Below, piece by piece: positions 1-64,000 of a stretch of 64,000 nucleotides of DNA. Each line of letters begins with the position of its first letter. Position 1 is the first letter of the stretch. Location of the stretch: NCBI GenBank assembly GCA_964472015.1, contig CAYYIP010000003.1, positions 37,957 to 101,956 on the forward strand, in the 5' to 3' direction. The position numbers and the translations under genes were made by a program. Below the pieces are notes generated by a model. That model was not told the origin of the DNA. It did no database searches and was given only the letters and a program-made list of their open reading frames with translations. The DNA comes from an uncultured Hyphomicrobiales bacterium (GTDB taxonomy: Bacteria > Bacteroidota > Ignavibacteria > Kapaibacteriales > UBA2268).

Positions 1-49
1 CTAATATATGAATAAAATTAATACTTAAAATAATATGTTTATATATTTT

Positions 50-1555
50 TTATTTATCAATATTAATTGCTTCATTAATATCAATTGTTTCATCATTAGC
101 TATATCTATTAATGCTAAGTAAAAAAGTTTACTTATATCTTCCATTATTTCAGGAACAACTGCTTCTGGTGTATCTCCTATGTCGTGATAATAAGTTTTT
201 TTTACTGCACTAGGAGTTATTGCTGCCATAGATCTATATCCTGCACGTCCAAATACCATTCCATCTGTTCTAGGTCGTCCACCATTATCAGTATATTTAT
301 ATGAATGGAATTTACGATGTATATATTTTTCATTAGCATTTATAAAATGTTGTTCTATTTTAGGATAACTACTAGCGCCCCATACACCTATATCACGTCC
401 ATTGCCAACCATATCAAAATTAAACATACATAATGTTTTATTTTTAGGAAAAATAGGATTTTCTACATAAAAAGTACTTCCTCTTAATCCTGTTTCTTCA
501 GCTCCCAAAAAAATAAATAAAATAGAACGTTTTAAGTCTACTTTTGATTTTGCTAAAGCTTGTGCTATTGCCATTAAATCAACACATCCGGAGGCATTAT
601 CTAAAGCTGATGGAAAGAACGCAGCAGCATTTCCAACACCATCTAAATGAGCACCTAATATTATAATTTCATTTTTTAAAATACTATCTGTGCCTTCTAA
701 TAATCCTAAAACATTACAACAAGTATTATTAGGGAAGTGTTCTGTATTTGCGCTTATTGATATTGTTTTATTTAATAATAAAGATTTAGGTTTTAAGTTT
801 GTTTTTATTTCTTCAATTAATTTTTCCCTATTTTTTTGTGTGCCTAAAAAAAGTTCGTCCACTGCATTAGCTTTCATATAGCAATATATAAAATCTTTAT
901 TATAAGGTAATGATGGATTAGCTAATTTTGCAACAAATATTAATCCAATTGCGCCATGATTTATAGCATTTTGTAACTTTGAAGTAGTAGACGAATGTAA
1001 AGACCATTTTGTATAATCTTTGTGATTAGAATTTACAGGGATTTCCATTTCTATTAGAACTATTTTATTTTTCACATCTATTCCTGCATAATCGTCATAA
1101 TTTAATTCCGGCGCAGTAATTCCATATCCTACCCAAATGGCTGGTGCAGTAATTTTACCTGTACACGATGAAGAACCGGGGAAATAATCTTCTGGGAATT
1201 TATATTCTTTTTGAATTGAATCTTTATTTAATTTAAAGTTTACAGCTAAACTTCCTGCATCTAATATTTTAGTCCATTCATGAGGAAAAGTTTGAAACCA
1301 AGATGTATCGTTTATTGCAGGTTTTAACCCCCAACTTTTAAGACTATCAACTATATAATTAGCTGCTTTCATATATCCCGGCGCACCCGCACGACGTCCT
1401 TCCCATTCAGGTTTGCATAAAATTTCTACAAATGATTGTATTTCATTTGAAGAAATTGAATGAAATCCATTCAATATTAAAGAATCATTATCTTGTGCTT
1501 TTAGAGTAATAGATAAGATAAAATAAAATATGGCTATTATATAATTTTGCTTCAT
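50..1555 (-). CDS. M28 family zinc peptidase (aminopeptidase with PA-like insert), secreted
   Basis: N-terminal signal peptide (MKQNYIIAIFYFILSITLKAQ). The M28 zinc-ligand region LGAHLDGVGN...DNASGCVDLMAIAQ and ...NFDMVGNG match the M28 peptidase fold. Confidence 0.7.
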   Translation of the reverse strand: MKQNYIIAIFYFILSITLKAQDNDSLILNGFHSISSNEIQSFVEILCKPEWEGRRAGAPGYMKAANYIVDSLKSWGLKPAINDTSWFQTFPHEWTKILDAGSLAVNFKLNKDSIQKEYKFPEDYFPGSSSCTGKITAPAIWVGYGITAPELNYDDYAGIDVKNKIVLIEMEIPVNSNHKDYTKWSLHSSTTSKLQNAINHGAIGLIFVAKLANPSLPYNKDFIYCYMKANAVDELFLGTQKNREKLIEEIKTNLKPKSLLLNKTISISANTEHFPNNTCCNVLGLLEGTDSILKNEIIILGAHLDGVGNAAAFFPSALDNASGCVDLMAIAQALAKSKVDLKRSILFIFLGAEETGLRGSTFYVENPIFPKNKTLCMFNFDMVGNGRDIGVWGASSYPKIEQHFINANEKYIHRKFHSYKYTDNGGRPRTDGMVFGRAGYRSMAAITPSAVKKTYYHDIGDTPEAVVPEIMEDISKLFYLALIDIANDETIDINEAINIDK

Positions 1556-1644
1556 TATTTTTTTGTTTAAATTTTTATTAAGAAATAAGTTAGTTTAATT
1601 TTTATATATAAAGTTTTATATATGTCTTATATTTTTAGTTGTAT

Positions 1645-2949
1645 TTAAAATCCATTTTTTTGCCATTTTTCTTTATATTTAAAGTTAATAGAATTATCTA
1701 ATATTACTAAATTTTCTTTTAACAAATGTAGATTTATAAATGTTTTGTTTTTTAAATATAAATATACCATTAAATGATTTTTATCATCGTATTTAATATT
1801 ACTATCATATTTAATAAAAACTTTTTTTCCTTTTAATTTGTTATCTAAGAAGTTAATTGCATCTTGGTATTTATCAGGAATTTGTTTAATTCCTATTAAT
1901 TTTATTGTTAAATTATTATTTAATTCTATTAGTTCAGGTGAAATAATTTTTTTTATAGTATAAAACAATTCTAAATTTTGAGGTTTCTTATTATCTATTT
2001 TAGAACCGTATTGTTTTGTTTTTATATCTATTTTTTTATTTAATTTATGAAAATCAATAAACTTATATGGTAATTTATTAATTTTTTCTTTGAAATCAAT
2101 ATTTGCTAAGTTTTGTTTTTTTATAATTATACTAGAATTATCAAAAATATCATTTTTATTTAGCTTTTCTTGTATTATTTTTATGAAATTTGAATTTATT
2201 TCATAACCAACAGAATTTCTTAAAAGTTTTTTTGCAGCAATAGACGTTGTCCCACTTCCCAAAAAAGGATCTAATACTGTTTCATTAGTAAAAGAAAACA
2301 TTTTTATTAATCTAATAGGTAATTCTTCAGGAAACATTGCTATATGTTTATTTTGTTTTGTGCCAGGGAAATACCAATGTCCATTAAAATAAGTATTCCA
2401 TTCGTCTTTTGCTATTTTTGATTCTTCTTTTTGTAATTCTGTAGGATTAGGAGCAACACCATGTTTTTTGAATAATAAAATATATTCAAAATCTAATTTT
2501 ATAATTCCATTACGTGGATATGGATAACTTCCCATAATAGTTGCACCACCCGTCGTATTCATTGTTGTAGCTTTTTTCCATATAATTTGTCCCATAAAAT
2601 CCATCCCTAATGTTTCGCAAAATCTTATTATTTCCGAATGAATTGGTATTACTTTATATCGACCATAATAAGTTGTTCTAGCAAATTGATCACCTATATT
2701 TATACATAAACGGCATCCATCTTTTAATACTCTAAAACATTCTTGCCAAGTTAAGTTTAAATAGTTTATATATTCTTCATAACTATCATTAAATCCTATC
2801 TGGTTATTATTTTCATAATCTTTTAATTGCCAATATGGTGGTGATGTAATGATTAAATGAATACTTTTAGATTCTATTTCACTCATATTTCTACTATCAC
2901 CGTTAATAATTATATGTTTTGTATTATTATTTATTTTATACTTATTCAT
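1645..2949 (-). CDS. DNA methyltransferase (beta-class N6-adenine/N4-cytosine, SPPY motif) with C-terminal SNase-like domain
   Basis: Motif IV IITSPPYWQLKDY near the N-terminus and motif I FDPFLGSGTTSIAAKKL downstream give the beta-class circular permutation. The C-terminal ~130 aa (TIKLIGIKQIPDK...KNHLMVYLYL...NLHLLKENLVILD) resembles a staphylococcal-nuclease-like fold. Confidence 0.75.
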   Translation of the reverse strand: MNKYKINNNTKHIIINGDSRNMSEIESKSIHLIITSPPYWQLKDYENNNQIGFNDSYEEYINYLNLTWQECFRVLKDGCRLCINIGDQFARTTYYGRYKVIPIHSEIIRFCETLGMDFMGQIIWKKATTMNTTGGATIMGSYPYPRNGIIKLDFEYILLFKKHGVAPNPTELQKEESKIAKDEWNTYFNGHWYFPGTKQNKHIAMFPEELPIRLIKMFSFTNETVLDPFLGSGTTSIAAKKLLRNSVGYEINSNFIKIIQEKLNKNDIFDNSSIIIKKQNLANIDFKEKINKLPYKFIDFHKLNKKIDIKTKQYGSKIDNKKPQNLELFYTIKKIISPELIELNNNLTIKLIGIKQIPDKYQDAINFLDNKLKGKKVFIKYDSNIKYDDKNHLMVYLYLKNKTFINLHLLKENLVILDNSINFKYKEKWQKNGF

Positions 2950-2951
2950 TT

Positions 2952-4016
2952 TTATTTTATTGGATGTTCTATTATTCCACCACCTATTAATTCATTATTA
3001 TCATATAAAACCACTGACTGCCCACAAGTTACTGCTTTACGTGGTTCTGTAAATTTAATTATTAATTTATTGTCTGCTATTTTACAATGTGCAGGTTTTC
3101 CATAATCTTTATATCTTATTTTAACTACATATTCTTTTTCTTCAAATGTATCTAAATTATCTTTAAATAAATTAATTGAATTTGCTATAAGTCCTGTACT
3201 ATATAATTTTTTTTCTATATCTACTATTATTTGTTTTGTGGTAGCATTTATTTCTTTAACATATAAAGGTTCTGAATACGAAAGTCCAATACCTCGCCTT
3301 TGTCCAATTGTATATTTGTAATATCCAGTGTGTTTTCCTATTTTTTTATTGTTAAATATAAAATCACCCGAAGTAATGTTTTTTATTTGCTCTGTTTTTG
3401 TTTTTATATTTTCTAAAAAATTACAATAATCATTATTTGGAATAAAACAAATATCTTGCGAATCACTTTTTTCAAAAGATGGTAAATTATTATTTAATGC
3501 AATATCTCTAACTTCTTGTTTAGAATTTATTTCCGAAAGCGGAAATATTGTTCTACTCAAAAAATTTTGAGGTAATTTCCAAAGCATATATGATTGATCT
3601 TTATTAATATCATTACTACAAATAATCGAGTAACGATTTGTTTTTTTATAATATTTTATAGACGCATAATGGCCAGTAGCTATATGTTTTATATTTAATT
3701 TATCAGCTTCTTTTATAATATAAGCCCATTTTATCTTATGATTACATAAAACACAAGGATTAGGTGTTCTGCCATTAATATATTCATTATAAAAATTTTC
3801 TAATATTATATTTTTAAAGTCCGTAGTTGCATCTATAACAATATGTTTAATATTAAAAAAATCACAAACTTTTTTTGCATCTTCAATTGCTTGGTTTGAA
3901 TAAGTATGCATTTTTATAGTACAAGCTATTACTTCATAGTTGAGTTTTTGTAGAAGTAAAGCTGCAACTGCCGAATCAATACCGCCTGATAAAGCTAATA
4001 ATATTTTTTCCTTCAT
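2952..4016 (-). CDS. mnmA: tRNA-specific 2-thiouridylase MnmA
   Basis: PP-loop LALSGGIDSAVAA, conserved Cys pair and overall MnmA length. Abuts the methyltransferase gene at 2949/2952. Confidence 0.9.
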   Translation of the reverse strand: MKEKILLALSGGIDSAVAALLLQKLNYEVIACTIKMHTYSNQAIEDAKKVCDFFNIKHIVIDATTDFKNIILENFYNEYINGRTPNPCVLCNHKIKWAYIIKEADKLNIKHIATGHYASIKYYKKTNRYSIICSNDINKDQSYMLWKLPQNFLSRTIFPLSEINSKQEVRDIALNNNLPSFEKSDSQDICFIPNNDYCNFLENIKTKTEQIKNITSGDFIFNNKKIGKHTGYYKYTIGQRRGIGLSYSEPLYVKEINATTKQIIVDIEKKLYSTGLIANSINLFKDNLDTFEEKEYVVKIRYKDYGKPAHCKIADNKLIIKFTEPRKAVTCGQSVVLYDNNELIGGGIIEHPIK

Positions 4017-4128
4017 TTTTTTATTAATCTAAACTAAACCAAACTAATATTACATAATATTATATGTTTATATTTATGTATTATTTATAAAATAACAAAA
4101 ATAAACATAATTATATTATTTATTATCA

Positions 4129-5823
4129 TTATTTTGTTATTATTTCTTTTTGTTTTAATAGATTTTTTAGTTTTTTTTCAACAAAAACTTCTTTTTTGTT
4201 AAAAGGGTTTTCTTTTGTATAATACATTAGTGTGGAATAAGTTGATGGCGTAGGAGTAAATATCTGTACTTGTTCTGGTAATATATTAATTTTTTTTGAA
4301 AAGAATTTTTTCATTTTTTTCATATCTTCCAAAGTACATCCAGGATGTCCTGCCATTAAATAGTAAGTAAGAAATTGTTTTTTATTATTTTCTTTTGAAA
4401 TTTTTTTAAATTTTTCATAAAATGTTTGTAAGTCACTTAATGGTTTTGCCATTAATTCAAGTACTTGTTTTTCTATATGTTCAGGTGCAATTTTCATTTG
4501 TCCACTAATGCAATTTGAAACAATATAATTTAAATAATTATTTCCATTTATTTTATCTTTCATTATTAAGTCATATCTAATACCAGACGTAACAAATATT
4601 TTATGAATATTTGGTATTTTTAATATATTTTTTAATAGTTTTAAATGTGCTTTATGATTTATTTCTCTATTTTTACAAAGTTCAGGTGTTAGACATCTTT
4701 TATTTTTACAGCTTCCATATTTTTCTTGTTGATTGCAATGCATTTTATACATATTTGCACTTGCTCCACCAACATCATAAATAATACCTTTGAAATTTTT
4801 ATCTTTTGCAAATTTATTTGCTTCTTTTAATATAGATGATTCTGATCTTGAACGAATTGTTTTGCCAAAATGTACTGCTATTGCACAAAAATTGCATTCT
4901 CCAAAACAACCTCTATGAGATGTTATTGAAAATTTTGTTGTATCTAAAGCTTTTATTTTACCTTCTTTATTATATATAGGATGAGCTTTATTCTCATATT
5001 CATAATTATAAACTTTATCTAATTCTTCAGTGCTTAAATAATAATTAGGCGGATTTTGAACTAAAACTCTATTATTTACAGTTTGAATGAGTCTTTTTGA
5101 ATTTAATGGATCATTATTGTTATAAAAAGTATTAAACAATTCAATAAACTTATTTTTGTTAATTGTAACTTCTTCATGGGAGGGTAATAAAATAGAGTTT
5201 TCTTTTAATGTTTCAATTTCTTTTTGACTTATAGTATAACATATACCACGTTGTGTTTCTATAGATTGATTATTTTTTATTTTTTCTGCTAGTTCTATAA
5301 TTGTTTTTTCACCTTCACCATATACCAATATATCAGCTTTAGAATCAAGTAAGATAGAACGTCTTAAAGAATTTTCCCAATAATCATAATGAGTAATGCG
5401 TCTTAAACTTGCTTCTATTCCACCTATAATTATAGGAACTTTTTTATCATAATATTGTTTTATAAGGTTAACATATCTTATAATAGCTCTATCCGGACGT
5501 TTATTATTAATACTTCCAGCTGTTAGAGCATCATTTTTCCTCTTTTTCTTTAATGCGGTATAGTTTGCTACCATCGAATCCATAGAACCACTGCTAATTC
5601 CCCAAAATAATTTTGGATTTCCAAATTTCATTATATCTATATCAGAATTTATAATAGGCTGTGGTATTATAGCAACTTTATAGCCTTTTTCTAATAAACA
5701 TTTTCCTATAATAGCAATTCCATTAAAACTATTATCTATATAAGCGTCACCACTTACTAATATGATATCAAGGTCGGTCCAATTTAATTGTTTTAATTCT
5801 TCTTTGGTTGCAGGGATAAACAC
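4129..5823 (-). CDS. YgiQ family radical SAM protein (UPF0313)
   Basis: CFGECNFCAI radical-SAM CxxxCxxC motif. The N-terminal B12-binding-like region and length are typical of the YgiQ family. Confidence 0.8.
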   Translation of the reverse strand: MFIPATKEELKQLNWTDLDIILVSGDAYIDNSFNGIAIIGKCLLEKGYKVAIIPQPIINSDIDIMKFGNPKLFWGISSGSMDSMVANYTALKKKRKNDALTAGSINNKRPDRAIIRYVNLIKQYYDKKVPIIIGGIEASLRRITHYDYWENSLRRSILLDSKADILVYGEGEKTIIELAEKIKNNQSIETQRGICYTISQKEIETLKENSILLPSHEEVTINKNKFIELFNTFYNNNDPLNSKRLIQTVNNRVLVQNPPNYYLSTEELDKVYNYEYENKAHPIYNKEGKIKALDTTKFSITSHRGCFGECNFCAIAVHFGKTIRSRSESSILKEANKFAKDKNFKGIIYDVGGASANMYKMHCNQQEKYGSCKNKRCLTPELCKNREINHKAHLKLLKNILKIPNIHKIFVTSGIRYDLIMKDKINGNNYLNYIVSNCISGQMKIAPEHIEKQVLELMAKPLSDLQTFYEKFKKISKENNKKQFLTYYLMAGHPGCTLEDMKKMKKFFSKKINILPEQVQIFTPTPSTYSTLMYYTKENPFNKKEVFVEKKLKNLLKQKEIITK

Positions 5824-5836
5824 AAAAGTTCCTATT

Positions 5837-6733
5837 TTATATTTTTTGTCTTTTTATAATATATTTCATTAAAGCTTTATCAAATGGTGTATCAGTAGAA
5901 ATTAAGTTATAATCTACTTTATGATGAATACATTCCGTTTGTAATTTTTTTATAAAGTTTTGTATTATTTGACTGTATGCCGCTTTTAATTGATGTGGCT
6001 GTGTTATAAGTTGTTCACCTGTTTCTAAATCTATAAAATTAGCAGCATTACCAAAATTAAAATCTATTTCTCTTGGATCAAGAATATGAAATAATAATAC
6101 TTCGTGTTTTTTATGACGTAAATGTCTTAACGCGTCTATAATAGAGGACATATTGTCAAAAAAGTCGCTGAATATTATTACTAAACTTCTACGTTTTATT
6201 CTTTCTGCCAAAACTTCTACTGAATTAGCAATACCTGTTGTATTATTAGGAGTTGCATTTTCTAAAGTTGATAATATTTGACTAATATATGATAATCTAG
6301 AGTTAGGAGGAAGAAATGTTTGTATTTGATTATTGTATAAAGTTAAACCTACTGCATCCCTTTGTTTTAACATTAACATAGTTAGTGCAGCAGATAAATA
6401 GCAAGAATATTCAAATTTAGAAAGTCGTTTATTTGATGAAAACCCCATAGAGGCGCTAGTATCAATAGCTATCATTGAACGCAAATTAGTTTCTTCTTCA
6501 AATTCTTTTATATAATAACGGGCTGTTCTAGCATAAACACGCCAATCTATAAATTTAATCTCATCACCAGGACGATATTGTCTATGTTGTGAAAATTCTA
6601 CACTAAATCCATGATAAGGAGAACGATGAAGGCCAGTTATGAAACCTTCTACAATTAGTTTTGCTTTTAATTCTATATTTCCTATTTTTGCAATTGTATC
6701 AGGATTTAAGTATTTTCTATGTTCGTTTATCAT
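5837..6733 (-). CDS. DUF58 domain protein (vWA-like, MoxR-associated family)
   Basis: The region LRSMIAIDTSASMGF is a vWA/MIDAS-like DxSxS, and length and composition are typical of DUF58. Confidence 0.7.
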   Translation of the reverse strand: MINEHRKYLNPDTIAKIGNIELKAKLIVEGFITGLHRSPYHGFSVEFSQHRQYRPGDEIKFIDWRVYARTARYYIKEFEEETNLRSMIAIDTSASMGFSSNKRLSKFEYSCYLSAALTMLMLKQRDAVGLTLYNNQIQTFLPPNSRLSYISQILSTLENATPNNTTGIANSVEVLAERIKRRSLVIIFSDFFDNMSSIIDALRHLRHKKHEVLLFHILDPREIDFNFGNAANFIDLETGEQLITQPHQLKAAYSQIIQNFIKKLQTECIHHKVDYNLISTDTPFDKALMKYIIKRQKI

Positions 6734-6926
6734 ATTATTAAATATTAAAATATCCTATATGTTATATTATAGGATATTTTAATTAAATTAGTTTTTATGT
6801 TTTATATTTTTATTTTATAATAGTGAAATTGCTATAATACTTTTCTATAATACTTACAATTATATATGTATATCTTATGTAAAACAAAGATAATAAATTC
6901 TATTTGATAAATTATTAACTATTAAA

Positions 6927-7472
6927 TTAAGAAATAATAATTTTCTTTTCTGTAATATTTAATAAATGATTATTATATCTTATTAAGACAAATAAGTAAT
7001 CAGAAAGTCTATTTAGATATTTTAATGAATCTTCTGTTAATTTTTCCTGTTCATTAACTGTAACAGCAATTCTTTCAGCACGTCTACAAATTGTTCTGGC
7101 ATTATTTAAAAAAGCTGCAAATTTATTTGTATAAGTGTTAATAAAATTTTTTAAATCAGTTAATTCTTTATAATATTTATCTATTTTATTTTCTAAATTT
7201 TCTATATGTTTATTATTTATTCTAACTAATTTATTTATATTTACATCTAATGGAGTAGCAAAGTCTGCCCCAAGAATAAATAATTCTTCGGTTATTTTTG
7301 TTACTTCATCTTTTAATTCATTAGGTGCATCAAATTGCAAAGCAATGGATAATACAGAATTTAACTCATCTATTGTTCCATATAGTTCAACTCTTGGTGA
7401 ATTTTTATAAACTATTTTTCCACCTATTAAAGAAGTAGTCCCTTTGTCGCCAGTTTTAGTGTATATTTTCAT
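6927..7472 (-). CDS. ATP:cob(I)alamin adenosyltransferase, PduO-type
   Basis: N-terminus MKIYTKTGDKGTTSL is the hallmark of PduO/MMAB-type adenosyltransferases; length ~180 aa. Confidence 0.75.
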   Translation of the reverse strand: MKIYTKTGDKGTTSLIGGKIVYKNSPRVELYGTIDELNSVLSIALQFDAPNELKDEVTKITEELFILGADFATPLDVNINKLVRINNKHIENLENKIDKYYKELTDLKNFINTYTNKFAAFLNNARTICRRAERIAVTVNEQEKLTEDSLKYLNRLSDYLFVLIRYNNHLLNITEKKIIIS

Positions 7473-7504
7473 AAAATTTATTATAATATAATGATTAACT
7501 AAGT

Positions 7505-8224
7505 TTATTTATTTTTTCTTTCTATTACACGTCCATATGCAGATAGTTCGATAAATTCTTCGTCAGGATGTTCTAAATAAATTTTAATTTTAGCTTGTAT
7601 ATGTCCTTTATTTTCTGGTGTTATTGAAGTTTCTAAATTAAAACTTTCATCTGATTTTATTATATCACCTTCTTTTAGGTTAATATTTATATTATCTTGA
7701 GTTTTTTCTATTGATTTTATTTTAGCATCAACTTTTGAAGTATTTTTTATAATAGTAGTTGTATGTCCTAATTCACCTACATATAATTTATCAAAACTTA
7801 TATAACGAGGTATAATTACAAAAGGACGTATTACATTACATTTTAATAAATATACTAACTTTTGATTTTCTGTATCATTTGTTAATATAGAAACACTTTT
7901 TGTTATTTCTCCATTAAAAGTCTTGATGTTTAAATCTACTGTAATCTTAGCAGTATCTCCTGGTTTTATATTATTTGAATATCCCGGTATAGTAGTGCAA
8001 CCACACCCTGGTTTTATATCTAATATTTTTAATGTATCAGTTCCAATATTTTTAATAAAAATGGTTGTTGTTAAATCAACTTGATAATGAACATCGCCCC
8101 AATTTTTTTCTTTGTTTATTAATAAAGCCTTTGGTTGCGCGCTAGATTTATAACATATAATAACTAATAATGTTATAATAATAAATAGTTTGTTATAGTT
8201 ATAAAAAATATTTTTCTTTTTCAT
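7505..8224 (-). CDS. DUF1573 domain secreted protein
   Basis: Signal peptide, and a KPGCGCTT motif characteristic of DUF1573, a family restricted to Bacteroidota. Confidence 0.6.
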   Translation of the reverse strand: MKKKNIFYNYNKLFIIITLLVIICYKSSAQPKALLINKEKNWGDVHYQVDLTTTIFIKNIGTDTLKILDIKPGCGCTTIPGYSNNIKPGDTAKITVDLNIKTFNGEITKSVSILTNDTENQKLVYLLKCNVIRPFVIIPRYISFDKLYVGELGHTTTIIKNTSKVDAKIKSIEKTQDNININLKEGDIIKSDESFNLETSITPENKGHIQAKIKIYLEHPDEEFIELSAYGRVIERKNK

Positions 8225-8491
8225 ATTGTATTAATTTATATATTTTATATTTAAAACTATATAAGTTTATAATATTACTATTTAAACTATATTTACTAAA
8301 TTACAATATTATTTATTAAAATAAAAATAATATTTTTAATAAAAACATCGTTTTATATGTTATTAAATTTATTAATATATTAAAAATATATATGTATAAA
8401 CAATATTAATAATTATGATTTTACATAAAAAATTCGTATATTTGTCCATATAATTAGTGAAATTATTGAAAAAATATAATGGATTATTATT

Positions 8492-10003
8492 ATGGCGTCA
8501 GCGTCTAAATCTCCAAGTGTATTATTTGTAGCTTCTGAAGCTTATCCTTATTCTAAAGAAACTGGCGTAGCAGATGTTGCTTCTTCTTTACCAATAGCTA
8601 TACGTAATTTAGGTTGCGATATACGTGTTATGGTACCTAAATATGGTTGTACTTCTTCTAATAGAAATAAAATTCATGATATTAATCGTTTAAAAAATAT
8701 TCCCATTATTTCTAGTAGTAATCCATTAGGAGAAAATTCTGAAGAAGTATTAACAACAAAATCATCATCATTAGTTAGCTCTAAAACAAAAGTTCAAGTT
8801 TATATCGCTACAAATAACAAATTTTTTGATAGTCGTAATGGTATTTATCACGATCCTGTAAAATGGATAGAATATCCAGATAATTTAGAACGTTTTGTTT
8901 TTTTCTGTAGAAGTATTGTAGAGACGTGTTTTACTTTGGGATGGTTCCCTGATATTATTCATTGTAATGATTGGCAAACTGCTTTAGTACCAGTCTTTAT
9001 TCGTTATTTTTATCCTTCAAAATTTAAAAAAACTAAGTCTCTATTAACTATACATAATATTACAAATCAAGGGAAATTCCCATTATCTAAGTTTGAGTTA
9101 CTTGGCTTACCAGAAGAAGCAAAAGAAGCTTTTAATTATCAAAAAAGTTTAAATATTCTTAAAGCAGGTATAACTTATGCTAATTACATAACAACTGTAA
9201 GCAAAACATACTTAAAAGAAATATTAGAAGATAAGAATTTAACACAAGGTTTATCAAATTTATTGAAAAAAAGGTCAGATCGTATTACGGGAATTAAAAA
9301 TGGTATTGATACTTTATCCTGGAATCCTCGTAAAGATGAATTAATTCCAGTACGACTAACAGATGATTTTGAGGCTTATAAAGATGGTAATAAGATGGCA
9401 CTTTGTGATAAATGTGCTATAAAATATGATAAAAATATTCCTATTATTGGAATGATAACGAATTTAAGTGAACAAAAAGGAATAAACCTTGTTATAGATG
9501 CAATTCCTGAATTAGTAAAAAATAAATTACAACTTATAATTTTAGGACAAGGAAGTGCAGATATTAAGAATAAATTAATTAAACTCCAACAAAAATATAA
9601 TAAAAATTTACACATAAGTTTTGCGTTTGATGATTATTTTGCTCGCCTTCTTGAAGCTGGTTCTGATATATATCTAATGCCATCTCAATACGAAGCTTGT
9701 GGTTTAAATCTTTTTTATTCATTTACTTATGGAACAGTCCCTGTTGTAAATTTAACTGGTGGTATTAAAGATAGTGCTATTCCTTATGTTGAGAATTCTG
9801 ATAATTCAAAAGCTAATAGTATTGCTATGAAAGATTTTTCTGTTAAAAGTTTATTAGATGCAATAAAAAAAGCAAATAATTTATTTTTAAATAAGACAGA
9901 ATGGAATAAACTTATTAAAAATGGAATGGAAGGAGATTATTCTTGGGATATTTCTGCAAGAACTTATGTAGATATCTATAAGAGAATAAGTAAGGAAGAT
10001 TAA
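8492..10003 (+). CDS. glgA: glycogen (starch) synthase GlgA
   Basis: N-terminus LFVASEAYPYSKETGVADV matches the GT5 glycogen synthase ADP-Glc binding start. The C-terminal GT-B region is present (EACGLN). Confidence 0.8.
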   Translation: MASASKSPSVLFVASEAYPYSKETGVADVASSLPIAIRNLGCDIRVMVPKYGCTSSNRNKIHDINRLKNIPIISSSNPLGENSEEVLTTKSSSLVSSKTKVQVYIATNNKFFDSRNGIYHDPVKWIEYPDNLERFVFFCRSIVETCFTLGWFPDIIHCNDWQTALVPVFIRYFYPSKFKKTKSLLTIHNITNQGKFPLSKFELLGLPEEAKEAFNYQKSLNILKAGITYANYITTVSKTYLKEILEDKNLTQGLSNLLKKRSDRITGIKNGIDTLSWNPRKDELIPVRLTDDFEAYKDGNKMALCDKCAIKYDKNIPIIGMITNLSEQKGINLVIDAIPELVKNKLQLIILGQGSADIKNKLIKLQQKYNKNLHISFAFDDYFARLLEAGSDIYLMPSQYEACGLNLFYSFTYGTVPVVNLTGGIKDSAIPYVENSDNSKANSIAMKDFSVKSLLDAIKKANNLFLNKTEWNKLIKNGMEGDYSWDISARTYVDIYKRISKED

Positions 10004-10746
10004 TGCAATTTTATACATTTTTTCCAAAAGAATATGACGATATGCAAACTGATTTTTTTGATGATGCTATCGTTATTATGATTGATGTATTAAGAGCAAG
10101 TACAACGATATGTGCTTCTTTTTTTAATGGGACAAAAGAAGTAATTCCATTTGTTTCACCAAAGGAAGCATATAACTATTATCTAAATAGAGAAGATAAA
10201 GAAAATTATATTTTGTCAGGTGAAATAAATTTAGAATTACCAAAGGGGTTTATGCTTGGAAATTCACCAAATGAAAATAAAAAAGATATTGTACAAAATA
10301 AAAGTATTATCTTGACAACTTCAAACGGAACTAAAATATTTAAAACTGCAACAAGTGCTTTATATAGAATAATTGGCTCTTTTGTTAATATAGATGCTGT
10401 TGTAAGTTTTATAATTAAAAACGTAGAGAAAAAATATATAAAAAAAATTGTATTATTGTGTGCAGGTGAAAAAGGATTATTATGTTTAGAAGATATATTA
10501 TGTGCTGGTATGTTTATTTATAAACTTGTACCTAATTATAATAATAATTCATTTTCTGATACTGCAAAACTTGCTGTGGATTTTTTTAATTTTAATAAAA
10601 ATAATTTTAAAGATATATTAGAGAATGCTCAACATTCTAAAGAATTATATAACTTAGGATTTAAAAATGACATTCTATTTGCGGGTACATTAAATAAATG
10701 TCCGGTTATTCCTTTTGTTAATAAACATAATATTATTTCTTTATAA
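10003..10746 (+). CDS. 2-phosphosulfolactate phosphatase family protein (ComB-like)
   Basis: IDVLRASTT motif typical of the ComB family. The start overlaps the glgA stop by 1 nt (TAATG), suggesting translational coupling. Confidence 0.7.
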   Translation: MQFYTFFPKEYDDMQTDFFDDAIVIMIDVLRASTTICASFFNGTKEVIPFVSPKEAYNYYLNREDKENYILSGEINLELPKGFMLGNSPNENKKDIVQNKSIILTTSNGTKIFKTATSALYRIIGSFVNIDAVVSFIIKNVEKKYIKKIVLLCAGEKGLLCLEDILCAGMFIYKLVPNYNNNSFSDTAKLAVDFFNFNKNNFKDILENAQHSKELYNLGFKNDILFAGTLNKCPVIPFVNKHNIISL

Positions 10747-10978
10747 CTAAAATTATTATATAATATTTTAATATATTAATTTGTTTAATATATTAATTAT
10801 ATTAAATGTTTAAACTACTATTTTTAAAGATAAGTTATATATATTTTATAGTTTGTTAATCTTAAAAATAATATATAACTTTAAAAGGCTATTAATTTTA
10901 TAATTTAAATAATTATAAATATAAAATTATAATTTAATATAGTCTATTTTATTATGTTTTATATAAATCTTTATAATA

Positions 10979-12925
10979 ATGAATTCGATAATTATAATAT
11001 ATCTTAAAAAAAATATAAAGTTTTTATTTATACTCTCTTTATTATTATACATTTCTTTTAATTCCATATATATTTATTCTTTTGAAAAAGATACTACTTT
11101 TTCAGGATATTCTATTTGTTCAGATATTAATGCAGGTATTGTATTTCATAATTCTAATTTTTTTACATTGCCAGGAATTATAAATTGTTGTGATATAGAT
11201 AATATTGTTTTTGATCATGCTAATGGTTTAAATTATTCTTTTATGGTAGGCCTTTCTAAATATAATGATATATTCAATGGAATATTTACATCATTAAATT
11301 TAGGTTTTAATAACATAAAAGGAAATTATGTAGAAAAAGCTAAGATAGGGAACTGGATTGACGGAGATTATATTGCCGATATTATTTCAGAACAAATATT
11401 AAATGTATCTTTTTATAATGTATCAATAGTTCCTTCGTTAGATATATTTTTATTTGATAGATATAAAATTCCTTTATCAGTGAGATTTGGTCCTGAAATT
11501 GGATTTGTTGTATTCAATAATTATAATATGTATGAACAATTATTAAATCCACCAGAGGCTTATTTTGAAAATATGAAAAAAATAAGAAATGAAAATTCAG
11601 GTAGTATTAAGGATATAAATTCTGTTTTATTTTTCTTAACAGGTGGAATTAACTATGAATTGTTTTCATTGAATAATATAAAATTATCATCTTCTTTATT
11701 ATTTTCTTATTGTTTTTCCAATATTGTAAAAAATGTAGAATGGAAATTTCATAAAATTAATTTAGGAATGAATCTTAGATATGATATACCTAAAAATATT
11801 ACTGTAATTGACGAGCCTATTTTACCTAAGTTACCATTATTAATAGTGCCAAAAACTAATAATTTAGAATTGAATACAATAGTTTATTGCAGAAAAAGTA
11901 AAGAAACAGAAAAAGAAATTTATAATAATTCTACAATTGAAATACCGGTTATTGTTGAAAAAAATATATATACAAATACTGTAATACCTATTATTTTGTT
12001 TGAAAATAATACAGCAAATATATTACAAGGATATGATAAAAAAATATTTGATAATGTTAAGAAAAGTAATGAAATAAATGTTGTTATTGGTTTAGCATTT
12101 AATGAAAAACAAAATTTATTTTTAGAAAGAGAAAAGGCTATAAAAGCTTTATTATATAAAAATAATATAGATACTTCTAACATTATTTTTACGCTACAAT
12201 CACATAAAAAACAAAGATATAACGACATTGATGAAGAAAAATCTTTTGCTAAATTTATTGTGGAACCAATCTTATATGAAGTAGAAACAAAAACAGATAT
12301 GAGTAATATATCAGCAAAAGAATTAATAATAAAGTCTTATATTGATATAGAAGAAACAATACCATATAATTATTCAGTCGATTATAAAATAGGAGATGAT
12401 AAATATAATAGTTCTGATGAAACATTAGTTTTAATTTTGAATGAAAATACTTTAAAATGGCAGAATAATATAGAAAATCGTGAAATTGATATAAATATAC
12501 AAGTTACTGATATTGAACAAAAAGTTAAAAATAAAAAATTTCATTTTAATGTTGTACCTAATATACAATATAATAAGTATATAAATACAGATAAACATAG
12601 CGGATTTTTAAAAGAATATATTATAGGTTTTTTTGATTTTGATAATGATGACTTTATATATGTTTCTAATGATATAATAAATGAAATAGAAATTTTGTTA
12701 GAAGAAGGATATAAAGTCGCATTGTTTGGATGTACTGATCATTTAGGAAGTAATGAATATAATGAGCAACTTGCTAAAAAACGTGCTATTAAAGCAAAAC
12801 TTTTATTTGATGATAAATATAAAGATAATATTATAATAGAAGATATTGATAAAAAAAATATAAATTTAATTAATCCATATATTAGAATATATAGTAGGGT
12901 TGTTTTTGCACGTATTTTTAAATAA
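10979..12925 (+). CDS. OmpA family outer-membrane protein (large N-terminal beta-rich domain plus OmpA_C peptidoglycan-binding domain)
   Basis: C-terminus ALFGCTDHLGSNEYNEQLAKKRA matches the OmpA_C consensus (GHTDxxGSxxYNxxLSxxRA). Signal-peptide-like N-terminus. Confidence 0.7.
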   Translation: MNSIIIIYLKKNIKFLFILSLLLYISFNSIYIYSFEKDTTFSGYSICSDINAGIVFHNSNFFTLPGIINCCDIDNIVFDHANGLNYSFMVGLSKYNDIFNGIFTSLNLGFNNIKGNYVEKAKIGNWIDGDYIADIISEQILNVSFYNVSIVPSLDIFLFDRYKIPLSVRFGPEIGFVVFNNYNMYEQLLNPPEAYFENMKKIRNENSGSIKDINSVLFFLTGGINYELFSLNNIKLSSSLLFSYCFSNIVKNVEWKFHKINLGMNLRYDIPKNITVIDEPILPKLPLLIVPKTNNLELNTIVYCRKSKETEKEIYNNSTIEIPVIVEKNIYTNTVIPIILFENNTANILQGYDKKIFDNVKKSNEINVVIGLAFNEKQNLFLEREKAIKALLYKNNIDTSNIIFTLQSHKKQRYNDIDEEKSFAKFIVEPILYEVETKTDMSNISAKELIIKSYIDIEETIPYNYSVDYKIGDDKYNSSDETLVLILNENTLKWQNNIENREIDINIQVTDIEQKVKNKKFHFNVVPNIQYNKYINTDKHSGFLKEYIIGFFDFDNDDFIYVSNDIINEIEILLEEGYKVALFGCTDHLGSNEYNEQLAKKRAIKAKLLFDDKYKDNIIIEDIDKKNINLINPYIRIYSRVVFARIFK

Positions 12926-13049
12926 TAATTATTTATAATTAAAACACTATTTTTTATTATTCTATATTTTATATATAGGTTATTATAAATTAAAAATAGA
13001 TGAAATTTTAAAAATTATTAAAAAACAATAATATTATTTAATATTTCTT

Positions 13050-13703
13050 CTATTTAATATTTATTCTTTCATAAGATCCATTTGAGTATATAATTAAAAT
13101 ACTATTTTTGCCATTAAAATATTTACCACCTGGGTGAGAACTTGTCCAATCAAGATTTAACCAATATTCATTTTCATTTTCTTCATTTTTGTAAATTTTA
13201 TAATTTATAGTATTATCATTATATCTATAAGATATTGACTTTAATATGTCTTTAGTTAATTCTTCACTATTTCCAATATATAATTCAGGATAAACGTGAC
13301 CAGATTGATTGTTTTTTCCGTTTACACAAACGATTCTTGCAGTTCCGCCTATTGCTTGTACTAATGCAGTCATCAATATAGCATAGTCGTCACAATCGCC
13401 TCGCCATGATTTTATTGTTTCACTTGCAGGTGCTAAATAACTAGATTGTGAATTAGGGTCATTTATATATATCCATTTTTTATATACACTATCATATATA
13501 TCACATACTTGATATATATTGTAGTTTCCACCATTTTTAGTCGATACAAAAGAAATAGCAGTATTTCTTACTTCTGATGTTTTATAATCTATTGCTTCAG
13601 AAAATTTTTCTGCCAATAATTGATCCATTAGGTTATCACAAAATATCGGAATATTACTAAAGAATATAATTATGATTATTATAAAAATTATAAAATTTTT
13701 CAT
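13050..13703 (-). CDS. transglutaminase-like cysteine protease superfamily protein, secreted
   Basis: Signal peptide. Cys-His-Asp core: WRGDCDDYAILMTALVQAIG, SGHVYPE, NLDWT. Confidence 0.6.
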   Translation of the reverse strand: MKNFIIFIIIIIIFFSNIPIFCDNLMDQLLAEKFSEAIDYKTSEVRNTAISFVSTKNGGNYNIYQVCDIYDSVYKKWIYINDPNSQSSYLAPASETIKSWRGDCDDYAILMTALVQAIGGTARIVCVNGKNNQSGHVYPELYIGNSEELTKDILKSISYRYNDNTINYKIYKNEENENEYWLNLDWTSSHPGGKYFNGKNSILIIYSNGSYERINIK

Positions 13704-13733
13704 ATTAATTTTTTCTCGTATTTAATATTAGAT

Positions 13734-14669
13734 TTAGTTTTTAATAGTTTTTGTAGGATTTATATTTTTTAATTTTATATTATATTTTTTAAACCATAAG
13801 AACTGTGATAGTTCTGCCGAAAATAATAGTAAGAAACAAGAATAATATAACCATACAGCAAACATAATAAGTACTGCATATGTTCCATAAAATCTTGTAT
13901 AATTAGCTAAATATGATACATAAAATGTAAATATATTTCTTGAAATTTCTGTTAGTATCATTGCTATTATTGTTGTATTTAGTATTAATTTTTTAGGGAT
14001 ATTTTTTGCACCATAAGGAACAATTCCATAAATAAAATAAAATACAATAAAAGAAATAACTAATGGTGACAAAATAATTATTAAGTTAGTAAAAAAACCA
14101 CTTAAAAAATCTGGGAATATAGTATTTATGTATTCTTTTACAAAATTGAATATAGGTAAAAATATACTATATCCTAAAATAAATATTGTTATCAATATTA
14201 TTATTCCTAAGTCTTTTAATTTATTATAAATATATGAGCTTTGTGTAATGTTAAAAATTATGCTAAGACAAGAATTTAAAGTACTTATTACAGTTGATGA
14301 TATCCATAATAAAGCAATAAATCCTATAATTCCGGCAGTTGTCGCACCACTAGCTATATGTTGTACCTCTGTTATTATTTTATAAATTATTTCTTGATTA
14401 TATGTTGTATCAGGGAAGAATTCAACTAAAGTATCGTTTATAAGAGTTAATAAATTATCAGGTTTAAAAAATACACTAATTAGATAAATAGTTATTAATA
14501 TAAGCGGGATTATATATAATAAAATATTAAAGGCTAGTCCTGCAGCTAATAAAAATATATGATTAGAACTTATTCTATCCAATAAATATTCTATTTGAGA
14601 ATATTTTTTATTATAAATATTTAAAATTTTGTCTTTATAAATTATAAATTTATTTTTATTATGAGCCAT
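13734..14669 (-). CDS. YihY/BrkB family inner-membrane protein
   Basis: Polytopic membrane protein with the YihY-type conserved stretch (GIVPYGAKNIPKK, LLFSAELSQF). Confidence 0.6.
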   Translation of the reverse strand: MAHNKNKFIIYKDKILNIYNKKYSQIEYLLDRISSNHIFLLAAGLAFNILLYIIPLILITIYLISVFFKPDNLLTLINDTLVEFFPDTTYNQEIIYKIITEVQHIASGATTAGIIGFIALLWISSTVISTLNSCLSIIFNITQSSYIYNKLKDLGIIILITIFILGYSIFLPIFNFVKEYINTIFPDFLSGFFTNLIIILSPLVISFIVFYFIYGIVPYGAKNIPKKLILNTTIIAMILTEISRNIFTFYVSYLANYTRFYGTYAVLIMFAVWLYYSCFLLLFSAELSQFLWFKKYNIKLKNINPTKTIKN

Positions 14670-14734
14670 ATTAACAACCTACTTAATTATTTTGATATTA
14701 TTATGAATATTTAATATAATATCTTAAATTACAA

Positions 14735-16243
14735 TTATTTTTTTATTATTTTAAAACCATCTTTTGTATCTAATATATTATATCCTAATGAAATAACTTC
14801 ATTTCTTAGTCTATCTGCTTCTACATAATTTTTATTTTTCTTAGCTATTATTCTTTGATTGGCTAATTCTATAATATTTAACGGGATTTCAATTTTTGTT
14901 TCAATTTTGTTTTCAAAATTCCAAACTCCAAAAATATTATTTAATATTTTAAGTAGATATATAAAATTTATTTTTTCTTCTTTAGTTAATGTGTTAGCTT
15001 TATTATTATTTATGAATGTAAATAAAATAGAAAGTGCTTTTGGAGTATGAAAATCATTTATTAATTCTGTAAATATTGCATTACTTATTTGTTTTATTTT
15101 TTCAGTTTCTATTTGTGTAGTTTTTATAGAATTATTGGTTATATTTTCTATTATAAGTTTATCTAAGTTGTTTATTATAGAATAAATATATTCTTGTATA
15201 CGATTTCTTGCTTTTTTAGCAGCTTCTATTCCATTAAATGTAAAATTATATTTTGTACGATAATGTGCAGAAAGCATTGAAAATCGTACATCTAAAATGT
15301 TTATATTTCTTTTTTCTAAGTCTCTTATTGTAAAGAAGTTTCCAGCAGATTTGCTCATTTTTTCTCCTTCAACTTCTAAAAAATCATTATGACACCAATA
15401 ATTAGTTGGTTCAACATCATATCCTGCTTTACTTTGTGCTATTTCATCTTCATGATGTGGGAATTTTAAGTCTATACCGCCTGTATGAATATCAAAAGGT
15501 AATCCTAATAATTTATGTTCCATAGCAGTACATTCTATATGCCATCCTGGTCGTCCGGGGTAATTTTTACCATCAATATAAAAGTTCCAAAAAGGTTCAT
15601 CCGTTTTATATGCTTTCCATAAAACAAAATCACTAACTTGTTCTCGTTCATACTGGTCACTATCTATGCGCATTCCCGGTTTAAAATTTTCAAAATCTAT
15701 TTTAAATAATTTTCCATATATGTTATTTTTACGATATTCAGTGACATTAAAATAAATAGAACCTTCTGAAATATATGCAAACCCTTTATCTAATATACTT
15801 TTTATTAAATATTGCATTTCTTCTATGTATTCCGTTGCACGAGGCATAGCAAAAAAGTCTTTTTTATTTATTCCTAATTTATTTATATCAATAATAAAAG
15901 CATCTTCATAGTATTTAGTTAAACTAAGTAAATCTTCAATAGAATTACCAGTTTGTATTCCCATTTCCGGCAACCATGCATTACTATTTTTTTTACTATT
16001 ATTTATAGTTTTATCATCAATATTAGTAATATTCATTACCCATTGTATTTTATAATTAGCTATATGTTTTAATATTTTTTGTAATAAGTCAGCAAATAAG
16101 AAAGCACGCATATTTCCTATATGTGCATAATTATATACGGTTGGTCCACAAGAATATATTTTTACTAAGTTTTCGTTTATAGGTATAAATTTTTCAATTT
16201 TACGTGTAATAGAATTATATAATTTTACTTCCATTTTTTTCAT
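14735..16243 (-). CDS. cysS: cysteine--tRNA ligase
   Basis: HIGN motif (CGPTVYNYAHIGNMRAF), KMSKS motif (KMSKSAGN), zinc-binding Cys/His residues; class I aaRS. Confidence 0.9.
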   Translation of the reverse strand: MKKMEVKLYNSITRKIEKFIPINENLVKIYSCGPTVYNYAHIGNMRAFLFADLLQKILKHIANYKIQWVMNITNIDDKTINNSKKNSNAWLPEMGIQTGNSIEDLLSLTKYYEDAFIIDINKLGINKKDFFAMPRATEYIEEMQYLIKSILDKGFAYISEGSIYFNVTEYRKNNIYGKLFKIDFENFKPGMRIDSDQYEREQVSDFVLWKAYKTDEPFWNFYIDGKNYPGRPGWHIECTAMEHKLLGLPFDIHTGGIDLKFPHHEDEIAQSKAGYDVEPTNYWCHNDFLEVEGEKMSKSAGNFFTIRDLEKRNINILDVRFSMLSAHYRTKYNFTFNGIEAAKKARNRIQEYIYSIINNLDKLIIENITNNSIKTTQIETEKIKQISNAIFTELINDFHTPKALSILFTFINNNKANTLTKEEKINFIYLLKILNNIFGVWNFENKIETKIEIPLNIIELANQRIIAKKNKNYVEADRLRNEVISLGYNILDTKDGFKIIKK

Positions 16244-16275
16244 AATAATTTTGATTTTATAATATTTTATTTTTA

Positions 16276-16890
16276 TTATATTTTTGTTATTTCTATTAAT
16301 TTTCTTCTTAATAATTCTATTGGTAAGCCAATTACATTATTATAGCAGCCTTCTATTTTTTTTACAAATAGTGAACCATAGTCATCTTGTATACCATAAC
16401 TTCCTGCTTTATCTAGTGTTTTTCCTCCAGATATATATTCTAATATTTCATTTTCTTCTAGTTTTCTAAAATACACACAAGTTCTTGAATAATCAGTTAT
16501 TATTTTTTTATTTTTTGTATTTATTAATGCAATTCCAGTATATACAAAATGATAAGTGTTGCTTAACTTAATTAACATTTGAAAAGCTTCATCTTCATTT
16601 TTTGGTTTATTTATAGTTTTATTGTTAAGAACAACTATTGTGTCAGCTCCAATTATTAATGTTGGTGTTTCTGTATTTTTAAGTATTTCTTTTTTAACTT
16701 TGTTAGCTTTTTTTAAAGCTAATGTTTGAGCATATTTAGCAGGTGATAATTTTAATTCAATATTTTCATTAATGTTAGCAGGAATAGCCTTAAAATTTAA
16801 ATTTAATGATTTTAATAAGTTTATACGTCTTTGAGATTGTGATGCTAATAAAATATCATAATTTTTTAGTATATTTATAAATGTATTCAT
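16276..16890 (-). CDS. maf: Maf-like nucleoside triphosphate pyrophosphatase
   Basis: LLASQSQRRINLL at the N-terminus, ~200 aa; Maf/Ham1 family. Confidence 0.85.
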   Translation of the reverse strand: MNTFINILKNYDILLASQSQRRINLLKSLNLNFKAIPANINENIELKLSPAKYAQTLALKKANKVKKEILKNTETPTLIIGADTIVVLNNKTINKPKNEDEAFQMLIKLSNTYHFVYTGIALINTKNKKIITDYSRTCVYFRKLEENEILEYISGGKTLDKAGSYGIQDDYGSLFVKKIEGCYNNVIGLPIELLRRKLIEITKI

Positions 16891-17085
16891 ATTAATTAAT
16901 TTTTTAAAATATAATTAAGTAAAAAATTATTTTTTACTTAATTTAAAAGGTATTATTTTTGTTTTTATGCATTTAGTTTTTAAAATAAACTGTAATTTTG
17001 AAATATAAAATTTAAGTTTGAAACATAAAAATAAAAAACAAATTTACATTTTTTTTTACATATAACAATATAACGAATTTAAAAA

Positions 17086-18378
17086 ATGGGAAAAAAGAAT
17101 AAATTAAATAAAAAAATATATAATAGCATTTTTTTTATAACAATATTTTTGTTTTTATATATTAATTTATATTCTCAAAAATTACTTATTCAAATGGATA
17201 TTTCACAAACAAACCATTTAAAAGCATATGGTATTGTTTTTTGGTCTTTAGAGAAAGGAGATATTTGGGATTGGTTATTAAACTATCGTGGCGGATCTTT
17301 TATGACAGATTATCAACAACATATAGTTAATGAATGTAGAATTAGAGGTATAGATTTTCAAACTATAACAGATGATGAAGCTTATAAAATATATTCAATG
17401 ATACAGTCGGAAGGAGTAAATATGGATGTTGTTAAATTAGAGAAAGCACCAAAAATAGCAGTCTATGTGCAACCTGGTAATGCACCATGGGATGATGCAG
17501 TAAGAATGGTTTTAGAATATGCGGAAGTTAAATATGATGCTATTTGGGATGAAGAAGTATTAAACGATAAACTTTCTAATTATGATTGGTTACATTTACA
17601 TCATGAAGATTTTACTGGACAATATGGTAAATTTTGGGCTAAACATAGACATGAAAATTGGTATATTCAACAAGTTACACTAAATGAAAATACTGCACAA
17701 AAGTTGGGATATAAAAAAGTGTCTGAGATGAAAAAAGCTACTGTTAGAAAAATAAGAGAATTTGTAGCTAATGGTGGTTTTTTATTTGCTATGTGTACTG
17801 CAACAGATACATATGATATTGCCTTATCTGCTGAAGATGTAGATATTTGTGCAGAAATTTATGATGGCGATCAAGCAGATCCAAAATCTAATGACAAATT
17901 AGATTATTCTAAAACAATGGCGTTTGAAAATTATACTGTTTATACAAATCCTATGTATCATCCTTTTTCTGATATAGATGTTGGTGTTCAAAGTGAAATT
18001 GAAAATCAAGATGTTGATTATTTTACTCTTTTTGAATTTTCTGCAAAATATGATCCTATACCTACTATGTTAACACAATGTCATGTTAATGTTATTAAAG
18101 GATTTTTAGGACAAACAACAGCTTTTTATAAAAATAAAATAAAAAAATATGTTAATATATTAGCAGAAAAAGAAGGTACAGATGAAGTAAAATATATTCA
18201 AGGACATATAGGAAGAGGTTTTTTTTGTTGGTATGGTGGACATGATCCTGAAGATTATCAACATTTTCTTGGAGATCCACCTACTAATTTAGAATTATAT
18301 AAGACTTCTCCGGGATATAGACTTATATTAAATAATATATTATTTCCAGCTGCAAAGAAAAAAACACAAAAAACATAG
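17086..18378 (+). CDS. hypothetical protein with signal peptide/anchor and possible class-I glutamine-amidotransferase-like core
   Basis: Hydrophobic N-terminus (IFFITIFLFLYINLYSQ). Motifs KIAVYVQPGNAPWDD and GGFLFAMCTATD are loosely GATase1/DJ-1-like. No confident family assignment. Confidence 0.4.
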   Translation: MGKKNKLNKKIYNSIFFITIFLFLYINLYSQKLLIQMDISQTNHLKAYGIVFWSLEKGDIWDWLLNYRGGSFMTDYQQHIVNECRIRGIDFQTITDDEAYKIYSMIQSEGVNMDVVKLEKAPKIAVYVQPGNAPWDDAVRMVLEYAEVKYDAIWDEEVLNDKLSNYDWLHLHHEDFTGQYGKFWAKHRHENWYIQQVTLNENTAQKLGYKKVSEMKKATVRKIREFVANGGFLFAMCTATDTYDIALSAEDVDICAEIYDGDQADPKSNDKLDYSKTMAFENYTVYTNPMYHPFSDIDVGVQSEIENQDVDYFTLFEFSAKYDPIPTMLTQCHVNVIKGFLGQTTAFYKNKIKKYVNILAEKEGTDEVKYIQGHIGRGFFCWYGGHDPEDYQHFLGDPPTNLELYKTSPGYRLILNNILFPAAKKKTQKT

Positions 18379-18480
18379 ATTATAGATTATATTTATACAA
18401 TTGTTATTATAAGATTAAGTTACAATAATATAATTTAATTATATATTTTTACTTAAAAATATATAAAAATTTATATATAT

Positions 18481-19344
18481 TTGTATTTTGTAATTTTACT
18501 CATAAAATATATGAAAAAAATATTTATAGGGCTAATTATTTTTCTGATATACAGTATTAACAGAGATATATGTTTTGCTAATGTAATTATACAGATACCA
18601 GATACAGTAATTACAAAAGATATCATAACACTTCCTATTAATGGAAGTATAGAGGTAAATAAAAAAACAGGTGATATATTAGAATGTTGTTTTGAATTAA
18701 ATGGAGCTACAACTGATATTATAAGTATCGTAGGTACAGACGAATGTGCTATTATAGATAAAAATATTTCTTTTAGTTTTGATAAAGAAAATAATAAATT
18801 AATATTTTCTACTACTGAATTTAAATCAAATTTTAATGGTATTCTGTTTTACTTAACATTAAATATTTATCCACGTATTGATTTTTATTATAAACATGCT
18901 TCTTTTGTTGAAATTATTCCAACCGAAGTAAGTATTAATAAAAATAAAATTAATTTAACTGCTAAAAAAGGTACAATAAATATTAAAAATATTAATGTTA
19001 AACAAGATTATAGTGAACGTTTTTCTTATGCATTTCCTAATCCATTCTCTTATGAAACTGAATTATATTTCAGTATAGAATCAGAATCTACTTTTAAGTT
19101 GGAAATATATAATTATTATGGCGAACTTATTCAAGTTATTCCTTTAGAAAATAATATATTTAATTTTACTATAATGGATGCTAGTAGAAAAATTATTAAT
19201 TTGACAGAAAATTATAAATTTCAACGTGGATTATATAAAATAATACTTCAGCCTCAAGTAATACTTGCTCAAACAGGTGCTTATAGATTAGTTTTTGATA
19301 TTAATAATAATAGGCATATAGTTAATGTTTCTTTTATTAAATAA
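18481..19344 (+). CDS. secreted protein with probable T9SS type-A C-terminal sorting domain
   Basis: Signal peptide. C-terminal stretch AFPNPFSYETELYFSIESESTFKLEIYNYYGELIQVI resembles the T9SS CTD (PNPF...L.IYD..G..V). Confidence 0.5.
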   Translation: MYFVILLIKYMKKIFIGLIIFLIYSINRDICFANVIIQIPDTVITKDIITLPINGSIEVNKKTGDILECCFELNGATTDIISIVGTDECAIIDKNISFSFDKENNKLIFSTTEFKSNFNGILFYLTLNIYPRIDFYYKHASFVEIIPTEVSINKNKINLTAKKGTINIKNINVKQDYSERFSYAFPNPFSYETELYFSIESESTFKLEIYNYYGELIQVIPLENNIFNFTIMDASRKIINLTENYKFQRGLYKIILQPQVILAQTGAYRLVFDINNNRHIVNVSFIK

Positions 19345-19408
19345 TATTTATATTTGAGAAATATAATAAAGTATAAAAATATATAATTAATATAAAATTA
19401 TAGTTAAA

Positions 19409-21874
19409 ATGAAAAAAAGATTTTTAATAAATAATAAATTTTTAATAAATAATAATAGAATAAAATTTATAAGTATATTTTTTTTATTTATAATAGGTTT
19501 TAATTATAACTTATTAAATGCACAAAATACTAACAATGATTCTGTCGTTGATAATGTAAGTAAAATTCAGCAACAAAAGTTATATCAAATTAATAAAAAT
19601 GTAGAAGGACGTGAGTTTTGGTTATGTTTTATGATTAATTATTTTGATGATTTCATAAAAAAAAGGAATAGAGATATTGATTTACAATTATTTATTACAG
19701 GAGAATATGATGCAACAGTTACAATTGAATTTTCTAAGATTGGATATAAAGAAATTATTGAATTAAAAGGAGGACAGGTTGTATCTGTTAAGATAGATAA
19801 ACTTGCGCAAGTTACTGAATTTGGAACGGTAGAATCAGAACAAGCTGTACATATAACTTCTACACAACCTATAACTGTTTATGGATTGAATAGACGTTCT
19901 CAAACAACTGATACATTTTTAGGATATCCGGTTGAAGTTCTTGGTACTGAATATATGGTAATGAGTTATTTAAGCTTTGATTCAAAATTACTTTCTATAT
20001 TTTCTATTGTTGCCACCGAAGATAATACGGAGGTTGAAATAATTCCTACAGTTAGAACATCTAATAATAAACAAGCAGGGGAACCTTTTATTGTTACAAT
20101 GAATAAAGGAGATGTATATCAATGTGCTGGTATGTATCGTCCAAGAGATCCAAATTATTCTGACTTAACGGGTACAACTATAAAATCAAATAAAAAAATA
20201 GCAGTATTTAGTGGACATCAATGTGCTAATGTTCCTACTATTCAAGTTATGGCTTGTAATCATTTAGTTGAACAGATGCCACCTGTACAAACTTGGGGAA
20301 AACATTTTTATCTTGGGAAATTAAAAATGAGGTCAAAGTATACGTATAGAGTTCTTGCTTCAAATGATAGTACTAGAGTTTTTTGTGATACTGCTTTAAT
20401 TGCTGTTTTAATGAAAGGACAGTATGTTCAAAGAGATGCAACCGAACATATTCAAATTACTGCTGATAAGCCTGTGCTTGTTGCTCAGTATTCACCGGGG
20501 TTAGCTATAGGTGACGGATTAGGTGATCCTATGATGATACTTGTTAGTCCAACACAACAATTTTTAAATAAATATAGATTTGCTACTCCTGTAAATGGTA
20601 ATTGGTATCATTTAATTAATGTTATGGTTCCTACTAAAGCAATTAGTACTTTCAGAGTTAATGGGCTTCCTATAGAAAAAAAGTTATTTGAAAAACTTGG
20701 TGTAAGTAGATTTTCTACTGCTAGTATTAAATTATCATATGGCTCACATACGGTAGAATGCTCGCAACCATTTGGATTATATTCTTATGGTTTTGGATTT
20801 GGTGACGGAACTGATGCTTATGATGCTTATGGAACTATGGGAGGACAATCTTTTATTGAATATGAACCTGCTATTGATAGTATTCCGCCTGTTGCTGAAT
20901 TATTTAGACGGAACAAATATGGTGCGATTTTATTAAGTGATGATGGTTCTGATGATACGGGTATTTTAGATATAACTGTTGTTGAAGTAAAAAATATGAA
21001 AGTTAATATTCCTAACTTTGTACCTGCCGCACCTTCGGTTTTTGTTGATATCGTTCCAGAAAATACTAATAGTGCTGGTAAATTAATTCTTAGTGCTAAA
21101 GATGTTGCAAGAAATGAAGTATTTTATACTATTTGTTATGTATTTGATAATACTGCTTTAGAATATGATTATATAATACAAAAAGGTAGTAATATAGAAT
21201 GTGAAACAACTGAAACTATCCAGTTAGGATTATTTTATAATTTATCTTATAATTATTATTCTTCAAAATTTAATAAAACTGATAATATAAATAGTATAAA
21301 TAAATTTGATGGTATTTTTAATAAAAGTGGTATATTAGGCGTTTCAGTTTCAAGACATTTATTTGGAAAATTTAATGGAATCGCTAAATTAATTTTACAA
21401 ACAAATAATGCTGAATTTAATAGTATTGATTCTATAAAAAGATTTGTTATTGATAGTATTTCTAATAATTATGTACCTTATTTTGAAGGTTATTCTATTA
21501 ATATAAAAAATTTGAATTTGAATTTAGATTTGGGACTTGATTATAGAATATCTGAATATTTTTACTTATCAACTGGTGTTGTATGTAGATATGCTTTATC
21601 AAAGAAAGCAGAGAATAGTAAAGTAATATTTTTCCCGCCCGGTTATGTTTATGATAATAATAAATATAAGGAAATTATTTCAAATGAATTAAATTCTATT
21701 TCTAATTTTAATTTTGGAATTTATATTGGACTAGGATTTATTTGTAATATAGGATATAGAATAAGTCTTTTTACAGATATAAATTATTATTACTTACCAT
21801 TTTCTCAATTAAATGATGCAGATTTATTTTTAAATCAAATAAACTTAAAAATAGGATTAAAATATAGCTTGTAA
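19409..21874 (+). CDS. IgGFc-binding-protein N-terminal-domain protein with C-terminal predicted outer-membrane beta-barrel
   Basis: Signal peptide. GREFWLCFMINYFDD is the characteristic start of the IgGFc_binding N-domain. The last ~250 aa is N/Y/S-rich with alternating hydrophobics and ends ...LKIGLKYSL, i.e. OMP beta-barrel-like. Confidence 0.5.
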   Translation: MKKRFLINNKFLINNNRIKFISIFFLFIIGFNYNLLNAQNTNNDSVVDNVSKIQQQKLYQINKNVEGREFWLCFMINYFDDFIKKRNRDIDLQLFITGEYDATVTIEFSKIGYKEIIELKGGQVVSVKIDKLAQVTEFGTVESEQAVHITSTQPITVYGLNRRSQTTDTFLGYPVEVLGTEYMVMSYLSFDSKLLSIFSIVATEDNTEVEIIPTVRTSNNKQAGEPFIVTMNKGDVYQCAGMYRPRDPNYSDLTGTTIKSNKKIAVFSGHQCANVPTIQVMACNHLVEQMPPVQTWGKHFYLGKLKMRSKYTYRVLASNDSTRVFCDTALIAVLMKGQYVQRDATEHIQITADKPVLVAQYSPGLAIGDGLGDPMMILVSPTQQFLNKYRFATPVNGNWYHLINVMVPTKAISTFRVNGLPIEKKLFEKLGVSRFSTASIKLSYGSHTVECSQPFGLYSYGFGFGDGTDAYDAYGTMGGQSFIEYEPAIDSIPPVAELFRRNKYGAILLSDDGSDDTGILDITVVEVKNMKVNIPNFVPAAPSVFVDIVPENTNSAGKLILSAKDVARNEVFYTICYVFDNTALEYDYIIQKGSNIECETTETIQLGLFYNLSYNYYSSKFNKTDNINSINKFDGIFNKSGILGVSVSRHLFGKFNGIAKLILQTNNAEFNSIDSIKRFVIDSISNNYVPYFEGYSINIKNLNLNLDLGLDYRISEYFYLSTGVVCRYALSKKAENSKVIFFPPGYVYDNNKYKEIISNELNSISNFNFGIYIGLGFICNIGYRISLFTDINYYYLPFSQLNDADLFLNQINLKIGLKYSL

Positions 21875-21931
21875 TTTATTTATTTTATTGATGCTTGATA
21901 TTATAACATATATTAAATATGTAATTAAGAG

Positions 21932-21965
21932 AAAGAACCTAATTTAGGTTCTTTTTCTTTTTTTT
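21932..21965 (+). terminator. rho-independent terminator (agaacct-loop-aggttct followed by a T-run)
   Basis: Stem 21934-21940 / 21946-21952 followed by ttttcttttttttt. The stem sequence is related to the terminators after both duplicated genes. Confidence 0.6.
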
Positions 21966-22470
21966 ATCATAAATTTAATAAATATAATTTTTATATGTTT
22001 TAATTTAAGATAAAATATATGAAAATTATAATATAAGTCTTGTTAATATAGTACTATATTTTGTTATATGTATAGTTATGTTTTTATGATTTCTAATTAT
22101 TATAAAAATTGTATTTATTAGATAAAAATAATTTATAATATAAAACTAACTATTTATATAATAAAGATATTATATAAAAATACTTAGATATAGTTTTTCT
22201 ATTTTTTTAGATAAACTAATCTAGTTTTAAAGATATTAATTCTATAATTAAAAAAAATATTATATAAAAATATGAATATTATATTTTGATAATATAATAT
22301 TTTTTATTAATTTTGTAACAAAATTATATGTAGTATATATTATAGTATAGTTTTATAGATTTATATTGTAGTATTAAAATTAAATTGTTATGAATTTGAA
22401 ATTTATAAGATTAATTTTAATTTTTAATTTTTGAAATAAATATTTAAATAATAAAAAAGAGGATGTCTTT

Positions 22471-25400
22471 ATGAACAAGAAAATTTTATTCCCTAAATTT
22501 TTATTGATGCCATTTATTTTTATGTTATTGTTTCTGTTAAGTACAGAATATGCTTCATCAGAAATGTTTGAAACAGGAATAGGTGCATCTACTTCATCAA
22601 CAAATTATTTCCCCTATTATTTTTATAATTATGCAAGAGCACGAACTCTCTATCCAGCAAATGAGTTATGGGGTGAAGAGGGTGAAATTTATTCTTTTAG
22701 TTTTTACATAACTTCTGCTTCTGTAAGTTCTGGTATGAATAATTTTGCAATTTATATGCGTAATTGTGGTGATAGTACAGCTTATAATAATATTAGTGCA
22801 GTAATAGATACAAGTGCTAGTAGTGGTTTTGTTCGTGTATATAGTGCTAGTCTTTTTGCTCCTGTTGCATCAGATGTAAATGAATGGTATACTTTTGACT
22901 TTGAAACCCCATTCTTTTATGAAGGTAATAGTTTAGAAATCGTTATTGTGCATAATGATGGTTCATATTCAAATAATACAAATTTTTCTGTAAGAACTTA
23001 CTATACAGGTTCACATAGAAGATTAAATTATGCTTATAGTGATTCGCCTGGTAGTCCAACTAATTATTCTTCTGCGATGAATTATGCTGTAAGCGCTAGA
23101 TTTGAATATGAAGCAAGTAAGATGAAATATTTACGTACCGAAATAAATACACCTGAAATACAACAAATATCAGATGTTCAGTATAATCTTTTACAATTTA
23201 ATGTTGTAACAGAAAAATTTAAGGATCCACTTACAGTTAATAATTTAATTATAGATTTATTAGGTACAGATTTAGATGTTGATATTGAGAAAATAGAAGT
23301 TTATTGTACTTATGGTTCTGATTTATTTGCTCTTGGTGCTCCTGTAGGTACACTTACTAATGTTGATTTATTTTCAAAGAATAGAATAATTTTTGATACC
23401 CCTGTTACTTTAGGTGAGGGTTATAATTATTTTTGGATAACTTGTACTGTCAATCCAGCCAATACTTTAGGGGATAGGGTCTTAGATGCTAATTTACTTC
23501 AATTAAGTATAAATGGTGTTTATAAAGATACTGAGGAAGAATATACTAATACCGAAGGTGAAGCCCATATTAATTATACTCCAATTGAACTGTTAGATGT
23601 TCAAACATCTTATACTTTATGTTCTACTCATCCACCTAAACCTATAACAGTTTTGTCTAGAGGTACAGTTATTGGTTATATATGGGAGAGATGGAATGAT
23701 GCGCTTTCGGCATATGAAGTTATTCCTAATGCCACAACTAATACTTATAGTGTTATTACCGAAGAAGTTATGTCAGGTTATGATTTATATAGATTTACTG
23801 CCGTTTCTCCTAAGGGCGGGAATGAAACAATAGTCAATCAATCAGTAGAAATAAGTTTTGATTATGATATGGATTTAGAATATGCAAAGATTTATGATAA
23901 TGGTATTTTAGTAGATGAAGAAGACTTATATATTTTATGTGTTGGTGATGAAGTTATATTGACTAGTGAAATAGTTGGTGATTATAAAGAACTTATTTGG
24001 CAATATAGTACAGATAATATTAATTGGTTTAATATTTCCTTAATAGATATGCCAACAGCTAATACTCCGACTTTAAAATTTATAGCAGATGAAAGATATA
24101 AAAATTCTAAGATAAGATTATCAGTTTTAGGTACCGACGCTTGTGGTACAATAGTTTATAGTAATTCTATGAGTGTCAATGTATTTATGGATCCTTTATT
24201 TGTAACACAACCTTCTTCAGCCTCCTTATGTGCAGGTGAAGATTTTTATACTGCTTTGAATTTTAGTGGCGAAGAGCCAATATATCAGATGTGGTATAAA
24301 GATGGTGTTCCATTAGGAGATGAAAACGATACAATTTATAATAAACAGGAATTAGAATTTACTAATGTAGATGTTAATCTTGCTGGTTCTTATTATTATT
24401 TTATTCGAGTAGAAACTTGTTATGGTATAGTAGAAATGGTATCCGATACAATAATTATATCCGTTTTCCCAAATACCGAAGTACATAATATTACTAAAGG
24501 TAATGTACGTTCTAACGAAGGTGAAACAGCTATTTTAGAGGTTGAAGCAAGTTATGTACCTACCGAATTATATCCTCGTGGACAATTCCAATGGTATCGT
24601 TATGATGTTTTAACCAATACTTCTATTCCATTAGAAAATTCATATAAAATTAAAGGTGCCCAATCTACAGTTTTAGTTATAAATTATATTACATTAGCCG
24701 ATTATACTTTTAATGGTTCTTATTATTATTGTAGGGTTAGCGGGAAATGTGGTTCATCAGTAGATAGTGATCCTATTATGTTAATTCCATCTGAACAGAT
24801 AAAAATTATTAAGCAACCTGAAAGTTTAACCGTATGTTCTACAGTTGGGCTTGTAACCTTAAGTACTCAAGTATTTTCGAGTGAAGATAATTCAAAATTA
24901 CGTTATCAATGGTATTATGATAATACAGCTTTGATAGATGGTGGTGATTATACAGGTGTTGATACTAAAGAATTAAATGTAACCATAAATAGTTCAACAA
25001 AATATCCTATGCCATTTTATTGTAAGATTTGGCTTGAAGGTAATGATCCTAACTTAGATTTTATTAAAACTTCAGAAGTTATTATAGATGTTTTAGAAGA
25101 TTATCAACCTGAATTATCTTCATCTACTTTAAATGGAGACCCTGTTTTACTTGATGGTTTAACTACATCTTTAACAGTTGGTTCAGAATTAAATATTCAT
25201 ATAGAGACTTTAAATCCGAATACTGATATCATTCATTGGGCGAAGCGTAATTCAGTTAGTGGCGAATATGACTTACTTGGTTTAAGTGGGAATGATTTTG
25301 TTATTCCATCTTTAAGTTTAACGGATGCGGGAGATTATGCTATTATCATCAAAAATGAATGTGAAACAGCTACTCTTTTAATTGAATTTGTTTTAGAAGT

Positions 25401-25710
25401 TGAAGAATTTATAGATGAAACTACTAACACAGGTATAAGTATATTATCTATAGATAATATCGAGTTACTTCCTAATCCAGTTACTTCTATTTTACAAGTT
25501 AAGTATTTATCATCTTTATCTTCTGAAACCGAACTAACAATTTTAGATTTATGTGGTTCAGTATTATATAAAACATTACTACATAGTACAATAGGTTTAA
25601 ATGAATTTACAATAGATTTCAATAAGTTACATATTTCTAATGGAAGTTATTTTGTTCGTATAAATTCACGGGATAACTTTATAATAAAATCATTTGTATT
25701 ATCAAAATAA
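22471..25710 (+). CDS. large secreted Ig-like-repeat adhesin-type protein with T9SS type-A C-terminal sorting domain (copy 1)
   Basis: Signal peptide. Recurrent Ig-fold D-x-G-x-Y-x-C motifs (LAGSYYYFIRVETCYG, FNGSYYYCRVSGKCG, DAGDYAIIIKNECETA). C-terminal LLPNPVTSILQVKYLSS...LDLCGSVLYK is a T9SS CTD. Confidence 0.7.
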   Translation: MNKKILFPKFLLMPFIFMLLFLLSTEYASSEMFETGIGASTSSTNYFPYYFYNYARARTLYPANELWGEEGEIYSFSFYITSASVSSGMNNFAIYMRNCGDSTAYNNISAVIDTSASSGFVRVYSASLFAPVASDVNEWYTFDFETPFFYEGNSLEIVIVHNDGSYSNNTNFSVRTYYTGSHRRLNYAYSDSPGSPTNYSSAMNYAVSARFEYEASKMKYLRTEINTPEIQQISDVQYNLLQFNVVTEKFKDPLTVNNLIIDLLGTDLDVDIEKIEVYCTYGSDLFALGAPVGTLTNVDLFSKNRIIFDTPVTLGEGYNYFWITCTVNPANTLGDRVLDANLLQLSINGVYKDTEEEYTNTEGEAHINYTPIELLDVQTSYTLCSTHPPKPITVLSRGTVIGYIWERWNDALSAYEVIPNATTNTYSVITEEVMSGYDLYRFTAVSPKGGNETIVNQSVEISFDYDMDLEYAKIYDNGILVDEEDLYILCVGDEVILTSEIVGDYKELIWQYSTDNINWFNISLIDMPTANTPTLKFIADERYKNSKIRLSVLGTDACGTIVYSNSMSVNVFMDPLFVTQPSSASLCAGEDFYTALNFSGEEPIYQMWYKDGVPLGDENDTIYNKQELEFTNVDVNLAGSYYYFIRVETCYGIVEMVSDTIIISVFPNTEVHNITKGNVRSNEGETAILEVEASYVPTELYPRGQFQWYRYDVLTNTSIPLENSYKIKGAQSTVLVINYITLADYTFNGSYYYCRVSGKCGSSVDSDPIMLIPSEQIKIIKQPESLTVCSTVGLVTLSTQVFSSEDNSKLRYQWYYDNTALIDGGDYTGVDTKELNVTINSSTKYPMPFYCKIWLEGNDPNLDFIKTSEVIIDVLEDYQPELSSSTLNGDPVLLDGLTTSLTVGSELNIHIETLNPNTDIIHWAKRNSVSGEYDLLGLSGNDFVIPSLSLTDAGDYAIIIKNECETATLLIEFVLEVEEFIDETTNTGISILSIDNIELLPNPVTSILQVKYLSSLSSETELTILDLCGSVLYKTLLHSTIGLNEFTIDFNKLHISNGSYFVRINSRDNFIIKSFVLSK

Positions 25711-25778
25711 TGTTATTATTCTTATTATTATTATCTATTTATTAATATTTTAATATTAATGATTTTATTTTTAGAATA

Positions 25779-25813
25779 AAAAAAGAACCTTATTTAATAA
25801 GGTTCTTTTTTTT
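25779..25813 (+). terminator. rho-independent terminator (aagaacc-ttatttaataa-ggttctt followed by T9)
   Basis: Perfect 7-bp GC-containing stem, 11-nt loop, and a run of T directly downstream. Confidence 0.7.
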
Positions 25814-26203
25814 TACGACTCCATAAAATTTTATAACAATTATATTTTTTTTATTTTTTTTATGTTTTATTCGTTTTTTTCTACAAACATGAAAAAAAAA
25901 TTTGGTTATATTATTGTAGAACTCCTAAAAAACAGTTGTTGATTTTATATAAAAATATTATTTTAAATATGAAAATATATATGTAATATACTATGTATTC
26001 CAAATGTATATTACAATATTTAAATCAAAAATTATTATAAAAAATTATTTGTTTTTGTTAAAAATTTATTATTGTAATTATTATAATAATTTTGATAAAA
26101 TTAATATAGATACATTTTGCTAAGAAATGTGTCTATATAATTAAAGATAGATAATAAATAATAAATAAGAAATATTAATATTTTTTTTGATTTTAGAGGT
26201 GTT

Positions 26204-29200
26204 TTTTTATGAACAAGAAAATTTTATTCCCTAAATTTTTATTGATGCCATTTATTTTTATGTTATTGTTTCTGTTAAGTACAGAATATGCTTCATCAGA
26301 AATGTTTGAAACAGGAATAGGTGCATCTACTTCATCAACAAATTATTTCCCCTATTATTTTTATAATTATGCAAGAGCACGAACTCTCTATCCAGCAAAT
26401 GAGTTATGGGGTGAAGAGGGTGAAATTTATTCTTTTAGTTTTTACATAACTTCTGCTTCTGTAAGTTCTGGTATGAATAATTTTGCAATTTATATGCGTA
26501 ATTGTGGTGATAGTACAGCTTATAATAATATTAGTGCAGTAATAGATACAAGTGCTAGTAGTGGTTTTGTTCGTGTATATAGTGCTAGTCTTTTTGCTCC
26601 TGTTGCATCAGATGTAAATGAATGGTATACTTTTGACTTTGAAACCCCATTCTTTTATGAAGGTAATAGTTTAGAAATCGTTATTGTGCATAATGATGGT
26701 TCATATTCAAATAATACAAATTTTTCTGTAAGAACTTACTATACAGGTTCACATAGAAGATTAAATTATGCTTATAGTGATTCGCCTGGTAGTCCAACTA
26801 ATTATTCTTCTGCGATGAATTATGCTGTAAGCGCTAGATTTGAATATGAAGCAAGTAAGATGAAATATTTACGTACCGAAATAAATACACCTGAAATACA
26901 ACAAATATCAGATGTTCAGTATAATCTTTTACAATTTAATGTTGTAACAGAAAAATTTAAGGATCCACTTACAGTTAATAATTTAATTATAGATTTATTA
27001 GGTACAGATTTAGATGTTGATATTGAGAAAATAGAAGTTTATTGTACTTATGGTTCTGATTTATTTGCTCTTGGTGCTCCTGTAGGTACACTTACTAATG
27101 TTGATTTATTTTCAAAGAATAGAATAATTTTTGATACCCCTGTTACTTTAGGTGAGGGTTATAATTATTTTTGGATAACTTGTACTGTCAATCCAGCCAA
27201 TACTTTAGGGGATAGGGTCTTAGATGCTAATTTACTTCAATTAAGTATAAATGGTGTTTATAAAGATACTGAGGAAGAATATACTAATACCGAAGGTGAA
27301 GCCCATATTAATTATACTCCAATTGAACTGTTAGATGTTCAAACATCTTATACTTTATGTTCTACTCATCCACCTAAACCTATAACAGTTTTGTCTAGAG
27401 GTACAGTTATTGGTTATATATGGGAGAGATGGAATGATGCGCTTTCGGCATATGAAGTTATTCCTAATGCCACAACTAATACTTATAGTGTTATTACCGA
27501 AGAAGTTATGTCAGGTTATGATTTATATAGATTTACTGCCGTTTCTCCTAAGGGCGGGAATGAAACAATAGTCAATCAATCAGTAGAAATAAGTTTTGAT
27601 TATGATATGGATTTAGAATATGCAAAGATTTATGATAATGGTATTTTAGTAGATGAAGAAGACTTATATATTTTATGTGTTGGTGATGAAGTTATATTGA
27701 CTAGTGAAATAGTTGGTGATTATAAAGAACTTATTTGGCAATATAGTACAGATAATATTAATTGGTTTAATATTTCCTTAATAGATATGCCAACAGCTAA
27801 TACTCCGACTTTAAAATTTATAGCAGATGAAAGATATAAAAATTCTAAGATAAGATTATCAGTTTTAGGTACCGACGCTTGTGGTACAATAGTTTATAGT
27901 AATTCTATGAGTGTCAATGTATTTATGGATCCTTTATTTGTAACACAACCTTCTTCAGCCTCCTTATGTGCAGGTGAAGATTTTTATACTGCTTTGAATT
28001 TTAGTGGCGAAGAGCCAATATATCAGATGTGGTATAAAGATGGTGTTCCATTAGGAGATGAAAACGATACAATTTATAATAAACAGGAATTAGAATTTAC
28101 TAATGTAGATGTTAATCTTGCTGGTTCTTATTATTATTTTATTCGAGTAGAAACTTGTTATGGTATAGTAGAAATGGTATCCGATACAATAATTATATCC
28201 GTTTTCCCAAATACCGAAGTACATAATATTACTAAAGGTAATGTACGTTCTAACGAAGGTGAAACAGCTATTTTAGAGGTTGAAGCAAGTTATGTACCTA
28301 CCGAATTATATCCTCGTGGACAATTCCAATGGTATCGTTATGATGTTTTAACCAATACTTCTATTCCATTAGAAAATTCATATAAAATTAAAGGTGCCCA
28401 ATCTACAGTTTTAGTTATAAATTATATTACATTAGCCGATTATACTTTTAATGGTTCTTATTATTATTGTAGGGTTAGCGGGAAATGTGGTTCATCAGTA
28501 GATAGTGATCCTATTATGTTAATTCCATCTGAACAGATAAAAATTATTAAGCAACCTGAAAGTTTAACCGTATGTTCTACAGTTGGGCTTGTAACCTTAA
28601 GTACTCAAGTATTTTCGAGTGAAGATAATTCAAAATTACGTTATCAATGGTATTATGATAATACAGCTTTGATAGATGGTGGTGATTATACAGGTGTTGA
28701 TACTAAAGAATTAAATGTAACCATAAATAGTTCAACAAAATATCCTATGCCATTTTATTGTAAGATTTGGCTTGAAGGTAATGATCCTAACTTAGATTTT
28801 ATTAAAACTTCAGAAGTTATTATAGATGTTTTAGAAGATTATCAACCTGAATTATCTTCATCTACTTTAAATGGAGACCCTGTTTTACTTGATGGTTTAA
28901 CTACATCTTTAACAGTTGGTTCAGAATTAAATATTCATATAGAGACTTTAAATCCGAATACTGATATCATTCATTGGGCGAAGCGTAATTCAGTTAGTGG
29001 CGAATATGACTTACTTGGTTTAAGTGGGAATGATTTTGTTATTCCATCTTTAAGTTTAACGGATGCGGGAGATTATGCTATTATCATCAAAAATGAATGT
29101 GAAACAGCTACTCTTTTAATTGAATTTGTTTTAGAAGTTGAAGAATTTATAGATGAAACTACTAACACAGGTATAAGTATATTATCTATAGATAATATCG

Positions 29201-29546
29201 AGTTACTTCCTAATCCAGTTACTTCTATTTTACAAGTTAAGTATTTATCATCTTTATCTTCTGAAACCGAACTAACAATTTTAGATTTATGTGGTTCAGT
29301 ATTATATAAAACATTACTACATAGTACAATAGGTTTAAATGAATTTACAATAGATTTCAATAAGTTACATATTTCTAATGGAAGTTATTTTGTTCGTATA
29401 AATTCACGAGATAACTTTATAATAAAATCATTTGTATTATCAAAATAATGTTAATATTCTTATTATTATCTATTTATTAATATTTTAATATTAATAATTT
29501 TATTTTTAGAATAAAAAAAGAACCTTATTTAATAAGGTTCTTTTTT
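26204..29546. repeat. tandem duplication copy 2
   Basis: See copy 1. The encoded 1079-aa protein is identical in the ORF track. Confidence 0.9.
26209..29448 (+). CDS. large secreted Ig-like-repeat adhesin-type protein with T9SS type-A C-terminal sorting domain (copy 2, protein identical to copy 1)
   Basis: Identical 1079-aa translation. A different 5' flank means its own promoter and RBS context (agaggtgttttttt ATG versus aagaggatgtcttt ATG). Confidence 0.7.
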   Translation: MNKKILFPKFLLMPFIFMLLFLLSTEYASSEMFETGIGASTSSTNYFPYYFYNYARARTLYPANELWGEEGEIYSFSFYITSASVSSGMNNFAIYMRNCGDSTAYNNISAVIDTSASSGFVRVYSASLFAPVASDVNEWYTFDFETPFFYEGNSLEIVIVHNDGSYSNNTNFSVRTYYTGSHRRLNYAYSDSPGSPTNYSSAMNYAVSARFEYEASKMKYLRTEINTPEIQQISDVQYNLLQFNVVTEKFKDPLTVNNLIIDLLGTDLDVDIEKIEVYCTYGSDLFALGAPVGTLTNVDLFSKNRIIFDTPVTLGEGYNYFWITCTVNPANTLGDRVLDANLLQLSINGVYKDTEEEYTNTEGEAHINYTPIELLDVQTSYTLCSTHPPKPITVLSRGTVIGYIWERWNDALSAYEVIPNATTNTYSVITEEVMSGYDLYRFTAVSPKGGNETIVNQSVEISFDYDMDLEYAKIYDNGILVDEEDLYILCVGDEVILTSEIVGDYKELIWQYSTDNINWFNISLIDMPTANTPTLKFIADERYKNSKIRLSVLGTDACGTIVYSNSMSVNVFMDPLFVTQPSSASLCAGEDFYTALNFSGEEPIYQMWYKDGVPLGDENDTIYNKQELEFTNVDVNLAGSYYYFIRVETCYGIVEMVSDTIIISVFPNTEVHNITKGNVRSNEGETAILEVEASYVPTELYPRGQFQWYRYDVLTNTSIPLENSYKIKGAQSTVLVINYITLADYTFNGSYYYCRVSGKCGSSVDSDPIMLIPSEQIKIIKQPESLTVCSTVGLVTLSTQVFSSEDNSKLRYQWYYDNTALIDGGDYTGVDTKELNVTINSSTKYPMPFYCKIWLEGNDPNLDFIKTSEVIIDVLEDYQPELSSSTLNGDPVLLDGLTTSLTVGSELNIHIETLNPNTDIIHWAKRNSVSGEYDLLGLSGNDFVIPSLSLTDAGDYAIIIKNECETATLLIEFVLEVEEFIDETTNTGISILSIDNIELLPNPVTSILQVKYLSSLSSETELTILDLCGSVLYKTLLHSTIGLNEFTIDFNKLHISNGSYFVRINSRDNFIIKSFVLSK

Positions 29547-29547
29547 T
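29512..29547 (+). terminator. rho-independent terminator (duplicate of 25779..25813)
   Basis: Same stem-loop aagaacc/ggttctt, followed by T7. Confidence 0.7.
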
Positions 29548-29588
29548 ATAATCTGAAAAACTGAAAATATTGTTTATTATATTATTAT

Positions 29589-30515
29589 TTAATTATTAAT
29601 ATTATTTTGAAAAAATTTAATTGTATCTTTTATTCCATCATCAAACAATATAGTTGGTGTCCATCCAAATTTATCTTTGATTTTTTTTATACTAATACAA
29701 CTTTTTCGTTGTTCGCCATCTTTTGCTTTTCCATGTATTTCTGGGAAATTTTTATTCATATGGTTTTGTATTGTTTGAAAAACTTTATTTGTTGTTGTTT
29801 CTATTCCTGTTCCTACATTATAAATTCCAGAACTATCTTTTCTTAATGCTATTAAGTTTGCTTTTACAACATCAGATATATGTATATAATCACGAGTATA
29901 AAATCCATCACCATTAATTATAGGTTGTTCATTTAATAATAATTTTTTGATAAATATTGCAACTACACCAGCTTCGCCATTAGGATTTTGGCGTGCTCCA
30001 TATACATTTGCATATCTTAGAATAGTATAATCTAGATTATATATTTTTTTATAATAATATAAAAATTTTTCATTAGTTAATTTTGATATACCATAAGGAG
30101 AGCAAGGTTGAGTATTTGCTGTTTCTGGTGTAGGGATTTCTACTTCTTCACCATATATAGCGCCGCCTGTTGAAGCAAAAATTATTTTTTTTACATTTGT
30201 TTTTATTGCTGCTTCATATATATTTAAACTTCCTAATACATTTATATTTGCATCAAAAATTGGATTCTCTACAGAAAAACGTACATTCATTTGTGCAGCA
30301 TGATGTGAAATTATATCAAATTTTTCTTTTTCAAATATATCAATTATATTTTTGTTTGTAATATCAATATTATAAAATTTTGCATTTTTATTTATGTTGT
30401 TTATATTTCCAGAACTTAGATTATCAATAATAACTACATTATGTCCAAGTTTTATATAGGCATCTGCTATATGTGAGGCTATAAAGCCTGCACCACCAGT
30501 TACTAATATTTTCAT
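29589..30515 (-). CDS. NAD-dependent epimerase/dehydratase (GalE-like, short-chain SDR)
   Basis: N-terminal Rossmann motif MKILVTGGAGFIASHI; YxxxK-region (YGISK); ~308 aa. Confidence 0.8.
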   Translation of the reverse strand: MKILVTGGAGFIASHIADAYIKLGHNVVIIDNLSSGNINNINKNAKFYNIDITNKNIIDIFEKEKFDIISHHAAQMNVRFSVENPIFDANINVLGSLNIYEAAIKTNVKKIIFASTGGAIYGEEVEIPTPETANTQPCSPYGISKLTNEKFLYYYKKIYNLDYTILRYANVYGARQNPNGEAGVVAIFIKKLLLNEQPIINGDGFYTRDYIHISDVVKANLIALRKDSSGIYNVGTGIETTTNKVFQTIQNHMNKNFPEIHGKAKDGEQRKSCISIKKIKDKFGWTPTILFDDGIKDTIKFFQNNINN

Positions 30516-30673
30516 ACTATTTTTATATTTAATATATTTTAATAATTAAATTACAAAGTTACATAATTTAAAATAATATAAAAAATTTTTTGTTATAAAT
30601 ATACTTTGATAATATCAAAAATTTGTTTAACTTTGTAAAATACTTTATATTATATAACTAAAAAAAATAAATA

Positions 30674-31054
30674 ATGAAAAAAATAATTAATTCAAAAAAA
30701 GCTCCGGCACCAATAGGACCTTATTCTCATTCAATATTGGTTTCTGGTAATTTACTTTTTATTTCAGGACAAATTCCTTTTGATGCAGAAGGTAATCTTG
30801 TAGGTGATAATATTGTTTCACAAACTCATCAATCAATAAAAAATATAGAAGCTATTGTTAATGAAGCAGGTGGAAAACTAAGTGATATTGTTAAGGTAAC
30901 TGTTTTAATGAAAGATATGAATGATTTTGGTAAAATGAATGAAGTTTATGATAGTTACTTTAATTTAACTAAACCAGCAAGAGCAGCTTATCAAGTTGCA
31001 AGATTACCTAAAGATGTGTTGGTAGAAATAGAAGCTATAGCTTGTATCGACTAA
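30674..31054 (+). CDS. ridA: RidA/YjgF family reactive-intermediate deaminase
   Basis: [12 protein letters not shown] start and ~126 aa length are typical of RidA. Confidence 0.85.
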
Positions 31055-31102
31055 AACAGTAAGTATATTACTATATATAACTATAAGTGTAAAATATTAA
31101 AT

Positions 31103-31138
31103 AAAAAACGCAATAAAGTTATTTATTGCGTTTTTTTA
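31103..31138. terminator. bidirectional terminator (A-run, acgcaataaa-gtta-tttattgcgt, T-run)
   Basis: Perfect 10-bp stem flanked by an A-tract upstream and a T-tract downstream. It sits between ridA (+) and the 3' end of the minus-strand tRNA-Asp. Confidence 0.65.
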
Positions 31139-31157
31139 TTTAATTCAAATCAAAAAG

Positions 31158-31232
31158 CGGAGCTGACGAGACTCGAACTCGCGGCCTCCTGCGTGACAGG
31201 CAGGCGCTCTAACCAAACTGAGCTACAACTCC
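31158..31232 (-). tRNA. tRNA-Asp (anticodon GTC)
   Basis: Reverse complement GGAGTTGTAGCTCAGTTTGGTTAGAGCGCCTGCCTGTCACGCAGGAGGCCGCGAGTTCGAGTCTCGTCAGCTCCG folds by hand into a cloverleaf: 7-bp acceptor stem, D-arm GCTC/GAGC, anticodon stem CCTGC/GCAGG with loop CTGTCAC, T-arm GCGAG/CTCGT with TTCGAGT loop, discriminator G. No CCA is encoded. Confidence 0.85.
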
Positions 31233-31606
31233 TAAAACGAAAAACTATTTATTTTTTATTATTAAAAAATATGAATACAAAAATAAGTATTTTTTTTATA
31301 AAAACAAAATTTTTAAATATTTTTGATTATTTAATATCCTTAAATAAAACTATGAAAACAATTTTTTTTTTACTAAATTTGTATATAAAAATAGTTATGA
31401 ATAAAAATATTCAAAATATTTTTAATTAAAAATAGTCGTTTTTTATAAAAATTTTATATAAATTAATTATACTTGTTTGTATTTTTTATATATTTTTTCT
31501 TTTTTGCGGTTTGTGTTTCATTGGTCAAGAACTACTATAAATTATTATTTATATTATAAACTTATGTTATAAATTTTGTATTAAAATAAAACATAGAAAT
31601 TTTTAA

Positions 31607-32170
31607 ATGTTATTATTTAATATTTTTTTCATTGCTATTGCATTAGGTATAGATGCATTTTCTATAGCTGTTGTTGCTGGTGTTTGTTTTTCTTCCATAA
31701 CAATAAAACAACGTTTAAATTTAAGTTTTCATTTTGGTTTTTTTCAATTTGGGATGACTATTATAGGGTATTTTATTGGTAGTTATATAGCATCTTATAT
31801 TGAAGCTATTGATCATTGGGTTATTTTATTGTTATTAGGATTTGTTGGAATTAAATTAATAAAAGATTCTTTAAATAAAAGGGATGAGAAAGAGTTACAA
31901 ATAGATTTTTTTTCCGAAAAAAATTTATTAATGTTGGCTTTTATAACAAGTATAGACGCACTTGCTATAGGTTTAAGTTTTGCTTTAATTGGACAAGACA
32001 TATTGTTTTCTGCAGTTATAATAGGTATAATAGCAATTTTAATGACAATGATAGGTGTTTCTGTTGGTAATATATTTTCTAATATATCAAGTAAAATGCA
32101 AATAATTGCTGGATTAGTTTTGATTTTGATAGGAATTCATATTTTTTTAGAACATAAAGGTATTCTTTAA
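31607..32170 (+). CDS. mntP: manganese efflux pump MntP
   Basis: N-terminus LALGIDAFSIAVVAG and an internal duplicated DUF204 half (SIDALAIGLSFAL); ~187 aa, 6 TM. Confidence 0.8.
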   Translation: MLLFNIFFIAIALGIDAFSIAVVAGVCFSSITIKQRLNLSFHFGFFQFGMTIIGYFIGSYIASYIEAIDHWVILLLLGFVGIKLIKDSLNKRDEKELQIDFFSEKNLLMLAFITSIDALAIGLSFALIGQDILFSAVIIGIIAILMTMIGVSVGNIFSNISSKMQIIAGLVLILIGIHIFLEHKGIL

Positions 32171-32173
32171 ATT

Positions 32174-32533
32174 ATGATTAATTTTAAAAAAAAGAAAAAA
32201 AACAATAATATATCAGTAACTGATATATTATATTTAGTACCTATAAAAAACAAGGATTTTAAATATCGTGAAGATGGATTTATAGATATAATAGTACCTC
32301 GTTTTAGAATTGAATTTTTACAAAAAATGATTCCAGAAACACGTAAGTATATGTATGCTAATCTAGATGAACTAGGTTCTGCAACGTGGGAGTTAATTGA
32401 TGGAGAACGTAATGTAGAGATGATTTCTCAAGAGTTAGAAAAAAAATTTCAAAATAAAATAAGTCCTGTTTTAAAAAGACTTACTTTATTTTTGAGACAG
32501 TTATATATTAACAATTTTATAAGATTCAGATAA
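32174..32533 (+). CDS. PqqD-family (RRE-like) small protein
   Basis: LDELGSATWELIDGERNVEMISQELEKKF fits the PqqD pattern (L.e.a..iWelldG.rtveeI...L...y). It starts 4 nt after the mntP stop. Confidence 0.45.
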   Translation: MINFKKKKKNNNISVTDILYLVPIKNKDFKYREDGFIDIIVPRFRIEFLQKMIPETRKYMYANLDELGSATWELIDGERNVEMISQELEKKFQNKISPVLKRLTLFLRQLYINNFIRFR

Positions 32534-32659
32534 AATTAATTATATTTATTTATGTATTTATAAAATATAGTTATAAGTATTTCGTTATATTATATTATAA
32601 TTTAATATTTTTTATTTAAAATTAAATTTTTATTGATAATTAAAAACAAGGAGTAAATA

Positions 32660-34120
32660 ATGTCAAATTCTCTTGCTAATTTAGAACCAAAAGAAGTTTT
32701 TTATTATTTTGGTGAGTTATCTAAGTATCCACGTCCTTCAAAAAAGGAAGAAAAAGCTGTTGCTTATATTGAAGCGTTAGCTAAAGAAAATAATTTAGAA
32801 TTAGAAAAAGATAAAAGGGGAAATATAATTGTTCGTAAACCTGCAACTCCAGGTATGGAAAATAAACAATCAGTATGTATACAAGGTCATATTGATATGG
32901 TTTGTGTTGCAAAAGAAGGTTATGAATTTGATTTTGATAATAATGGTATTGAAGTTTATCATGATGGAGATTGGGTAAAAGCTAAAGATACTACATTAGG
33001 AGCTGATGATGGTATTGCTATTGCTATTGGGTTGGCATTATTAACTTCAAAAAATATTCCTCATCCTGCATTAGAATTATTATGTACTTTAGATGAAGAA
33101 ACTGGACTTACAGGTGCAAATCAATTAGCAGATAATTTAATTAAATCTAGATTATTAATTAATATAGATTCTGAAAAAGAAGGTGTTTTTACAATAGGAT
33201 GTGCAGGTGGTATTAATACAGAAGCTCATTATAAATATGAAGCAGATGTAGTTCCTGCTGAACATACTGCTTTTAAGATTTTGGTTGGTGGCTTAAAAGG
33301 TGGACATTCTGGTATTGAAATTAATGATGGACGTGCAAATGCTTTAAAAATTCTTAATCGTATTCTTTGGAATATTACGAAAAATTGTGATGCAAGAATT
33401 TCTACTTTTAATGGTGGTTTGAAACATAATGCCATTCCTAGTGCGGCTTCTTCTATTATAATGGTTCCAAATTCTAAAATTGATTGTTTTAAAGCTTATA
33501 TTAAAGAAATATCAGAAATTGTAAAAAAAGAATTTGTTTCAAAAGAACAAGGGTTGAAAATCGAAATTGTTAATACTGAAATTCCAAAACGTGTAATGAC
33601 AAAAGAATTTCAAAATAGATTAATTTTATCTTTTTATACAGTATCTCATGGTGTACTTCGTATGAGCCCAGATATTCAATGTCTTGTTCAAAGTTCTACT
33701 AATTTTGCTATTGTTGAAACTCGTGAAGATGAAATTTTTGTTTTAACTAGTCAACGTAGTGCTGTTGATACAGAAAAGATTAACATTGCTGATAAAGTAT
33801 GTGCCGCTTTTAAATTAGGTGGAGCTACTGTCAATAGTAATGATGGATATCCAGCTTGGGAGCCTAATGTTAATTCGAAATTAGTAGAATTAGCAAAAAA
33901 TGTATACAAAAATAAATTTGGTAAAGAACCTATTATTGAAGTTATTCATGCAGGACTTGAATGTGGTTTAATTGGTGATAAATATCCTGGAATTGATATG
34001 CTTTCTATTGGTCCAAATTTATATGATGTACATTCACCTGATGAAAGATTGCAAATTTCATCAACTAAACGTATATGGGACTTTTTATTAGAATTGTTAA
34101 AAAATATTCCTAACAAATAA
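32660..34120 (+). CDS. pepD: aminoacyl-histidine (Xaa-His) dipeptidase PepD, M20 family
   Basis: GHIDMV and TLGADDGIAIAIGLALL metal-binding motifs; ~486 aa matches PepD. Confidence 0.85.
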   Translation: MSNSLANLEPKEVFYYFGELSKYPRPSKKEEKAVAYIEALAKENNLELEKDKRGNIIVRKPATPGMENKQSVCIQGHIDMVCVAKEGYEFDFDNNGIEVYHDGDWVKAKDTTLGADDGIAIAIGLALLTSKNIPHPALELLCTLDEETGLTGANQLADNLIKSRLLINIDSEKEGVFTIGCAGGINTEAHYKYEADVVPAEHTAFKILVGGLKGGHSGIEINDGRANALKILNRILWNITKNCDARISTFNGGLKHNAIPSAASSIIMVPNSKIDCFKAYIKEISEIVKKEFVSKEQGLKIEIVNTEIPKRVMTKEFQNRLILSFYTVSHGVLRMSPDIQCLVQSSTNFAIVETREDEIFVLTSQRSAVDTEKINIADKVCAAFKLGGATVNSNDGYPAWEPNVNSKLVELAKNVYKNKFGKEPIIEVIHAGLECGLIGDKYPGIDMLSIGPNLYDVHSPDERLQISSTKRIWDFLLELLKNIPNK

Positions 34121-34157
34121 AATTTCCATTTTTTAATTTTTAAAATATATTTAATTT

Positions 34158-34190
34158 ATATACCGGTGCTATTTATTTAGCACCGGTATA
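34158..34190 (+). terminator. stem-loop downstream of pepD (ataccggtgc-10 nt-gcaccggtat), no strong T-tract
   Basis: Perfect 10-bp inverted repeat at 34160-69 / 34180-89. It lacks a U-run, so it may be a processing or stability hairpin rather than an intrinsic terminator. Confidence 0.4.
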
Positions 34191-34251
34191 GTTCATATAT
34201 ATATTATTATTTTTTATAAAATTACTTAATTATATAACTTTACTAAATTTA

Positions 34252-35091
34252 ATGTCTTTAAAAAAACAAATAGAAGATTATTTAAAATCAATTGTCGATT
34301 TTAACGAAGATATTTTATTTTTTGATGAAATGCCTAATACTAATATTGAAAATTTAGAAATAGAAAATTATAATAAACAATCTATTAATATACATTCTGT
34401 TGATAATAATTTAAATAGTGATATAGAAAAGATAAAAGAAAATAATAATAATATTCAAATAAAACAACAGTATATCGATGATAAAAAAAATGAATTGGAA
34501 AAAAGAATTTATAGAAGTAGTATTGAGGTAAAACAAGCAAAAAGTCTGGATGAATTAAATAAATTAATTGCTAATTGTAATAGTTGTTCTTTAAGTAATA
34601 CAAGAACAAATTTAGTTTTTGGGAAAGGTAATCCTAATGCAAAATTAATGGTTATTGGCGAAGCACCTGGTACAGATGAGGATTTGCAAGGTGAACCTTT
34701 TGTTGGAAGAGCAGGACAATTATTAACTAAAATTTTGCTTGCTATAAAGTTAACTAGAGACGAAGTTTATATAGCGAATATTTGTAAATGTAGACCTCCG
34801 CTTAATAGACGTCCTACTATTGAAGAAGTTTTTGCTTGTGAATGTTATTTACAAAAACAAATAGAGTTAATTTCTCCTAAGTTTATTTTAGCACTAGGAT
34901 TAACAGCAGCTGATACTTTATTTAAGAAGACAAATAAAATGTCAGAAGTAAGAGGGAAATTTTTTGATTATAATGGAATAAGAACTATGATTACTTATCA
35001 TCCTGCTGCTCTTTTGCGCAATCCTACGTGGAAAAAATTTGTTTGGGATGATGTGCAATTATTACGTAAATATTATGATGAAGAAAATTAA
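34252..35091 (+). CDS. uracil-DNA glycosylase family 4 with N-rich N-terminal extension
   Basis: GEAPGTDEDLQGEPFVGRAGQLL (family-4 UDG motif A), a Cys cluster (CNSC...C) for the 4Fe-4S cluster, and HPAALLRNP near the C-terminus. Confidence 0.75.
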   Translation: MSLKKQIEDYLKSIVDFNEDILFFDEMPNTNIENLEIENYNKQSINIHSVDNNLNSDIEKIKENNNNIQIKQQYIDDKKNELEKRIYRSSIEVKQAKSLDELNKLIANCNSCSLSNTRTNLVFGKGNPNAKLMVIGEAPGTDEDLQGEPFVGRAGQLLTKILLAIKLTRDEVYIANICKCRPPLNRRPTIEEVFACECYLQKQIELISPKFILALGLTAADTLFKKTNKMSEVRGKFFDYNGIRTMITYHPAALLRNPTWKKFVWDDVQLLRKYYDEEN

Positions 35092-35147
35092 GAAATAAAA
35101 TATTTTTTATAATATTTTTTATTTTATTATATAATATAATATAATAT

Positions 35148-36635
35148 ATGTCTAGTGATTCAAATACTAATGTAGAAAAATCAAAAAATCAAATAGAAAA
35201 TTTCATTGATAATAATGAATATAAATATGGTTTTGTTTCTGATATTGAACAAGAATTTGCTCCAATTGGATTAAATGAAGATATAATTCGTTTTATTTCA
35301 GAGAAAAAAAAAGAACCTGAGTTTATGTTAAAATGGAGATTGAAGGCTTATAAAAAATGGCTTACAATGCGTGAACCTAAATGGGCTAAGATTCAATATC
35401 CGCCAATTGATTATCAAAATATATATTATTATGCTGCACCGAAAGATTTTAATAATAATGGGAATAAAAATATAAGTAAAGAAATAAAGACTACTTATGA
35501 TAAGTTAGGTGTTTCTTTACAAGAAGATACTAATGAAAAAAGTTGTGGTACTAAATCTTGTGTTGCTGTTGATGCAGTATTAGATAGTGTTTCTGTTGCA
35601 ACAACATTTAAAGAAACTTTAAAAAATGTTGGTATTATATTTTGTCCATTTAGTGAGGCTGTTATTAAATATCCAGAATTAATAGAAAGGTATTTAGGTA
35701 GTGTTGTACCATATAATGATAATTTTTTCTCTGCATTAAATTCTGCTGTTTTTAGTGATGGTTCATTTATTTATATACCGAAAGGAGTTAGAGCTCCAAT
35801 GGAACTATCTACATATTTCCGCATTAATGCAGCTTTAATTGGACAATTTGAACGTACTTTAATAATAGCCGATGAAGATAGCTTTGTTAGTTATCTTGAA
35901 GGATGTACTGCGCCAATGAGGGATGAAAATCAACTTCATGCAGCAGTAGTTGAACTTTATGCTCATAAAAATGCAGAAATAAAATATTCAACTGTTCAGA
36001 ATTGGTATCCAGGCGATGTAAGTGGACGAGGTGGTATATATAATTTTGTTACAAAACGTGGATTATGTGCTGGAGATCACTCTAAGATATCTTGGACACA
36101 AGTAGAAAGTGGTTCTGCTATTACTTGGAAATATCCGTCTTGTATTTTAAAAGGAAATTATTCAGCAGGAGAATTTTATTCTGTTGCTATTACTAATAAT
36201 TATCAGCAAGCAGATACTGGTACAAAAATTTTTCATATAGGTTCTAATACTCGTAGTAGAATTATTTCAAAAGGAATTAGTGCTGGGAAAAGTACTAATA
36301 CATTTAGATCTATTGTTGCACAAGCAAAAACAGCTAATAAAGCAAGAAATTTTTCTCAATGTGATTCCTTATTAATAGGTTCTGAATGTGCAGCTCATAC
36401 TTTTCCTTCAATTAATGTCAATAATGCTAGTAGTATTGTTGAACATGAAGCAACTACTTCTAAAGTTTCAGATGATGTAATATTTTATTTAAATCAGCGA
36501 GGTATTTCTAAAGAAGAAGCTATTTCTTTAATTATTTATGGATATGCAAAGGAAGTATTACAGAATTTACCTATGGAATTTGCAGTTGAAGCAAAAAGAT
36601 TATTGTCTATGAGTTTAGAAGGTAGTATTGGCTAA
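35148..36635 (+). CDS. sufB: Fe-S cluster assembly protein SufB
   Basis: Length ~495 aa and conserved C-terminal half ([19 protein letters not shown]...[17 protein letters not shown]). Confidence 0.9.
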
Positions 36636-36721
36636 AAAAGATAAAATATAAATATAAAAGATATAAATATTAAATTTATTAATATATTGTATATAAATTA
36701 AAAGAGTATATAAATTAAAAA

Positions 36722-37477
36722 ATGAAACAAAATATTATAAGTATAAAAAATTTAAAAGCAAAAATTAATAATGTAGAAATTTTACATGGAATAAATTTGG
36801 AGATAAATAAAGGAGAAATCCATGCTATAATGGGTCCTAATGGTTCTGGTAAAAGTACATTAGCTTCTGTTCTTACTGGTAAGCCAGGATATGAAGTTAC
36901 AGAAGGTTCTGTAACTTTTTGTGGTGAAAATCTATTAGAAATGCCAGTTGATGTAAGAGCAAAAAAAGGATTATTTCTTGCTTTTCAATATCCAATGGAA
37001 ATTTCTGGAGTTTCTAATTTAAATTTTATAAAATCTGCATTAAATGAAATACGCAAATTTAGGCAACAAGATCCAATTGATGCTTTTGAATTTAGAGAAT
37101 TAATAAAAAATAAAGCTGAAATTGTAAAAATAGAACAAAATTTTTTAGAACGTTCTGTTAATTATGGATTTTCTGGCGGTGAGAAAAAACGTAATGAAAT
37201 TTTTCAAATGGCTGTTTTAGAACCAATACTTTCTATTCTTGATGAAACAGATTCGGGGTTAGATATTGATGCTTTAAGAATTGTATCAGAAGGAGTAAAT
37301 AAATTGAAAAATGAAAATAATGCATATATTGTAATAACCCATTATCAAAGATTATTACAATATATTGTGCCAGATTTTGTACATATACTTTATAAAGGAC
37401 GTATTATAAAATCTGGAGATAAAGATCTTGCTCTTGAATTAGAAGAACGTGGTTATGAAGGAATGGGAATTTTATAA
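36722..37477 (+). CDS. sufC: Fe-S cluster assembly ATPase SufC
   Basis: Walker A GPNGSGKST, ABC signature FSGGEKKR, Walker B ILDETDSGLD. Confidence 0.9.
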   Translation: MKQNIISIKNLKAKINNVEILHGINLEINKGEIHAIMGPNGSGKSTLASVLTGKPGYEVTEGSVTFCGENLLEMPVDVRAKKGLFLAFQYPMEISGVSNLNFIKSALNEIRKFRQQDPIDAFEFRELIKNKAEIVKIEQNFLERSVNYGFSGGEKKRNEIFQMAVLEPILSILDETDSGLDIDALRIVSEGVNKLKNENNAYIVITHYQRLLQYIVPDFVHILYKGRIIKSGDKDLALELEERGYEGMGIL

Positions 37478-37490
37478 TTTTTGAAATTTT

Positions 37491-38666
37491 ATGTTAGATG
37501 AAATAATATTGGATAATAAAACAATAATTGGAATTATGACCGGAACTTCTATTGATAATATAGATATAGTAGCTGTAAAATTTCAAATAACAAATAATAA
37601 TAAGTATAAATTTGAGTTATTAGCAAGCGGTTCATATCCTTTTTCAAAAGATATTGAGTTAGAAATAAAGAATGTTATAAAGGAAAAAGTAAATATTAGT
37701 ACTATATCACAACTTAATTTTGTACTTTCCTATGTCTTTGTTGATACTATAAAAAATTTCATATTAAAAAATAATATTGATTTTAAAATAATTGATGCTA
37801 TTTCTATTCATGGTCAAACAGTTTGGCATAATCCTTTTCCATCTAATTTTGCAGGTAATATGATTGCATCAACATTACAATTAACAAATGGATCAGTTAT
37901 TTCATCTTTATTAAATAAAACAGTTATTTCTGATTTTCGTTCAGCAGATATTGCAGCTGGCGGACAAGGTGCACCGCTTGTTCCTATTTTTGATTATTAT
38001 TTTTTAGTTCATAATAATTCTAATGTAATAGCTTTAAATATAGGTGGAATGGCAAATATTACTTTTATTCCTGTTAAGGCAAATATTGATGATATTGTTG
38101 CTTTTGATACAGGATGTGGCAACATTTTGATTGATGAATATTGTCAAAAATATTTAAATATTCCTTTTGATAAAGATGGTAATATTGCGAGAGTAGGATC
38201 TATAAATGAAAAATTATTAAATGAATTATTAAACTTAGAATATTTTAAGCTTATTCCTCCTAAATCTTGTGGCAGAGAGATATTTCATTTAAAGTTTGTA
38301 GAAAATATTTTAAGAAAATTAAATTTAGATATATCTAATAATGATATTTTGAGGACTTTAACAGAATTAAGTGCTATAACTATTGTTGATTCAATAAAAT
38401 ATTGTTGTAATAATGCAGTTGTTGTTGTTAAAGGTGGGGGAAAAAATAATTCTTTTTTAATGGAATTAATAAAAAATAAAGCAAGTAATAGATTTTCATT
38501 TATATTGTCTGATTCTTTTGGTATTTCAAGTACTTATTATGAATCTATTGCTTTTGCTTTTCTTGGTTTTTTGTCATTAAAAAATAAATTTGGGAATGTA
38601 CCGAGAGTAACTGGAGCAAATAAAAAAGTAATTCTTGGGACTATTTCAAAAAATTTTTCTAAATAA
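37491..38666 (+). CDS. anmK: anhydro-N-acetylmuramic acid kinase
   Basis: IGIMTGTSIDNIDIV N-terminal motif of AnmK (GxMSGTSxDGxD); ~390 aa. Confidence 0.8.
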   Translation: MLDEIILDNKTIIGIMTGTSIDNIDIVAVKFQITNNNKYKFELLASGSYPFSKDIELEIKNVIKEKVNISTISQLNFVLSYVFVDTIKNFILKNNIDFKIIDAISIHGQTVWHNPFPSNFAGNMIASTLQLTNGSVISSLLNKTVISDFRSADIAAGGQGAPLVPIFDYYFLVHNNSNVIALNIGGMANITFIPVKANIDDIVAFDTGCGNILIDEYCQKYLNIPFDKDGNIARVGSINEKLLNELLNLEYFKLIPPKSCGREIFHLKFVENILRKLNLDISNNDILRTLTELSAITIVDSIKYCCNNAVVVVKGGGKNNSFLMELIKNKASNRFSFILSDSFGISSTYYESIAFAFLGFLSLKNKFGNVPRVTGANKKVILGTISKNFSK

Positions 38667-38709
38667 TAATTTTTTTTGTATTCTATAATTTAATATAAAA
38701 AGTAAAAAT

Positions 38710-40041
38710 ATGGCTTATAATATAGGTATCATAGGTACAGGCTATGTCGGACTTGTGACAGGTAATTGTTTTGCTTCAACAGGAAATATAGTTTATTGTG
38801 TTGATATTGATGAAGACAAAGTAGAAAAATTAAAGAAATCTATATGTCCAATATATGAACCAGGGCTTGATAAGTTACTGGAAGATAATAATAAAAATGA
38901 ACATATAATTTTTACGACGGATGTTAAAAAATGTGTGGATAATTGTAATATAATATTTTTATGTTTACCAACACCTCCGAGTGAAGATGGTTCTGCAGAT
39001 TTAAATCATGTACTTAATATGGCAGATCAATTAGGTAAGATTATTTCAAAATCTAATAATAAGGAAAAAAGAATTATAATTAATAAAAGTACTGTTCCAG
39101 TAGGTACTGCCGAAAAGGTTCATAATATATTATTAAATCATTTAGATGATAAAGATTTTGTTGTAGTAAGTAATCCTGAATTTTTAAGTGAAGGTTCTGC
39201 GGTTGAAGAAGCTATGAAACCTAATAGAGTTGTTATTGGTACAACAGATGAATGGGCTATAAATATACTTTATAATTTATATGCACCTTTTGTACGTTCA
39301 GGAAATCCTATTATTGTAATGGATGTAAGAAGTGCAGAGATTACAAAATATGCTGCTAATTCTTTTCTTGCTACAAGAATTTCATTTATGAATGAATTAG
39401 CTGAATATTGTGAAGCAGTAGGTGCTGATATTGATAAAATTAGATATGGAATAGGGACAGATGATAGAATTGGGAAAAAATTTTTATATGCGGGTATTGG
39501 GTATGGTGGTTCTTGTTTCCCAAAAGATGTACGTGCTTTAATTTATGCAGCTGATACAGTAAATACACCGCTTACTATTGTTAAAACTGTTCAAGAAGTA
39601 AATAATAAACAAATAGATAGGTTTAATAAACGTATAGAAAAATATTTTAACAATGATTTAAAATATAAAAAAATTGCTATTTGGGGACTTTCTTTTAAAC
39701 CTAATACAGATGATGTAAGAGAAGCACCTGCATATAAACTTATTGATTTTTTACTTGCACGAGATGCTAAAATTTCTGTCTTTGATCCAGAAGCAATGGG
39801 TAATACAAAAAAGATTTATAATAATAAAGTGGAATTTGTAAAAAAAATGTATGATGCACTTATTGAAGCTGATGCACTTGTAATATGTACAGAATGGAAT
39901 ATATTTAGGAATCCTGATTTTAACTTAGTTAAATCAAAATTAAAAAATAATGTAATTTTTGATGGACGTAATTTATTTGCAGTAGAAGATATGAAAAAAT
40001 TAGGATTTTCTTATTATAGCATAGGAAGACCAGAAGTTTAA
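38710..40041 (+). CDS. ugd: UDP-glucose 6-dehydrogenase
   Basis: IGIIGTGYVGLVTG Rossmann motif, catalytic GYGGSCFPKD signature; ~443 aa. Confidence 0.85.
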   Translation: MAYNIGIIGTGYVGLVTGNCFASTGNIVYCVDIDEDKVEKLKKSICPIYEPGLDKLLEDNNKNEHIIFTTDVKKCVDNCNIIFLCLPTPPSEDGSADLNHVLNMADQLGKIISKSNNKEKRIIINKSTVPVGTAEKVHNILLNHLDDKDFVVVSNPEFLSEGSAVEEAMKPNRVVIGTTDEWAINILYNLYAPFVRSGNPIIVMDVRSAEITKYAANSFLATRISFMNELAEYCEAVGADIDKIRYGIGTDDRIGKKFLYAGIGYGGSCFPKDVRALIYAADTVNTPLTIVKTVQEVNNKQIDRFNKRIEKYFNNDLKYKKIAIWGLSFKPNTDDVREAPAYKLIDFLLARDAKISVFDPEAMGNTKKIYNNKVEFVKKMYDALIEADALVICTEWNIFRNPDFNLVKSKLKNNVIFDGRNLFAVEDMKKLGFSYYSIGRPEV

Positions 40042-40069
40042 TTATAACATGTATTTATTTACATAATAA

Positions 40070-40106
40070 ATATAGACAATTATAAATGTATTTGTCTCTA
40101 TTTTTG
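40070..40106 (+). terminator. probable intrinsic terminator after ugd (agacaa-loop-ttgtct followed by a T-run)
   Basis: Imperfect stem, AT-rich, followed by ctatttttg. Weak. Confidence 0.35.
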
Positions 40107-40329
40107 TTATTATTCAATTTATTATTAAGTTATATGGTATGATTTTTGATATAAAGTAATGTAATAGTTAATAATATAAAAAATTAATAACAGTTAATAA
40201 CAATATATAAGATTTTTTATATTTATTATTAAAATAAGTATAAAATAATTAAAAATATTTTAAATTGAAAAATTATTTTTTATAACTATATATTTATATA
40301 TATAGTTATAAAAGCAAAATAAATTTTAT

Positions 40330-43300
40330 ATGAATAATGAAGTTAGTAAAAAAGATATTAAAGATAAAGTAGGAAGTAAACAAAAACAAAGTTTATTAAG
40401 GAATATTTTTAATTTTATGGTTAAAAGTATTTTAATTATATGTATGTTTTTAATATTGTTTATTGTTATTATTTCCTATTCTTCCAGTGTAAGACATTAT
40501 TTTTTAAATAAAATAACTGATGTTGTAAATGAATTTTTAATTGCAGATGTTGAAATAAGCGATATTCATATAATTAAATTTAATGGTATAGCTTTGCAGC
40601 ATGTTAGAGTTATAACTGCAGGTGATACATTAGCTTATATCCCTGAGATAGAAATCAATATAAATTTTGAAAAAATATTTTTAGGTATTATAGATGTAAA
40701 TTTTATACAATTACAAGCCCCCCGTATTAAGTTACTTAGATCCTTTCAAGATAGTGTCTGGAATTATAATAAAATCATAAATCCAAGTAAGAATATTGAG
40801 GAAACTACTTCGCCATCTAAATTGAAAATTAATATAGGTGAGTTAATTTTAAATAATGCCTATTTTGTAATGTGGGATTCTACAGCTGAATATAAAAGTG
40901 CAGGACATATTCATTATGACAAACTTGCTTTAAAAGAACTAAATTTATATGCTAAAAATATCAGTGTTAATCTTGAAAATATGAATATAGAAGCTAATAT
41001 TGTTAATTTAGCTGCATATGAAATTCCATCTAATTTTAGAATTCATAAATTTTCCGGCAAAGCAAAAATTGATAATAATTCTATTGAATTAAAGAGTACG
41101 AAAATTGTTTTAGATAATGCTAATTTTGATTTTGATGCAAGAATGTCTAATTTTTCTATTTTTGGTAATGGAAATAGAAATATAGCAAAAGTAGATATGT
41201 TCTTAGAATTAACTGGAAATGATATTGATTTAATTTTTATTGATAATTTTGTTATTATTCCTGTAAGATTAGGTTTTGTAAAAAATATAGAGATTTTAGC
41301 TAGCGGTACTTTGATGGATTTAAATGTACAAAAACTTATCTTAAATACGAATGATTCACATATTTATTTAACAGAATGTAGATTAACTAACTTATTAAAT
41401 ACAGATAGTTTTTCGTATAAAGGGATATTAGATTGCACTAATATATCAAGAATGGATATTTCTGATATGTTAAAAAATATTGATTTAAGTGCAGTTCCTA
41501 ATTTTAAGAAAGTATTAATTAATAATACAAAATTTTATGGGACTAAAGATTCTGTATATGCAGATTTAGATTTTAAAACATTCATAGGAAATGTTAAGGG
41601 TAATGTTGGTATAGGATTTGGAAGACAGCCGTTTTCTTATGATATAAATTTAGATTTAAGAAAAATTAATTTATCTGATATATTGAATAATAAAAAATTT
41701 AGTTCAAATATTAATGCAAATTTTTATTTAAAAGGGTATGGAATAAATTCTGGTAATATATTTGCGAATGCAAAAATAGAATTGAAACGTTCTGATTTTT
41801 TAGGTTTTAATTTTCTTGAATCAAATATATTGATTGATGCAATAGGTGATAGTTTAATAATTCATGATTTTTCACTTCAAAAATTAAATATTCCTAATAC
41901 TAATATCCAAATAGATAACTCAAAATTTGGTGGGACAGAAGTTATTTATAGAAATTTAATTAATAATCAAGAATTAAATTATGATAGTAAGATATCTATT
42001 AATGGAGGAATTAATTTTAAATCTTTTGATATGTTGCATCTAATTTTGAATATAGATTTAGAACATATAGAATTATTAGATATAATACATAAAGTTACAG
42101 ATGTTGAATATAAAAATTTACCTACTGTTATTGATAGTAAAATAAAATTAGATATAACAAGTTTTGATATTGATAATATGATTGGTAATTTTGATATAGA
42201 TTTTCAACGTCTTGAATTTAGAAATAAAAATATGTTACCACTTACAATTAGTGGAGCGATTGACATGCAAGATACTTTAAATCATAAAATAGAATTAAAT
42301 ATAGATAATATTTTTAATAATATTCTTTATTTATCTGTTAATGGTAAGTATTATTTTACAGAATTATTAAATGATATTTCTACTCATTTTAATGGCAATT
42401 ATAATTTTATTTCAAATAAAATTAATAACTTTTTTGAGCAAATAAAAACAGATACTAATACAATAATTGATAATAAAAATATTAAATATATAACATTAAA
42501 TAAAAATAATGCAAATGTAATTTTTCAAGTTAGAGATATAGATTGGCTTAATATATTTATTCCTGAGTTTGAATCTAACTCATCAATAATAGATGTAAAA
42601 TTTAACTTTAATTCAAATTATTTGTATAGTAATTTGAATGTAGATTCTATAAAAATAAAAAACTTAAATATAAAATATAAGAATTTTAATGCAGTTATAG
42701 ATAATATAATTATTAATGGAGAAAATAATATAAATATTTTAGATTCTGTAGCAAATTTAGAAAATTTATATTGTGTTATAAAAGATGGAAGAGGTATAAA
42801 TATTTCGGGGTCGGCACTTGATTCTATTGAGTTAAATGCTAATATTAATAAACAACAGCTAAATATTAATTTTATTGGAACATATAATAATATAATAAAA
42901 TCAAAATTAGTTGGTGAAATTAATTTTAAAGATACTACAAATAGTGAAGTAATTTTTGATACATTAGAAATTAATTTTAATAAACAAAAATGGCATAATA
43001 CAGATAAAATAATTGCTTTTTTATTACCTAATGGTATTGATATATATAATTTTAATATTGAACGCGATAATAAAGAAAAATTATTTCTAAAAGGAATTTT
43101 GAATGGTGATACGATTGATAATGTTTCATTAACATTAAATAATTTTGAATTTAATGACTTACAGTCTATTCTTAATTTAAATAATAAAAATAATTTTGAT
43201 ATATTTGCAAAACTAGATACATTAAAAGTTTTAGTTAATGGTACATTAAATTCTCCTTTAATAGACTTGTCTTTATTTGTAGATGATATAAGATATATTA

Positions 43301-45012
43301 ATCAAGAGTTAGGTTATTTTAATGCTTATTTTAGATATAATGATGAAAATATCCATGGTCATGCTAGAATGTTTAGTTTAACAGATAAAGAATTATTAGC
43401 ACTTATTGTAAAGACAATTCCTATTTACATTGGATTAGATAGAAAAAAAAGCATATTTAAAGAAAATAGTGATATAGATTTGAGTGTAATGTTAAATAAA
43501 TTACCAGCACAAATTTTATCACCTTTTATACCAATGGTAGATAATTTAAAAGGAATAATTGATGGGAATGTTAATTTAGGAGGTTCTTTCCCTGATAAAT
43601 TTACTTATGATGGAAATGTAACACTTGAAAATTTTACTTTAAGATTATTACCAACTAATATATTTTATTCAGTTTTTGGAAATATTAAAATAGAAACTGA
43701 TAAAATTTATTTTTCAAATTTAAAAGTAAGGAATAGTACTACAGATCTTAAAAATGGTGAAGCATTTATTGATGGAATGATAAAATTAGATAATTTTAGT
43801 TTAGGTTCAATGGATTTTTCATTATCTACAAAACAATTTTTATTATTGAATGATCAAACAGCAACTGTAATGCCTTGGTTATATGGTAAATTAATTATAG
43901 CTACAGATGGTGTACCTATAAGATTTTATGGTGATTTAAAAAAGCCTAATTTAACGGGTTCAATATTAATTTTAAATTCTGAATTAAAAATGCCACAATT
44001 ATTAGAAGGAAGTATTGTAAAACGTGATACTAAATTCAAATATATAAATAAAGATACATTAAGATTAGTTATTGTATCTTATACAGAGCCGCTTGATTCT
44101 AATAAACAAGGTATTAATGAAGACAATAATATTGTTAAAGCTAATAAAGATTTTATGGATTTATTAAATATAGATATATCTGCTAAGATAAAACGTTTTT
44201 CTGTTTTACTCGATTTGGGTGGAATTGGTCAAATATTTGCTAAAGTTGGGACTACAAATCCATCTGAACCAATTAGATATATAAAGGAAAGAGATAAAGC
44301 AGAAGCTCAAATTTTAGGAGGTTCATTATCTGTTCTTGATGGTTCTAGTGTTCAAATTATCCGTTCTATGGCAGCTAAAGGTACTATATATTTTCCTACT
44401 GCAAAATTATCAAAACCTAATTTTGATTTAATAGCTGAATATAGTGGTAAAATGTTAAATACTAATAATAGTTATGATAATTTCAGTGTATTTGCTAAAA
44501 TTACTGGGACTACAACTAATCCTAATTTAGTTCTTTCTTATTCTATTAATGGGGTAGAGGCAATGGGAGATAAAAAACAAATAGAAGAAAATGCGTTTAT
44601 TCTATTAACTACTGGGAAATTAAATGGATATGTTAATGAATCTCAAAATTTGGTAAATGAAGGTGCAAGTATTGTAGCATCACAATTAGCATCAAGAACG
44701 TTAACTGATTTACTTATTAGAACAGGAGTTGTTCAAAATGCTAATTTACAATTTGAAAGTGAAAATATAAATTCGGCAACTGTTAAAATAACAGGAACAT
44801 TAGGTGAATTTGCTAATTGGACTATAGGAGGAAACATAGCTGATATTACTTCAAATTATAATATTTCTATTGATATTCCTATTGTTATTAAAGCTAGTGG
44901 ATTTAATAACTTAATGTTGCAATTATCAAAGTTTTCAGGTTTGAATACTGCTGCTTTTGATAGAGATGCCAAATTTTGGGAAATTAAGTTGAAGTTAGAT
45001 GGTAGTTGGTAA
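40330..45012 (+). CDS. giant membrane-anchored N-rich protein, TamB/AsmA-like (putative translocation-and-assembly-module subunit)
   Basis: One N-terminal TM helix (SILIICMFLILFIVIISYSSS), then 1500 aa of beta-rich low-complexity sequence typical of Bacteroidota TamB homologues. No direct motif proof. Confidence 0.4.
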   Translation: MNNEVSKKDIKDKVGSKQKQSLLRNIFNFMVKSILIICMFLILFIVIISYSSSVRHYFLNKITDVVNEFLIADVEISDIHIIKFNGIALQHVRVITAGDTLAYIPEIEININFEKIFLGIIDVNFIQLQAPRIKLLRSFQDSVWNYNKIINPSKNIEETTSPSKLKINIGELILNNAYFVMWDSTAEYKSAGHIHYDKLALKELNLYAKNISVNLENMNIEANIVNLAAYEIPSNFRIHKFSGKAKIDNNSIELKSTKIVLDNANFDFDARMSNFSIFGNGNRNIAKVDMFLELTGNDIDLIFIDNFVIIPVRLGFVKNIEILASGTLMDLNVQKLILNTNDSHIYLTECRLTNLLNTDSFSYKGILDCTNISRMDISDMLKNIDLSAVPNFKKVLINNTKFYGTKDSVYADLDFKTFIGNVKGNVGIGFGRQPFSYDINLDLRKINLSDILNNKKFSSNINANFYLKGYGINSGNIFANAKIELKRSDFLGFNFLESNILIDAIGDSLIIHDFSLQKLNIPNTNIQIDNSKFGGTEVIYRNLINNQELNYDSKISINGGINFKSFDMLHLILNIDLEHIELLDIIHKVTDVEYKNLPTVIDSKIKLDITSFDIDNMIGNFDIDFQRLEFRNKNMLPLTISGAIDMQDTLNHKIELNIDNIFNNILYLSVNGKYYFTELLNDISTHFNGNYNFISNKINNFFEQIKTDTNTIIDNKNIKYITLNKNNANVIFQVRDIDWLNIFIPEFESNSSIIDVKFNFNSNYLYSNLNVDSIKIKNLNIKYKNFNAVIDNIIINGENNINILDSVANLENLYCVIKDGRGINISGSALDSIELNANINKQQLNINFIGTYNNIIKSKLVGEINFKDTTNSEVIFDTLEINFNKQKWHNTDKIIAFLLPNGIDIYNFNIERDNKEKLFLKGILNGDTIDNVSLTLNNFEFNDLQSILNLNNKNNFDIFAKLDTLKVLVNGTLNSPLIDLSLFVDDIRYINQELGYFNAYFRYNDENIHGHARMFSLTDKELLALIVKTIPIYIGLDRKKSIFKENSDIDLSVMLNKLPAQILSPFIPMVDNLKGIIDGNVNLGGSFPDKFTYDGNVTLENFTLRLLPTNIFYSVFGNIKIETDKIYFSNLKVRNSTTDLKNGEAFIDGMIKLDNFSLGSMDFSLSTKQFLLLNDQTATVMPWLYGKLIIATDGVPIRFYGDLKKPNLTGSILILNSELKMPQLLEGSIVKRDTKFKYINKDTLRLVIVSYTEPLDSNKQGINEDNNIVKANKDFMDLLNIDISAKIKRFSVLLDLGGIGQIFAKVGTTNPSEPIRYIKERDKAEAQILGGSLSVLDGSSVQIIRSMAAKGTIYFPTAKLSKPNFDLIAEYSGKMLNTNNSYDNFSVFAKITGTTTNPNLVLSYSINGVEAMGDKKQIEENAFILLTTGKLNGYVNESQNLVNEGASIVASQLASRTLTDLLIRTGVVQNANLQFESENINSATVKITGTLGEFANWTIGGNIADITSNYNISIDIPIVIKASGFNNLMLQLSKFSGLNTAAFDRDAKFWEIKLKLDGSW

Positions 45013-45155
45013 ATATTTTTACTTGAAGTTAAAATATATTAAACAGAATAGAATTTTATTTTAGATAGTTTTATGTGTAAATATGTTATAAATAAAAATG
45101 GCACAATAATTGATTATAATTACTTTGTTATTTAATAATTACTAAAAATATCATT

Positions 45156-46163
45156 ATGGTTAAAAAGAATTTGGATTATGTAAATAAAAGTATAATGCAA
45201 AAAAAAATAAAAAATGCAGATCATAAAATAATATGTATTGATGGCGGTGGAACAAAAACCAAAGGAGTTTTATTTATTGGTAATAAAATTTCAGCAGAGT
45301 ATCAAGTAGGTACAACTAGATTAGGGGCAGTTGGACAAGGTGAAGCCTGTACAAGAACTTTGAATGTAATGGTTGAATTATGTAAAAGAGCAAATATTAA
45401 AATTTCAGAGATAGATATTTTTGTTGTTGGTATTGCAGGAGTATGGTTAGATATAGAAAAATCACGTTCTATTAATTTAATTAAAACATTAGCAAAATCA
45501 GAAGGTTATTCTATTAATGATTTAATAGTAACAAGTGATGTGGAAATTGCTTTTGAAGGTGCTTTTGATAATGAATCAGGTATTGTTACTATTGTAGGTA
45601 CTGGTTCTATTGGATTAGCAAGATGTAAAAACAACAATATGGTTAGATGTGGTGGTTGGGGTATAGAATTAGATGATGAAGGAAGTGGTGCATGGGTTGG
45701 TCGTGAAGGATTAACTGCTGTTATGCGTGCTATTGATGGACGAGGGGATCAAACGTCATTAATAGATAAATTAAAAGAAAATATTGTTGGATTTAATATT
45801 GAAAATCCTCGTAGTATTGTTAAAGCTTTTAATGATAAGGTTTTTGAATATCAAACGATTACACCTTGGGTAATGGAATGTGCAAAGAAAAAAGATGCTA
45901 TTTGTAATGATATTATGAAAAGAGCTGCTTCTCATTTAACTCAATTACCAAAAACTTTATTAAAAAATTTTAATGAGAATGAATATCCGGTTAAGCTAGC
46001 TTTAATGGGTGGAATAATTGATAATAATACTTTATTAAGTGAAATGCTAATAAAAGAATTAAATAAAGTTAAAAATCTAAACATAATAACTCCAAGGGGA
46101 AATTCTATTGATGGTGCTAGAAATATAGGATTAAAAGTTATTAAAGAGATTTATAATAATTAA
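45156..46163 (+). CDS. BadF/BadG/BcrA/BcrD-type ATPase (N-acetylglucosamine-kinase-like)
   Basis: ICIDGGGTKTKGVLF phosphate-1 motif and VGTGSIG phosphate-2 motif of the ASKHA superfamily. Confidence 0.7.
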   Translation: MVKKNLDYVNKSIMQKKIKNADHKIICIDGGGTKTKGVLFIGNKISAEYQVGTTRLGAVGQGEACTRTLNVMVELCKRANIKISEIDIFVVGIAGVWLDIEKSRSINLIKTLAKSEGYSINDLIVTSDVEIAFEGAFDNESGIVTIVGTGSIGLARCKNNNMVRCGGWGIELDDEGSGAWVGREGLTAVMRAIDGRGDQTSLIDKLKENIVGFNIENPRSIVKAFNDKVFEYQTITPWVMECAKKKDAICNDIMKRAASHLTQLPKTLLKNFNENEYPVKLALMGGIIDNNTLLSEMLIKELNKVKNLNIITPRGNSIDGARNIGLKVIKEIYNN

Positions 46164-46244
46164 ATTTTCATATTTTTATTTTTTAATTTTCAAAAATAGT
46201 TAGGTTAAAAACATTTTTATAAATATTTTATAATTTAAAATATT

Positions 46245-46535
46245 ATGCAATTAATACCAGATGAATTAGAAGATATTATTGTAGAAACTGAATTAGATGA
46301 TTATGTAAATTTTGAATCTAGAGTTATCTTATTTAATGATGAAATACATACATTCGAAGAGGTTGTTAGACAAATAATTAAAGCCATATCGTGTTCCTTA
46401 GAGAAAGCAGAAGAATTAACATTAAAAGTACATACGCACGGGAAAGCAACTATATATGAAGGTAGAATTTCAGAAAGTTTACGTGTTAGTAGTGTTCTTG
46501 AAGAAATAGGGCTAATTACTCGTATAGAATGTTAA
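46245..46535 (+). CDS. clpS: ATP-dependent Clp protease adaptor ClpS
   Basis: ~96 aa; VILFNDEIHTFEEVVRQIIKAI matches the ClpS core. Confidence 0.8.
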   Translation: MQLIPDELEDIIVETELDDYVNFESRVILFNDEIHTFEEVVRQIIKAISCSLEKAEELTLKVHTHGKATIYEGRISESLRVSSVLEEIGLITRIEC

Positions 46536-46596
46536 TAATTTATCTTATATATTAATTATTTAAATATAATTATAGTAATAATGATTATATGAACTT

Positions 46597-47901
46597 ATGA
46601 ATAAACGTATCTTGTCGCTTGTAATTCCTAATATTATAACTAATATAACAGTGCCTTTATTAGGGATGGTAGATCTAGCAATTGCAGGTCATATAGGCGA
46701 TGAAACTTTTATAGGTGCAATTGCTATTGCAACTATGATATTTAATATGATATATTGGAACTTTGGTTTTTTACGAATGGGAACTACAGGGTTTACCGCT
46801 CAAGCTTATGGTACAAAAAATAAAGATGAAGAAGCCAAGATATTATTTAATGCTTTATTTATAGCACTTAGTATTGCAATTTTATTAATTATTTTACAAC
46901 TTCCTATATTAAATTTTTCCTTTCTTTTAATTCCTAATAATTCTCATATAAAGGATTTAGTATCTCAATATTTCTTAATAAGAATATGGGCAGCGCCTGC
47001 AGTTCTTATATTATATGTTATAAAAGGTTGGTTTATTGGTATGCAAAATTCTAAACAACCTATGTGGATAGCAATTGTTATTAATATTATGAATATTTTA
47101 TTTAGTATAATATTAGCTGTGATTTATGGTATGGGAATAAAGGGAGTGGCATTAGGAACGGTAATTGCTCAGTATAGTGGATTATTACTTTGTATTATTA
47201 TTTTGTTTACTCAATATAAAGATATATTAATAAAAATAGATATTAATACATTTTTTAATAAATATGAATTAGTAAAATTTTTCAAAGTTAATACAGATAT
47301 ATTTTTACGTACGATTTGTTTAATTTTAGTATTTACATTTATTCCTTCCGAAGGCGCTAAATATGGTGATTTAGTTTTAGCAATTAATACTTTATTAATG
47401 CAATTTTTTACCTTATTTTCTTATATAATGGATGGATTTGCATATGCTGGTGAAGCTTTAATTGGACGCTATATTGGTGCAAAAGATAAAAAATCTTTAA
47501 TATCTGTTGTAAAAAAATTATTTTTATGGGGGATAAGTATAAGTATAATATTTATTATTATTTATGCTTTATTTGGGCAACAATTATTATGGATATTTAC
47601 AGATCATATAAATGTAATACAAGCAACAAATGAATATTATTTTTGGGTATTAGTTGTTCCTTTAGCTGGTTTTTCTGCATTTCTTTGGGACGGTATATAT
47701 ATTGGTGCTACAGCATCTAAGTATATGAGAAATGCTATGTTTATTGCAACTTCAATATTTTTTATTATTTATTATTCGTTAAATTCTTATATGGGAAACA
47801 ATGCTTTATGGGTTGCATTTATTTCATATTTATTTTTTAGAGGATTAATGCAGTATATATATTCAGGGGAAGCGATATTTAATGATAAAAATTTTCAATA
47901 A
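46597..47901 (+). CDS. MATE family efflux transporter
   Basis: 12-TM profile, ~434 aa, N-terminal VPLLGMVDLAIAGHIGDETFIGAIAIA typical of NorM/DinF MATE proteins. Confidence 0.8.
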   Translation: MNKRILSLVIPNIITNITVPLLGMVDLAIAGHIGDETFIGAIAIATMIFNMIYWNFGFLRMGTTGFTAQAYGTKNKDEEAKILFNALFIALSIAILLIILQLPILNFSFLLIPNNSHIKDLVSQYFLIRIWAAPAVLILYVIKGWFIGMQNSKQPMWIAIVINIMNILFSIILAVIYGMGIKGVALGTVIAQYSGLLLCIIILFTQYKDILIKIDINTFFNKYELVKFFKVNTDIFLRTICLILVFTFIPSEGAKYGDLVLAINTLLMQFFTLFSYIMDGFAYAGEALIGRYIGAKDKKSLISVVKKLFLWGISISIIFIIIYALFGQQLLWIFTDHINVIQATNEYYFWVLVVPLAGFSAFLWDGIYIGATASKYMRNAMFIATSIFFIIYYSLNSYMGNNALWVAFISYLFFRGLMQYIYSGEAIFNDKNFQ

Positions 47902-48070
47902 TATATATATGTGCATAAAAATAATAGATTTATAATAATTTTTAAAATTAATTTTATTATATTATATGTAATTTTACAATTTTAATTTTTAGAAATGTAT
48001 TTTTAGTTAATTTAATATAGATTATTCAAAATATTTATGTAATTATATTTTATATTTATTAGGTTTATTT

Positions 48071-51000
48071 ATGTATAAAAATAAAAAGATATTTTTAAGT
48101 TTATTATTGTTTATAAGCAGCATTTGTTTTATATACTATGCTAATGCTGCTACAACAATATCATATCCAGAAAATAATTCTCATTGTATTCAAAAAGAAG
48201 TAAATTTTATATGGAGTAATTCTGATACTGATATTGAAGGGTATAAACTTATTGTTAGTCGTTATTCAACTTCTTCTAATGAATTTATTCCATATTTAGA
48301 GGAAGAATTTAGTTTTTCTACTACTTCTGTGTTATATTTATTGTTAGAATCAAGTTTATATGAATGTAAAGTTATTACATTTTATAATTCAGCAGGTAAA
48401 TTACCAGATACTACAGAAAATATAATCTTTTCTACTGAACTTTCGGAAATGGAGATAAATTTTATATCAAAAAGTGATATATATTGTGCTAAAAATCTTT
48501 ATGAAGTTAATGGTAATATTTATTCTGATTTTGATATAGAATGGGAATATTCTTGTTTGGCTAATACAGATGGAATTAGTGTTAGAATGATATTTGAAGA
48601 TTTAACTACATTTGAAATTGATACAACAGATTTTATACCTATTGAGTTACTAAGAAAAGATGGAGCACTTTCTCTTAAATGTGGTGTATATTATTGTATT
48701 AGAATGCAAGTATCATCAAGTATTGATATGCATTGTAATTTTATTATACAGGATTCTATTATTATTAAAGTAGTAGAAACATTAGATACACCAAAATTTA
48801 CAAATTTATCTATTTTAGATGGGGCAAATTGTGAATCTATTATTCCTGTTTTTAAATGGCAAGAAATTGATTCAATGAAAATTTCAAAGATAAAATATTT
48901 TGTTGAAATTTCTGAAACGGAAAATTTTGAGAATATCATAGACGAATTTATTTCTACGTCTGATTCTGTTCAAGGGTTTGTTAATAAATTTAATCATACT
49001 TATTATTGGCGTATTTTAGCGTTAAATGAGCAAACTAATTGTAGGTCAGAATATTCTGCTGTTCGTTCTTTTACTACTTTACCAGAGCCTGTTGTTTTAC
49101 GCACTCCTTTAAATGATGTAATAGGATCGGAAAATTTTGAATGTATTAATTCTAATGGAATTAGATTTACTTGGGAAAATAAAAATAATTTAAATGAAGG
49201 TGAATATCATTATATAATTCAACTGTCTACTTCTGATCTATTTATTGATAGTACTATAATTGTAGTTGATACTATTACTGATGAAAATAATTGTAATTTT
49301 GAATTAATATTAAATTCTGATATTTCTAATAAAGATATATTTTGGCGTGTAAAAGCATTACTTATAAAAGATAGTTTAGAATGTGAATCTTTCTGGAGTG
49401 AAATGAGATATTTTAAAGCACCATATAATACTCCAAATATTATTTATCCTTCTTCACAAGAAATGTGTTTTAGAGGTAATTTACCTTTTAAATGGAATAG
49501 AGTACAAGGGGAAGTTGGTTATGAAATTTATTTATCTGAAGATAAAACTTTTAATGATTCAACTAAATTAAAGATTATAAAAGTAGATATTAATTTAGAT
49601 TCTGTTTTTGTTGATTTTGATCTAAAAAATGAAACTGATTATTACTGGAAAATCAGAGTTATTGACAGCATAAATAATAGTTTATTTTCACCTGTTTCTT
49701 CTTTTAGGACGGTTACAAATACAACTATATTAATTAGTCCAGATGATAATACCTTAGGAATAGCAACACCTATTTCTTTTGTATGGGAAGAACGTTTAGA
49801 TGCTTTTTATAGATTTCAATTATCATTACATAAAGATTTTTCTGAAATTTTATTGGATACTAATTTAATACAAGGTAATCTATCAATAAATATGAAGTCT
49901 AATAATACTACTTATTATTGGCGAGTTGCTGTTATACCTTTAAGTGATGTTTTATGTCCAAGTAATTTTACAGAGCCATTTATGTTTACAACTAATTTAG
50001 CAGCACCTATTCTTTTAAATCCTGAGAATGAAGTTGTTTTAGAAAAAAATGAAGCATTTTTAATTTGGGAAGCAGTAGAAGCAGCTACAAAATATGAGTT
50101 ACAAATTGCAACAGATACTAATTTTACTGAAAATTTAGAAAGTTTTGTTAATATAATCAATACTTCATATGAAAAACATTCTTTGAATGAATTTAAAACC
50201 TATTATTGGCGAGTCAAAGCTTTAAATGAAAGTATTGAAAGTGTTTGGTCAAATTATTTTACTTTTACAACAGGACTGGAAACACCAAGTATTCCGATTT
50301 TAATAGAACCTATTAAAGGTATTAAAAAAGTTTCTATTACGCCTACTTTTGTATGGAGAGCTTGTTCAAATGCTAATTATTATGAGTTAGAATATGCTAC
50401 CGATCCTAATTTTACAAAAAAAGTTGTTATTATGAAGGAAATTTTTGATACAGTTTATACATTTACCGAACCGCTTGATAATTACACTTTATATTATTGG
50501 CGAGTTCGTGCAATAAATGATACTTTAATTAACGATAAGCATTATGAATTATTTAGTGCTTGGAGTGACTTATGGACTTTTAGAACAATTAAGAACATTC
50601 CATTTGGAAAAATTAACTTGTTAGAACCTCTTAATAATGCTAGTGAATTGATTTGGGATGAAATTAATCTAGTTTGGGAACCACTAGATAATGCTGATTA
50701 TTATAAGCTTCAAATTTCTAAATTTAAAGAATTTAATAATTTTATTGTTAATTCATCAAAAGTTTCGGGAACTAAATATTCTACTTTAAGATACCTAGAT
50801 ACAAATAGTACTTATTATTGGCGAGTATGTGGTGAAAATGAAGCTGGAACTTCTGATTGGTCAGATATATGGTGTTTTTCAACTTCACATTTATTAGCTA
50901 TTTATAATACTAATATATTTGAAGGTATTAGTTTAACTCCTAATCCAGTATATGAAAACATAAATATAGAATTTATTGCTTTACATAATATAGATGCTAC

Positions 51001-51175
51001 TATTTCTATTGTCAACACTCAAGGTATAGAAGTTAGTAGTATAAATGGTTCTTATTTAGCAGGTAACAATATAATAAATCTTAATGTTTCAGGTTTCACA
51101 AGTGGAACTTATATTTGCTATATTATGTCGGGTGGGAAAATTATAGCAACAAGTCAGTTTGTTGTTGTTAAATAA
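48071..51175 (+). CDS. secreted protein of ~10 tandem FN3-like repeats with T9SS type-A C-terminal sorting domain
   Basis: Signal peptide. A Y-Y-W-R-V/I motif recurs about every 100 aa (HTYYWRILALNE, DIFWRVKALL, DYYWKIRVID, TYYWRVAVIP, TYYWRVKALNE, LYYWRVRAIND, TYYWRVCGENEAG). C-terminal LTPNPVYENINIEFIAL...ISIVNTQG is a T9SS CTD. Confidence 0.6.
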   Translation: MYKNKKIFLSLLLFISSICFIYYANAATTISYPENNSHCIQKEVNFIWSNSDTDIEGYKLIVSRYSTSSNEFIPYLEEEFSFSTTSVLYLLLESSLYECKVITFYNSAGKLPDTTENIIFSTELSEMEINFISKSDIYCAKNLYEVNGNIYSDFDIEWEYSCLANTDGISVRMIFEDLTTFEIDTTDFIPIELLRKDGALSLKCGVYYCIRMQVSSSIDMHCNFIIQDSIIIKVVETLDTPKFTNLSILDGANCESIIPVFKWQEIDSMKISKIKYFVEISETENFENIIDEFISTSDSVQGFVNKFNHTYYWRILALNEQTNCRSEYSAVRSFTTLPEPVVLRTPLNDVIGSENFECINSNGIRFTWENKNNLNEGEYHYIIQLSTSDLFIDSTIIVVDTITDENNCNFELILNSDISNKDIFWRVKALLIKDSLECESFWSEMRYFKAPYNTPNIIYPSSQEMCFRGNLPFKWNRVQGEVGYEIYLSEDKTFNDSTKLKIIKVDINLDSVFVDFDLKNETDYYWKIRVIDSINNSLFSPVSSFRTVTNTTILISPDDNTLGIATPISFVWEERLDAFYRFQLSLHKDFSEILLDTNLIQGNLSINMKSNNTTYYWRVAVIPLSDVLCPSNFTEPFMFTTNLAAPILLNPENEVVLEKNEAFLIWEAVEAATKYELQIATDTNFTENLESFVNIINTSYEKHSLNEFKTYYWRVKALNESIESVWSNYFTFTTGLETPSIPILIEPIKGIKKVSITPTFVWRACSNANYYELEYATDPNFTKKVVIMKEIFDTVYTFTEPLDNYTLYYWRVRAINDTLINDKHYELFSAWSDLWTFRTIKNIPFGKINLLEPLNNASELIWDEINLVWEPLDNADYYKLQISKFKEFNNFIVNSSKVSGTKYSTLRYLDTNSTYYWRVCGENEAGTSDWSDIWCFSTSHLLAIYNTNIFEGISLTPNPVYENINIEFIALHNIDATISIVNTQGIEVSSINGSYLAGNNIINLNVSGFTSGTYICYIMSGGKIIATSQFVVVK

Positions 51176-51210
51176 TTCTAAAAAGTAATTTTATATTTTA
51201 AATAAAAATA

Positions 51211-51242
51211 AAAAAGGCAATTAAATTTAGTTGCCTTTTTTA
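51211..51242 (+). terminator. rho-independent terminator (aaggcaa-10 nt loop-ttgcctt followed by T6)
   Basis: Stem 51214-20 / 51231-37, T-run after; follows the FN3-repeat gene. Confidence 0.6.
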
Positions 51243-51483
51243 TTTATGTATTTTTTATAATTACTAATAGTTTGTACTGTATTTTATTGTTTAATAAAAT
51301 CAGATATAAACTTATATTTTGAATTTAAAATATTTTTTAATTGTATTAAATTTTATAAATGTTATTTAAAAGGAATGAAATAATAGTTATTTTTTTTATT
51401 TTTGTATTAAAAAACAAAAAAAATTATTAAATTTAAACATTAATAAAAATAAAATATTAGAATATTTTCAAACCAAAAGCAAA

Positions 51484-53772
51484 TTGTATATGTTTAATCT
51501 ATTTCAATCTTATACTTATAATGATAAAAAACGAGAAAAATATAATGATTCGTCTATATTAGATGATATTTATATAATTAATAATGATCAAAAACGATAT
51601 TCCTTTTATTTGAAAATACTTATTATACTATCAACAATATTGATATGTTCTTTTTTTTCAATATTTAATTTTATAAATACATCTAATAAAACTGATATAT
51701 TAAGATTAGAAAATGGTAGTATATGGACAGCACCTACTTTAGTAGCTGATTATAATTTTTCAGTATATAAATCTGATTTACAGTATAATGCAGAAGTTCA
51801 AAATGCGAAAGACAGTGTACAGCAAATTTTTATATTAGATGCTTTTGCTGAACAAAATTCAATAGAAATTATATCCTCTTTATTGCAACAATTATCGTTT
51901 AATATGGATAATTTATTTTTGTTAGACTATGTTTCAAATGATAAATTACAAAAATTTAATGCTCTACCATATGAAATAAAAAAGAAAGAGATTGAAAAAT
52001 TAAATAAAAAAATAATACCATATATAAAGTTAATATATAAACGAGGATTAATAAATACTTCATTAGATAAAATAACGACTAATAATATAATAACAGTAAA
52101 AACTTCACCTAATCAAGAATATTATTTAGAAAAAGGAAATTTATTTGATAGACAATTATTATCAATAAATACACAATTATTTATTTCAAAATTATTTACT
52201 GAATCAACAGGTGAATTTATAGCAGAGTTATTGCATAAACTTATACAATCTAATCTTATATATTCCGAAGAACTTACAGAACGTTCTATGAAATATGCTG
52301 CAAATTCAGTTAAAAAAACATTAGCAGTTGTTCATAAAAATGAAATTATAATAAAAAAAGGAGAACGTTTAGATGATAATAAAATTCAAAGAATAAAATC
52401 TTATTATGTTAATTTAGAATATGCTAGTCAACAAAATTATACATTTATTTATGTAGTTGGCGGAATTGGACATGTATGTTTAGTTTTGTCTTTTTTATTA
52501 TTATATTTTATCATTATAAGACGAGAAATTTGGCATGATAATTATCATTTAATGTTAATTATTTTACCTGTTATATTAGTTTGTTTTTTAGGATGGATGT
52601 CTTATCAATATGAATTGGTGAATTCAAGTATTCCTTTTGAATATCTAATTATTTTACCAGCTTGTTCTATGTTTATTGCTATAGTTTTTGATATAAGAGT
52701 TTCATTTTATACTACAGTTTCAATGGCATTTTTATTAGCTTCTGTACGAGGTAATGATTATAATATTGGTTTAATTATGCTATTTGCAGGAATGATAGCT
52801 GCATATTCTGTTCGGAAGATACAAGATAGAAATCAATTATTTACTTCTATAATCTTTATCTTTATAGGTTTTTTATTTCCAATTATAGCAATAGGTTTAG
52901 AAAGAGGTTTAGATATTAATCAAATTATGCCTCAATTGTTATTTGCATTGCTAAATGCCATAACTTCTCCTATTATACTATTTTTTGCAATATTATTCTT
53001 AAATAAATTTTCTTATTATATATTAACTGATATAAAATTAAAAGAATATGATAATGAGAACCTTCCTATTTTGCTTGAAATGAAAAATAAAGCACCAGGA
53101 ACTTTTGAGCATTCACGTGCAGTTTCTGTTCTTGCACAAAAATGTGCAGAAGTAATAGATATAGATGTTCTTTTGATAAAAGTAGGTGCTTTATATCATG
53201 ATATAGGGAAAATAAATCATGCTGAATATTTTACAGAAAATAAAGAACAATTTGCAGATAAACATAAATTTTTAATTCCACAAAAAAGTGCCGAAATGAT
53301 AAAAAAACACGTTTTAGATGGAATTGAAAATGCAATAAAAATTAAATTGCCTAAGAAAATAATAGATTTTATTCCTATGCATCATGGTACAACTTTGATA
53401 AAGCATTTTTATAATGTCGCTGTAAATGAAGCAAATGAAAAAGGAGTTACTATACAAGAAAGTGATTTTAGATATCCAGGTCCTAAACCAAAAACAAAAG
53501 AAACAGCAGTATTAATGTTATGTGATTCTGCAGAAGCTATATCTAAGTCAGTTTCTGATATTCAACAGTTTTCTAAAATATTTAATGAAGTAATTGATGA
53601 TAGAATTGCGGATGGTCAATTTGATGATAGTAATATAACTTTAGGTGAAATACGTAAAGTTCGTAATGTTATAATTGATGATATTAGAGGCAAATTACAT
53701 ACTCGTACTAAATATGCAGTTATAAAAGAAAAAAATACATTAGAAATAAAATTTGAAGGTAAAAATAATTAA
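51484..53772 (+). CDS. 7TM-receptor HD-domain phosphohydrolase (7TMR-HD / PgpH-like)
   Basis: N-terminal extracellular region, a central block of about 7 TM helices, and a C-terminal HD domain (HSRAVS...LYHDIGK...MHHGT). Confidence 0.75.
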   Translation: MYMFNLFQSYTYNDKKREKYNDSSILDDIYIINNDQKRYSFYLKILIILSTILICSFFSIFNFINTSNKTDILRLENGSIWTAPTLVADYNFSVYKSDLQYNAEVQNAKDSVQQIFILDAFAEQNSIEIISSLLQQLSFNMDNLFLLDYVSNDKLQKFNALPYEIKKKEIEKLNKKIIPYIKLIYKRGLINTSLDKITTNNIITVKTSPNQEYYLEKGNLFDRQLLSINTQLFISKLFTESTGEFIAELLHKLIQSNLIYSEELTERSMKYAANSVKKTLAVVHKNEIIIKKGERLDDNKIQRIKSYYVNLEYASQQNYTFIYVVGGIGHVCLVLSFLLLYFIIIRREIWHDNYHLMLIILPVILVCFLGWMSYQYELVNSSIPFEYLIILPACSMFIAIVFDIRVSFYTTVSMAFLLASVRGNDYNIGLIMLFAGMIAAYSVRKIQDRNQLFTSIIFIFIGFLFPIIAIGLERGLDINQIMPQLLFALLNAITSPIILFFAILFLNKFSYYILTDIKLKEYDNENLPILLEMKNKAPGTFEHSRAVSVLAQKCAEVIDIDVLLIKVGALYHDIGKINHAEYFTENKEQFADKHKFLIPQKSAEMIKKHVLDGIENAIKIKLPKKIIDFIPMHHGTTLIKHFYNVAVNEANEKGVTIQESDFRYPGPKPKTKETAVLMLCDSAEAISKSVSDIQQFSKIFNEVIDDRIADGQFDDSNITLGEIRKVRNVIIDDIRGKLHTRTKYAVIKEKNTLEIKFEGKNN

Positions 53773-54334
53773 AAAATATATGATTAAATTAAAATACAGC
53801 AGTATTTATATTTCCTATATTTTAATAAAGTGCTGCTGTATCAAAACGAATGTAAATTTTCATATGATTTTATAGCTTATGACAATTAAATTTATTAATT
53901 TATTAATGATTAATAATATAATTAAGTAAGCTTTATATAATAATATGATATATAAATGACGATAAAATAAAGTAAAAGTTTATAAAAAAATAAAAAATAA
54001 TAGTAAAATGTAGATAATTTTATATGTTTTTTATTTTTTTATTATATAGTGTAATATATTTTACACATAATGTATTTTAGTTATAATATAATAAAGATAG
54101 AAAAAATATACTAAATATTTATTATTTTAATAAACATATAAAATTAAACTAAAATATTCAAATTATATTAATAAAAAATAATTTTTATAAAAAATTAATA
54201 ATTAAAGTATTATATGAAGTTTTATAATTATTATTTAAAACAATTTGATTTTTTTTCGTATTTTTGTATATATATGTATAAAAATATACATCGTAATAAG
54301 TAAAAATATATAATTAAATATAGAGAATAAATAT

Positions 54335-57300
54335 ATGATAGGAATCATTTCAAAACTTTTTGGTGGTAGTAAGAGTGAGAAGGATATAAAAAAAATTAAA
54401 CCAATAGTTAATGAAATAAATAGAATTTATAAAGAATTAGATGCTTTAACTGATGATGAAATAAAAGCTAAAACAGATGAATTTAAAAAAATAATAGAAG
54501 CAAATAAGGAAAAATTAGAACAAGAAGCCGAAGTAATCTTGGATAGGTTACGTAATGAAAAATTGAGTGCAGATGAAACTGCTGATTTGTCAGAACGATT
54601 AAAATCATTAGATAAAGAAATTTTTGAAGTTGTTCAAGATACATTAGATGATTTATTGCCTGAAGCTTTTGCTGTTGTAAAACAAGCTTGTAATCGCTTA
54701 AAAAATGCTGGTTATAGTTATGAATATGCAGGTAATCATTACAAATGGGATATGGTGCCTTATGATGTTCAATTGATAGGTGGTATTGTAATACATCAAG
54801 GGAAGATATCAGAAATGGCAACAGGTGAAGGGAAAACATTAGTAGCTATTTTACCCATATATTTAAATGCTTTAGCTGGTAAAGGTGTTCATCTTGTAAC
54901 TGTAAATGATTACTTAGCAAAACGTGATTGTGATTGGATGCGCCCGGTTTATGAATTTTTAGGACTTTCATGTGATGCTATTCAATCTAATATGCCAACA
55001 GAAATACGTAAAAAAATTTATAATGCAGATATAACTTATGGTACAAATAATGAATTTGGATTTGATTATTTACGTGATAATATGGTTATAGATTCTAATG
55101 ATATGGTGCAACGTGGTCATTGGTTTGCTATTGTAGATGAGGTTGACTCGGTATTGATAGATGAAGCAAGAACTCCACTTATCATATCAGGTCCTGTTGG
55201 ACAAACAGATCAAAAATTTGAAGAAATGAATCCAAGAGTTAAACGCCTTGTTGATGCACAGGTAAAACTTGTTACATCATTAGTTATAGAAGCTGAGAAA
55301 TATTTATCTAGTGATAAAACAGATAAAAATTTAAGAGCATCAGCAGGTAAATTAATATTTACTGCATGGCGTGGTCTTCCAAAACATAAACGTTTAGCTA
55401 AATTATTGCAAGAACCAGAAAATTTAAAGTTGCGTCAAGAGACAGAATTAGAATTCTTAAAAGATAGAGGAGTTCGTATGCCTGAAGTCGATGAAGCACT
55501 TTATTATGTAATAGATGAAAAAAATCATCAAATAGATATAACTGAAAAAGGACGTCAATTATTATGTTCCGCTCAGGAAGATAGTGAAATGTTTATTATT
55601 CCTGATATAACAGCTGAACTTAGTGAATTAGAAAATAAAAATTTAACGTTAGAAGAAAAACATTTGGCCGAAAATCAAATACATCTGAATTTTGCAGAAC
55701 GGAGTGACAGAATACATACAATTTCACAATTATTAAGAGCATATTCGCTGTATGAACGTGACGTTGAATATGTAGTTCAAGATGGGAAAATTTTAATTGT
55801 GGATGAATTTACTGGACGTATTCTTGATGGTCGTCGTTATTCAGAAGGTTTACATCAGGCAATAGAAGCAAAAGAACAGGTTACTGTTGAACGAGATACT
55901 CAAACATTAGCAACAATTACTTTACAAAATTATTTTAGGTTATATCATAAATTAGCTGGTATGACTGGTACTGCTGAAACTGAAGCAGCAGAATTTGATA
56001 AAATATATAAACTTGATTGTACAGTAATTCCAACAAACAGACCAGTTATAAGAGATGATAAAGAAGATCTTGTTTATAAAACAAAACGTGAAAAATATAA
56101 TGCTATTGTAAATGCAGCACGTGATTATTTAAAAACTGGTAGACCAGTTCTTGTTGGTACAGCAAGTGTTGATGTTTCTGAAATTCTTAGTAAGATGTTT
56201 ACACAGGGAGGTATAAAACATAATGTACTTAATGCTAAACAGCATGCTCGTGAAGCTGAAATTGTAGCATTAGCAGGTCGTAAAGGAGCAGTTACTATTG
56301 CTACTAATATGGCGGGTAGAGGTACAGATATAAAACTTGATCATGAAGCAAAATCTAATGGTGGACTTGCTATTATAGGTACGGAAAGACATGATGCAAG
56401 ACGTATTGATAGACAGTTACGCGGACGTAGTGGACGTCAAGGTGATCCAGGTAGTTCTCAATTCTTTATTTCATTAGAAGATAATTTGATGAGACTTTTT
56501 CAGAGTGATAGAATTGCAACGATAATGACTCGTATGGATTTACCTGATGGTGAACCTATACAACATCCTATTATAACCAAAGCAGTTGAGGGTGCTCAAA
56601 AAAAAGTAGAAGAGAATAATTTTGGTATTCGTAAGCGATTGATAGAATATGATGATGTAATGAATCAACAACGAGAGGTTATTTATAATAGACGTAAAGC
56701 AGCACTTAGAGGTGAACGTTTAAGAGGTGAAATTCTTGAATATGTTGAAGATATTGCTGCTGATTGGTTTGAAAGTTATCAACAAACAGAAGATTATGAT
56801 AAATTTGTCTTAAATATGCGATCTTTTTTGTTATGTGAACCTAATATTAGTAGAGATGAATTTAAAATTATAAAAGAAACTGAATTTATTAATAGAATAT
56901 TAAAAACAGCTACTGAATTCTATGATAAAAAGGAAGAATTTCTTGGGACCGAGTTTATGTCTCGTTTGGAGCAAGTCGCTATATTACAAACTATTGACGA
57001 TAAATGGAGAGAACATTTAAGATTAATGGATGATTTAAAAGAAGGTATACATTTACGTAGTTATGGCCAAAAAGATCCGCTTTTGGAATATAAACAAGAA
57101 GCTTATAAATTGTTTATAGAATTAATAGAAGAAATAAACAAAGCAGTTGTTAATTTTGCTTTTAAATATTTTCCTCAATTAAATTCTGTAGAACGTTCTA
57201 ATATAAGACAAAGAGTAAGCAGACATGAAGTTCCTGATATACGTAAAACTAGTGTTTCAGGTGGTAACTTTACTTATCAGCATTCTTCAACTGCTTTACC

Positions 57301-57460
57301 TTCTTTTTTATCTATGCCATCAGAACCAAGAAAATCTGAAACTAGTATGGATAAAGTTAGAACTGCTAGAAGAGAACAACCTAAAATTGGACGTAATGAT
57401 TTATGTCCTTGTGGAAGCGGGAAAAAATATAAACAATGTTGTGAAAGAGAAATAAATTAA
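54335..57460 (+). CDS. secA: preprotein translocase ATPase SecA
   Basis: Walker A MATGEGKTLVA, DEAD-like DEVDSVLIDEARTPLIISG, C-terminal zinc finger CPCGSGKKYKQCC; 1041 aa. Confidence 0.95.
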   Translation: MIGIISKLFGGSKSEKDIKKIKPIVNEINRIYKELDALTDDEIKAKTDEFKKIIEANKEKLEQEAEVILDRLRNEKLSADETADLSERLKSLDKEIFEVVQDTLDDLLPEAFAVVKQACNRLKNAGYSYEYAGNHYKWDMVPYDVQLIGGIVIHQGKISEMATGEGKTLVAILPIYLNALAGKGVHLVTVNDYLAKRDCDWMRPVYEFLGLSCDAIQSNMPTEIRKKIYNADITYGTNNEFGFDYLRDNMVIDSNDMVQRGHWFAIVDEVDSVLIDEARTPLIISGPVGQTDQKFEEMNPRVKRLVDAQVKLVTSLVIEAEKYLSSDKTDKNLRASAGKLIFTAWRGLPKHKRLAKLLQEPENLKLRQETELEFLKDRGVRMPEVDEALYYVIDEKNHQIDITEKGRQLLCSAQEDSEMFIIPDITAELSELENKNLTLEEKHLAENQIHLNFAERSDRIHTISQLLRAYSLYERDVEYVVQDGKILIVDEFTGRILDGRRYSEGLHQAIEAKEQVTVERDTQTLATITLQNYFRLYHKLAGMTGTAETEAAEFDKIYKLDCTVIPTNRPVIRDDKEDLVYKTKREKYNAIVNAARDYLKTGRPVLVGTASVDVSEILSKMFTQGGIKHNVLNAKQHAREAEIVALAGRKGAVTIATNMAGRGTDIKLDHEAKSNGGLAIIGTERHDARRIDRQLRGRSGRQGDPGSSQFFISLEDNLMRLFQSDRIATIMTRMDLPDGEPIQHPIITKAVEGAQKKVEENNFGIRKRLIEYDDVMNQQREVIYNRRKAALRGERLRGEILEYVEDIAADWFESYQQTEDYDKFVLNMRSFLLCEPNISRDEFKIIKETEFINRILKTATEFYDKKEEFLGTEFMSRLEQVAILQTIDDKWREHLRLMDDLKEGIHLRSYGQKDPLLEYKQEAYKLFIELIEEINKAVVNFAFKYFPQLNSVERSNIRQRVSRHEVPDIRKTSVSGGNFTYQHSSTALPSFLSMPSEPRKSETSMDKVRTARREQPKIGRNDLCPCGSGKKYKQCCEREIN

Positions 57461-57507
57461 TAATTATGATTTTATAATTGTACGGATAAAATAATATTAA
57501 ATATATC

Positions 57508-57546
57508 AGAGTAACTTATAAGAATTAAGTTACTCTAATTTTTATA
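57508..57546 (+). terminator. rho-independent terminator after secA (agagtaactta-7 nt-taagttactct followed by a T-rich tract)
   Basis: Perfect 11-bp inverted repeat at 57508-18 / 57526-36, followed by aatttttataaattttta. Confidence 0.55.
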
Positions 57547-57592
57547 AATTTTTATAAGTTGATATAATAAAATATTTTTATTTAAGGTATAA

Positions 57593-58492
57593 ATGATTAT
57601 TAGTGCAAGCAGAAGAACAGATATTCCAGCTTTTTATTCTGATTGGTTTTTTAATAGATTAAAAGCAGGATATGTATTAGTAAGAAATCCAATGAATTAC
57701 CATCAAGTAAGTAAAGTTTTATTATCAAAAGAAAATATAAGTTGTATTGTTTTTTGGACGAAAAATCCAAATAATATATTAAAATACTTAGATATTCTAT
57801 TAAATAATTCAATTCCGTTTTATTTTCAATTTACTTTAACCCCTTATAGTAAAGAGATAGAAAAAAATGTTTTTGATAAAAATAATATATTTAAAATTTT
57901 TATAAAATTATCTGAATTAATAGGCAAAGAACGAATTATTTGGCGATATGATCCAATAATTTTTACAGATAAAATAGGATTAGAAACGCATATTAAATAT
58001 TTTAATTTCATGGCTAATATATTATATAAATATACAAATACTTGTGTTATTAGTTTTATAGATATATATAAAAATACAATAAAAAGAATGCCACAATTAA
58101 AACTAATAGACGAAGAAGATAAATATAAACTTGCAGAAGAAATTAGTAGTACGGTTTTATCATTAAATTTAGAAGCTTATACTTGTTCAGAATCTATTGA
58201 TTTAGAAGAAATAGATATAAAAAAAGGTGCTTGTATAGATGCAAATTTAATAAAAAAATTATGTGGGAATATGAACTTAAATTTAAAAAAGGATATAAAT
58301 CAGCGGAAAGAATGTGGTTGTGTAAAAAGTATAGATATTGGATATTATAATACTTGTTTACATAATTGTATATATTGTTACGCCAATAATAATATTAAAA
58401 AAGTGAAGAACAATGTAAAAACATATAGTCAAAAAAATGAGTTGTTAATAGGGCAAATAGATAAAAAAGATGTTATAAGGTTAAGACAATAA
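57593..58492 (+). CDS. DUF1848 family protein (C-terminal Cys cluster)
   Basis: N-terminus MIISASRRTDIPAFYSDWF matches the DUF1848 start as I recall it. C-terminal CGC...C..C.YC cysteines are present. Confidence 0.55.
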   Translation: MIISASRRTDIPAFYSDWFFNRLKAGYVLVRNPMNYHQVSKVLLSKENISCIVFWTKNPNNILKYLDILLNNSIPFYFQFTLTPYSKEIEKNVFDKNNIFKIFIKLSELIGKERIIWRYDPIIFTDKIGLETHIKYFNFMANILYKYTNTCVISFIDIYKNTIKRMPQLKLIDEEDKYKLAEEISSTVLSLNLEAYTCSESIDLEEIDIKKGACIDANLIKKLCGNMNLNLKKDINQRKECGCVKSIDIGYYNTCLHNCIYCYANNNIKKVKNNVKTYSQKNELLIGQIDKKDVIRLRQ

Positions 58493-58525
58493 ATAAATTA
58501 TTTTAATATAAATTTAGTGAATTAT

Positions 58526-58563
58526 AAAAAAAGGCAATTTATAAACATAAATTGCCTTTTTTA
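58526..58563. terminator. bidirectional terminator between convergent genes (A-run, aaggcaattt-loop-aaattgcctt, T-run)
   Basis: Perfect 10-bp stem with flanking A7 and T6. It lies between the DUF1848 gene (+) and the POT transporter gene (-). Confidence 0.6.
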
Positions 58564-58583
58564 TATAAGAATTTTTATTTATT

Positions 58584-60110
58584 TTACTTAGCTACACGTT
58601 CTAGCCATTTTAACATAAATAACATAGTGAACATTGACATGCAACAAGCACATACAAACACAAGCCAAGTAGCCCAAATTGGAATTGTTTCATATAGAAT
58701 TGCACCGATAAATAATAATTGATTACCAGCAGCAGTTGCACATAACCATAAACCTTGCATCATACCTTGATACTTAGGAGGAGCAACTTTAGATACAAAA
58801 GATAATCCAAGAGGTGATATAAATAATTCCGCAACTGTTAAAATAAAATAAGTTCCTAATAATAACAAGGGAGTAACTCTTTGTGCATCAGGTAAACTAC
58901 CCATTTCTGTAATTTCTGCTTTTGTTGGTAAGCCTATAGAACAAAGTGACATTAAAATATAAGCACTAGCCGCAATTCCCATACCAATAGCTATTTTTTT
59001 AGGTGTTGTTGGTTCTTTACCTTTTGAACGCAACCATCCAAATAATCCCATAATAATAGGAGTTAGGAAGACAACGAAGAAAGGATTAAATGATTGAAAT
59101 AATTCAGCACCTTGTAATTTAGTAAATCCTAAATTAAGATTCATCTTACTTAAATCAGTATAATCTTTTGCAAAAAATGTTAGTGTTAATCCGTTTTGGT
59201 GGAAAGAGAACCAGAAAAATATAACAACTGCAAAAACTGCTAATAGAGCATAAATACGTTGTTTAACTTCTTTTGCATCCATTTCAACGATTGTACCGGT
59301 AGAAATATTTGATATTTTAGTTGCAGGGTCTGGAAAACTTTTTTTATTAATTAAGTAAATTATTAACGAAATCATCATTGCTATAATAGCAACTGAAAAT
59401 GCATAATGAAACCCTGTTGCAAATACATTTAAATAATTAGTTGCAAAAGTTGTTAAATCTAAATTTTTTGCAATTGCTGCTGCTTCTAATTTAGCTAATC
59501 CTGCTCCGGTTAAATTATTATTTAATAAGCGGTGACATAGTTCTGCTAGCGAAGCATCGTAAGTAAAACCGTTAACTACTTCTACCCACCAATTTCTTAT
59601 ACCTACAGCTGTTAATGGAGCAAAAATAGCACCCACATTAATAAACATGTAAAATATAGAGAACCCGGAATCACGCATATTAGAATACTTAGAATTATCA
59701 TACATTTGACCAACTAATGCTTGTAAGTTTCCTTTAAATAATCCGTTACCAAATGCAATTATAAATAATCCAAAACATGTTATAGCTAAAAATAATACAA
59801 ATTTATTAGCAGGAACAGGAGTAGGTGTAGGTATTGAAATACATAAATAACCTACTGCCATTAAAATTAAACCAATAAGAATGGTACCTTTGAAATTTTT
59901 TGTTTTATCTGCAATAAGTCCACCTACAAAGGCAAGAACATAAATAGAAAAATAAAAAATAGAATAGATTAAACCAGCGTTTGTCTCTGATAATCCAAAT
60001 TTAGCCATTAAAAAAAGCGACAATATTGCCATCATGGTATAGAAACCAAAACGTTCGCCCATATTTGCTAATGCAGCGGCTAATAATCCTTTTGGATGAT
60101 TTTTAAACAT
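58584..60110 (-). CDS. proton-dependent oligopeptide transporter (POT/PTR2 family, DtpT-like)
   Basis: 12+ TM MFS profile and the PTR2 signature region GGLIADK...GNGLFKGN; ~508 aa. Confidence 0.8.
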   Translation of the reverse strand: MFKNHPKGLLAAALANMGERFGFYTMMAILSLFLMAKFGLSETNAGLIYSIFYFSIYVLAFVGGLIADKTKNFKGTILIGLILMAVGYLCISIPTPTPVPANKFVLFLAITCFGLFIIAFGNGLFKGNLQALVGQMYDNSKYSNMRDSGFSIFYMFINVGAIFAPLTAVGIRNWWVEVVNGFTYDASLAELCHRLLNNNLTGAGLAKLEAAAIAKNLDLTTFATNYLNVFATGFHYAFSVAIIAMMISLIIYLINKKSFPDPATKISNISTGTIVEMDAKEVKQRIYALLAVFAVVIFFWFSFHQNGLTLTFFAKDYTDLSKMNLNLGFTKLQGAELFQSFNPFFVVFLTPIIMGLFGWLRSKGKEPTTPKKIAIGMGIAASAYILMSLCSIGLPTKAEITEMGSLPDAQRVTPLLLLGTYFILTVAELFISPLGLSFVSKVAPPKYQGMMQGLWLCATAAGNQLLFIGAILYETIPIWATWLVFVCACCMSMFTMLFMLKWLERVAK

Positions 60111-60518
60111 ATTAAAATTTTACCTTGTAAAAAAAATTAAATATTATAAAACATTATTTATCTCAATATTTTAAGTTTTTATTAAAAATCTTTCTTTATA
60201 AAATGTATATAAAAATATATAAAATATAATAAATTTTATATTTATTGTGAGATAATACATAATATAAAAATATTAATATAACAAATATTTTTATATTATG
60301 TATATATTTTTTTTCAACAATACAAAAAATAAAATTAAAAAAATATAATAGTTTTTTAATTTTATAAATTATATTTTTGTTATTATTATTTAATAAAAAA
60401 TAATTATATTTGTAGATATAAAACAAATATATAATTAAATTTAATAATTGATAATAATTTTTTAATTATCTTTAATTATCTTTTCTTTAAATATAGATAA
60501 ATATTTTGGAGTTTAAAA

Positions 60519-60872
60519 ATGGCAAAGAAAAATACAAAAAGTTCTGTATATGTAAAAAATATTAAGAAAAATAATAAAAAACATGTCCAGTGGGAATTTC
60601 CATTAGTAAAAAAAGATTTTATTTGGTTATTAATAGGAGTTGGTGTTGTAATATTAGGTTATGCATTATTAGCTACTGGTATTACTGATGAAGCCACAGT
60701 TGAAGGTGGAACTTGGATGAATTTTTGGGCAGTAAATGTAGCTCCGATAATTTTGATTATAGGGTATCTTGTGGTTATACCGCTTGCTCTTATGAAATTT
60801 TTTACTCTTAAAAAAAATAAAAAATATGGGGCAGATAATAAATCAGATATAGATAATAAAGATGCAGAATAA
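60519..60872 (+). CDS. small two-TM membrane protein (DUF3098-like), upstream of and overlapping era
   Basis: Lys-rich N-terminus then two hydrophobic helices (FIWLLIGVGVVILGYALLA; VAPIILIIGYLVVIPLALM). Family assignment tentative. Confidence 0.4.
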   Translation: MAKKNTKSSVYVKNIKKNNKKHVQWEFPLVKKDFIWLLIGVGVVILGYALLATGITDEATVEGGTWMNFWAVNVAPIILIIGYLVVIPLALMKFFTLKKNKKYGADNKSDIDNKDAE

Positions 60873-61788
60873 TCTAATTTTAAATAAAAAAAAAATAACA
60901 ACAAAAGCAGGTTATGTAGCAATTATAGGAAAGCCTAATGCAGGTAAATCTACTTTTCTAAATTCTGTTATTGGTACTAAATTGTCTATAATAACTCCAA
61001 AACCACAAACTACTCGAAAACGTGTATTAGGAATTTGTACTGAGGCTAACATACAAATTATATTTATAGATACTCCAGGAGTATTAAATCCTAAATATGC
61101 TATGCAAAGTACTATGATGGAATATGTACATAATTCAATAGAAATAGCAGATTGTATAATATTAATATATGATGTAATAAAATTTAATAAAATAAAACCA
61201 ATATCTGATGTTTTATATAATTTTTTTAAAAAAGAAAAAAAACCAGTAATATTATTATTAAATAAAATTGATTTATTGAAAGATAGTAAGGAAGTATTAC
61301 CATTAATAAAATGTTTTTATGATATGAATTTATTTAGTGATATAGTTCCAATATCTGCACTGAAAGAAAAAAAATTAAATAAAAAAATACTAGATGTTAT
61401 AACTAAATATTTATCTGAAAGTGAGTTCTTTTATGATGCTGATTTATTGAGTAATCAACCAGAACGTTTTTTTGTTTCTGAAATTATAAGAGAAAATATA
61501 TTTTTATCTTATGGAGAAGAAATTCCATATTCTACTGAAGTTTCGATTATTGAATTTAAAGAACGTGAATATGGGAAATGGTTTATAAGTGCAGAAATTA
61601 TTGTTGAACGAGAAACTCAAAAGAAAATAATAATAGGTAGAAAAGCAGAAAAACTAAAAAAAGTTTCTGAAATATCTAGGAAACAAATAGAAGAACATTT
61701 AGAACATTCTGTTTATCTTGAAGTATTTGTTAAAGTACGTGATAATTGGCGAGACAATCATTGTATGTTAAGATCATTAGGATATTAA
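60862..61788 (+). CDS. era: GTPase Era
   Basis: G1 GKPNAGKST, G3 DTPG, G4 NKID, C-terminal KH domain. Overlaps the upstream ORF by 11 nt. Confidence 0.9.
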   Translation: MQNNLILNKKKITTKAGYVAIIGKPNAGKSTFLNSVIGTKLSIITPKPQTTRKRVLGICTEANIQIIFIDTPGVLNPKYAMQSTMMEYVHNSIEIADCIILIYDVIKFNKIKPISDVLYNFFKKEKKPVILLLNKIDLLKDSKEVLPLIKCFYDMNLFSDIVPISALKEKKLNKKILDVITKYLSESEFFYDADLLSNQPERFFVSEIIRENIFLSYGEEIPYSTEVSIIEFKEREYGKWFISAEIIVERETQKKIIIGRKAEKLKKVSEISRKQIEEHLEHSVYLEVFVKVRDNWRDNHCMLRSLGY

Positions 61789-61856
61789 ATTTATTTCATA
61801 ATTAAAACTTCCTTTAATTAAATTTCTTAATATTTTAATTACAAAAAGAAAATAGT

Positions 61857-63305
61857 ATGAATATTAATAAATTAAAAAATAGTAGAACTTCACAGTTATT
61901 TTTGCAATTTCTAGCAGATACTATTGCTATATGGATAGGTTTTGCTTTGCAATTATATTTACGTTTTTTTAGTAATTTATTTAATGTTTCAACTATTCCA
62001 ACTATATATGATTATATTATAGGTAGTCTTATAATGTCTATTTTTTGGTATATAATATTCTTTTTGTTGGGTATGTATAGAAATTGGCACTTACGTTCAC
62101 CTTTTAATGAATTTTTTGCCATTATAAGAACTTCTTTTTTGGGTTGTTTTATTATTGTTTTATTGATTTCTGTTGATAATACAACAAACTTTCGAATGTT
62201 GTTTTTGATTTATTTTATTATAATGTCTTGTTCTTTTACTTTATTTAGGTTTATTGCAAGACGTATTCAAATAAAATTACGAAGCAAACGAATTATAAAA
62301 ATACCTGTCTTATTAATTGGTGATACAGTAAGTGTAATAAATTTTTATAAAAGAGCAATTAAAAATATATCTTGGGGATTTGATATACTAGGTATTGTCT
62401 CTATACAAGAAAATAAAGAAGAATTTATAAATCAACTTAGATTAAATGGGATTAATGAAAATTTATATATAGGTGAAACAAGTAACTTTAATAATATTAT
62501 AGATAAATATAAAAATTCAATAGAAGAAATTATTTTATCTGTATCTAAAAGTGATTCGGAATTACTTTTTAAACTTGCTGATGTATGCATAGAAAATGGT
62601 ATAAGAGTAAATATAGAGCCTAATTTATATGATTATTTCACTGGGCAATCAAGAACTCAAAATATTTATGGAATACCATTGATTGAAATTAATACAAAAT
62701 TATTAAAACCATGGGAAGCTGTTATAAAGAGATTATTTGATATACTTTTTAGTATTTTAGTTATAATTGTTGGTTTTCCTATATGGTGTTTAGTTTCTAT
62801 TATTATAAAATTAGAATCAAAAGGAAATATATTGTATTCACAACCTCGTGTAGGGAAAGATAATAAAATATTTACTATTTATAAATTTCGTTCTATGAAA
62901 CAAGATAATGCTTTAAATTCTAAGGTTCAAAAGTGGACAGAAATAGGTGATAAAAGGGTTACTAAATTTGGTAAATTTATAAGGAAAACTCATATAGATG
63001 AAATTCCACAATTTTATAATGTACTTATAGGAGATATGAGTGTTGTTGGTCCAAGACCAGAACAACCTAAATTTGTAGAAGAATTTGCAAAAGAATTACC
63101 TTATTATAAAAGGAGACATCTAGTTAGACCAGGAATAACAGGATGGTGGCAAGTTAAATATAAACCACATTCTTTAAATATAGATGAAGTAAAAAGCAGA
63201 ACTAAAGATGATTTTCATTATATAGAAAATATATCGTTGCAATTAGATTTTGAAATTATGATTAGAACAGTTTGGTGTATGTTTAGTGGACATGGTCAAA
63301 CTTAA
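61857..63305 (+). CDS. polyprenyl-phosphate sugar phosphotransferase (bacterial sugar transferase family, WbaP/EpsB-like)
   Basis: N-terminal TM block, then a C-terminal sugar-transferase domain (KFRSMKQDN...PQFYNVLIGDMSVVGPRPE). Confidence 0.85.
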   Translation: MNINKLKNSRTSQLFLQFLADTIAIWIGFALQLYLRFFSNLFNVSTIPTIYDYIIGSLIMSIFWYIIFFLLGMYRNWHLRSPFNEFFAIIRTSFLGCFIIVLLISVDNTTNFRMLFLIYFIIMSCSFTLFRFIARRIQIKLRSKRIIKIPVLLIGDTVSVINFYKRAIKNISWGFDILGIVSIQENKEEFINQLRLNGINENLYIGETSNFNNIIDKYKNSIEEIILSVSKSDSELLFKLADVCIENGIRVNIEPNLYDYFTGQSRTQNIYGIPLIEINTKLLKPWEAVIKRLFDILFSILVIIVGFPIWCLVSIIIKLESKGNILYSQPRVGKDNKIFTIYKFRSMKQDNALNSKVQKWTEIGDKRVTKFGKFIRKTHIDEIPQFYNVLIGDMSVVGPRPEQPKFVEEFAKELPYYKRRHLVRPGITGWWQVKYKPHSLNIDEVKSRTKDDFHYIENISLQLDFEIMIRTVWCMFSGHGQT

Positions 63306-63357
63306 TAAATTCATTTTTTATTTTTTAATTATATGATAAAATATTTAGGATAATAAA

Positions 63358-64000
63358 ATGAAAAACTATTTTATAAATTTAATGATTGTTGTATATATTT
63401 TTATTTTTTATACAACTGTTTCAAGTGCTCAACGTAATATAATTTATCCGGATTCAATTGATAATAATTTTTTTAGAGCAAGGGATGCAAGATTAAAATA
63501 TTGGGATACAGTTGGAGTAGATAAACGTAAAGGAGAGTATAAACAATTTAATCGTTGGTTATATTTTTGGGAACGACGTGTCTTAGATAATGGAGATTTT
63601 CCGCCTTCAAAATTATATTTTGATGCTTGGAATAACATAAAACTTGATAATTTAAATATAAAAACTCAAAATAGATTACAATCTATACCTAATTGGATAG
63701 AATTGGGTCCACAAGCAGATCCGCCTGGATCTGGCATAAATGCAGGAGTAGGTCGTATAAATGTTATAAAAGCAAATCCAAATGATACGAATGAACTTTG
63801 GGCAGGTTCTGCCTCTGGTGGAGTTTGGAAATCAACTAATGCAGGGGAAAATTGGATACCACTTGCTCAAACTGAGTTTCTTTCTTTAGGTATTTCTGAT
63901 ATAGAAATATCTAATACTAATCCATCAATAGTTTATGTTGCTACAGGCGATAATGATGGTGCTATTACAACTTCTTTTAAATTTTACAGTATAGGAATTA
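63358..64000 (+). CDS. secreted BNR/Asp-box (sortilin/Ycf48-like) repeat protein, 5' partial (runs off window end)
   Basis: ATG at 63358 with signal peptide MKNYFINLMIVVYIFIFYTTVSSAQ. Asp-box-like SASGGVWKSTNAGENW. Open to the window end, so it is not in the ORF track. Confidence 0.5.
   Translation, partial: MKNYFINLMIVVYIFIFYTTVSSAQRNIIYPDSIDNNFFRARDARLKYWDTVGVDKRKGEYKQFNRWLYFWERRVLDNGDFPPSKLYFDAWNNIKLDNLNIKTQNRLQSIPNWIELGPQADPPGSGINAGVGRINVIKANPNDTNELWAGSASGGVWKSTNAGENWIPLAQTEFLSLGISDIEISNTNPSIVYVATGDNDGAITTSFKFYSIGI

Follow-up and report, generated by a model that had tools for sequence, protein, structure and literature searches.

A conserved pair of genes belonging to an uncharacterised family is the main finding of this study, and it was drawn from sequence alone. 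The first gene (g287) specifies a small protein predicted to carry a cohesin-type domain and a T9SS sorting domain, and the second (g821) specifies a larger protein in which an IgGFc_binding-type region is fused to a C-terminal outer-membrane beta-barrel. The pair was studied in a 64,000-nt stretch of DNA (the window), where it is preceded by a third gene (g430) and followed by two adhesin genes (Table 1). All five same-strand ORFs of the original prediction were confirmed, each with a basic-then-hydrophobic, signal-peptide-like N-terminus. They had been described as a secreted-protein island, and this holds for the five-gene set of secreted proteins but not in a compositional sense, as the GC content (0.22–0.28) is that of the surroundings. 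The functional unit is best read as g287 followed by g821, often with g430 ahead of them, rather than as a barrel together with the adhesins.

Table 1. Coordinates of the genes, protein regions and terminator of the locus, counted from the first nucleotide of the window.
Feature	Coordinates	Strand	Description or evidence
g430	17086..18378	+	ORF, 430 aa
g287	18511..19344 (ATG, 277 aa); 18481 = TTG start, 287 aa	+	ORF
g821	19409..21874	+	ORF, 821 aa
IgGFc_binding (PF17517) of g821, residues 168–461	19910..20791	+	Pfam E 1.6e-75
Ig-like beta-sandwich of g821, residues 495–592	20891..21184	+	AF2 strands, invariant columns
Predicted outer-membrane beta-barrel of g821, residues 604–821	21218..21871	+	AF2, Foldseek, hydrophobicity, family Pfam matches
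Intrinsic terminator closing the g430-g287-g821 unit	21927..21969	+	15-bp stem (21927–21959), then T-run
Adhesin copy 1, 1079 aa, Ig-type domains and T9SS type A CTD	22471..25710	+	
Adhesin copy 2, 1079 aa, coding sequence identical to copy 1	26209..29448	+	

Gene order was compared across about 80 loci, all from Kapabacteria/Ignavibacteria-type genomes (MAGs) of one broad clade. A g287-family gene was found upstream of the g821 homologue in 76/78 loci (~97%): by ORF calls it was immediately upstream in 72, it was recovered on the correct strand in two more (L025 and L081), and in the remaining two (L018 and L064) it was one ORF away. The two genes are closely spaced, with a gap of 20 nt or less in 64/71 pairs and a 4-nt overlap in 20. 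At one locus (L009) the gene upstream of the g821 homologue specifies another kind of T9SS-tail protein, with LRRs and a CTD. The genes flanking the pair differ between loci (topA, NAGPA, g430 and others), which argues that the adjacency is not merely frozen synteny, but part of it reflects shared ancestry, the 80 loci all belonging to a single broad clade. The genes maf, cysS and a ccmB-like gene also recur near the pair, the next-best neighbours being present in 45–55% of loci.

The first gene of the pair encodes a protein with a signal peptide, in which profile comparisons show a cohesin-like domain (approximately residues 25–160) and a predicted T9SS type A sorting domain (approximately 168–277); public annotation carries the ATG form (P0293). 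A profile of the g287 family matched cohesin crystal structures 6kg8 (E 1.5e-5) and 6kgc (E 2.7e-5) over the whole domain, with positions 25–159 aligned against 9–151, and matched five further cohesin chains more weakly as well as the T9SS CTD structure 8glj_D. Individual matches to Pfam Cohesin (PF00963) were given by 3/62 family members. For the sorting domain, TIGR04183 was matched by 53/62 members (best 1.2e-8) and PF18962 by 41/62, CHU_C matches were weak and limited to 3/62, and the family consensus reads NYPNPF...IY..G..V...SG.Y.L...K. The earlier assignment of a T9SS CTD to this protein is therefore sound for the family (TIGR04183 in 53/62), but the window copy falls below threshold (E 0.099, 13.4 bits against a cut-off of 27) and has no NCBIfam match; it carries the motifs AFPNPF...LEIYNYYGELI...GAYRLVF...K. 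The status of the g287 CTD depends on profiles because pairwise BLAST against the adhesin CTD was not significant. Pfam scans of g430, g821 and the adhesin revealed no Dockerin, and when word-indexed proteins were searched by the profile of the g287 cohesin domain, to see whether each g287-family gene has a g821 gene beside it, four proteins were returned, too few for this purpose. The CTD-bearing proteins suggest that a T9SS is present in the genomes with g821.

The C-terminal barrel of the 821-aa protein, an element of the original prediction, was upheld by structure modelling, structural comparison and family Pfam matches, which show a predicted small barrel of the OmpA/OmpX class that would anchor g821 in the outer membrane. 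The AlphaFold2 model (mean pLDDT 81.9, and 80–94 across residues 600–821) has long amphipathic strands over residues 604–820, the protein ending in ...LKIGLKYSL, and the alternating hydrophobicity of these strands is kept across the family. Foldseek returned OmpA, Ail, OmpX, NspA and OprG at probability 1.00, with TM (target) values of 0.5–0.57. Barrel profiles were matched by 21/46 family members (PF13568 by 17/46, PF13505 by 3/46 and OmpA_membrane, PF01389, by 1/46), and the window protein gave a marginal match to OMP_b-brl (E 0.039, 14.5 bits against a cut-off of 28.7). The best structural matches to residues ~600–821 are members of clan MBB, namely the OmpA N-domain, OmpX, Ail, NspA and OprG/OmpW, and the strands protrude beyond the membrane as they do in OmpX and Ail, with a long hairpin at residues 655–713. 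Short turns at 653–654, 714–717 and 781–784 give an even number of strands by our count, and parity makes this number probably 10. In this, and in following a large multidomain region, the g821 barrel is unlike the small 8-stranded barrels.

A PorP/SprF-like barrel had been proposed, and this did not survive. Neither TIGR03519 nor PF11751 was matched by full-length g821 (E ≤ 1), by residues 560–821 (E ≤ 10) or by any of the 46 family members, the predicted fold is that of the 8–10-stranded OmpA/OmpX class, and PorP/SprF homology was rejected on the profile searches.

From its N-terminus, g821 consists of a signal peptide, a small beta domain, the IgGFc_binding/FCGBP_N domain, an Ig-like domain and the barrel, and the signal peptide is of a kind that shows predicted export via Sec. 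The match to Pfam IgGFc_binding covers profile positions 1–297 of 297 (254.5 bits, cut-off 25.6), and all 46/46 family members match it. The motif GREFWLCFMINYF, which had been quoted for this domain, is present but sits at residues 67–79, in the small beta domain that precedes the Pfam match. Residues H270, C272, C283, N284, E288, Q289, D369, D373, H401 and H447 of the IgGFc_binding domain are invariant in the family, as is an acidic motif of the Ig-like domain, D511/D512/D515/D516/G518. A hidden T9SS CTD within the Ig-like region (477–602) was considered and rejected, as no Pfam match was obtained at E ≤ 10.

An IgGFc_binding-type region is indeed fused to a C-terminal barrel, an arrangement kept full-length in hundreds of proteins. 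Among 859 g821 homologues, the best 120 are all of ~780–860 aa with a query coverage of 92–100%. The combination of Ig-like domain and barrel is essentially confined to this family: a search of 1.84 billion representatives gave 54 clusters, almost all of ~780–840 aa and with the match placed C-terminally. The family profile had no match among PDB sequences, and no description of the family was found in the literature on PF17517, on T9SS in Kapabacteria or on cohesin together with T9SS.

Bacterial FCGBP_N domains are known to accompany the T9SS-associated CHU_C and SprB domains (Lang et al. 2016, PMC4948705). The FCGBP_N proteins of Flavobacteria, Cytophaga and Sphingobacteria, which carry CHU_C, PKD or SprB domains, resemble g821 in having an N-terminal PF17517, in being secreted and in belonging to the T9SS-bearing FCB group (PMC4948705). 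They end, however, in a type B CHU_C, whereas g821 ends in a barrel and the T9SS tail is found on its partner, g287. The family also shows in a bacterial setting the FCGBP_N domain, which is enigmatic in the mucus proteins of animals.

Our tentative interpretation, held with somewhat less than even confidence, is that g821 serves the cohesin-tail protein encoded upstream as its dedicated partner in the outer membrane, without being a member of the PorP/SprF family. The earlier idea of a barrel serving as a T9SS cargo partner would then be retained for a T9SS-tail protein, the 277-aa cohesin protein that precedes it in 76/78 loci, and abandoned for the adhesins. In this scheme g287 would contact g821 by its sorting domain and/or its cohesin domain, possibly at the protruding hairpin (655–713) or at the barrel loops. 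In this way g821 would act as a cargo-specific outer-membrane partner, as PorQ does for PorZ, PorV for PorU and PorA, and SprF for SprB. Outer-membrane barrels typically have an even number of strands and a periplasmic C-terminus, and this standard topology predicts that the 550-residue N-terminal region of g821 lies on the periplasmic side, from where it could link the complex at the surface to components of the envelope, among them perhaps the secreted, predicted hydrolase g430. Two difficulties follow. With the N-terminal region in the periplasm and g287 secreted, contact would be limited to the barrel loops, and the large, highly conserved IgGFc_binding domain would then have no role in the proposed mechanism. 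A periplasmic location is also in conflict with the otherwise extracellular location of FCGBP_N domains. It also counts against this interpretation that the CTD of g287 in the window falls below threshold, that the known cargo-specific barrels PorP, SprF and PorQ serve type B or retained CTDs, and that their barrel family differs from that of g821.

The nearest parallels are found in the T9SS of Porphyromonas gingivalis, where the CTD-bearing proteins PorA, PorU and PorZ are retained on outer-membrane barrels (PMC7712824). PorQ-PorZ, PorV-PorU and PorV-PorA resemble the present pair in the proposed arrangement, an outer-membrane barrel that keeps a T9SS-CTD protein at the surface, and PorA, like g287, is small (246 aa) and has two domains, an N-terminal binding-type domain and a CTD (PMC7712824). 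By comparison, g287 and g821 form an overlapping bicistron without sequence homology to PorA, PorQ or PorV, their interaction is deduced from the genes, and the barrel is of the OmpA/OmpX class, carries an IgGFc_binding/Ig region of 550 residues and is unlike those of PorP/PorQ or PorV (FadL). The SprB-SprF system of Flavobacteriia (TIGR03519) has the same arrangement of a cargo gene followed by a barrel gene on the same strand, and offers the concept of a cargo-specific partner, but g821 has no PorP/SprF match, its adjacent cargo is type A and not type B, and it carries a large N-terminal extension. The retention of T9SS substrates at the cell surface is poorly known beyond a few Bacteroidota models. 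A pair that is found almost universally in a whole uncultured clade, that is coupled in translation, and that joins a minimal T9SS-tail protein with a single cohesin domain to a dedicated barrel outside PorP/SprF, could represent a simple two-protein case of cargo-specific anchoring.

Membership of the cassette is facultative for g430, a homologue being found just upstream of the pair in 30/67 loci (45%). The encoded protein had no Pfam or NCBIfam match and no match among PDB sequences. Its AlphaFold2 model (pLDDT 79.5, pTM 0.81) was matched by Foldseek at probability 1.00 to STM3548, lin1909, the GATase-like domain of GH42, gamma-glutamyl hydrolase and SpuA. Residues C237, H386, D387, P388 and E389 are invariant, and C237 is located between a strand (232–236) and a helix (238–248), the position of a nucleophile elbow. 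The secreted g430 protein is thereby predicted to fold like a class I glutamine amidotransferase, with Cys237, His386 and Glu389 as a putative, hydrolase-like triad. There are more than 8000 homologues, some of them named 'asparagine synthetase B', and g430 thus flags a very large and misnamed family of secreted proteins with a predicted glutamine-amidotransferase-like hydrolase fold.

A different explanation, which we consider unlikely but not negligible, is a periplasm-facing module in which the entire N-terminal region of g821, hanging from its barrel, works with g287 and g430 on an envelope substrate such as a glycan, a lipoprotein or peptidoglycan; g287 would then have its CTD-like domain as a structural beta-sandwich or docking element and not as an export signal. 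The even strand number, as judged by turn positions, places residue 603 on the periplasmic side together with the C-terminus, the invariant His, Cys, Glu and Asp of the IgGFc_binding domain could form a site, and g430 is a secreted protein with a putative hydrolase-like triad, and its gene stands ahead of the pair in 45% of loci. It is difficult to reconcile this with the 53/62 g287 members that fit the T9SS type A sorting model, with its canonical NYPNPF...K, or with the extracellular location of FCGBP_N domains elsewhere (PMC4948705). In addition, 55% of loci lack g430 near the pair, and its linkage may be inherited synteny because its huge family reaches far beyond the genomes that carry g821; maf and cysS are likewise recurrent neighbours.

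Autotransporters of type Va have a C-terminal barrel of 12 strands, whose pore holds an alpha-helical linker. That g821 works in a similar manner, its IgGFc_binding passenger being tethered to the surface by its own barrel and binding the secreted cohesin protein in a two-protein adhesive complex, seems improbable. The order of an N-terminal passenger and a C-terminal barrel is indeed that of type Va autotransporters, both products of the tightly coupled genes would share one compartment, an extracellular location is known for FCGBP_N domains of both animals and T9SS cargo (PMC4948705), and EspP was among the weaker Foldseek matches (rank 34). The TM value for EspP was just 0.26, however, and the best structural matches are 8–10-stranded barrels, which could not accommodate a traversing linker. 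The AlphaFold2 model shows no alpha-helical linker ahead of the barrel, and none of the 46 family members matched an autotransporter profile in Pfam or NCBIfam. Similarly low odds are given to a so far unrecognised mode of FCGBP_N display in Kapabacteria/Ignavibacteria, a hybrid that anchors itself in the manner of an autotransporter and depends on the T9SS for assembly, possibly serving surface adhesion or gliding. Here the FCGBP_N domain would be covalently fused to its own small barrel, and T9SS sorting would fall to a cohesin-CTD partner, obligatory and coupled in translation, which joins it at the surface; Bacteroidota, by contrast, export FCGBP_N as type B cargo docked on a separate PorP/SprF barrel.

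Returning to g821 as the partner of g287, it could be argued that there is no functional coupling and that their adjacency is gene order inherited within one clade, all loci being from Kapabacteria/Ignavibacteria-type MAGs in which maf, cysS and the ccmB-like gene recur too, but this is very doubtful given an adjacency of ~97% against 45–55% for the next-best neighbours, the divergence of g821 proteins to ~40–45% identity and the 20 pairs with a 4-nt overlap.

The adhesin genes were correctly described as duplicates, the copies being 100% identical in DNA from 22468 to approximately 25700 at an offset of 3738, and also as T9SS cargo, since a type A CTD at residues 1001–1076 scored above the curated cut-offs of both PF18962 (34.8 bits, cut-off 27) and TIGR04183 (26.5 bits, cut-off 23). 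The proposal that a PorP/SprF-like g821 is their cargo-specific anchoring or secretion partner draws on its position beside them on the same strand, an arrangement also found in the closest relative, L001, yet it has hardly any likelihood left: PorP/SprF similarity is lacking, a strong terminator with a 15-bp stem and ~500 nt of AT-rich spacer lie between g821 and copy 1, and the adhesin CTDs are type A whereas SprF-type barrels serve type B. Conserved synteny between the barrel gene and the adhesin gene had also been suggested, but among the ~80 loci compared a clear adhesin homologue (>40% identity) was found downstream in two only, L001 (the 76%-identical relative, where it is adjacent) and L007 (7.5 kb away). 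One further locus, L031, has a weak, partial match of 22% identity 6.6 kb downstream, there is no adhesin homologue downstream in the remaining loci, and in most relatives g821 is followed by a CcmB-like permease gene or something else. The terminator and the 80-genome comparison led us to reject co-transcription and synteny of g821 with the adhesins. We infer that the adhesin genes form a separate transcription unit of independent T9SS cargo genes, downstream of the pair by chance in this lineage. Adhesin copy 1 has a terminator of its own, GAACCT..AGGTTC, at 25785–25805.

The gene for the 821-aa protein (g821) has an almost obligatory companion, an upstream gene (g287 in the window), overlapping it in a number of genomes, that encodes a protein combining a cohesin domain and a T9SS tail. 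The synteny sample consisted of 80 loci from species-representative genomes encoding g821 homologues (215 confirmed), with five more taken from contig look-ups, and g287-family genes were sought with an HMM iterated from g287. In 72 of 78 loci the first ORF upstream of the g821 homologue encodes a g287 homologue of about 270 aa; with two loci where the family gene is present on the + strand (L025, L081) and two where it lies one ORF away (L018, L064) the total reaches 76. Of 71 pairs, 64 have their coding sequences no more than 20 nt apart, and in 20 the two overlap by 4 nt, an arrangement typical of translational coupling. The sole genome without a family gene (L002/L008) has a gene for a 327-aa signal-peptide protein upstream instead, and in a 59%-identical relative (L009, 3937–5208) the place of the cohesin protein is taken by a leucine-rich-repeat protein that ends in an evident T9SS tail (LYPNPSN...RFMKQ). 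Outside the pair the genes differ, and include topoisomerase I (L007), a NAGPA-family protein (L002), the gene for the 430-aa protein of the window (g430) and others. Since the flanks vary in this way, the g821 proteins are only 40–45% identical across loci, and background synteny stands at 45% for g430 (30 of 67 loci) and 55% for a ccmB-like gene, the adjacency of g287 and g821 is much stronger than background, and as comparative genomics the conserved pair is solid.

The ccmB-like gene is the commonest one 3' of g821 homologues, which it follows directly in 38 of the 69 loci eligible for the count. It specifies a weakly CcmB-like permease of about 223 aa that matches TIGR01190 far under the cut-off, and no homologue was found anywhere in the window. 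In those 38 loci it lies within 40 nt of the g821 homologue, often overlapping it (e.g., L004, 12412–13077; L016, 11451–12125). In one Kapaibacterium genome the pair is split by an additional gene (L064, 8531–9961) for a 476-aa IgGFc_binding protein that has no barrel; the g821 homologue after it is full-length.

In the window, the pair lies within a run of five same-strand genes, all of which were found as ORFs as originally described, with signal-peptide-like N-termini. The run had also been termed an island, a description not borne out by its base composition (17086–29547), which is the same as that of its surroundings; the window is very AT-rich throughout (GC 0.21–0.28). When read from the likely true start, the g287 product is 277 aa, as in public annotation (P0293).

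Coordinates of the genes and hairpin cores in the window
Feature	Position	Strand	Type
g430	17086–18378	+	ORF
g287	18481–19344 from TTG; likely true start ATG 18511	+	ORF
g821	19409–21874	+	ORF
Adhesin copy 1 (1079 aa)	22471–25710	+	ORF
Adhesin copy 2 (1079 aa)	26209–29448	+	ORF
Hairpin core after g821	21935–21951		GAACCT...AGGTTC
Hairpin core after adhesin copy 1	25785–25805		GAACCT...AGGTTC
Hairpin core after adhesin copy 2	29520–29540		GAACCT...AGGTTC

The assignment of g287 as a T9SS-CTD protein stands on family profiles and motifs, whereas the window copy alone falls below threshold, with the motifs kept. The family consensus shows the canonical type A sorting-domain pattern (NYPNPF...IY..G..V...SG.Y.L...K); TIGR04183 was matched by 53 of 62 members (best 1.2e-8) and PF18962 by 41, and type B fitted none of the 62 better. 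The N-terminal ~135 residues of the family gave whole-length profile matches to the cohesin crystal structures 6kg8 (E 1.5e-5) and 6kgc (E 2.7e-5), and five further cohesin chains matched more weakly. The sorting-domain pattern and the cohesin match together indicate a minimal T9SS-type protein, in which a single cohesin domain stands between a signal peptide and a sorting domain.

The predicted fusion of an IgGFc_binding domain to a C-terminal barrel in g821 was confirmed. Residues 168–461 match the full Pfam IgGFc_binding profile (E 1.6e-75). By itself the window protein gives marginal barrel matches (OMP_b-brl of Pfam and CarO, both E 0.039), yet the family evidence settles the question. 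There are 859 homologues, the best 120 of which are all around 780–860 aa and align over 92–100% of the query, and among 46 aligned family members PF13568 was matched by 17, PF13505 by three and OmpA_membrane by one. An AlphaFold2 model built from the family alignment has a mean pLDDT of 81.9 (80–94 over residues 600–821), and a Foldseek search of the PDB returned the OmpA, Ail, OmpX, NspA, OprG and OmpW barrels at probability 1.00, with TM (target) of 0.5–0.57. By its modelled fold the barrel belongs to the small OmpA/OmpX class. The original prediction had raised, as speculation, a barrel that serves the downstream adhesins in the manner of PorP/SprF-like proteins; no PorP/SprF model matched in any search: NCBIfam, which includes TIGR03519, gave none in full-length g821, in residues 560–821 (E ≤ 10) or in the 46 family members (E ≤ 0.1), and Pfam gave none in the C-terminal region or the same 46 proteins.

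In the family alignment, hydrophobicity alternates in every predicted barrel strand, and a long hairpin (655–681 and 688–713) must, like the strands of OmpX and Ail, stick out of the membrane. A parity count gives a probable 10 strands, with short turns at 653–654, 714–717 and 781–784, which would put the beginning of the barrel and the C-terminus on one side of the membrane. Between the IgGFc_binding domain and the barrel the model has an Ig-like sandwich (495–592) with an acidic motif invariant across the alignment (D511/D512/D515/D516/G518). Only 54 clusters among 1.84 billion representatives contain this Ig and barrel module, almost all being full-length family members or fragments, so the module is restricted to the g821 family and is not a general-purpose anchor. 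Within the IgGFc_binding domain (window ~20216–20750), GHQC...ACNHLVEQ.PP (residues 270–289), D369, G372-D373-P374, H401 and H447 are invariant across 46 proteins that are only ~42% identical, a pattern that suggests a disulfide and a metal-/ligand-binding or catalytic site.

Both adhesins contain Ig-type domains along with a T9SS type A sorting domain that scores above curated cut-offs. The g821 unit is independent of them. A terminator at 21927–21959, 53 nt past the g821 stop, forms a hairpin with a 15-bp stem followed by a T-run, and ~500 nt of AT-rich spacer separates it from adhesin copy 1. Across the synteny sample the linkage is not conserved, an outcome that the original prediction had itself named as refuting: just two loci have a clear adhesin homologue downstream, L001, a 76%-identical relative where it adjoins the g821 homologue, and L007, where 7.5 kb containing opposite-strand genes separate the two; the match in L031 is weak and partial (22% identity). 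Each adhesin copy has its own 3' terminator of the same type, and the hairpin core plus T-run occurs exactly three times in the 64 kb against 0.01 expected. These three sequence-related terminators may record insertion or duplication of an adhesin cassette. The copies are 100% identical in DNA (22468–~25700 and 26206–29438), identity beginning 3 nt before the ATG. Their upstream regions are unrelated (596 nt, 21875–22467; 498 nt, 25711–26205), and the terminator regions that follow them share only ~90% identity and carry a 3-nt indel (25700–25815 and 29435–29550). Identity thus coincides almost exactly with the CDS while the flanks diverge. This pattern suggests that gene conversion has homogenised the coding sequence, or that the assembly contains an artefact, rather than a tandem duplication that is simple and recent.

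For the pair we tentatively propose a mechanism in which g287 would be exported by the T9SS and then held at the surface by g821. The two would work in the manner of PorQ-PorZ, PorV-PorU, PorV-PorA and SprF-SprB, although the g821 barrel is not homologous to theirs; PorA and the CTD-retaining group are described in PMC7712824. A cargo-specific outer-membrane partner encoded beside a T9SS protein is already known, whereas the novelty here lies in the type of barrel and its fusion to FCGBP_N, in a cohesin partner of type A, and in the clade. Database names for the g821 family are domain-derived only ('IgGFc-binding protein', 'outer membrane beta-barrel protein'), and literature searches found no paper describing it. 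The weak point of the retention model is topology. Standard barrel rules place the region N-terminal to such a barrel, here the conserved IgGFc_binding domain, in the periplasm. Elsewhere, however, this domain is extracellular, and in Bacteroidota it accompanies the T9SS-associated CHU_C and SprB domains (PMC4948705). Because of this conflict two rivals to surface retention of g287 are kept: an envelope module that faces the periplasm and has g430 as a member, and autotransporter-like surface display of g821.

A functional link between g430 and the pair is uncertain, since maf and cysS also recur nearby. Sequence searches with the g430 protein matched nothing in Pfam, NCBIfam or the PDB, and its homologues number more than 8000, the best 120 being 63–86% identical. 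Its AlphaFold2 model (pLDDT 79.5, pTM 0.81) matched class I glutamine-amidotransferase-like folds in Foldseek (STM3548, lin1909, GH42 trimerisation domain, gamma-glutamyl hydrolase and SpuA). C237, which is invariant, is placed as in a nucleophile elbow, between a strand and a helix, and an invariant H386-D-P-E389 following a strand resembles the HPE motif of that superfamily; the family also has an invariant basic C-terminal tail, FPAAKKKxQKT. We read g430 as a putative secreted Cys-His-Glu hydrolase, and the name 'asparagine synthetase B', given by NCBI to several homologues, looks wrong and is considered unfounded.

Elsewhere in the window, a 1560-aa ORF (40330–45012) has zero Pfam matches, and another T9SS type A cargo gene (48071–51175) encodes 1034 aa with Rha78A-like Ig, fn3 and CTD domains. 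Many MAG records bearing the cassette (L012, L013, L015, L018–L021, L080 and others) have titles such as 'uncultured Hyphomicrobiales', 'Chloroflexota', 'Desulfobulbaceae' or 'Bradyrhizobiaceae'; on cassettes of Kapabacteria/Ignavibacteria type, such titles are probably taxonomic mislabels.

Follow-up and report, generated by a model that had tools for sequence, protein, structure and literature searches.

A tandem pair of near-identical surface-protein genes in an uncultured wastewater bacterium, probably kept alike by recombination between the copies

Introduction

When two neighbouring genes of a bacterial genome encode exactly the same long protein, they may have been copied too recently for any divergence to accumulate, or their likeness may be maintained. 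This question is raised by a tandem pair of genes for a predicted surface protein of 1079 amino acids, found in a 64-kb stretch of DNA that is called the window below. The preliminary description of the locus proposed either that the duplication is very recent or that gene conversion homogenises the coding sequence (CDS), and asked that an assembly artefact be considered as well.

Two copies that differ only near their 3′ ends

The repeat pair comprises the following features:

22468..25812, + strand: repeat copy 1 (CDS, 102-nt 3′ UTR and terminator), by blastn and MAFFT alignment against copy 2
26206..29547, + strand: repeat copy 2 (CDS, 99-nt 3′ UTR and terminator), by the same alignments against copy 1
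22471..25710, + strand: CDS of copy 1, 1079 aa, from the ORF list, with Pfam Ig_3, I-set, Por_Secre_tail and weak BNR_assoc_N matches and TIGR04183
26209..29448, + strand: CDS of copy 2, 1079 aa, same protein as copy 1, one synonymous difference at 29409
25711..25812, + strand: 3′ UTR edge of copy 1; the markers that distinguish it from copy 2 are 25716 T, 25722-24 TTA and 25761 G
29449-29547, + strand: 3′ UTR edge of copy 2, with markers A, deletion and A

Copies 1 and 2 (W1 and W2) align in blastn as one 3345-nt block. Their identity is 99.82%, 3 positions being mismatched and the 1 gap being a 3-nt indel; the repeat period is 3738 nt. The two tandem units previously described with this period are thereby borne out. 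Their coordinates needed a shift of 1-2 nt and the length of the spacer a correction from 390 to 393 nt, while all other details given were right. Both 3240-nt CDSs have identical translations and, as had been noticed from the sequence, a lone synonymous cgg/cga change lies near the 3′ end: G at 25671 against A at 29409 (CGG/CGA, codon 1067). The 3′ UTRs, for which at least three indels or substitutions had been reported, differ by two substitutions (T/A at 25716 and G/A at 25761) and by the TTA indel at 25722-24. Counted as alignment columns, W1 and W2 differ at 6, 1 of them in the CDS. All four between-copy differences are confined to the last 142 nt, for which the chance is (142/3345)^4 = 3e-6. 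At the other end, complete identity begins 3 nt 5′ of the ATG, and a degraded match, AGAGG(A)TGT(C)TTT versus AGAGGTGTTTTTTT, may carry the likeness of the copies to about -14. There is no other long direct repeat in the 64-kb window. The between-copy differences can all be reached from the unique 3′ flank, where a short-read assembler could also phase them; that a 190-kb contig crosses two near-identical repeats of 3.3 kb points to the use of long reads.

The regions around the copies are as follows:

21875..22467, + strand: upstream region U of copy 1, 593 nt
22308-22315: TAATTTTG box, a candidate -7 element, in upstream region U, within a stretch that aligns to the upstream region of the sister species
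25778..25812, + strand: intrinsic-terminator-like hairpin and T-run after copy 1 (RNA fold)
25813..26205, + strand: spacer S, unique, 393 nt, upstream region of copy 2
26087-26094: TAATTTTG box, a candidate -7 element, in spacer S
26099-26142: strong hairpin in spacer S, -16.3 kcal/mol, z -6.1 (RNA fold)
29513-29547, + strand: intrinsic-terminator-like hairpin and T-run after copy 2 (RNA fold)

Upstream region U and spacer S show no similarity to each other (local alignment z = -0.5 against shuffles), and each unit ends at its own hairpin and T-run (-15.8 kcal/mol and z -5.3 for copy 1; -21.7 kcal/mol and z -6.8 for copy 2), in agreement with the unrelated 5′ flanks and separate terminators seen at the outset. 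The terminator stem AAGAACCT..AGGTTCTT has just 3 occurrences in the window. As sources of spacer S we rejected the copy-1 upstream region (z -0.5), the downstream flank (z 4.1, weak and not convincing) and the spacer of the sister species (z -0.6). A scan for sigma-70 promoters was uninformative in this DNA of 25% GC (65 sites versus 64 expected), and the Rfam scan of the window returned only a tRNA.

The pair is framed by these neighbours:

19409..21874, + strand: upstream neighbour, 821-aa IgGFc_binding-domain protein (PF17517, E 1.6e-75)
29589..30515, - strand: downstream neighbour, convergent, NAD-dependent sugar epimerase/dehydratase (PF01370, E 3.5e-58)

The genes around the tandem pair are housekeeping genes, and the IgGFc_binding neighbour is syntenic in the sister species (L001, L009 and L010). 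Since the flanking genes diverge by 0.3-1.4% between the same strain lineages as those compared below, the locus is ordinary chromosome. A C terminus common to the IgGFc_binding neighbour and the duplicated protein was considered and dismissed (blastp E >= 0.36), only the terminator stems being alike. Elsewhere in the window, a second protein with a type IX secretion (T9SS) C-terminal domain (CTD) is encoded at 48071-51175; the T9SS CTD together with a PRK12901-type SecA points to Bacteroidota.

The encoded protein

From N to C terminus, the 1079-aa protein is made of a putative signal peptide, a jelly-roll-like module, a BNR_assoc_N-like beta-sandwich module, an Ig-like region and a T9SS type A CTD. 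Two of these were placed on the DNA:

22558..23118 (copy 1) and 26296-26856 (copy 2), + strand: N-terminal module, aa 30-216
25471..25698 (copy 1) and 29209-29436 (copy 2), + strand: T9SS C-terminal sorting domain, aa 1001-1076

By inspection, the N terminus, MNKKILFPKFLLMPFIFMLLFLLSTEYASS, is basic and then hydrophobic. The sorting domain is recognised by PF18962 (Por_Secre_tail) at aa 1001-1076 (E 2.1e-8, 34.8 bits for a cutoff of 27) and by TIGR04183 (26.5 bits, cutoff 23), which supports the proposal that the protein is T9SS cargo; no component of the T9SS machinery (PorK/L/M/N, SprA/Sov, PorV, PorU) was recognised among the window ORFs scanned. The Pfam match to BNR_assoc_N is weak, and the N-terminal module has no match to any described family. 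A first structure model (aa 1-400, 4 sequences) had a pLDDT of 42, too poor for use. The surface protein is probably an adhesin or a glycan binder, and its N-terminal module may be similar to a carbohydrate-binding module (CBM).

Between strains the N-terminal domain changes rapidly (omega 0.72-2.1), and alleles are mosaic across lineages. For a surface protein, these properties would fit antigenic or phase variation, in which one copy would act as a donor cassette diversifying the expressed one. But both copies are full length, each with its own upstream region and terminator, and they encode identical proteins, so that no diversity is stored. Moreover, the neighbours examined included no recombinase, and the only inverted repeats near the upstream regions, two pairs, are AT-rich, with 71-73% complementarity and with arms separated by 3.9 and 8.8 kb. 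We regard such a cassette system as very unlikely. The earlier suggestion that the pair serves as a substrate for recombination-driven surface variation is not supported in the sense of variation within the genome: both copies give the same protein in the window, and likewise in the other lineages as far as collapsed contigs tell, and because the copies are identical there is no such variation. Higher dosage, or control by two promoters, would be a likelier benefit.

The array in other strain lineages

The contigs used for comparison come from wastewater metagenomes, with varied samples and assemblers and including Swedish wastewater-plant runs. They were obtained from the short-read runs ERR1414224, ERR1414225, ERR1414269, SRR22590172, ERR14064717 and ERR14064718 and from the samples of ERZ27250763, ERZ27250648, ERZ27250662 and ERZ28615095. 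The window alone resolves both copies on one molecule; every other contig is one traversal of the repeat, i.e. a collapsed or single-path consensus. The repeat-to-spacer junction is present in four of them (L003, L007, L008 and L014) and the spacer-to-repeat junction in five (L006, L007, L008, L013 and L014). These array junctions belong to lineage B (L003, L006, L014), lineage C (L007, L008) and lineage D (L013), and the two types are thus seen in at least six independent contigs, obtained from different samples and with different assemblers.

This bears directly on the possibility of an assembly artefact, i.e. a single-copy gene expanded to two or a collapsed consensus written twice. It could draw on three contigs (L002, L004 and L015) that follow a single-copy path: they enter the repeat from the upstream flank and leave it into the downstream flank with the epimerase gene. 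But an artefact of this single assembly is made unlikely by the independent contigs that carry the same junctions. Furthermore, the copy-specific UTR variants recur with the correct flank: in L008, as in W1, the spacer comes after the copy-1 type, and in L013, as in W2, the epimerase flank comes after the copy-2 type. The copy-2 type is also found in L007, a 3758-nt loop consisting of repeat end, spacer and repeat, which is what a true tandem should give when collapsed. As the junction-bearing contigs come from independent assemblies, the initial worry is largely answered, and we hold an artefact to be most improbable. The tandem pair is a genuine chromosomal duplication of a T9SS-sorted surface-protein gene.

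In lineages B, C, D and E, a 3345-nt unit has 22-65 differences from that of the window, and the lineages differ from one another at up to 77 positions per repeat unit. Same-strain chimeras or contamination are excluded as the source of the junction contigs because of these 22-65 differences. The dS between lineages is 0.0155-0.040, versus 0.0015 between the copies of the window, and for copies as divergent as the lineages, one CDS difference or none would have a Poisson probability of <= 6e-9. The paralogues within the window are therefore closer to each other than to the orthologues of related lineages.

If only this genome were considered, one could think of a very recent tandem duplication, confined to it and too young to have diverged, without any homogenisation; the single CDS difference in 3240 nt would fit, and the sharp 5′ boundary could be the breakpoint. 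However, lineages B, C and D have the same junctions and the same spacer, kept at 96-98% identity, while their repeats are 22-65 positions off. Under such a scenario the array would have had to arise separately in every lineage, each time with the same breakpoints and with the same 393 nt as filler. In addition, the UTR differences between the copies are common to lineages C and D and must therefore predate the splits of these two. This half of the preliminary proposal is extremely unlikely to be correct. Judged by the shared junctions and spacer, the duplication is older than the split of the compared genomes, at least four wastewater strain lineages having diverged after it.

The other half, gene conversion homogenising the CDS, is supported by the contrast between 1 CDS difference within the window and 22-65 positions between lineages, and also by the way in which variable sites are grouped. 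In lineages A, C and D alike, the state of each of the three UTR markers depends on the copy. At every variable interior site the two window copies carry the same base, and these sites thus track the lineage and not the copy. Since the UTR edges group by copy and the interior by lineage, this discordance is a signature of conversion. In lineage B the UTR is homogenised, and the six contigs of this lineage (six samples, both flank contexts) differ among them at <= 2 sites, which argues against hidden fixed differences between its copies; outside the window, near-identity of the copies is seen indirectly in every lineage, because the repeats there are collapsed or single-path consensus sequences.

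In the sister species, the CTD of the second tandem gene is 78% identical to that of its neighbour, versus 45% between species, which suggests partial homogenisation there too. Further afield, a scan of GTDB genomes gave a single distant relative, which is 23% identical and belongs to a rumen Bacteroidia MAG, and scans of JGI metagenomes with a spacer-specific 39-mer and by protein alignment gave nothing close.

There is another way to see the two copies of the window, namely as a snapshot of an array varying from 1 to at least 3 copies through continual unequal crossing-over and acting as a dosage or on-off switch. RecA-dependent deletion and expansion work efficiently on a direct repeat of 3.3 kb. 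The single-copy paths mentioned above, among which L002 and L004 share a private allele at 25584, together with the spacer-repeat-spacer path of L008 and L014, would fit alleles of one and of at least three copies, and in the sister species the second gene is present or absent (L001 versus L010 and L011). Yet De Bruijn assemblers may emit any such walk from a collapsed two-copy graph. Besides, many contig ends lie not at repeat boundaries but where the DNA is extremely rich in A and T (near 22164-22180 and 25944-25964), which indicates a coverage bias. We consider a variable array possible, though not the probable explanation.

A model for the maintenance of the pair

All things considered, we think it highly probable that this is an old tandem pair whose near-identity is maintained by recombination between the copies, that is, by concerted evolution. 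Repeated homologous recombination, either as interlocus gene conversion or as cycles of unequal crossing-over, would be the mechanism. Because exchange needs homology on both sides, the repeat interior would be homogenised and the edges would escape; the edges keeping copy-specific differences would be the ~14 nt 5′ of the ATG and, at the other end, the final ~140 nt with the 3′ UTR. The unrelated presumed promoters would sit outside the homology, and the cell would make one protein from two separately terminated genes, each with a different upstream region. The likely benefit would be a raised dosage, or two regulatory regimes for the expression of one protein. As for the protein, the T9SS CTD would attach it to the cell surface, with the jelly-roll-like N-terminal domain exposed at the distal end of an Ig-like stalk, and new N-terminal alleles, quick to turn over between strains, would be copied into both genes.

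One may go further and speculate that an arrangement of one protein under two promoters is actively maintained, recombination being bounded by the coding region and holding the proteins identical, the unrelated upstream regions providing separate regulation, copy number drifting among strains from 1 to at least 3 as a dosage control, and new alleles of a fast-evolving, undescribed N-terminal binding domain spreading to all copies, so that the array would evolve as a unit under diversifying selection; taken as a whole, this extension seems to us rather unlikely.

In uncultured wastewater bacteria, the locus provides a clean natural example of a large surface-protein gene that undergoes concerted evolution. 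Tandem copies may be nearly identical and yet old, and dating by paralogue divergence would be badly wrong for this pair. Short-read metagenome assemblies collapse such arrays to contigs that look single-copy, masking variation in the dosage of surface proteins. The N-terminal module, widespread and without a described family, could merit curation.

Comparison with known systems

The T9SS type A CTD cargo of Bacteroidota includes large Ig-repeat adhesins (Pfam PF18962, TIGR04183). The present protein resembles them by its signal peptide (here putative), its beta-sandwich and Ig-like modules and its C-terminal Por_Secre_tail, and differs by an N-terminal module outside described families; its surface anchoring is predicted from sequence.

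With regard to concerted evolution, the closest parallels concern quite different genes. The two tuf copies of Salmonella are in inverse orientation. These duplicates, tufA and tufB, are kept alike by gene conversion (PMC5485169), and the resemblance lies in two near-identical protein-coding copies per chromosome that are homogenised by recombination, identity here also beginning around the ATG and decaying at the 3′ edge. However, tufA and tufB are dispersed housekeeping genes, whereas here we deal with direct tandem repeats 393 nt apart that encode a fast-evolving surface protein, and conversion would follow from comparative data. Long-lasting recurrent concerted evolution in prokaryotes was described by Wang and Chen in 2018 (PMC6053082), and its defining pattern, within-genome paralogues more alike than between-genome orthologues, is the one found here, but for an accessory surface protein and at a time depth limited to strains (dS up to 0.04), with hints at the species level. 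In Arabidopsis halleri (PMC3749932), the tandem HMA4 copies undergo ectopic gene conversion within a cluster and in a setting where dosage is relevant, as may be the case here; that system is eukaryotic, with three copies and a demonstrated adaptive role, features that set it apart from our pair. Concerted evolution is a well-known process, and the tandem pair is a new example of it that leaves the understanding of its mechanism unchanged.

The tandem pair and its surroundings

The two tandem units (22468-25812 and 26206-29547, repeat period 3738 nt) give a 3345-nt blastn alignment of 99.82% identity (3 mismatches, 1 gap), and the limits proposed for them in the preliminary description proved right to within 1-2 nt. 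The features of the locus are as follows.

19409-21874: upstream neighbour, 821 aa, IgGFc_binding domain (PF17517, E 1.6e-75)
21933-21953: terminator stem AAGAACCT..AGGTTCTT after the IgGFc_binding gene
22471-25710, + strand: copy 1, 1079 aa, from the ORF list
25783-25807: same stem, after copy 1
26099-26142: strong hairpin in the spacer between the copies (-16.3 kcal/mol, z -6.1), just 3' of the one + strand TAATTTTG box in that spacer
26209-29448, + strand: copy 2, 1079 aa, from the ORF list
29518-29542: same stem, after copy 2

Base-by-base alignment bore out the identical translations and the single synonymous change reported earlier: the proteins are 100% the same, and the sole difference in 3240 nt of coding sequence is 25671 G versus 29409 A (CGG/CGA). 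The 3' UTRs differ at 25716 (T/A), by a TTA indel (25722-24) and at 25761 (G/A), and a strong hairpin followed by a T-run ends each copy. On the 5' side full identity stops 3 nt before the ATG; to judge from a degraded match near an AGAGG motif, homology may extend to about -14. The upstream region of copy 1 (593 nt) and the spacer upstream of copy 2 (393 nt) have no detectable relationship (z = -0.5), and a search of the 64-kb window found no further long direct repeat.

The locus lies in ordinary chromosomal DNA, between housekeeping genes, in a genome of roughly 25% GC. The T9SS domain and the type of SecA suggest that this genome belongs to Bacteroidota. A 1560-aa ORF (40330-45012) with no significant match in Pfam or NCBIfam lies where the window is richest in AT (GC about 0.20-0.21).

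Reality of the array

Contigs were fetched for variants from other samples in the protein's 90%-identity cluster and mapped onto the window. They derive from a variety of samples and assemblers, with project PRJEB14051 (wastewater plants in Sweden) among the sources, and every junction of the array is present among them.

Paths of metagenome contigs through the array
L003: upstream flank, repeat, spacer (152 nt)
L006: spacer (86 nt), repeat, downstream flank
L013: spacer (354 nt), repeat, downstream flank, epimerase, RidA
L007 (3758 nt): last 30 nt of the repeat, spacer, repeat
L008, L014: spacer, repeat, spacer
L002, L004, L015: upstream flank, repeat, downstream flank (single-copy-looking)

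The path of L007 is the loop expected of a collapsed tandem. Spacer identity across contigs is 96-98%, and the copy-specific UTR variants of the window are found again beside the matching flank in other lineages. Since junctions, spacer and flank-matched UTR variants all recur in independent contigs, an artefact limited to the window's assembly is very unlikely. We infer that long reads lie behind the 190-kb contig, which crosses two near-identical 3.3-kb repeats.

The three single-copy-looking paths and the two running from spacer to spacer would fit strains with one-copy and three-or-more-copy alleles; the same paths are also legal walks through a collapsed two-copy graph, and the ends of many contigs fall in DNA of extreme AT content, away from the boundaries of the repeat. 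Several independent short-read contigs start or end within a few nt of ~22164-22180 (L004, L005, L015) or of ~25944-25964 (L003, L008, L014), which points to sequencing-coverage dropouts in DNA of roughly 25% GC. Among the single-copy paths, those of L002 and L004 have in common a private allele at 25584; lineage E is known from L015 alone.

Age of the duplication and homogenisation of the copies

The 12 repeat units aligned fall into five lineages: A (the window's copies, W1 and W2), B (L002-L006, L014), C (L007, L008), D (L013) and E (L015). Lineages differ at 21-77 alignment columns per 3345 nt (22-65 for the window against the others). This is ordinary vertical divergence, as flanking genes are 0.3-1.4% apart between the same lineages. 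Alleles of the gene (22471-25710) are mosaic: that of L015 switches back and forth between B-like and C-like blocks, and that of L013 resembles A at its 5' end and C in its middle part, which suggests recombination between strains at the surface-protein gene. At 23011-23019 L013 also carries an insertion of 3 nt that is compensated by a deletion of 3 nt, changing GSHRR to GTSYR.

An array with the same boundaries and spacer is found in lineages A, B, C and D, so that the duplication is older than their splits. Without homogenisation, the two copies would be expected to differ at least as much as lineages do; yet dS is 0.0015 between W1 and W2 as against 0.0155 for A-C and 0.040 for A-B, and had the copies diverged like lineages, the Poisson probability of at most one coding difference would be 6e-9 or less. 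The four between-copy differences are all confined to the unit's last 142 nt (p about 3e-6). The copy-1 UTR type (T, TTA, G) precedes the spacer in W1 and L008. In W2 and L013 the epimerase flank comes after the copy-2 type (A, deletion, A), a type that L007 has too. Because these markers are copy-specific across lineages, the edges of the repeat have an orthologous history and its interior a paralogous one. This clustering and the markers fit recombination between copies.

Lineage B has one UTR type in both flank contexts, as if exchange had reached the end of homology. Its six contigs represent six samples and both flank contexts, and no two of them are more than two sites apart, a uniformity that argues against hidden fixed copy differences, possibly smoothed over by assemblers. 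The pair is thus an old tandem under concerted evolution. Of the two readings offered at first, homogenisation of the coding sequence by gene conversion stands and a very recent duplication falls, since the array predates the lineage splits; the homogenising route is either gene conversion or repeated unequal crossing-over, which are inseparable on present data.

The locus in a sister species

Several assemblies (L001, L009, L010, L011) represent a sister species in which gene order is conserved and protein identity is about 55%; upstream lie OmpA-family, transglutaminase-core, BrkB-family, cysteinyl-tRNA-synthetase-family, Maf, two unknown and IgGFc_binding genes. In both species, synteny with the duplicated gene extends to the IgGFc_binding gene and the two unannotated ORFs before it in the window (17086-18378, 18481-19344), which may for this reason be functionally linked to it. 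The C-terminal third of the IgGFc_binding protein has no family match and appears beta-barrel-like by eye.

In L001 a second tandem gene (6730-7671, 313 aa) comes after the long one. In it the N-terminal module is fused straight to the C-terminal T9SS sorting domain (CTD), the Ig region being absent, and a terminator of its own, again with the GAACCTT..AAGGTTC stem, closes the gene. It is missing from L010 and L011 of that species, a presence/absence polymorphism. Identity of the N-terminal module is 56% for the between-species pair A1-A2, 49% for the within-species pair A2-B2 and 37% for A1-B2. For the CTD it is 78% (A2-B2) versus 45% (A1-A2), hence much higher within the species than between species, which fits partial 3'-end homogenisation or a later duplication. 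As the spacers of the two species are not alignable, the duplications need not go back to a single ancestral event. The locus is evidently prone to tandem duplication.

The encoded protein and its putative expression signals

Pfam signals comprise Ig_3, I-set, a weak BNR_assoc_N-like module at aa 240-344 and, at aa 1001-1076, Por_Secre_tail; NCBIfam likewise confirms the type A sorting domain. By inspection, the N terminus resembles a Sec signal peptide. No Pfam, NCBIfam or PDB sequence matches the N-terminal module (aa ~30-216), even with a 23-sequence profile as query. With the first 400 aa as query, exhaustive HMMER searching retrieved 358 representative clusters at E <= 1e-3; among the 150 matches listed, most fall on aa ~35-200 or on the module at aa ~215-350, and many are giant proteins, one of 4037 aa with 14 matched stretches. 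An AlphaFold model of the N-terminal module, from a 15-sequence alignment, is an all-beta sandwich of moderate confidence (pLDDT 65.9, pTM 0.75), and a distal ligand-binding, possibly glycan-binding, role is a reasonable inference. Of the 30 amino-acid changes between A and B, 22 fall in this module, where omega is 0.72 (A-B) and 2.1 (A-C), against 0.13 for the remainder of the protein.

The Bacteroidota -7 consensus is TAnnTTTG. Exactly one + strand box of this type lies in each upstream region, at 22308-22315 for copy 1, inside a stretch alignable with the sister species' upstream region, and at 26087-26094 in the spacer. In DNA this rich in AT the motif shows hardly any enrichment (159 occurrences versus 135 expected). 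The spacer hairpin would lie at the 5' end of a putative copy-2 transcript; it is kept in other lineages, with the exception of L014, which has an 11-nt insertion in the 5' arm. Since a terminator follows copy 1, each gene probably has a transcript of its own, and the putative promoters are unrelated. The AAGAACCT..AGGTTCTT stem occurs three times in 64 kb versus 0 expected, and also after both genes of the sister species; its presence at these 3' ends reflects shared ancestry or convergence.

Relation to known systems

A cassette system for antigenic variation is an unlikely reading, since the two copies are identical and neither an invertible element nor, among the neighbouring genes scanned, a recombinase turned up. 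The window pair matches the pattern described for bacterial duplicates under concerted evolution, and is of moderate interest as a new example of an already known process.
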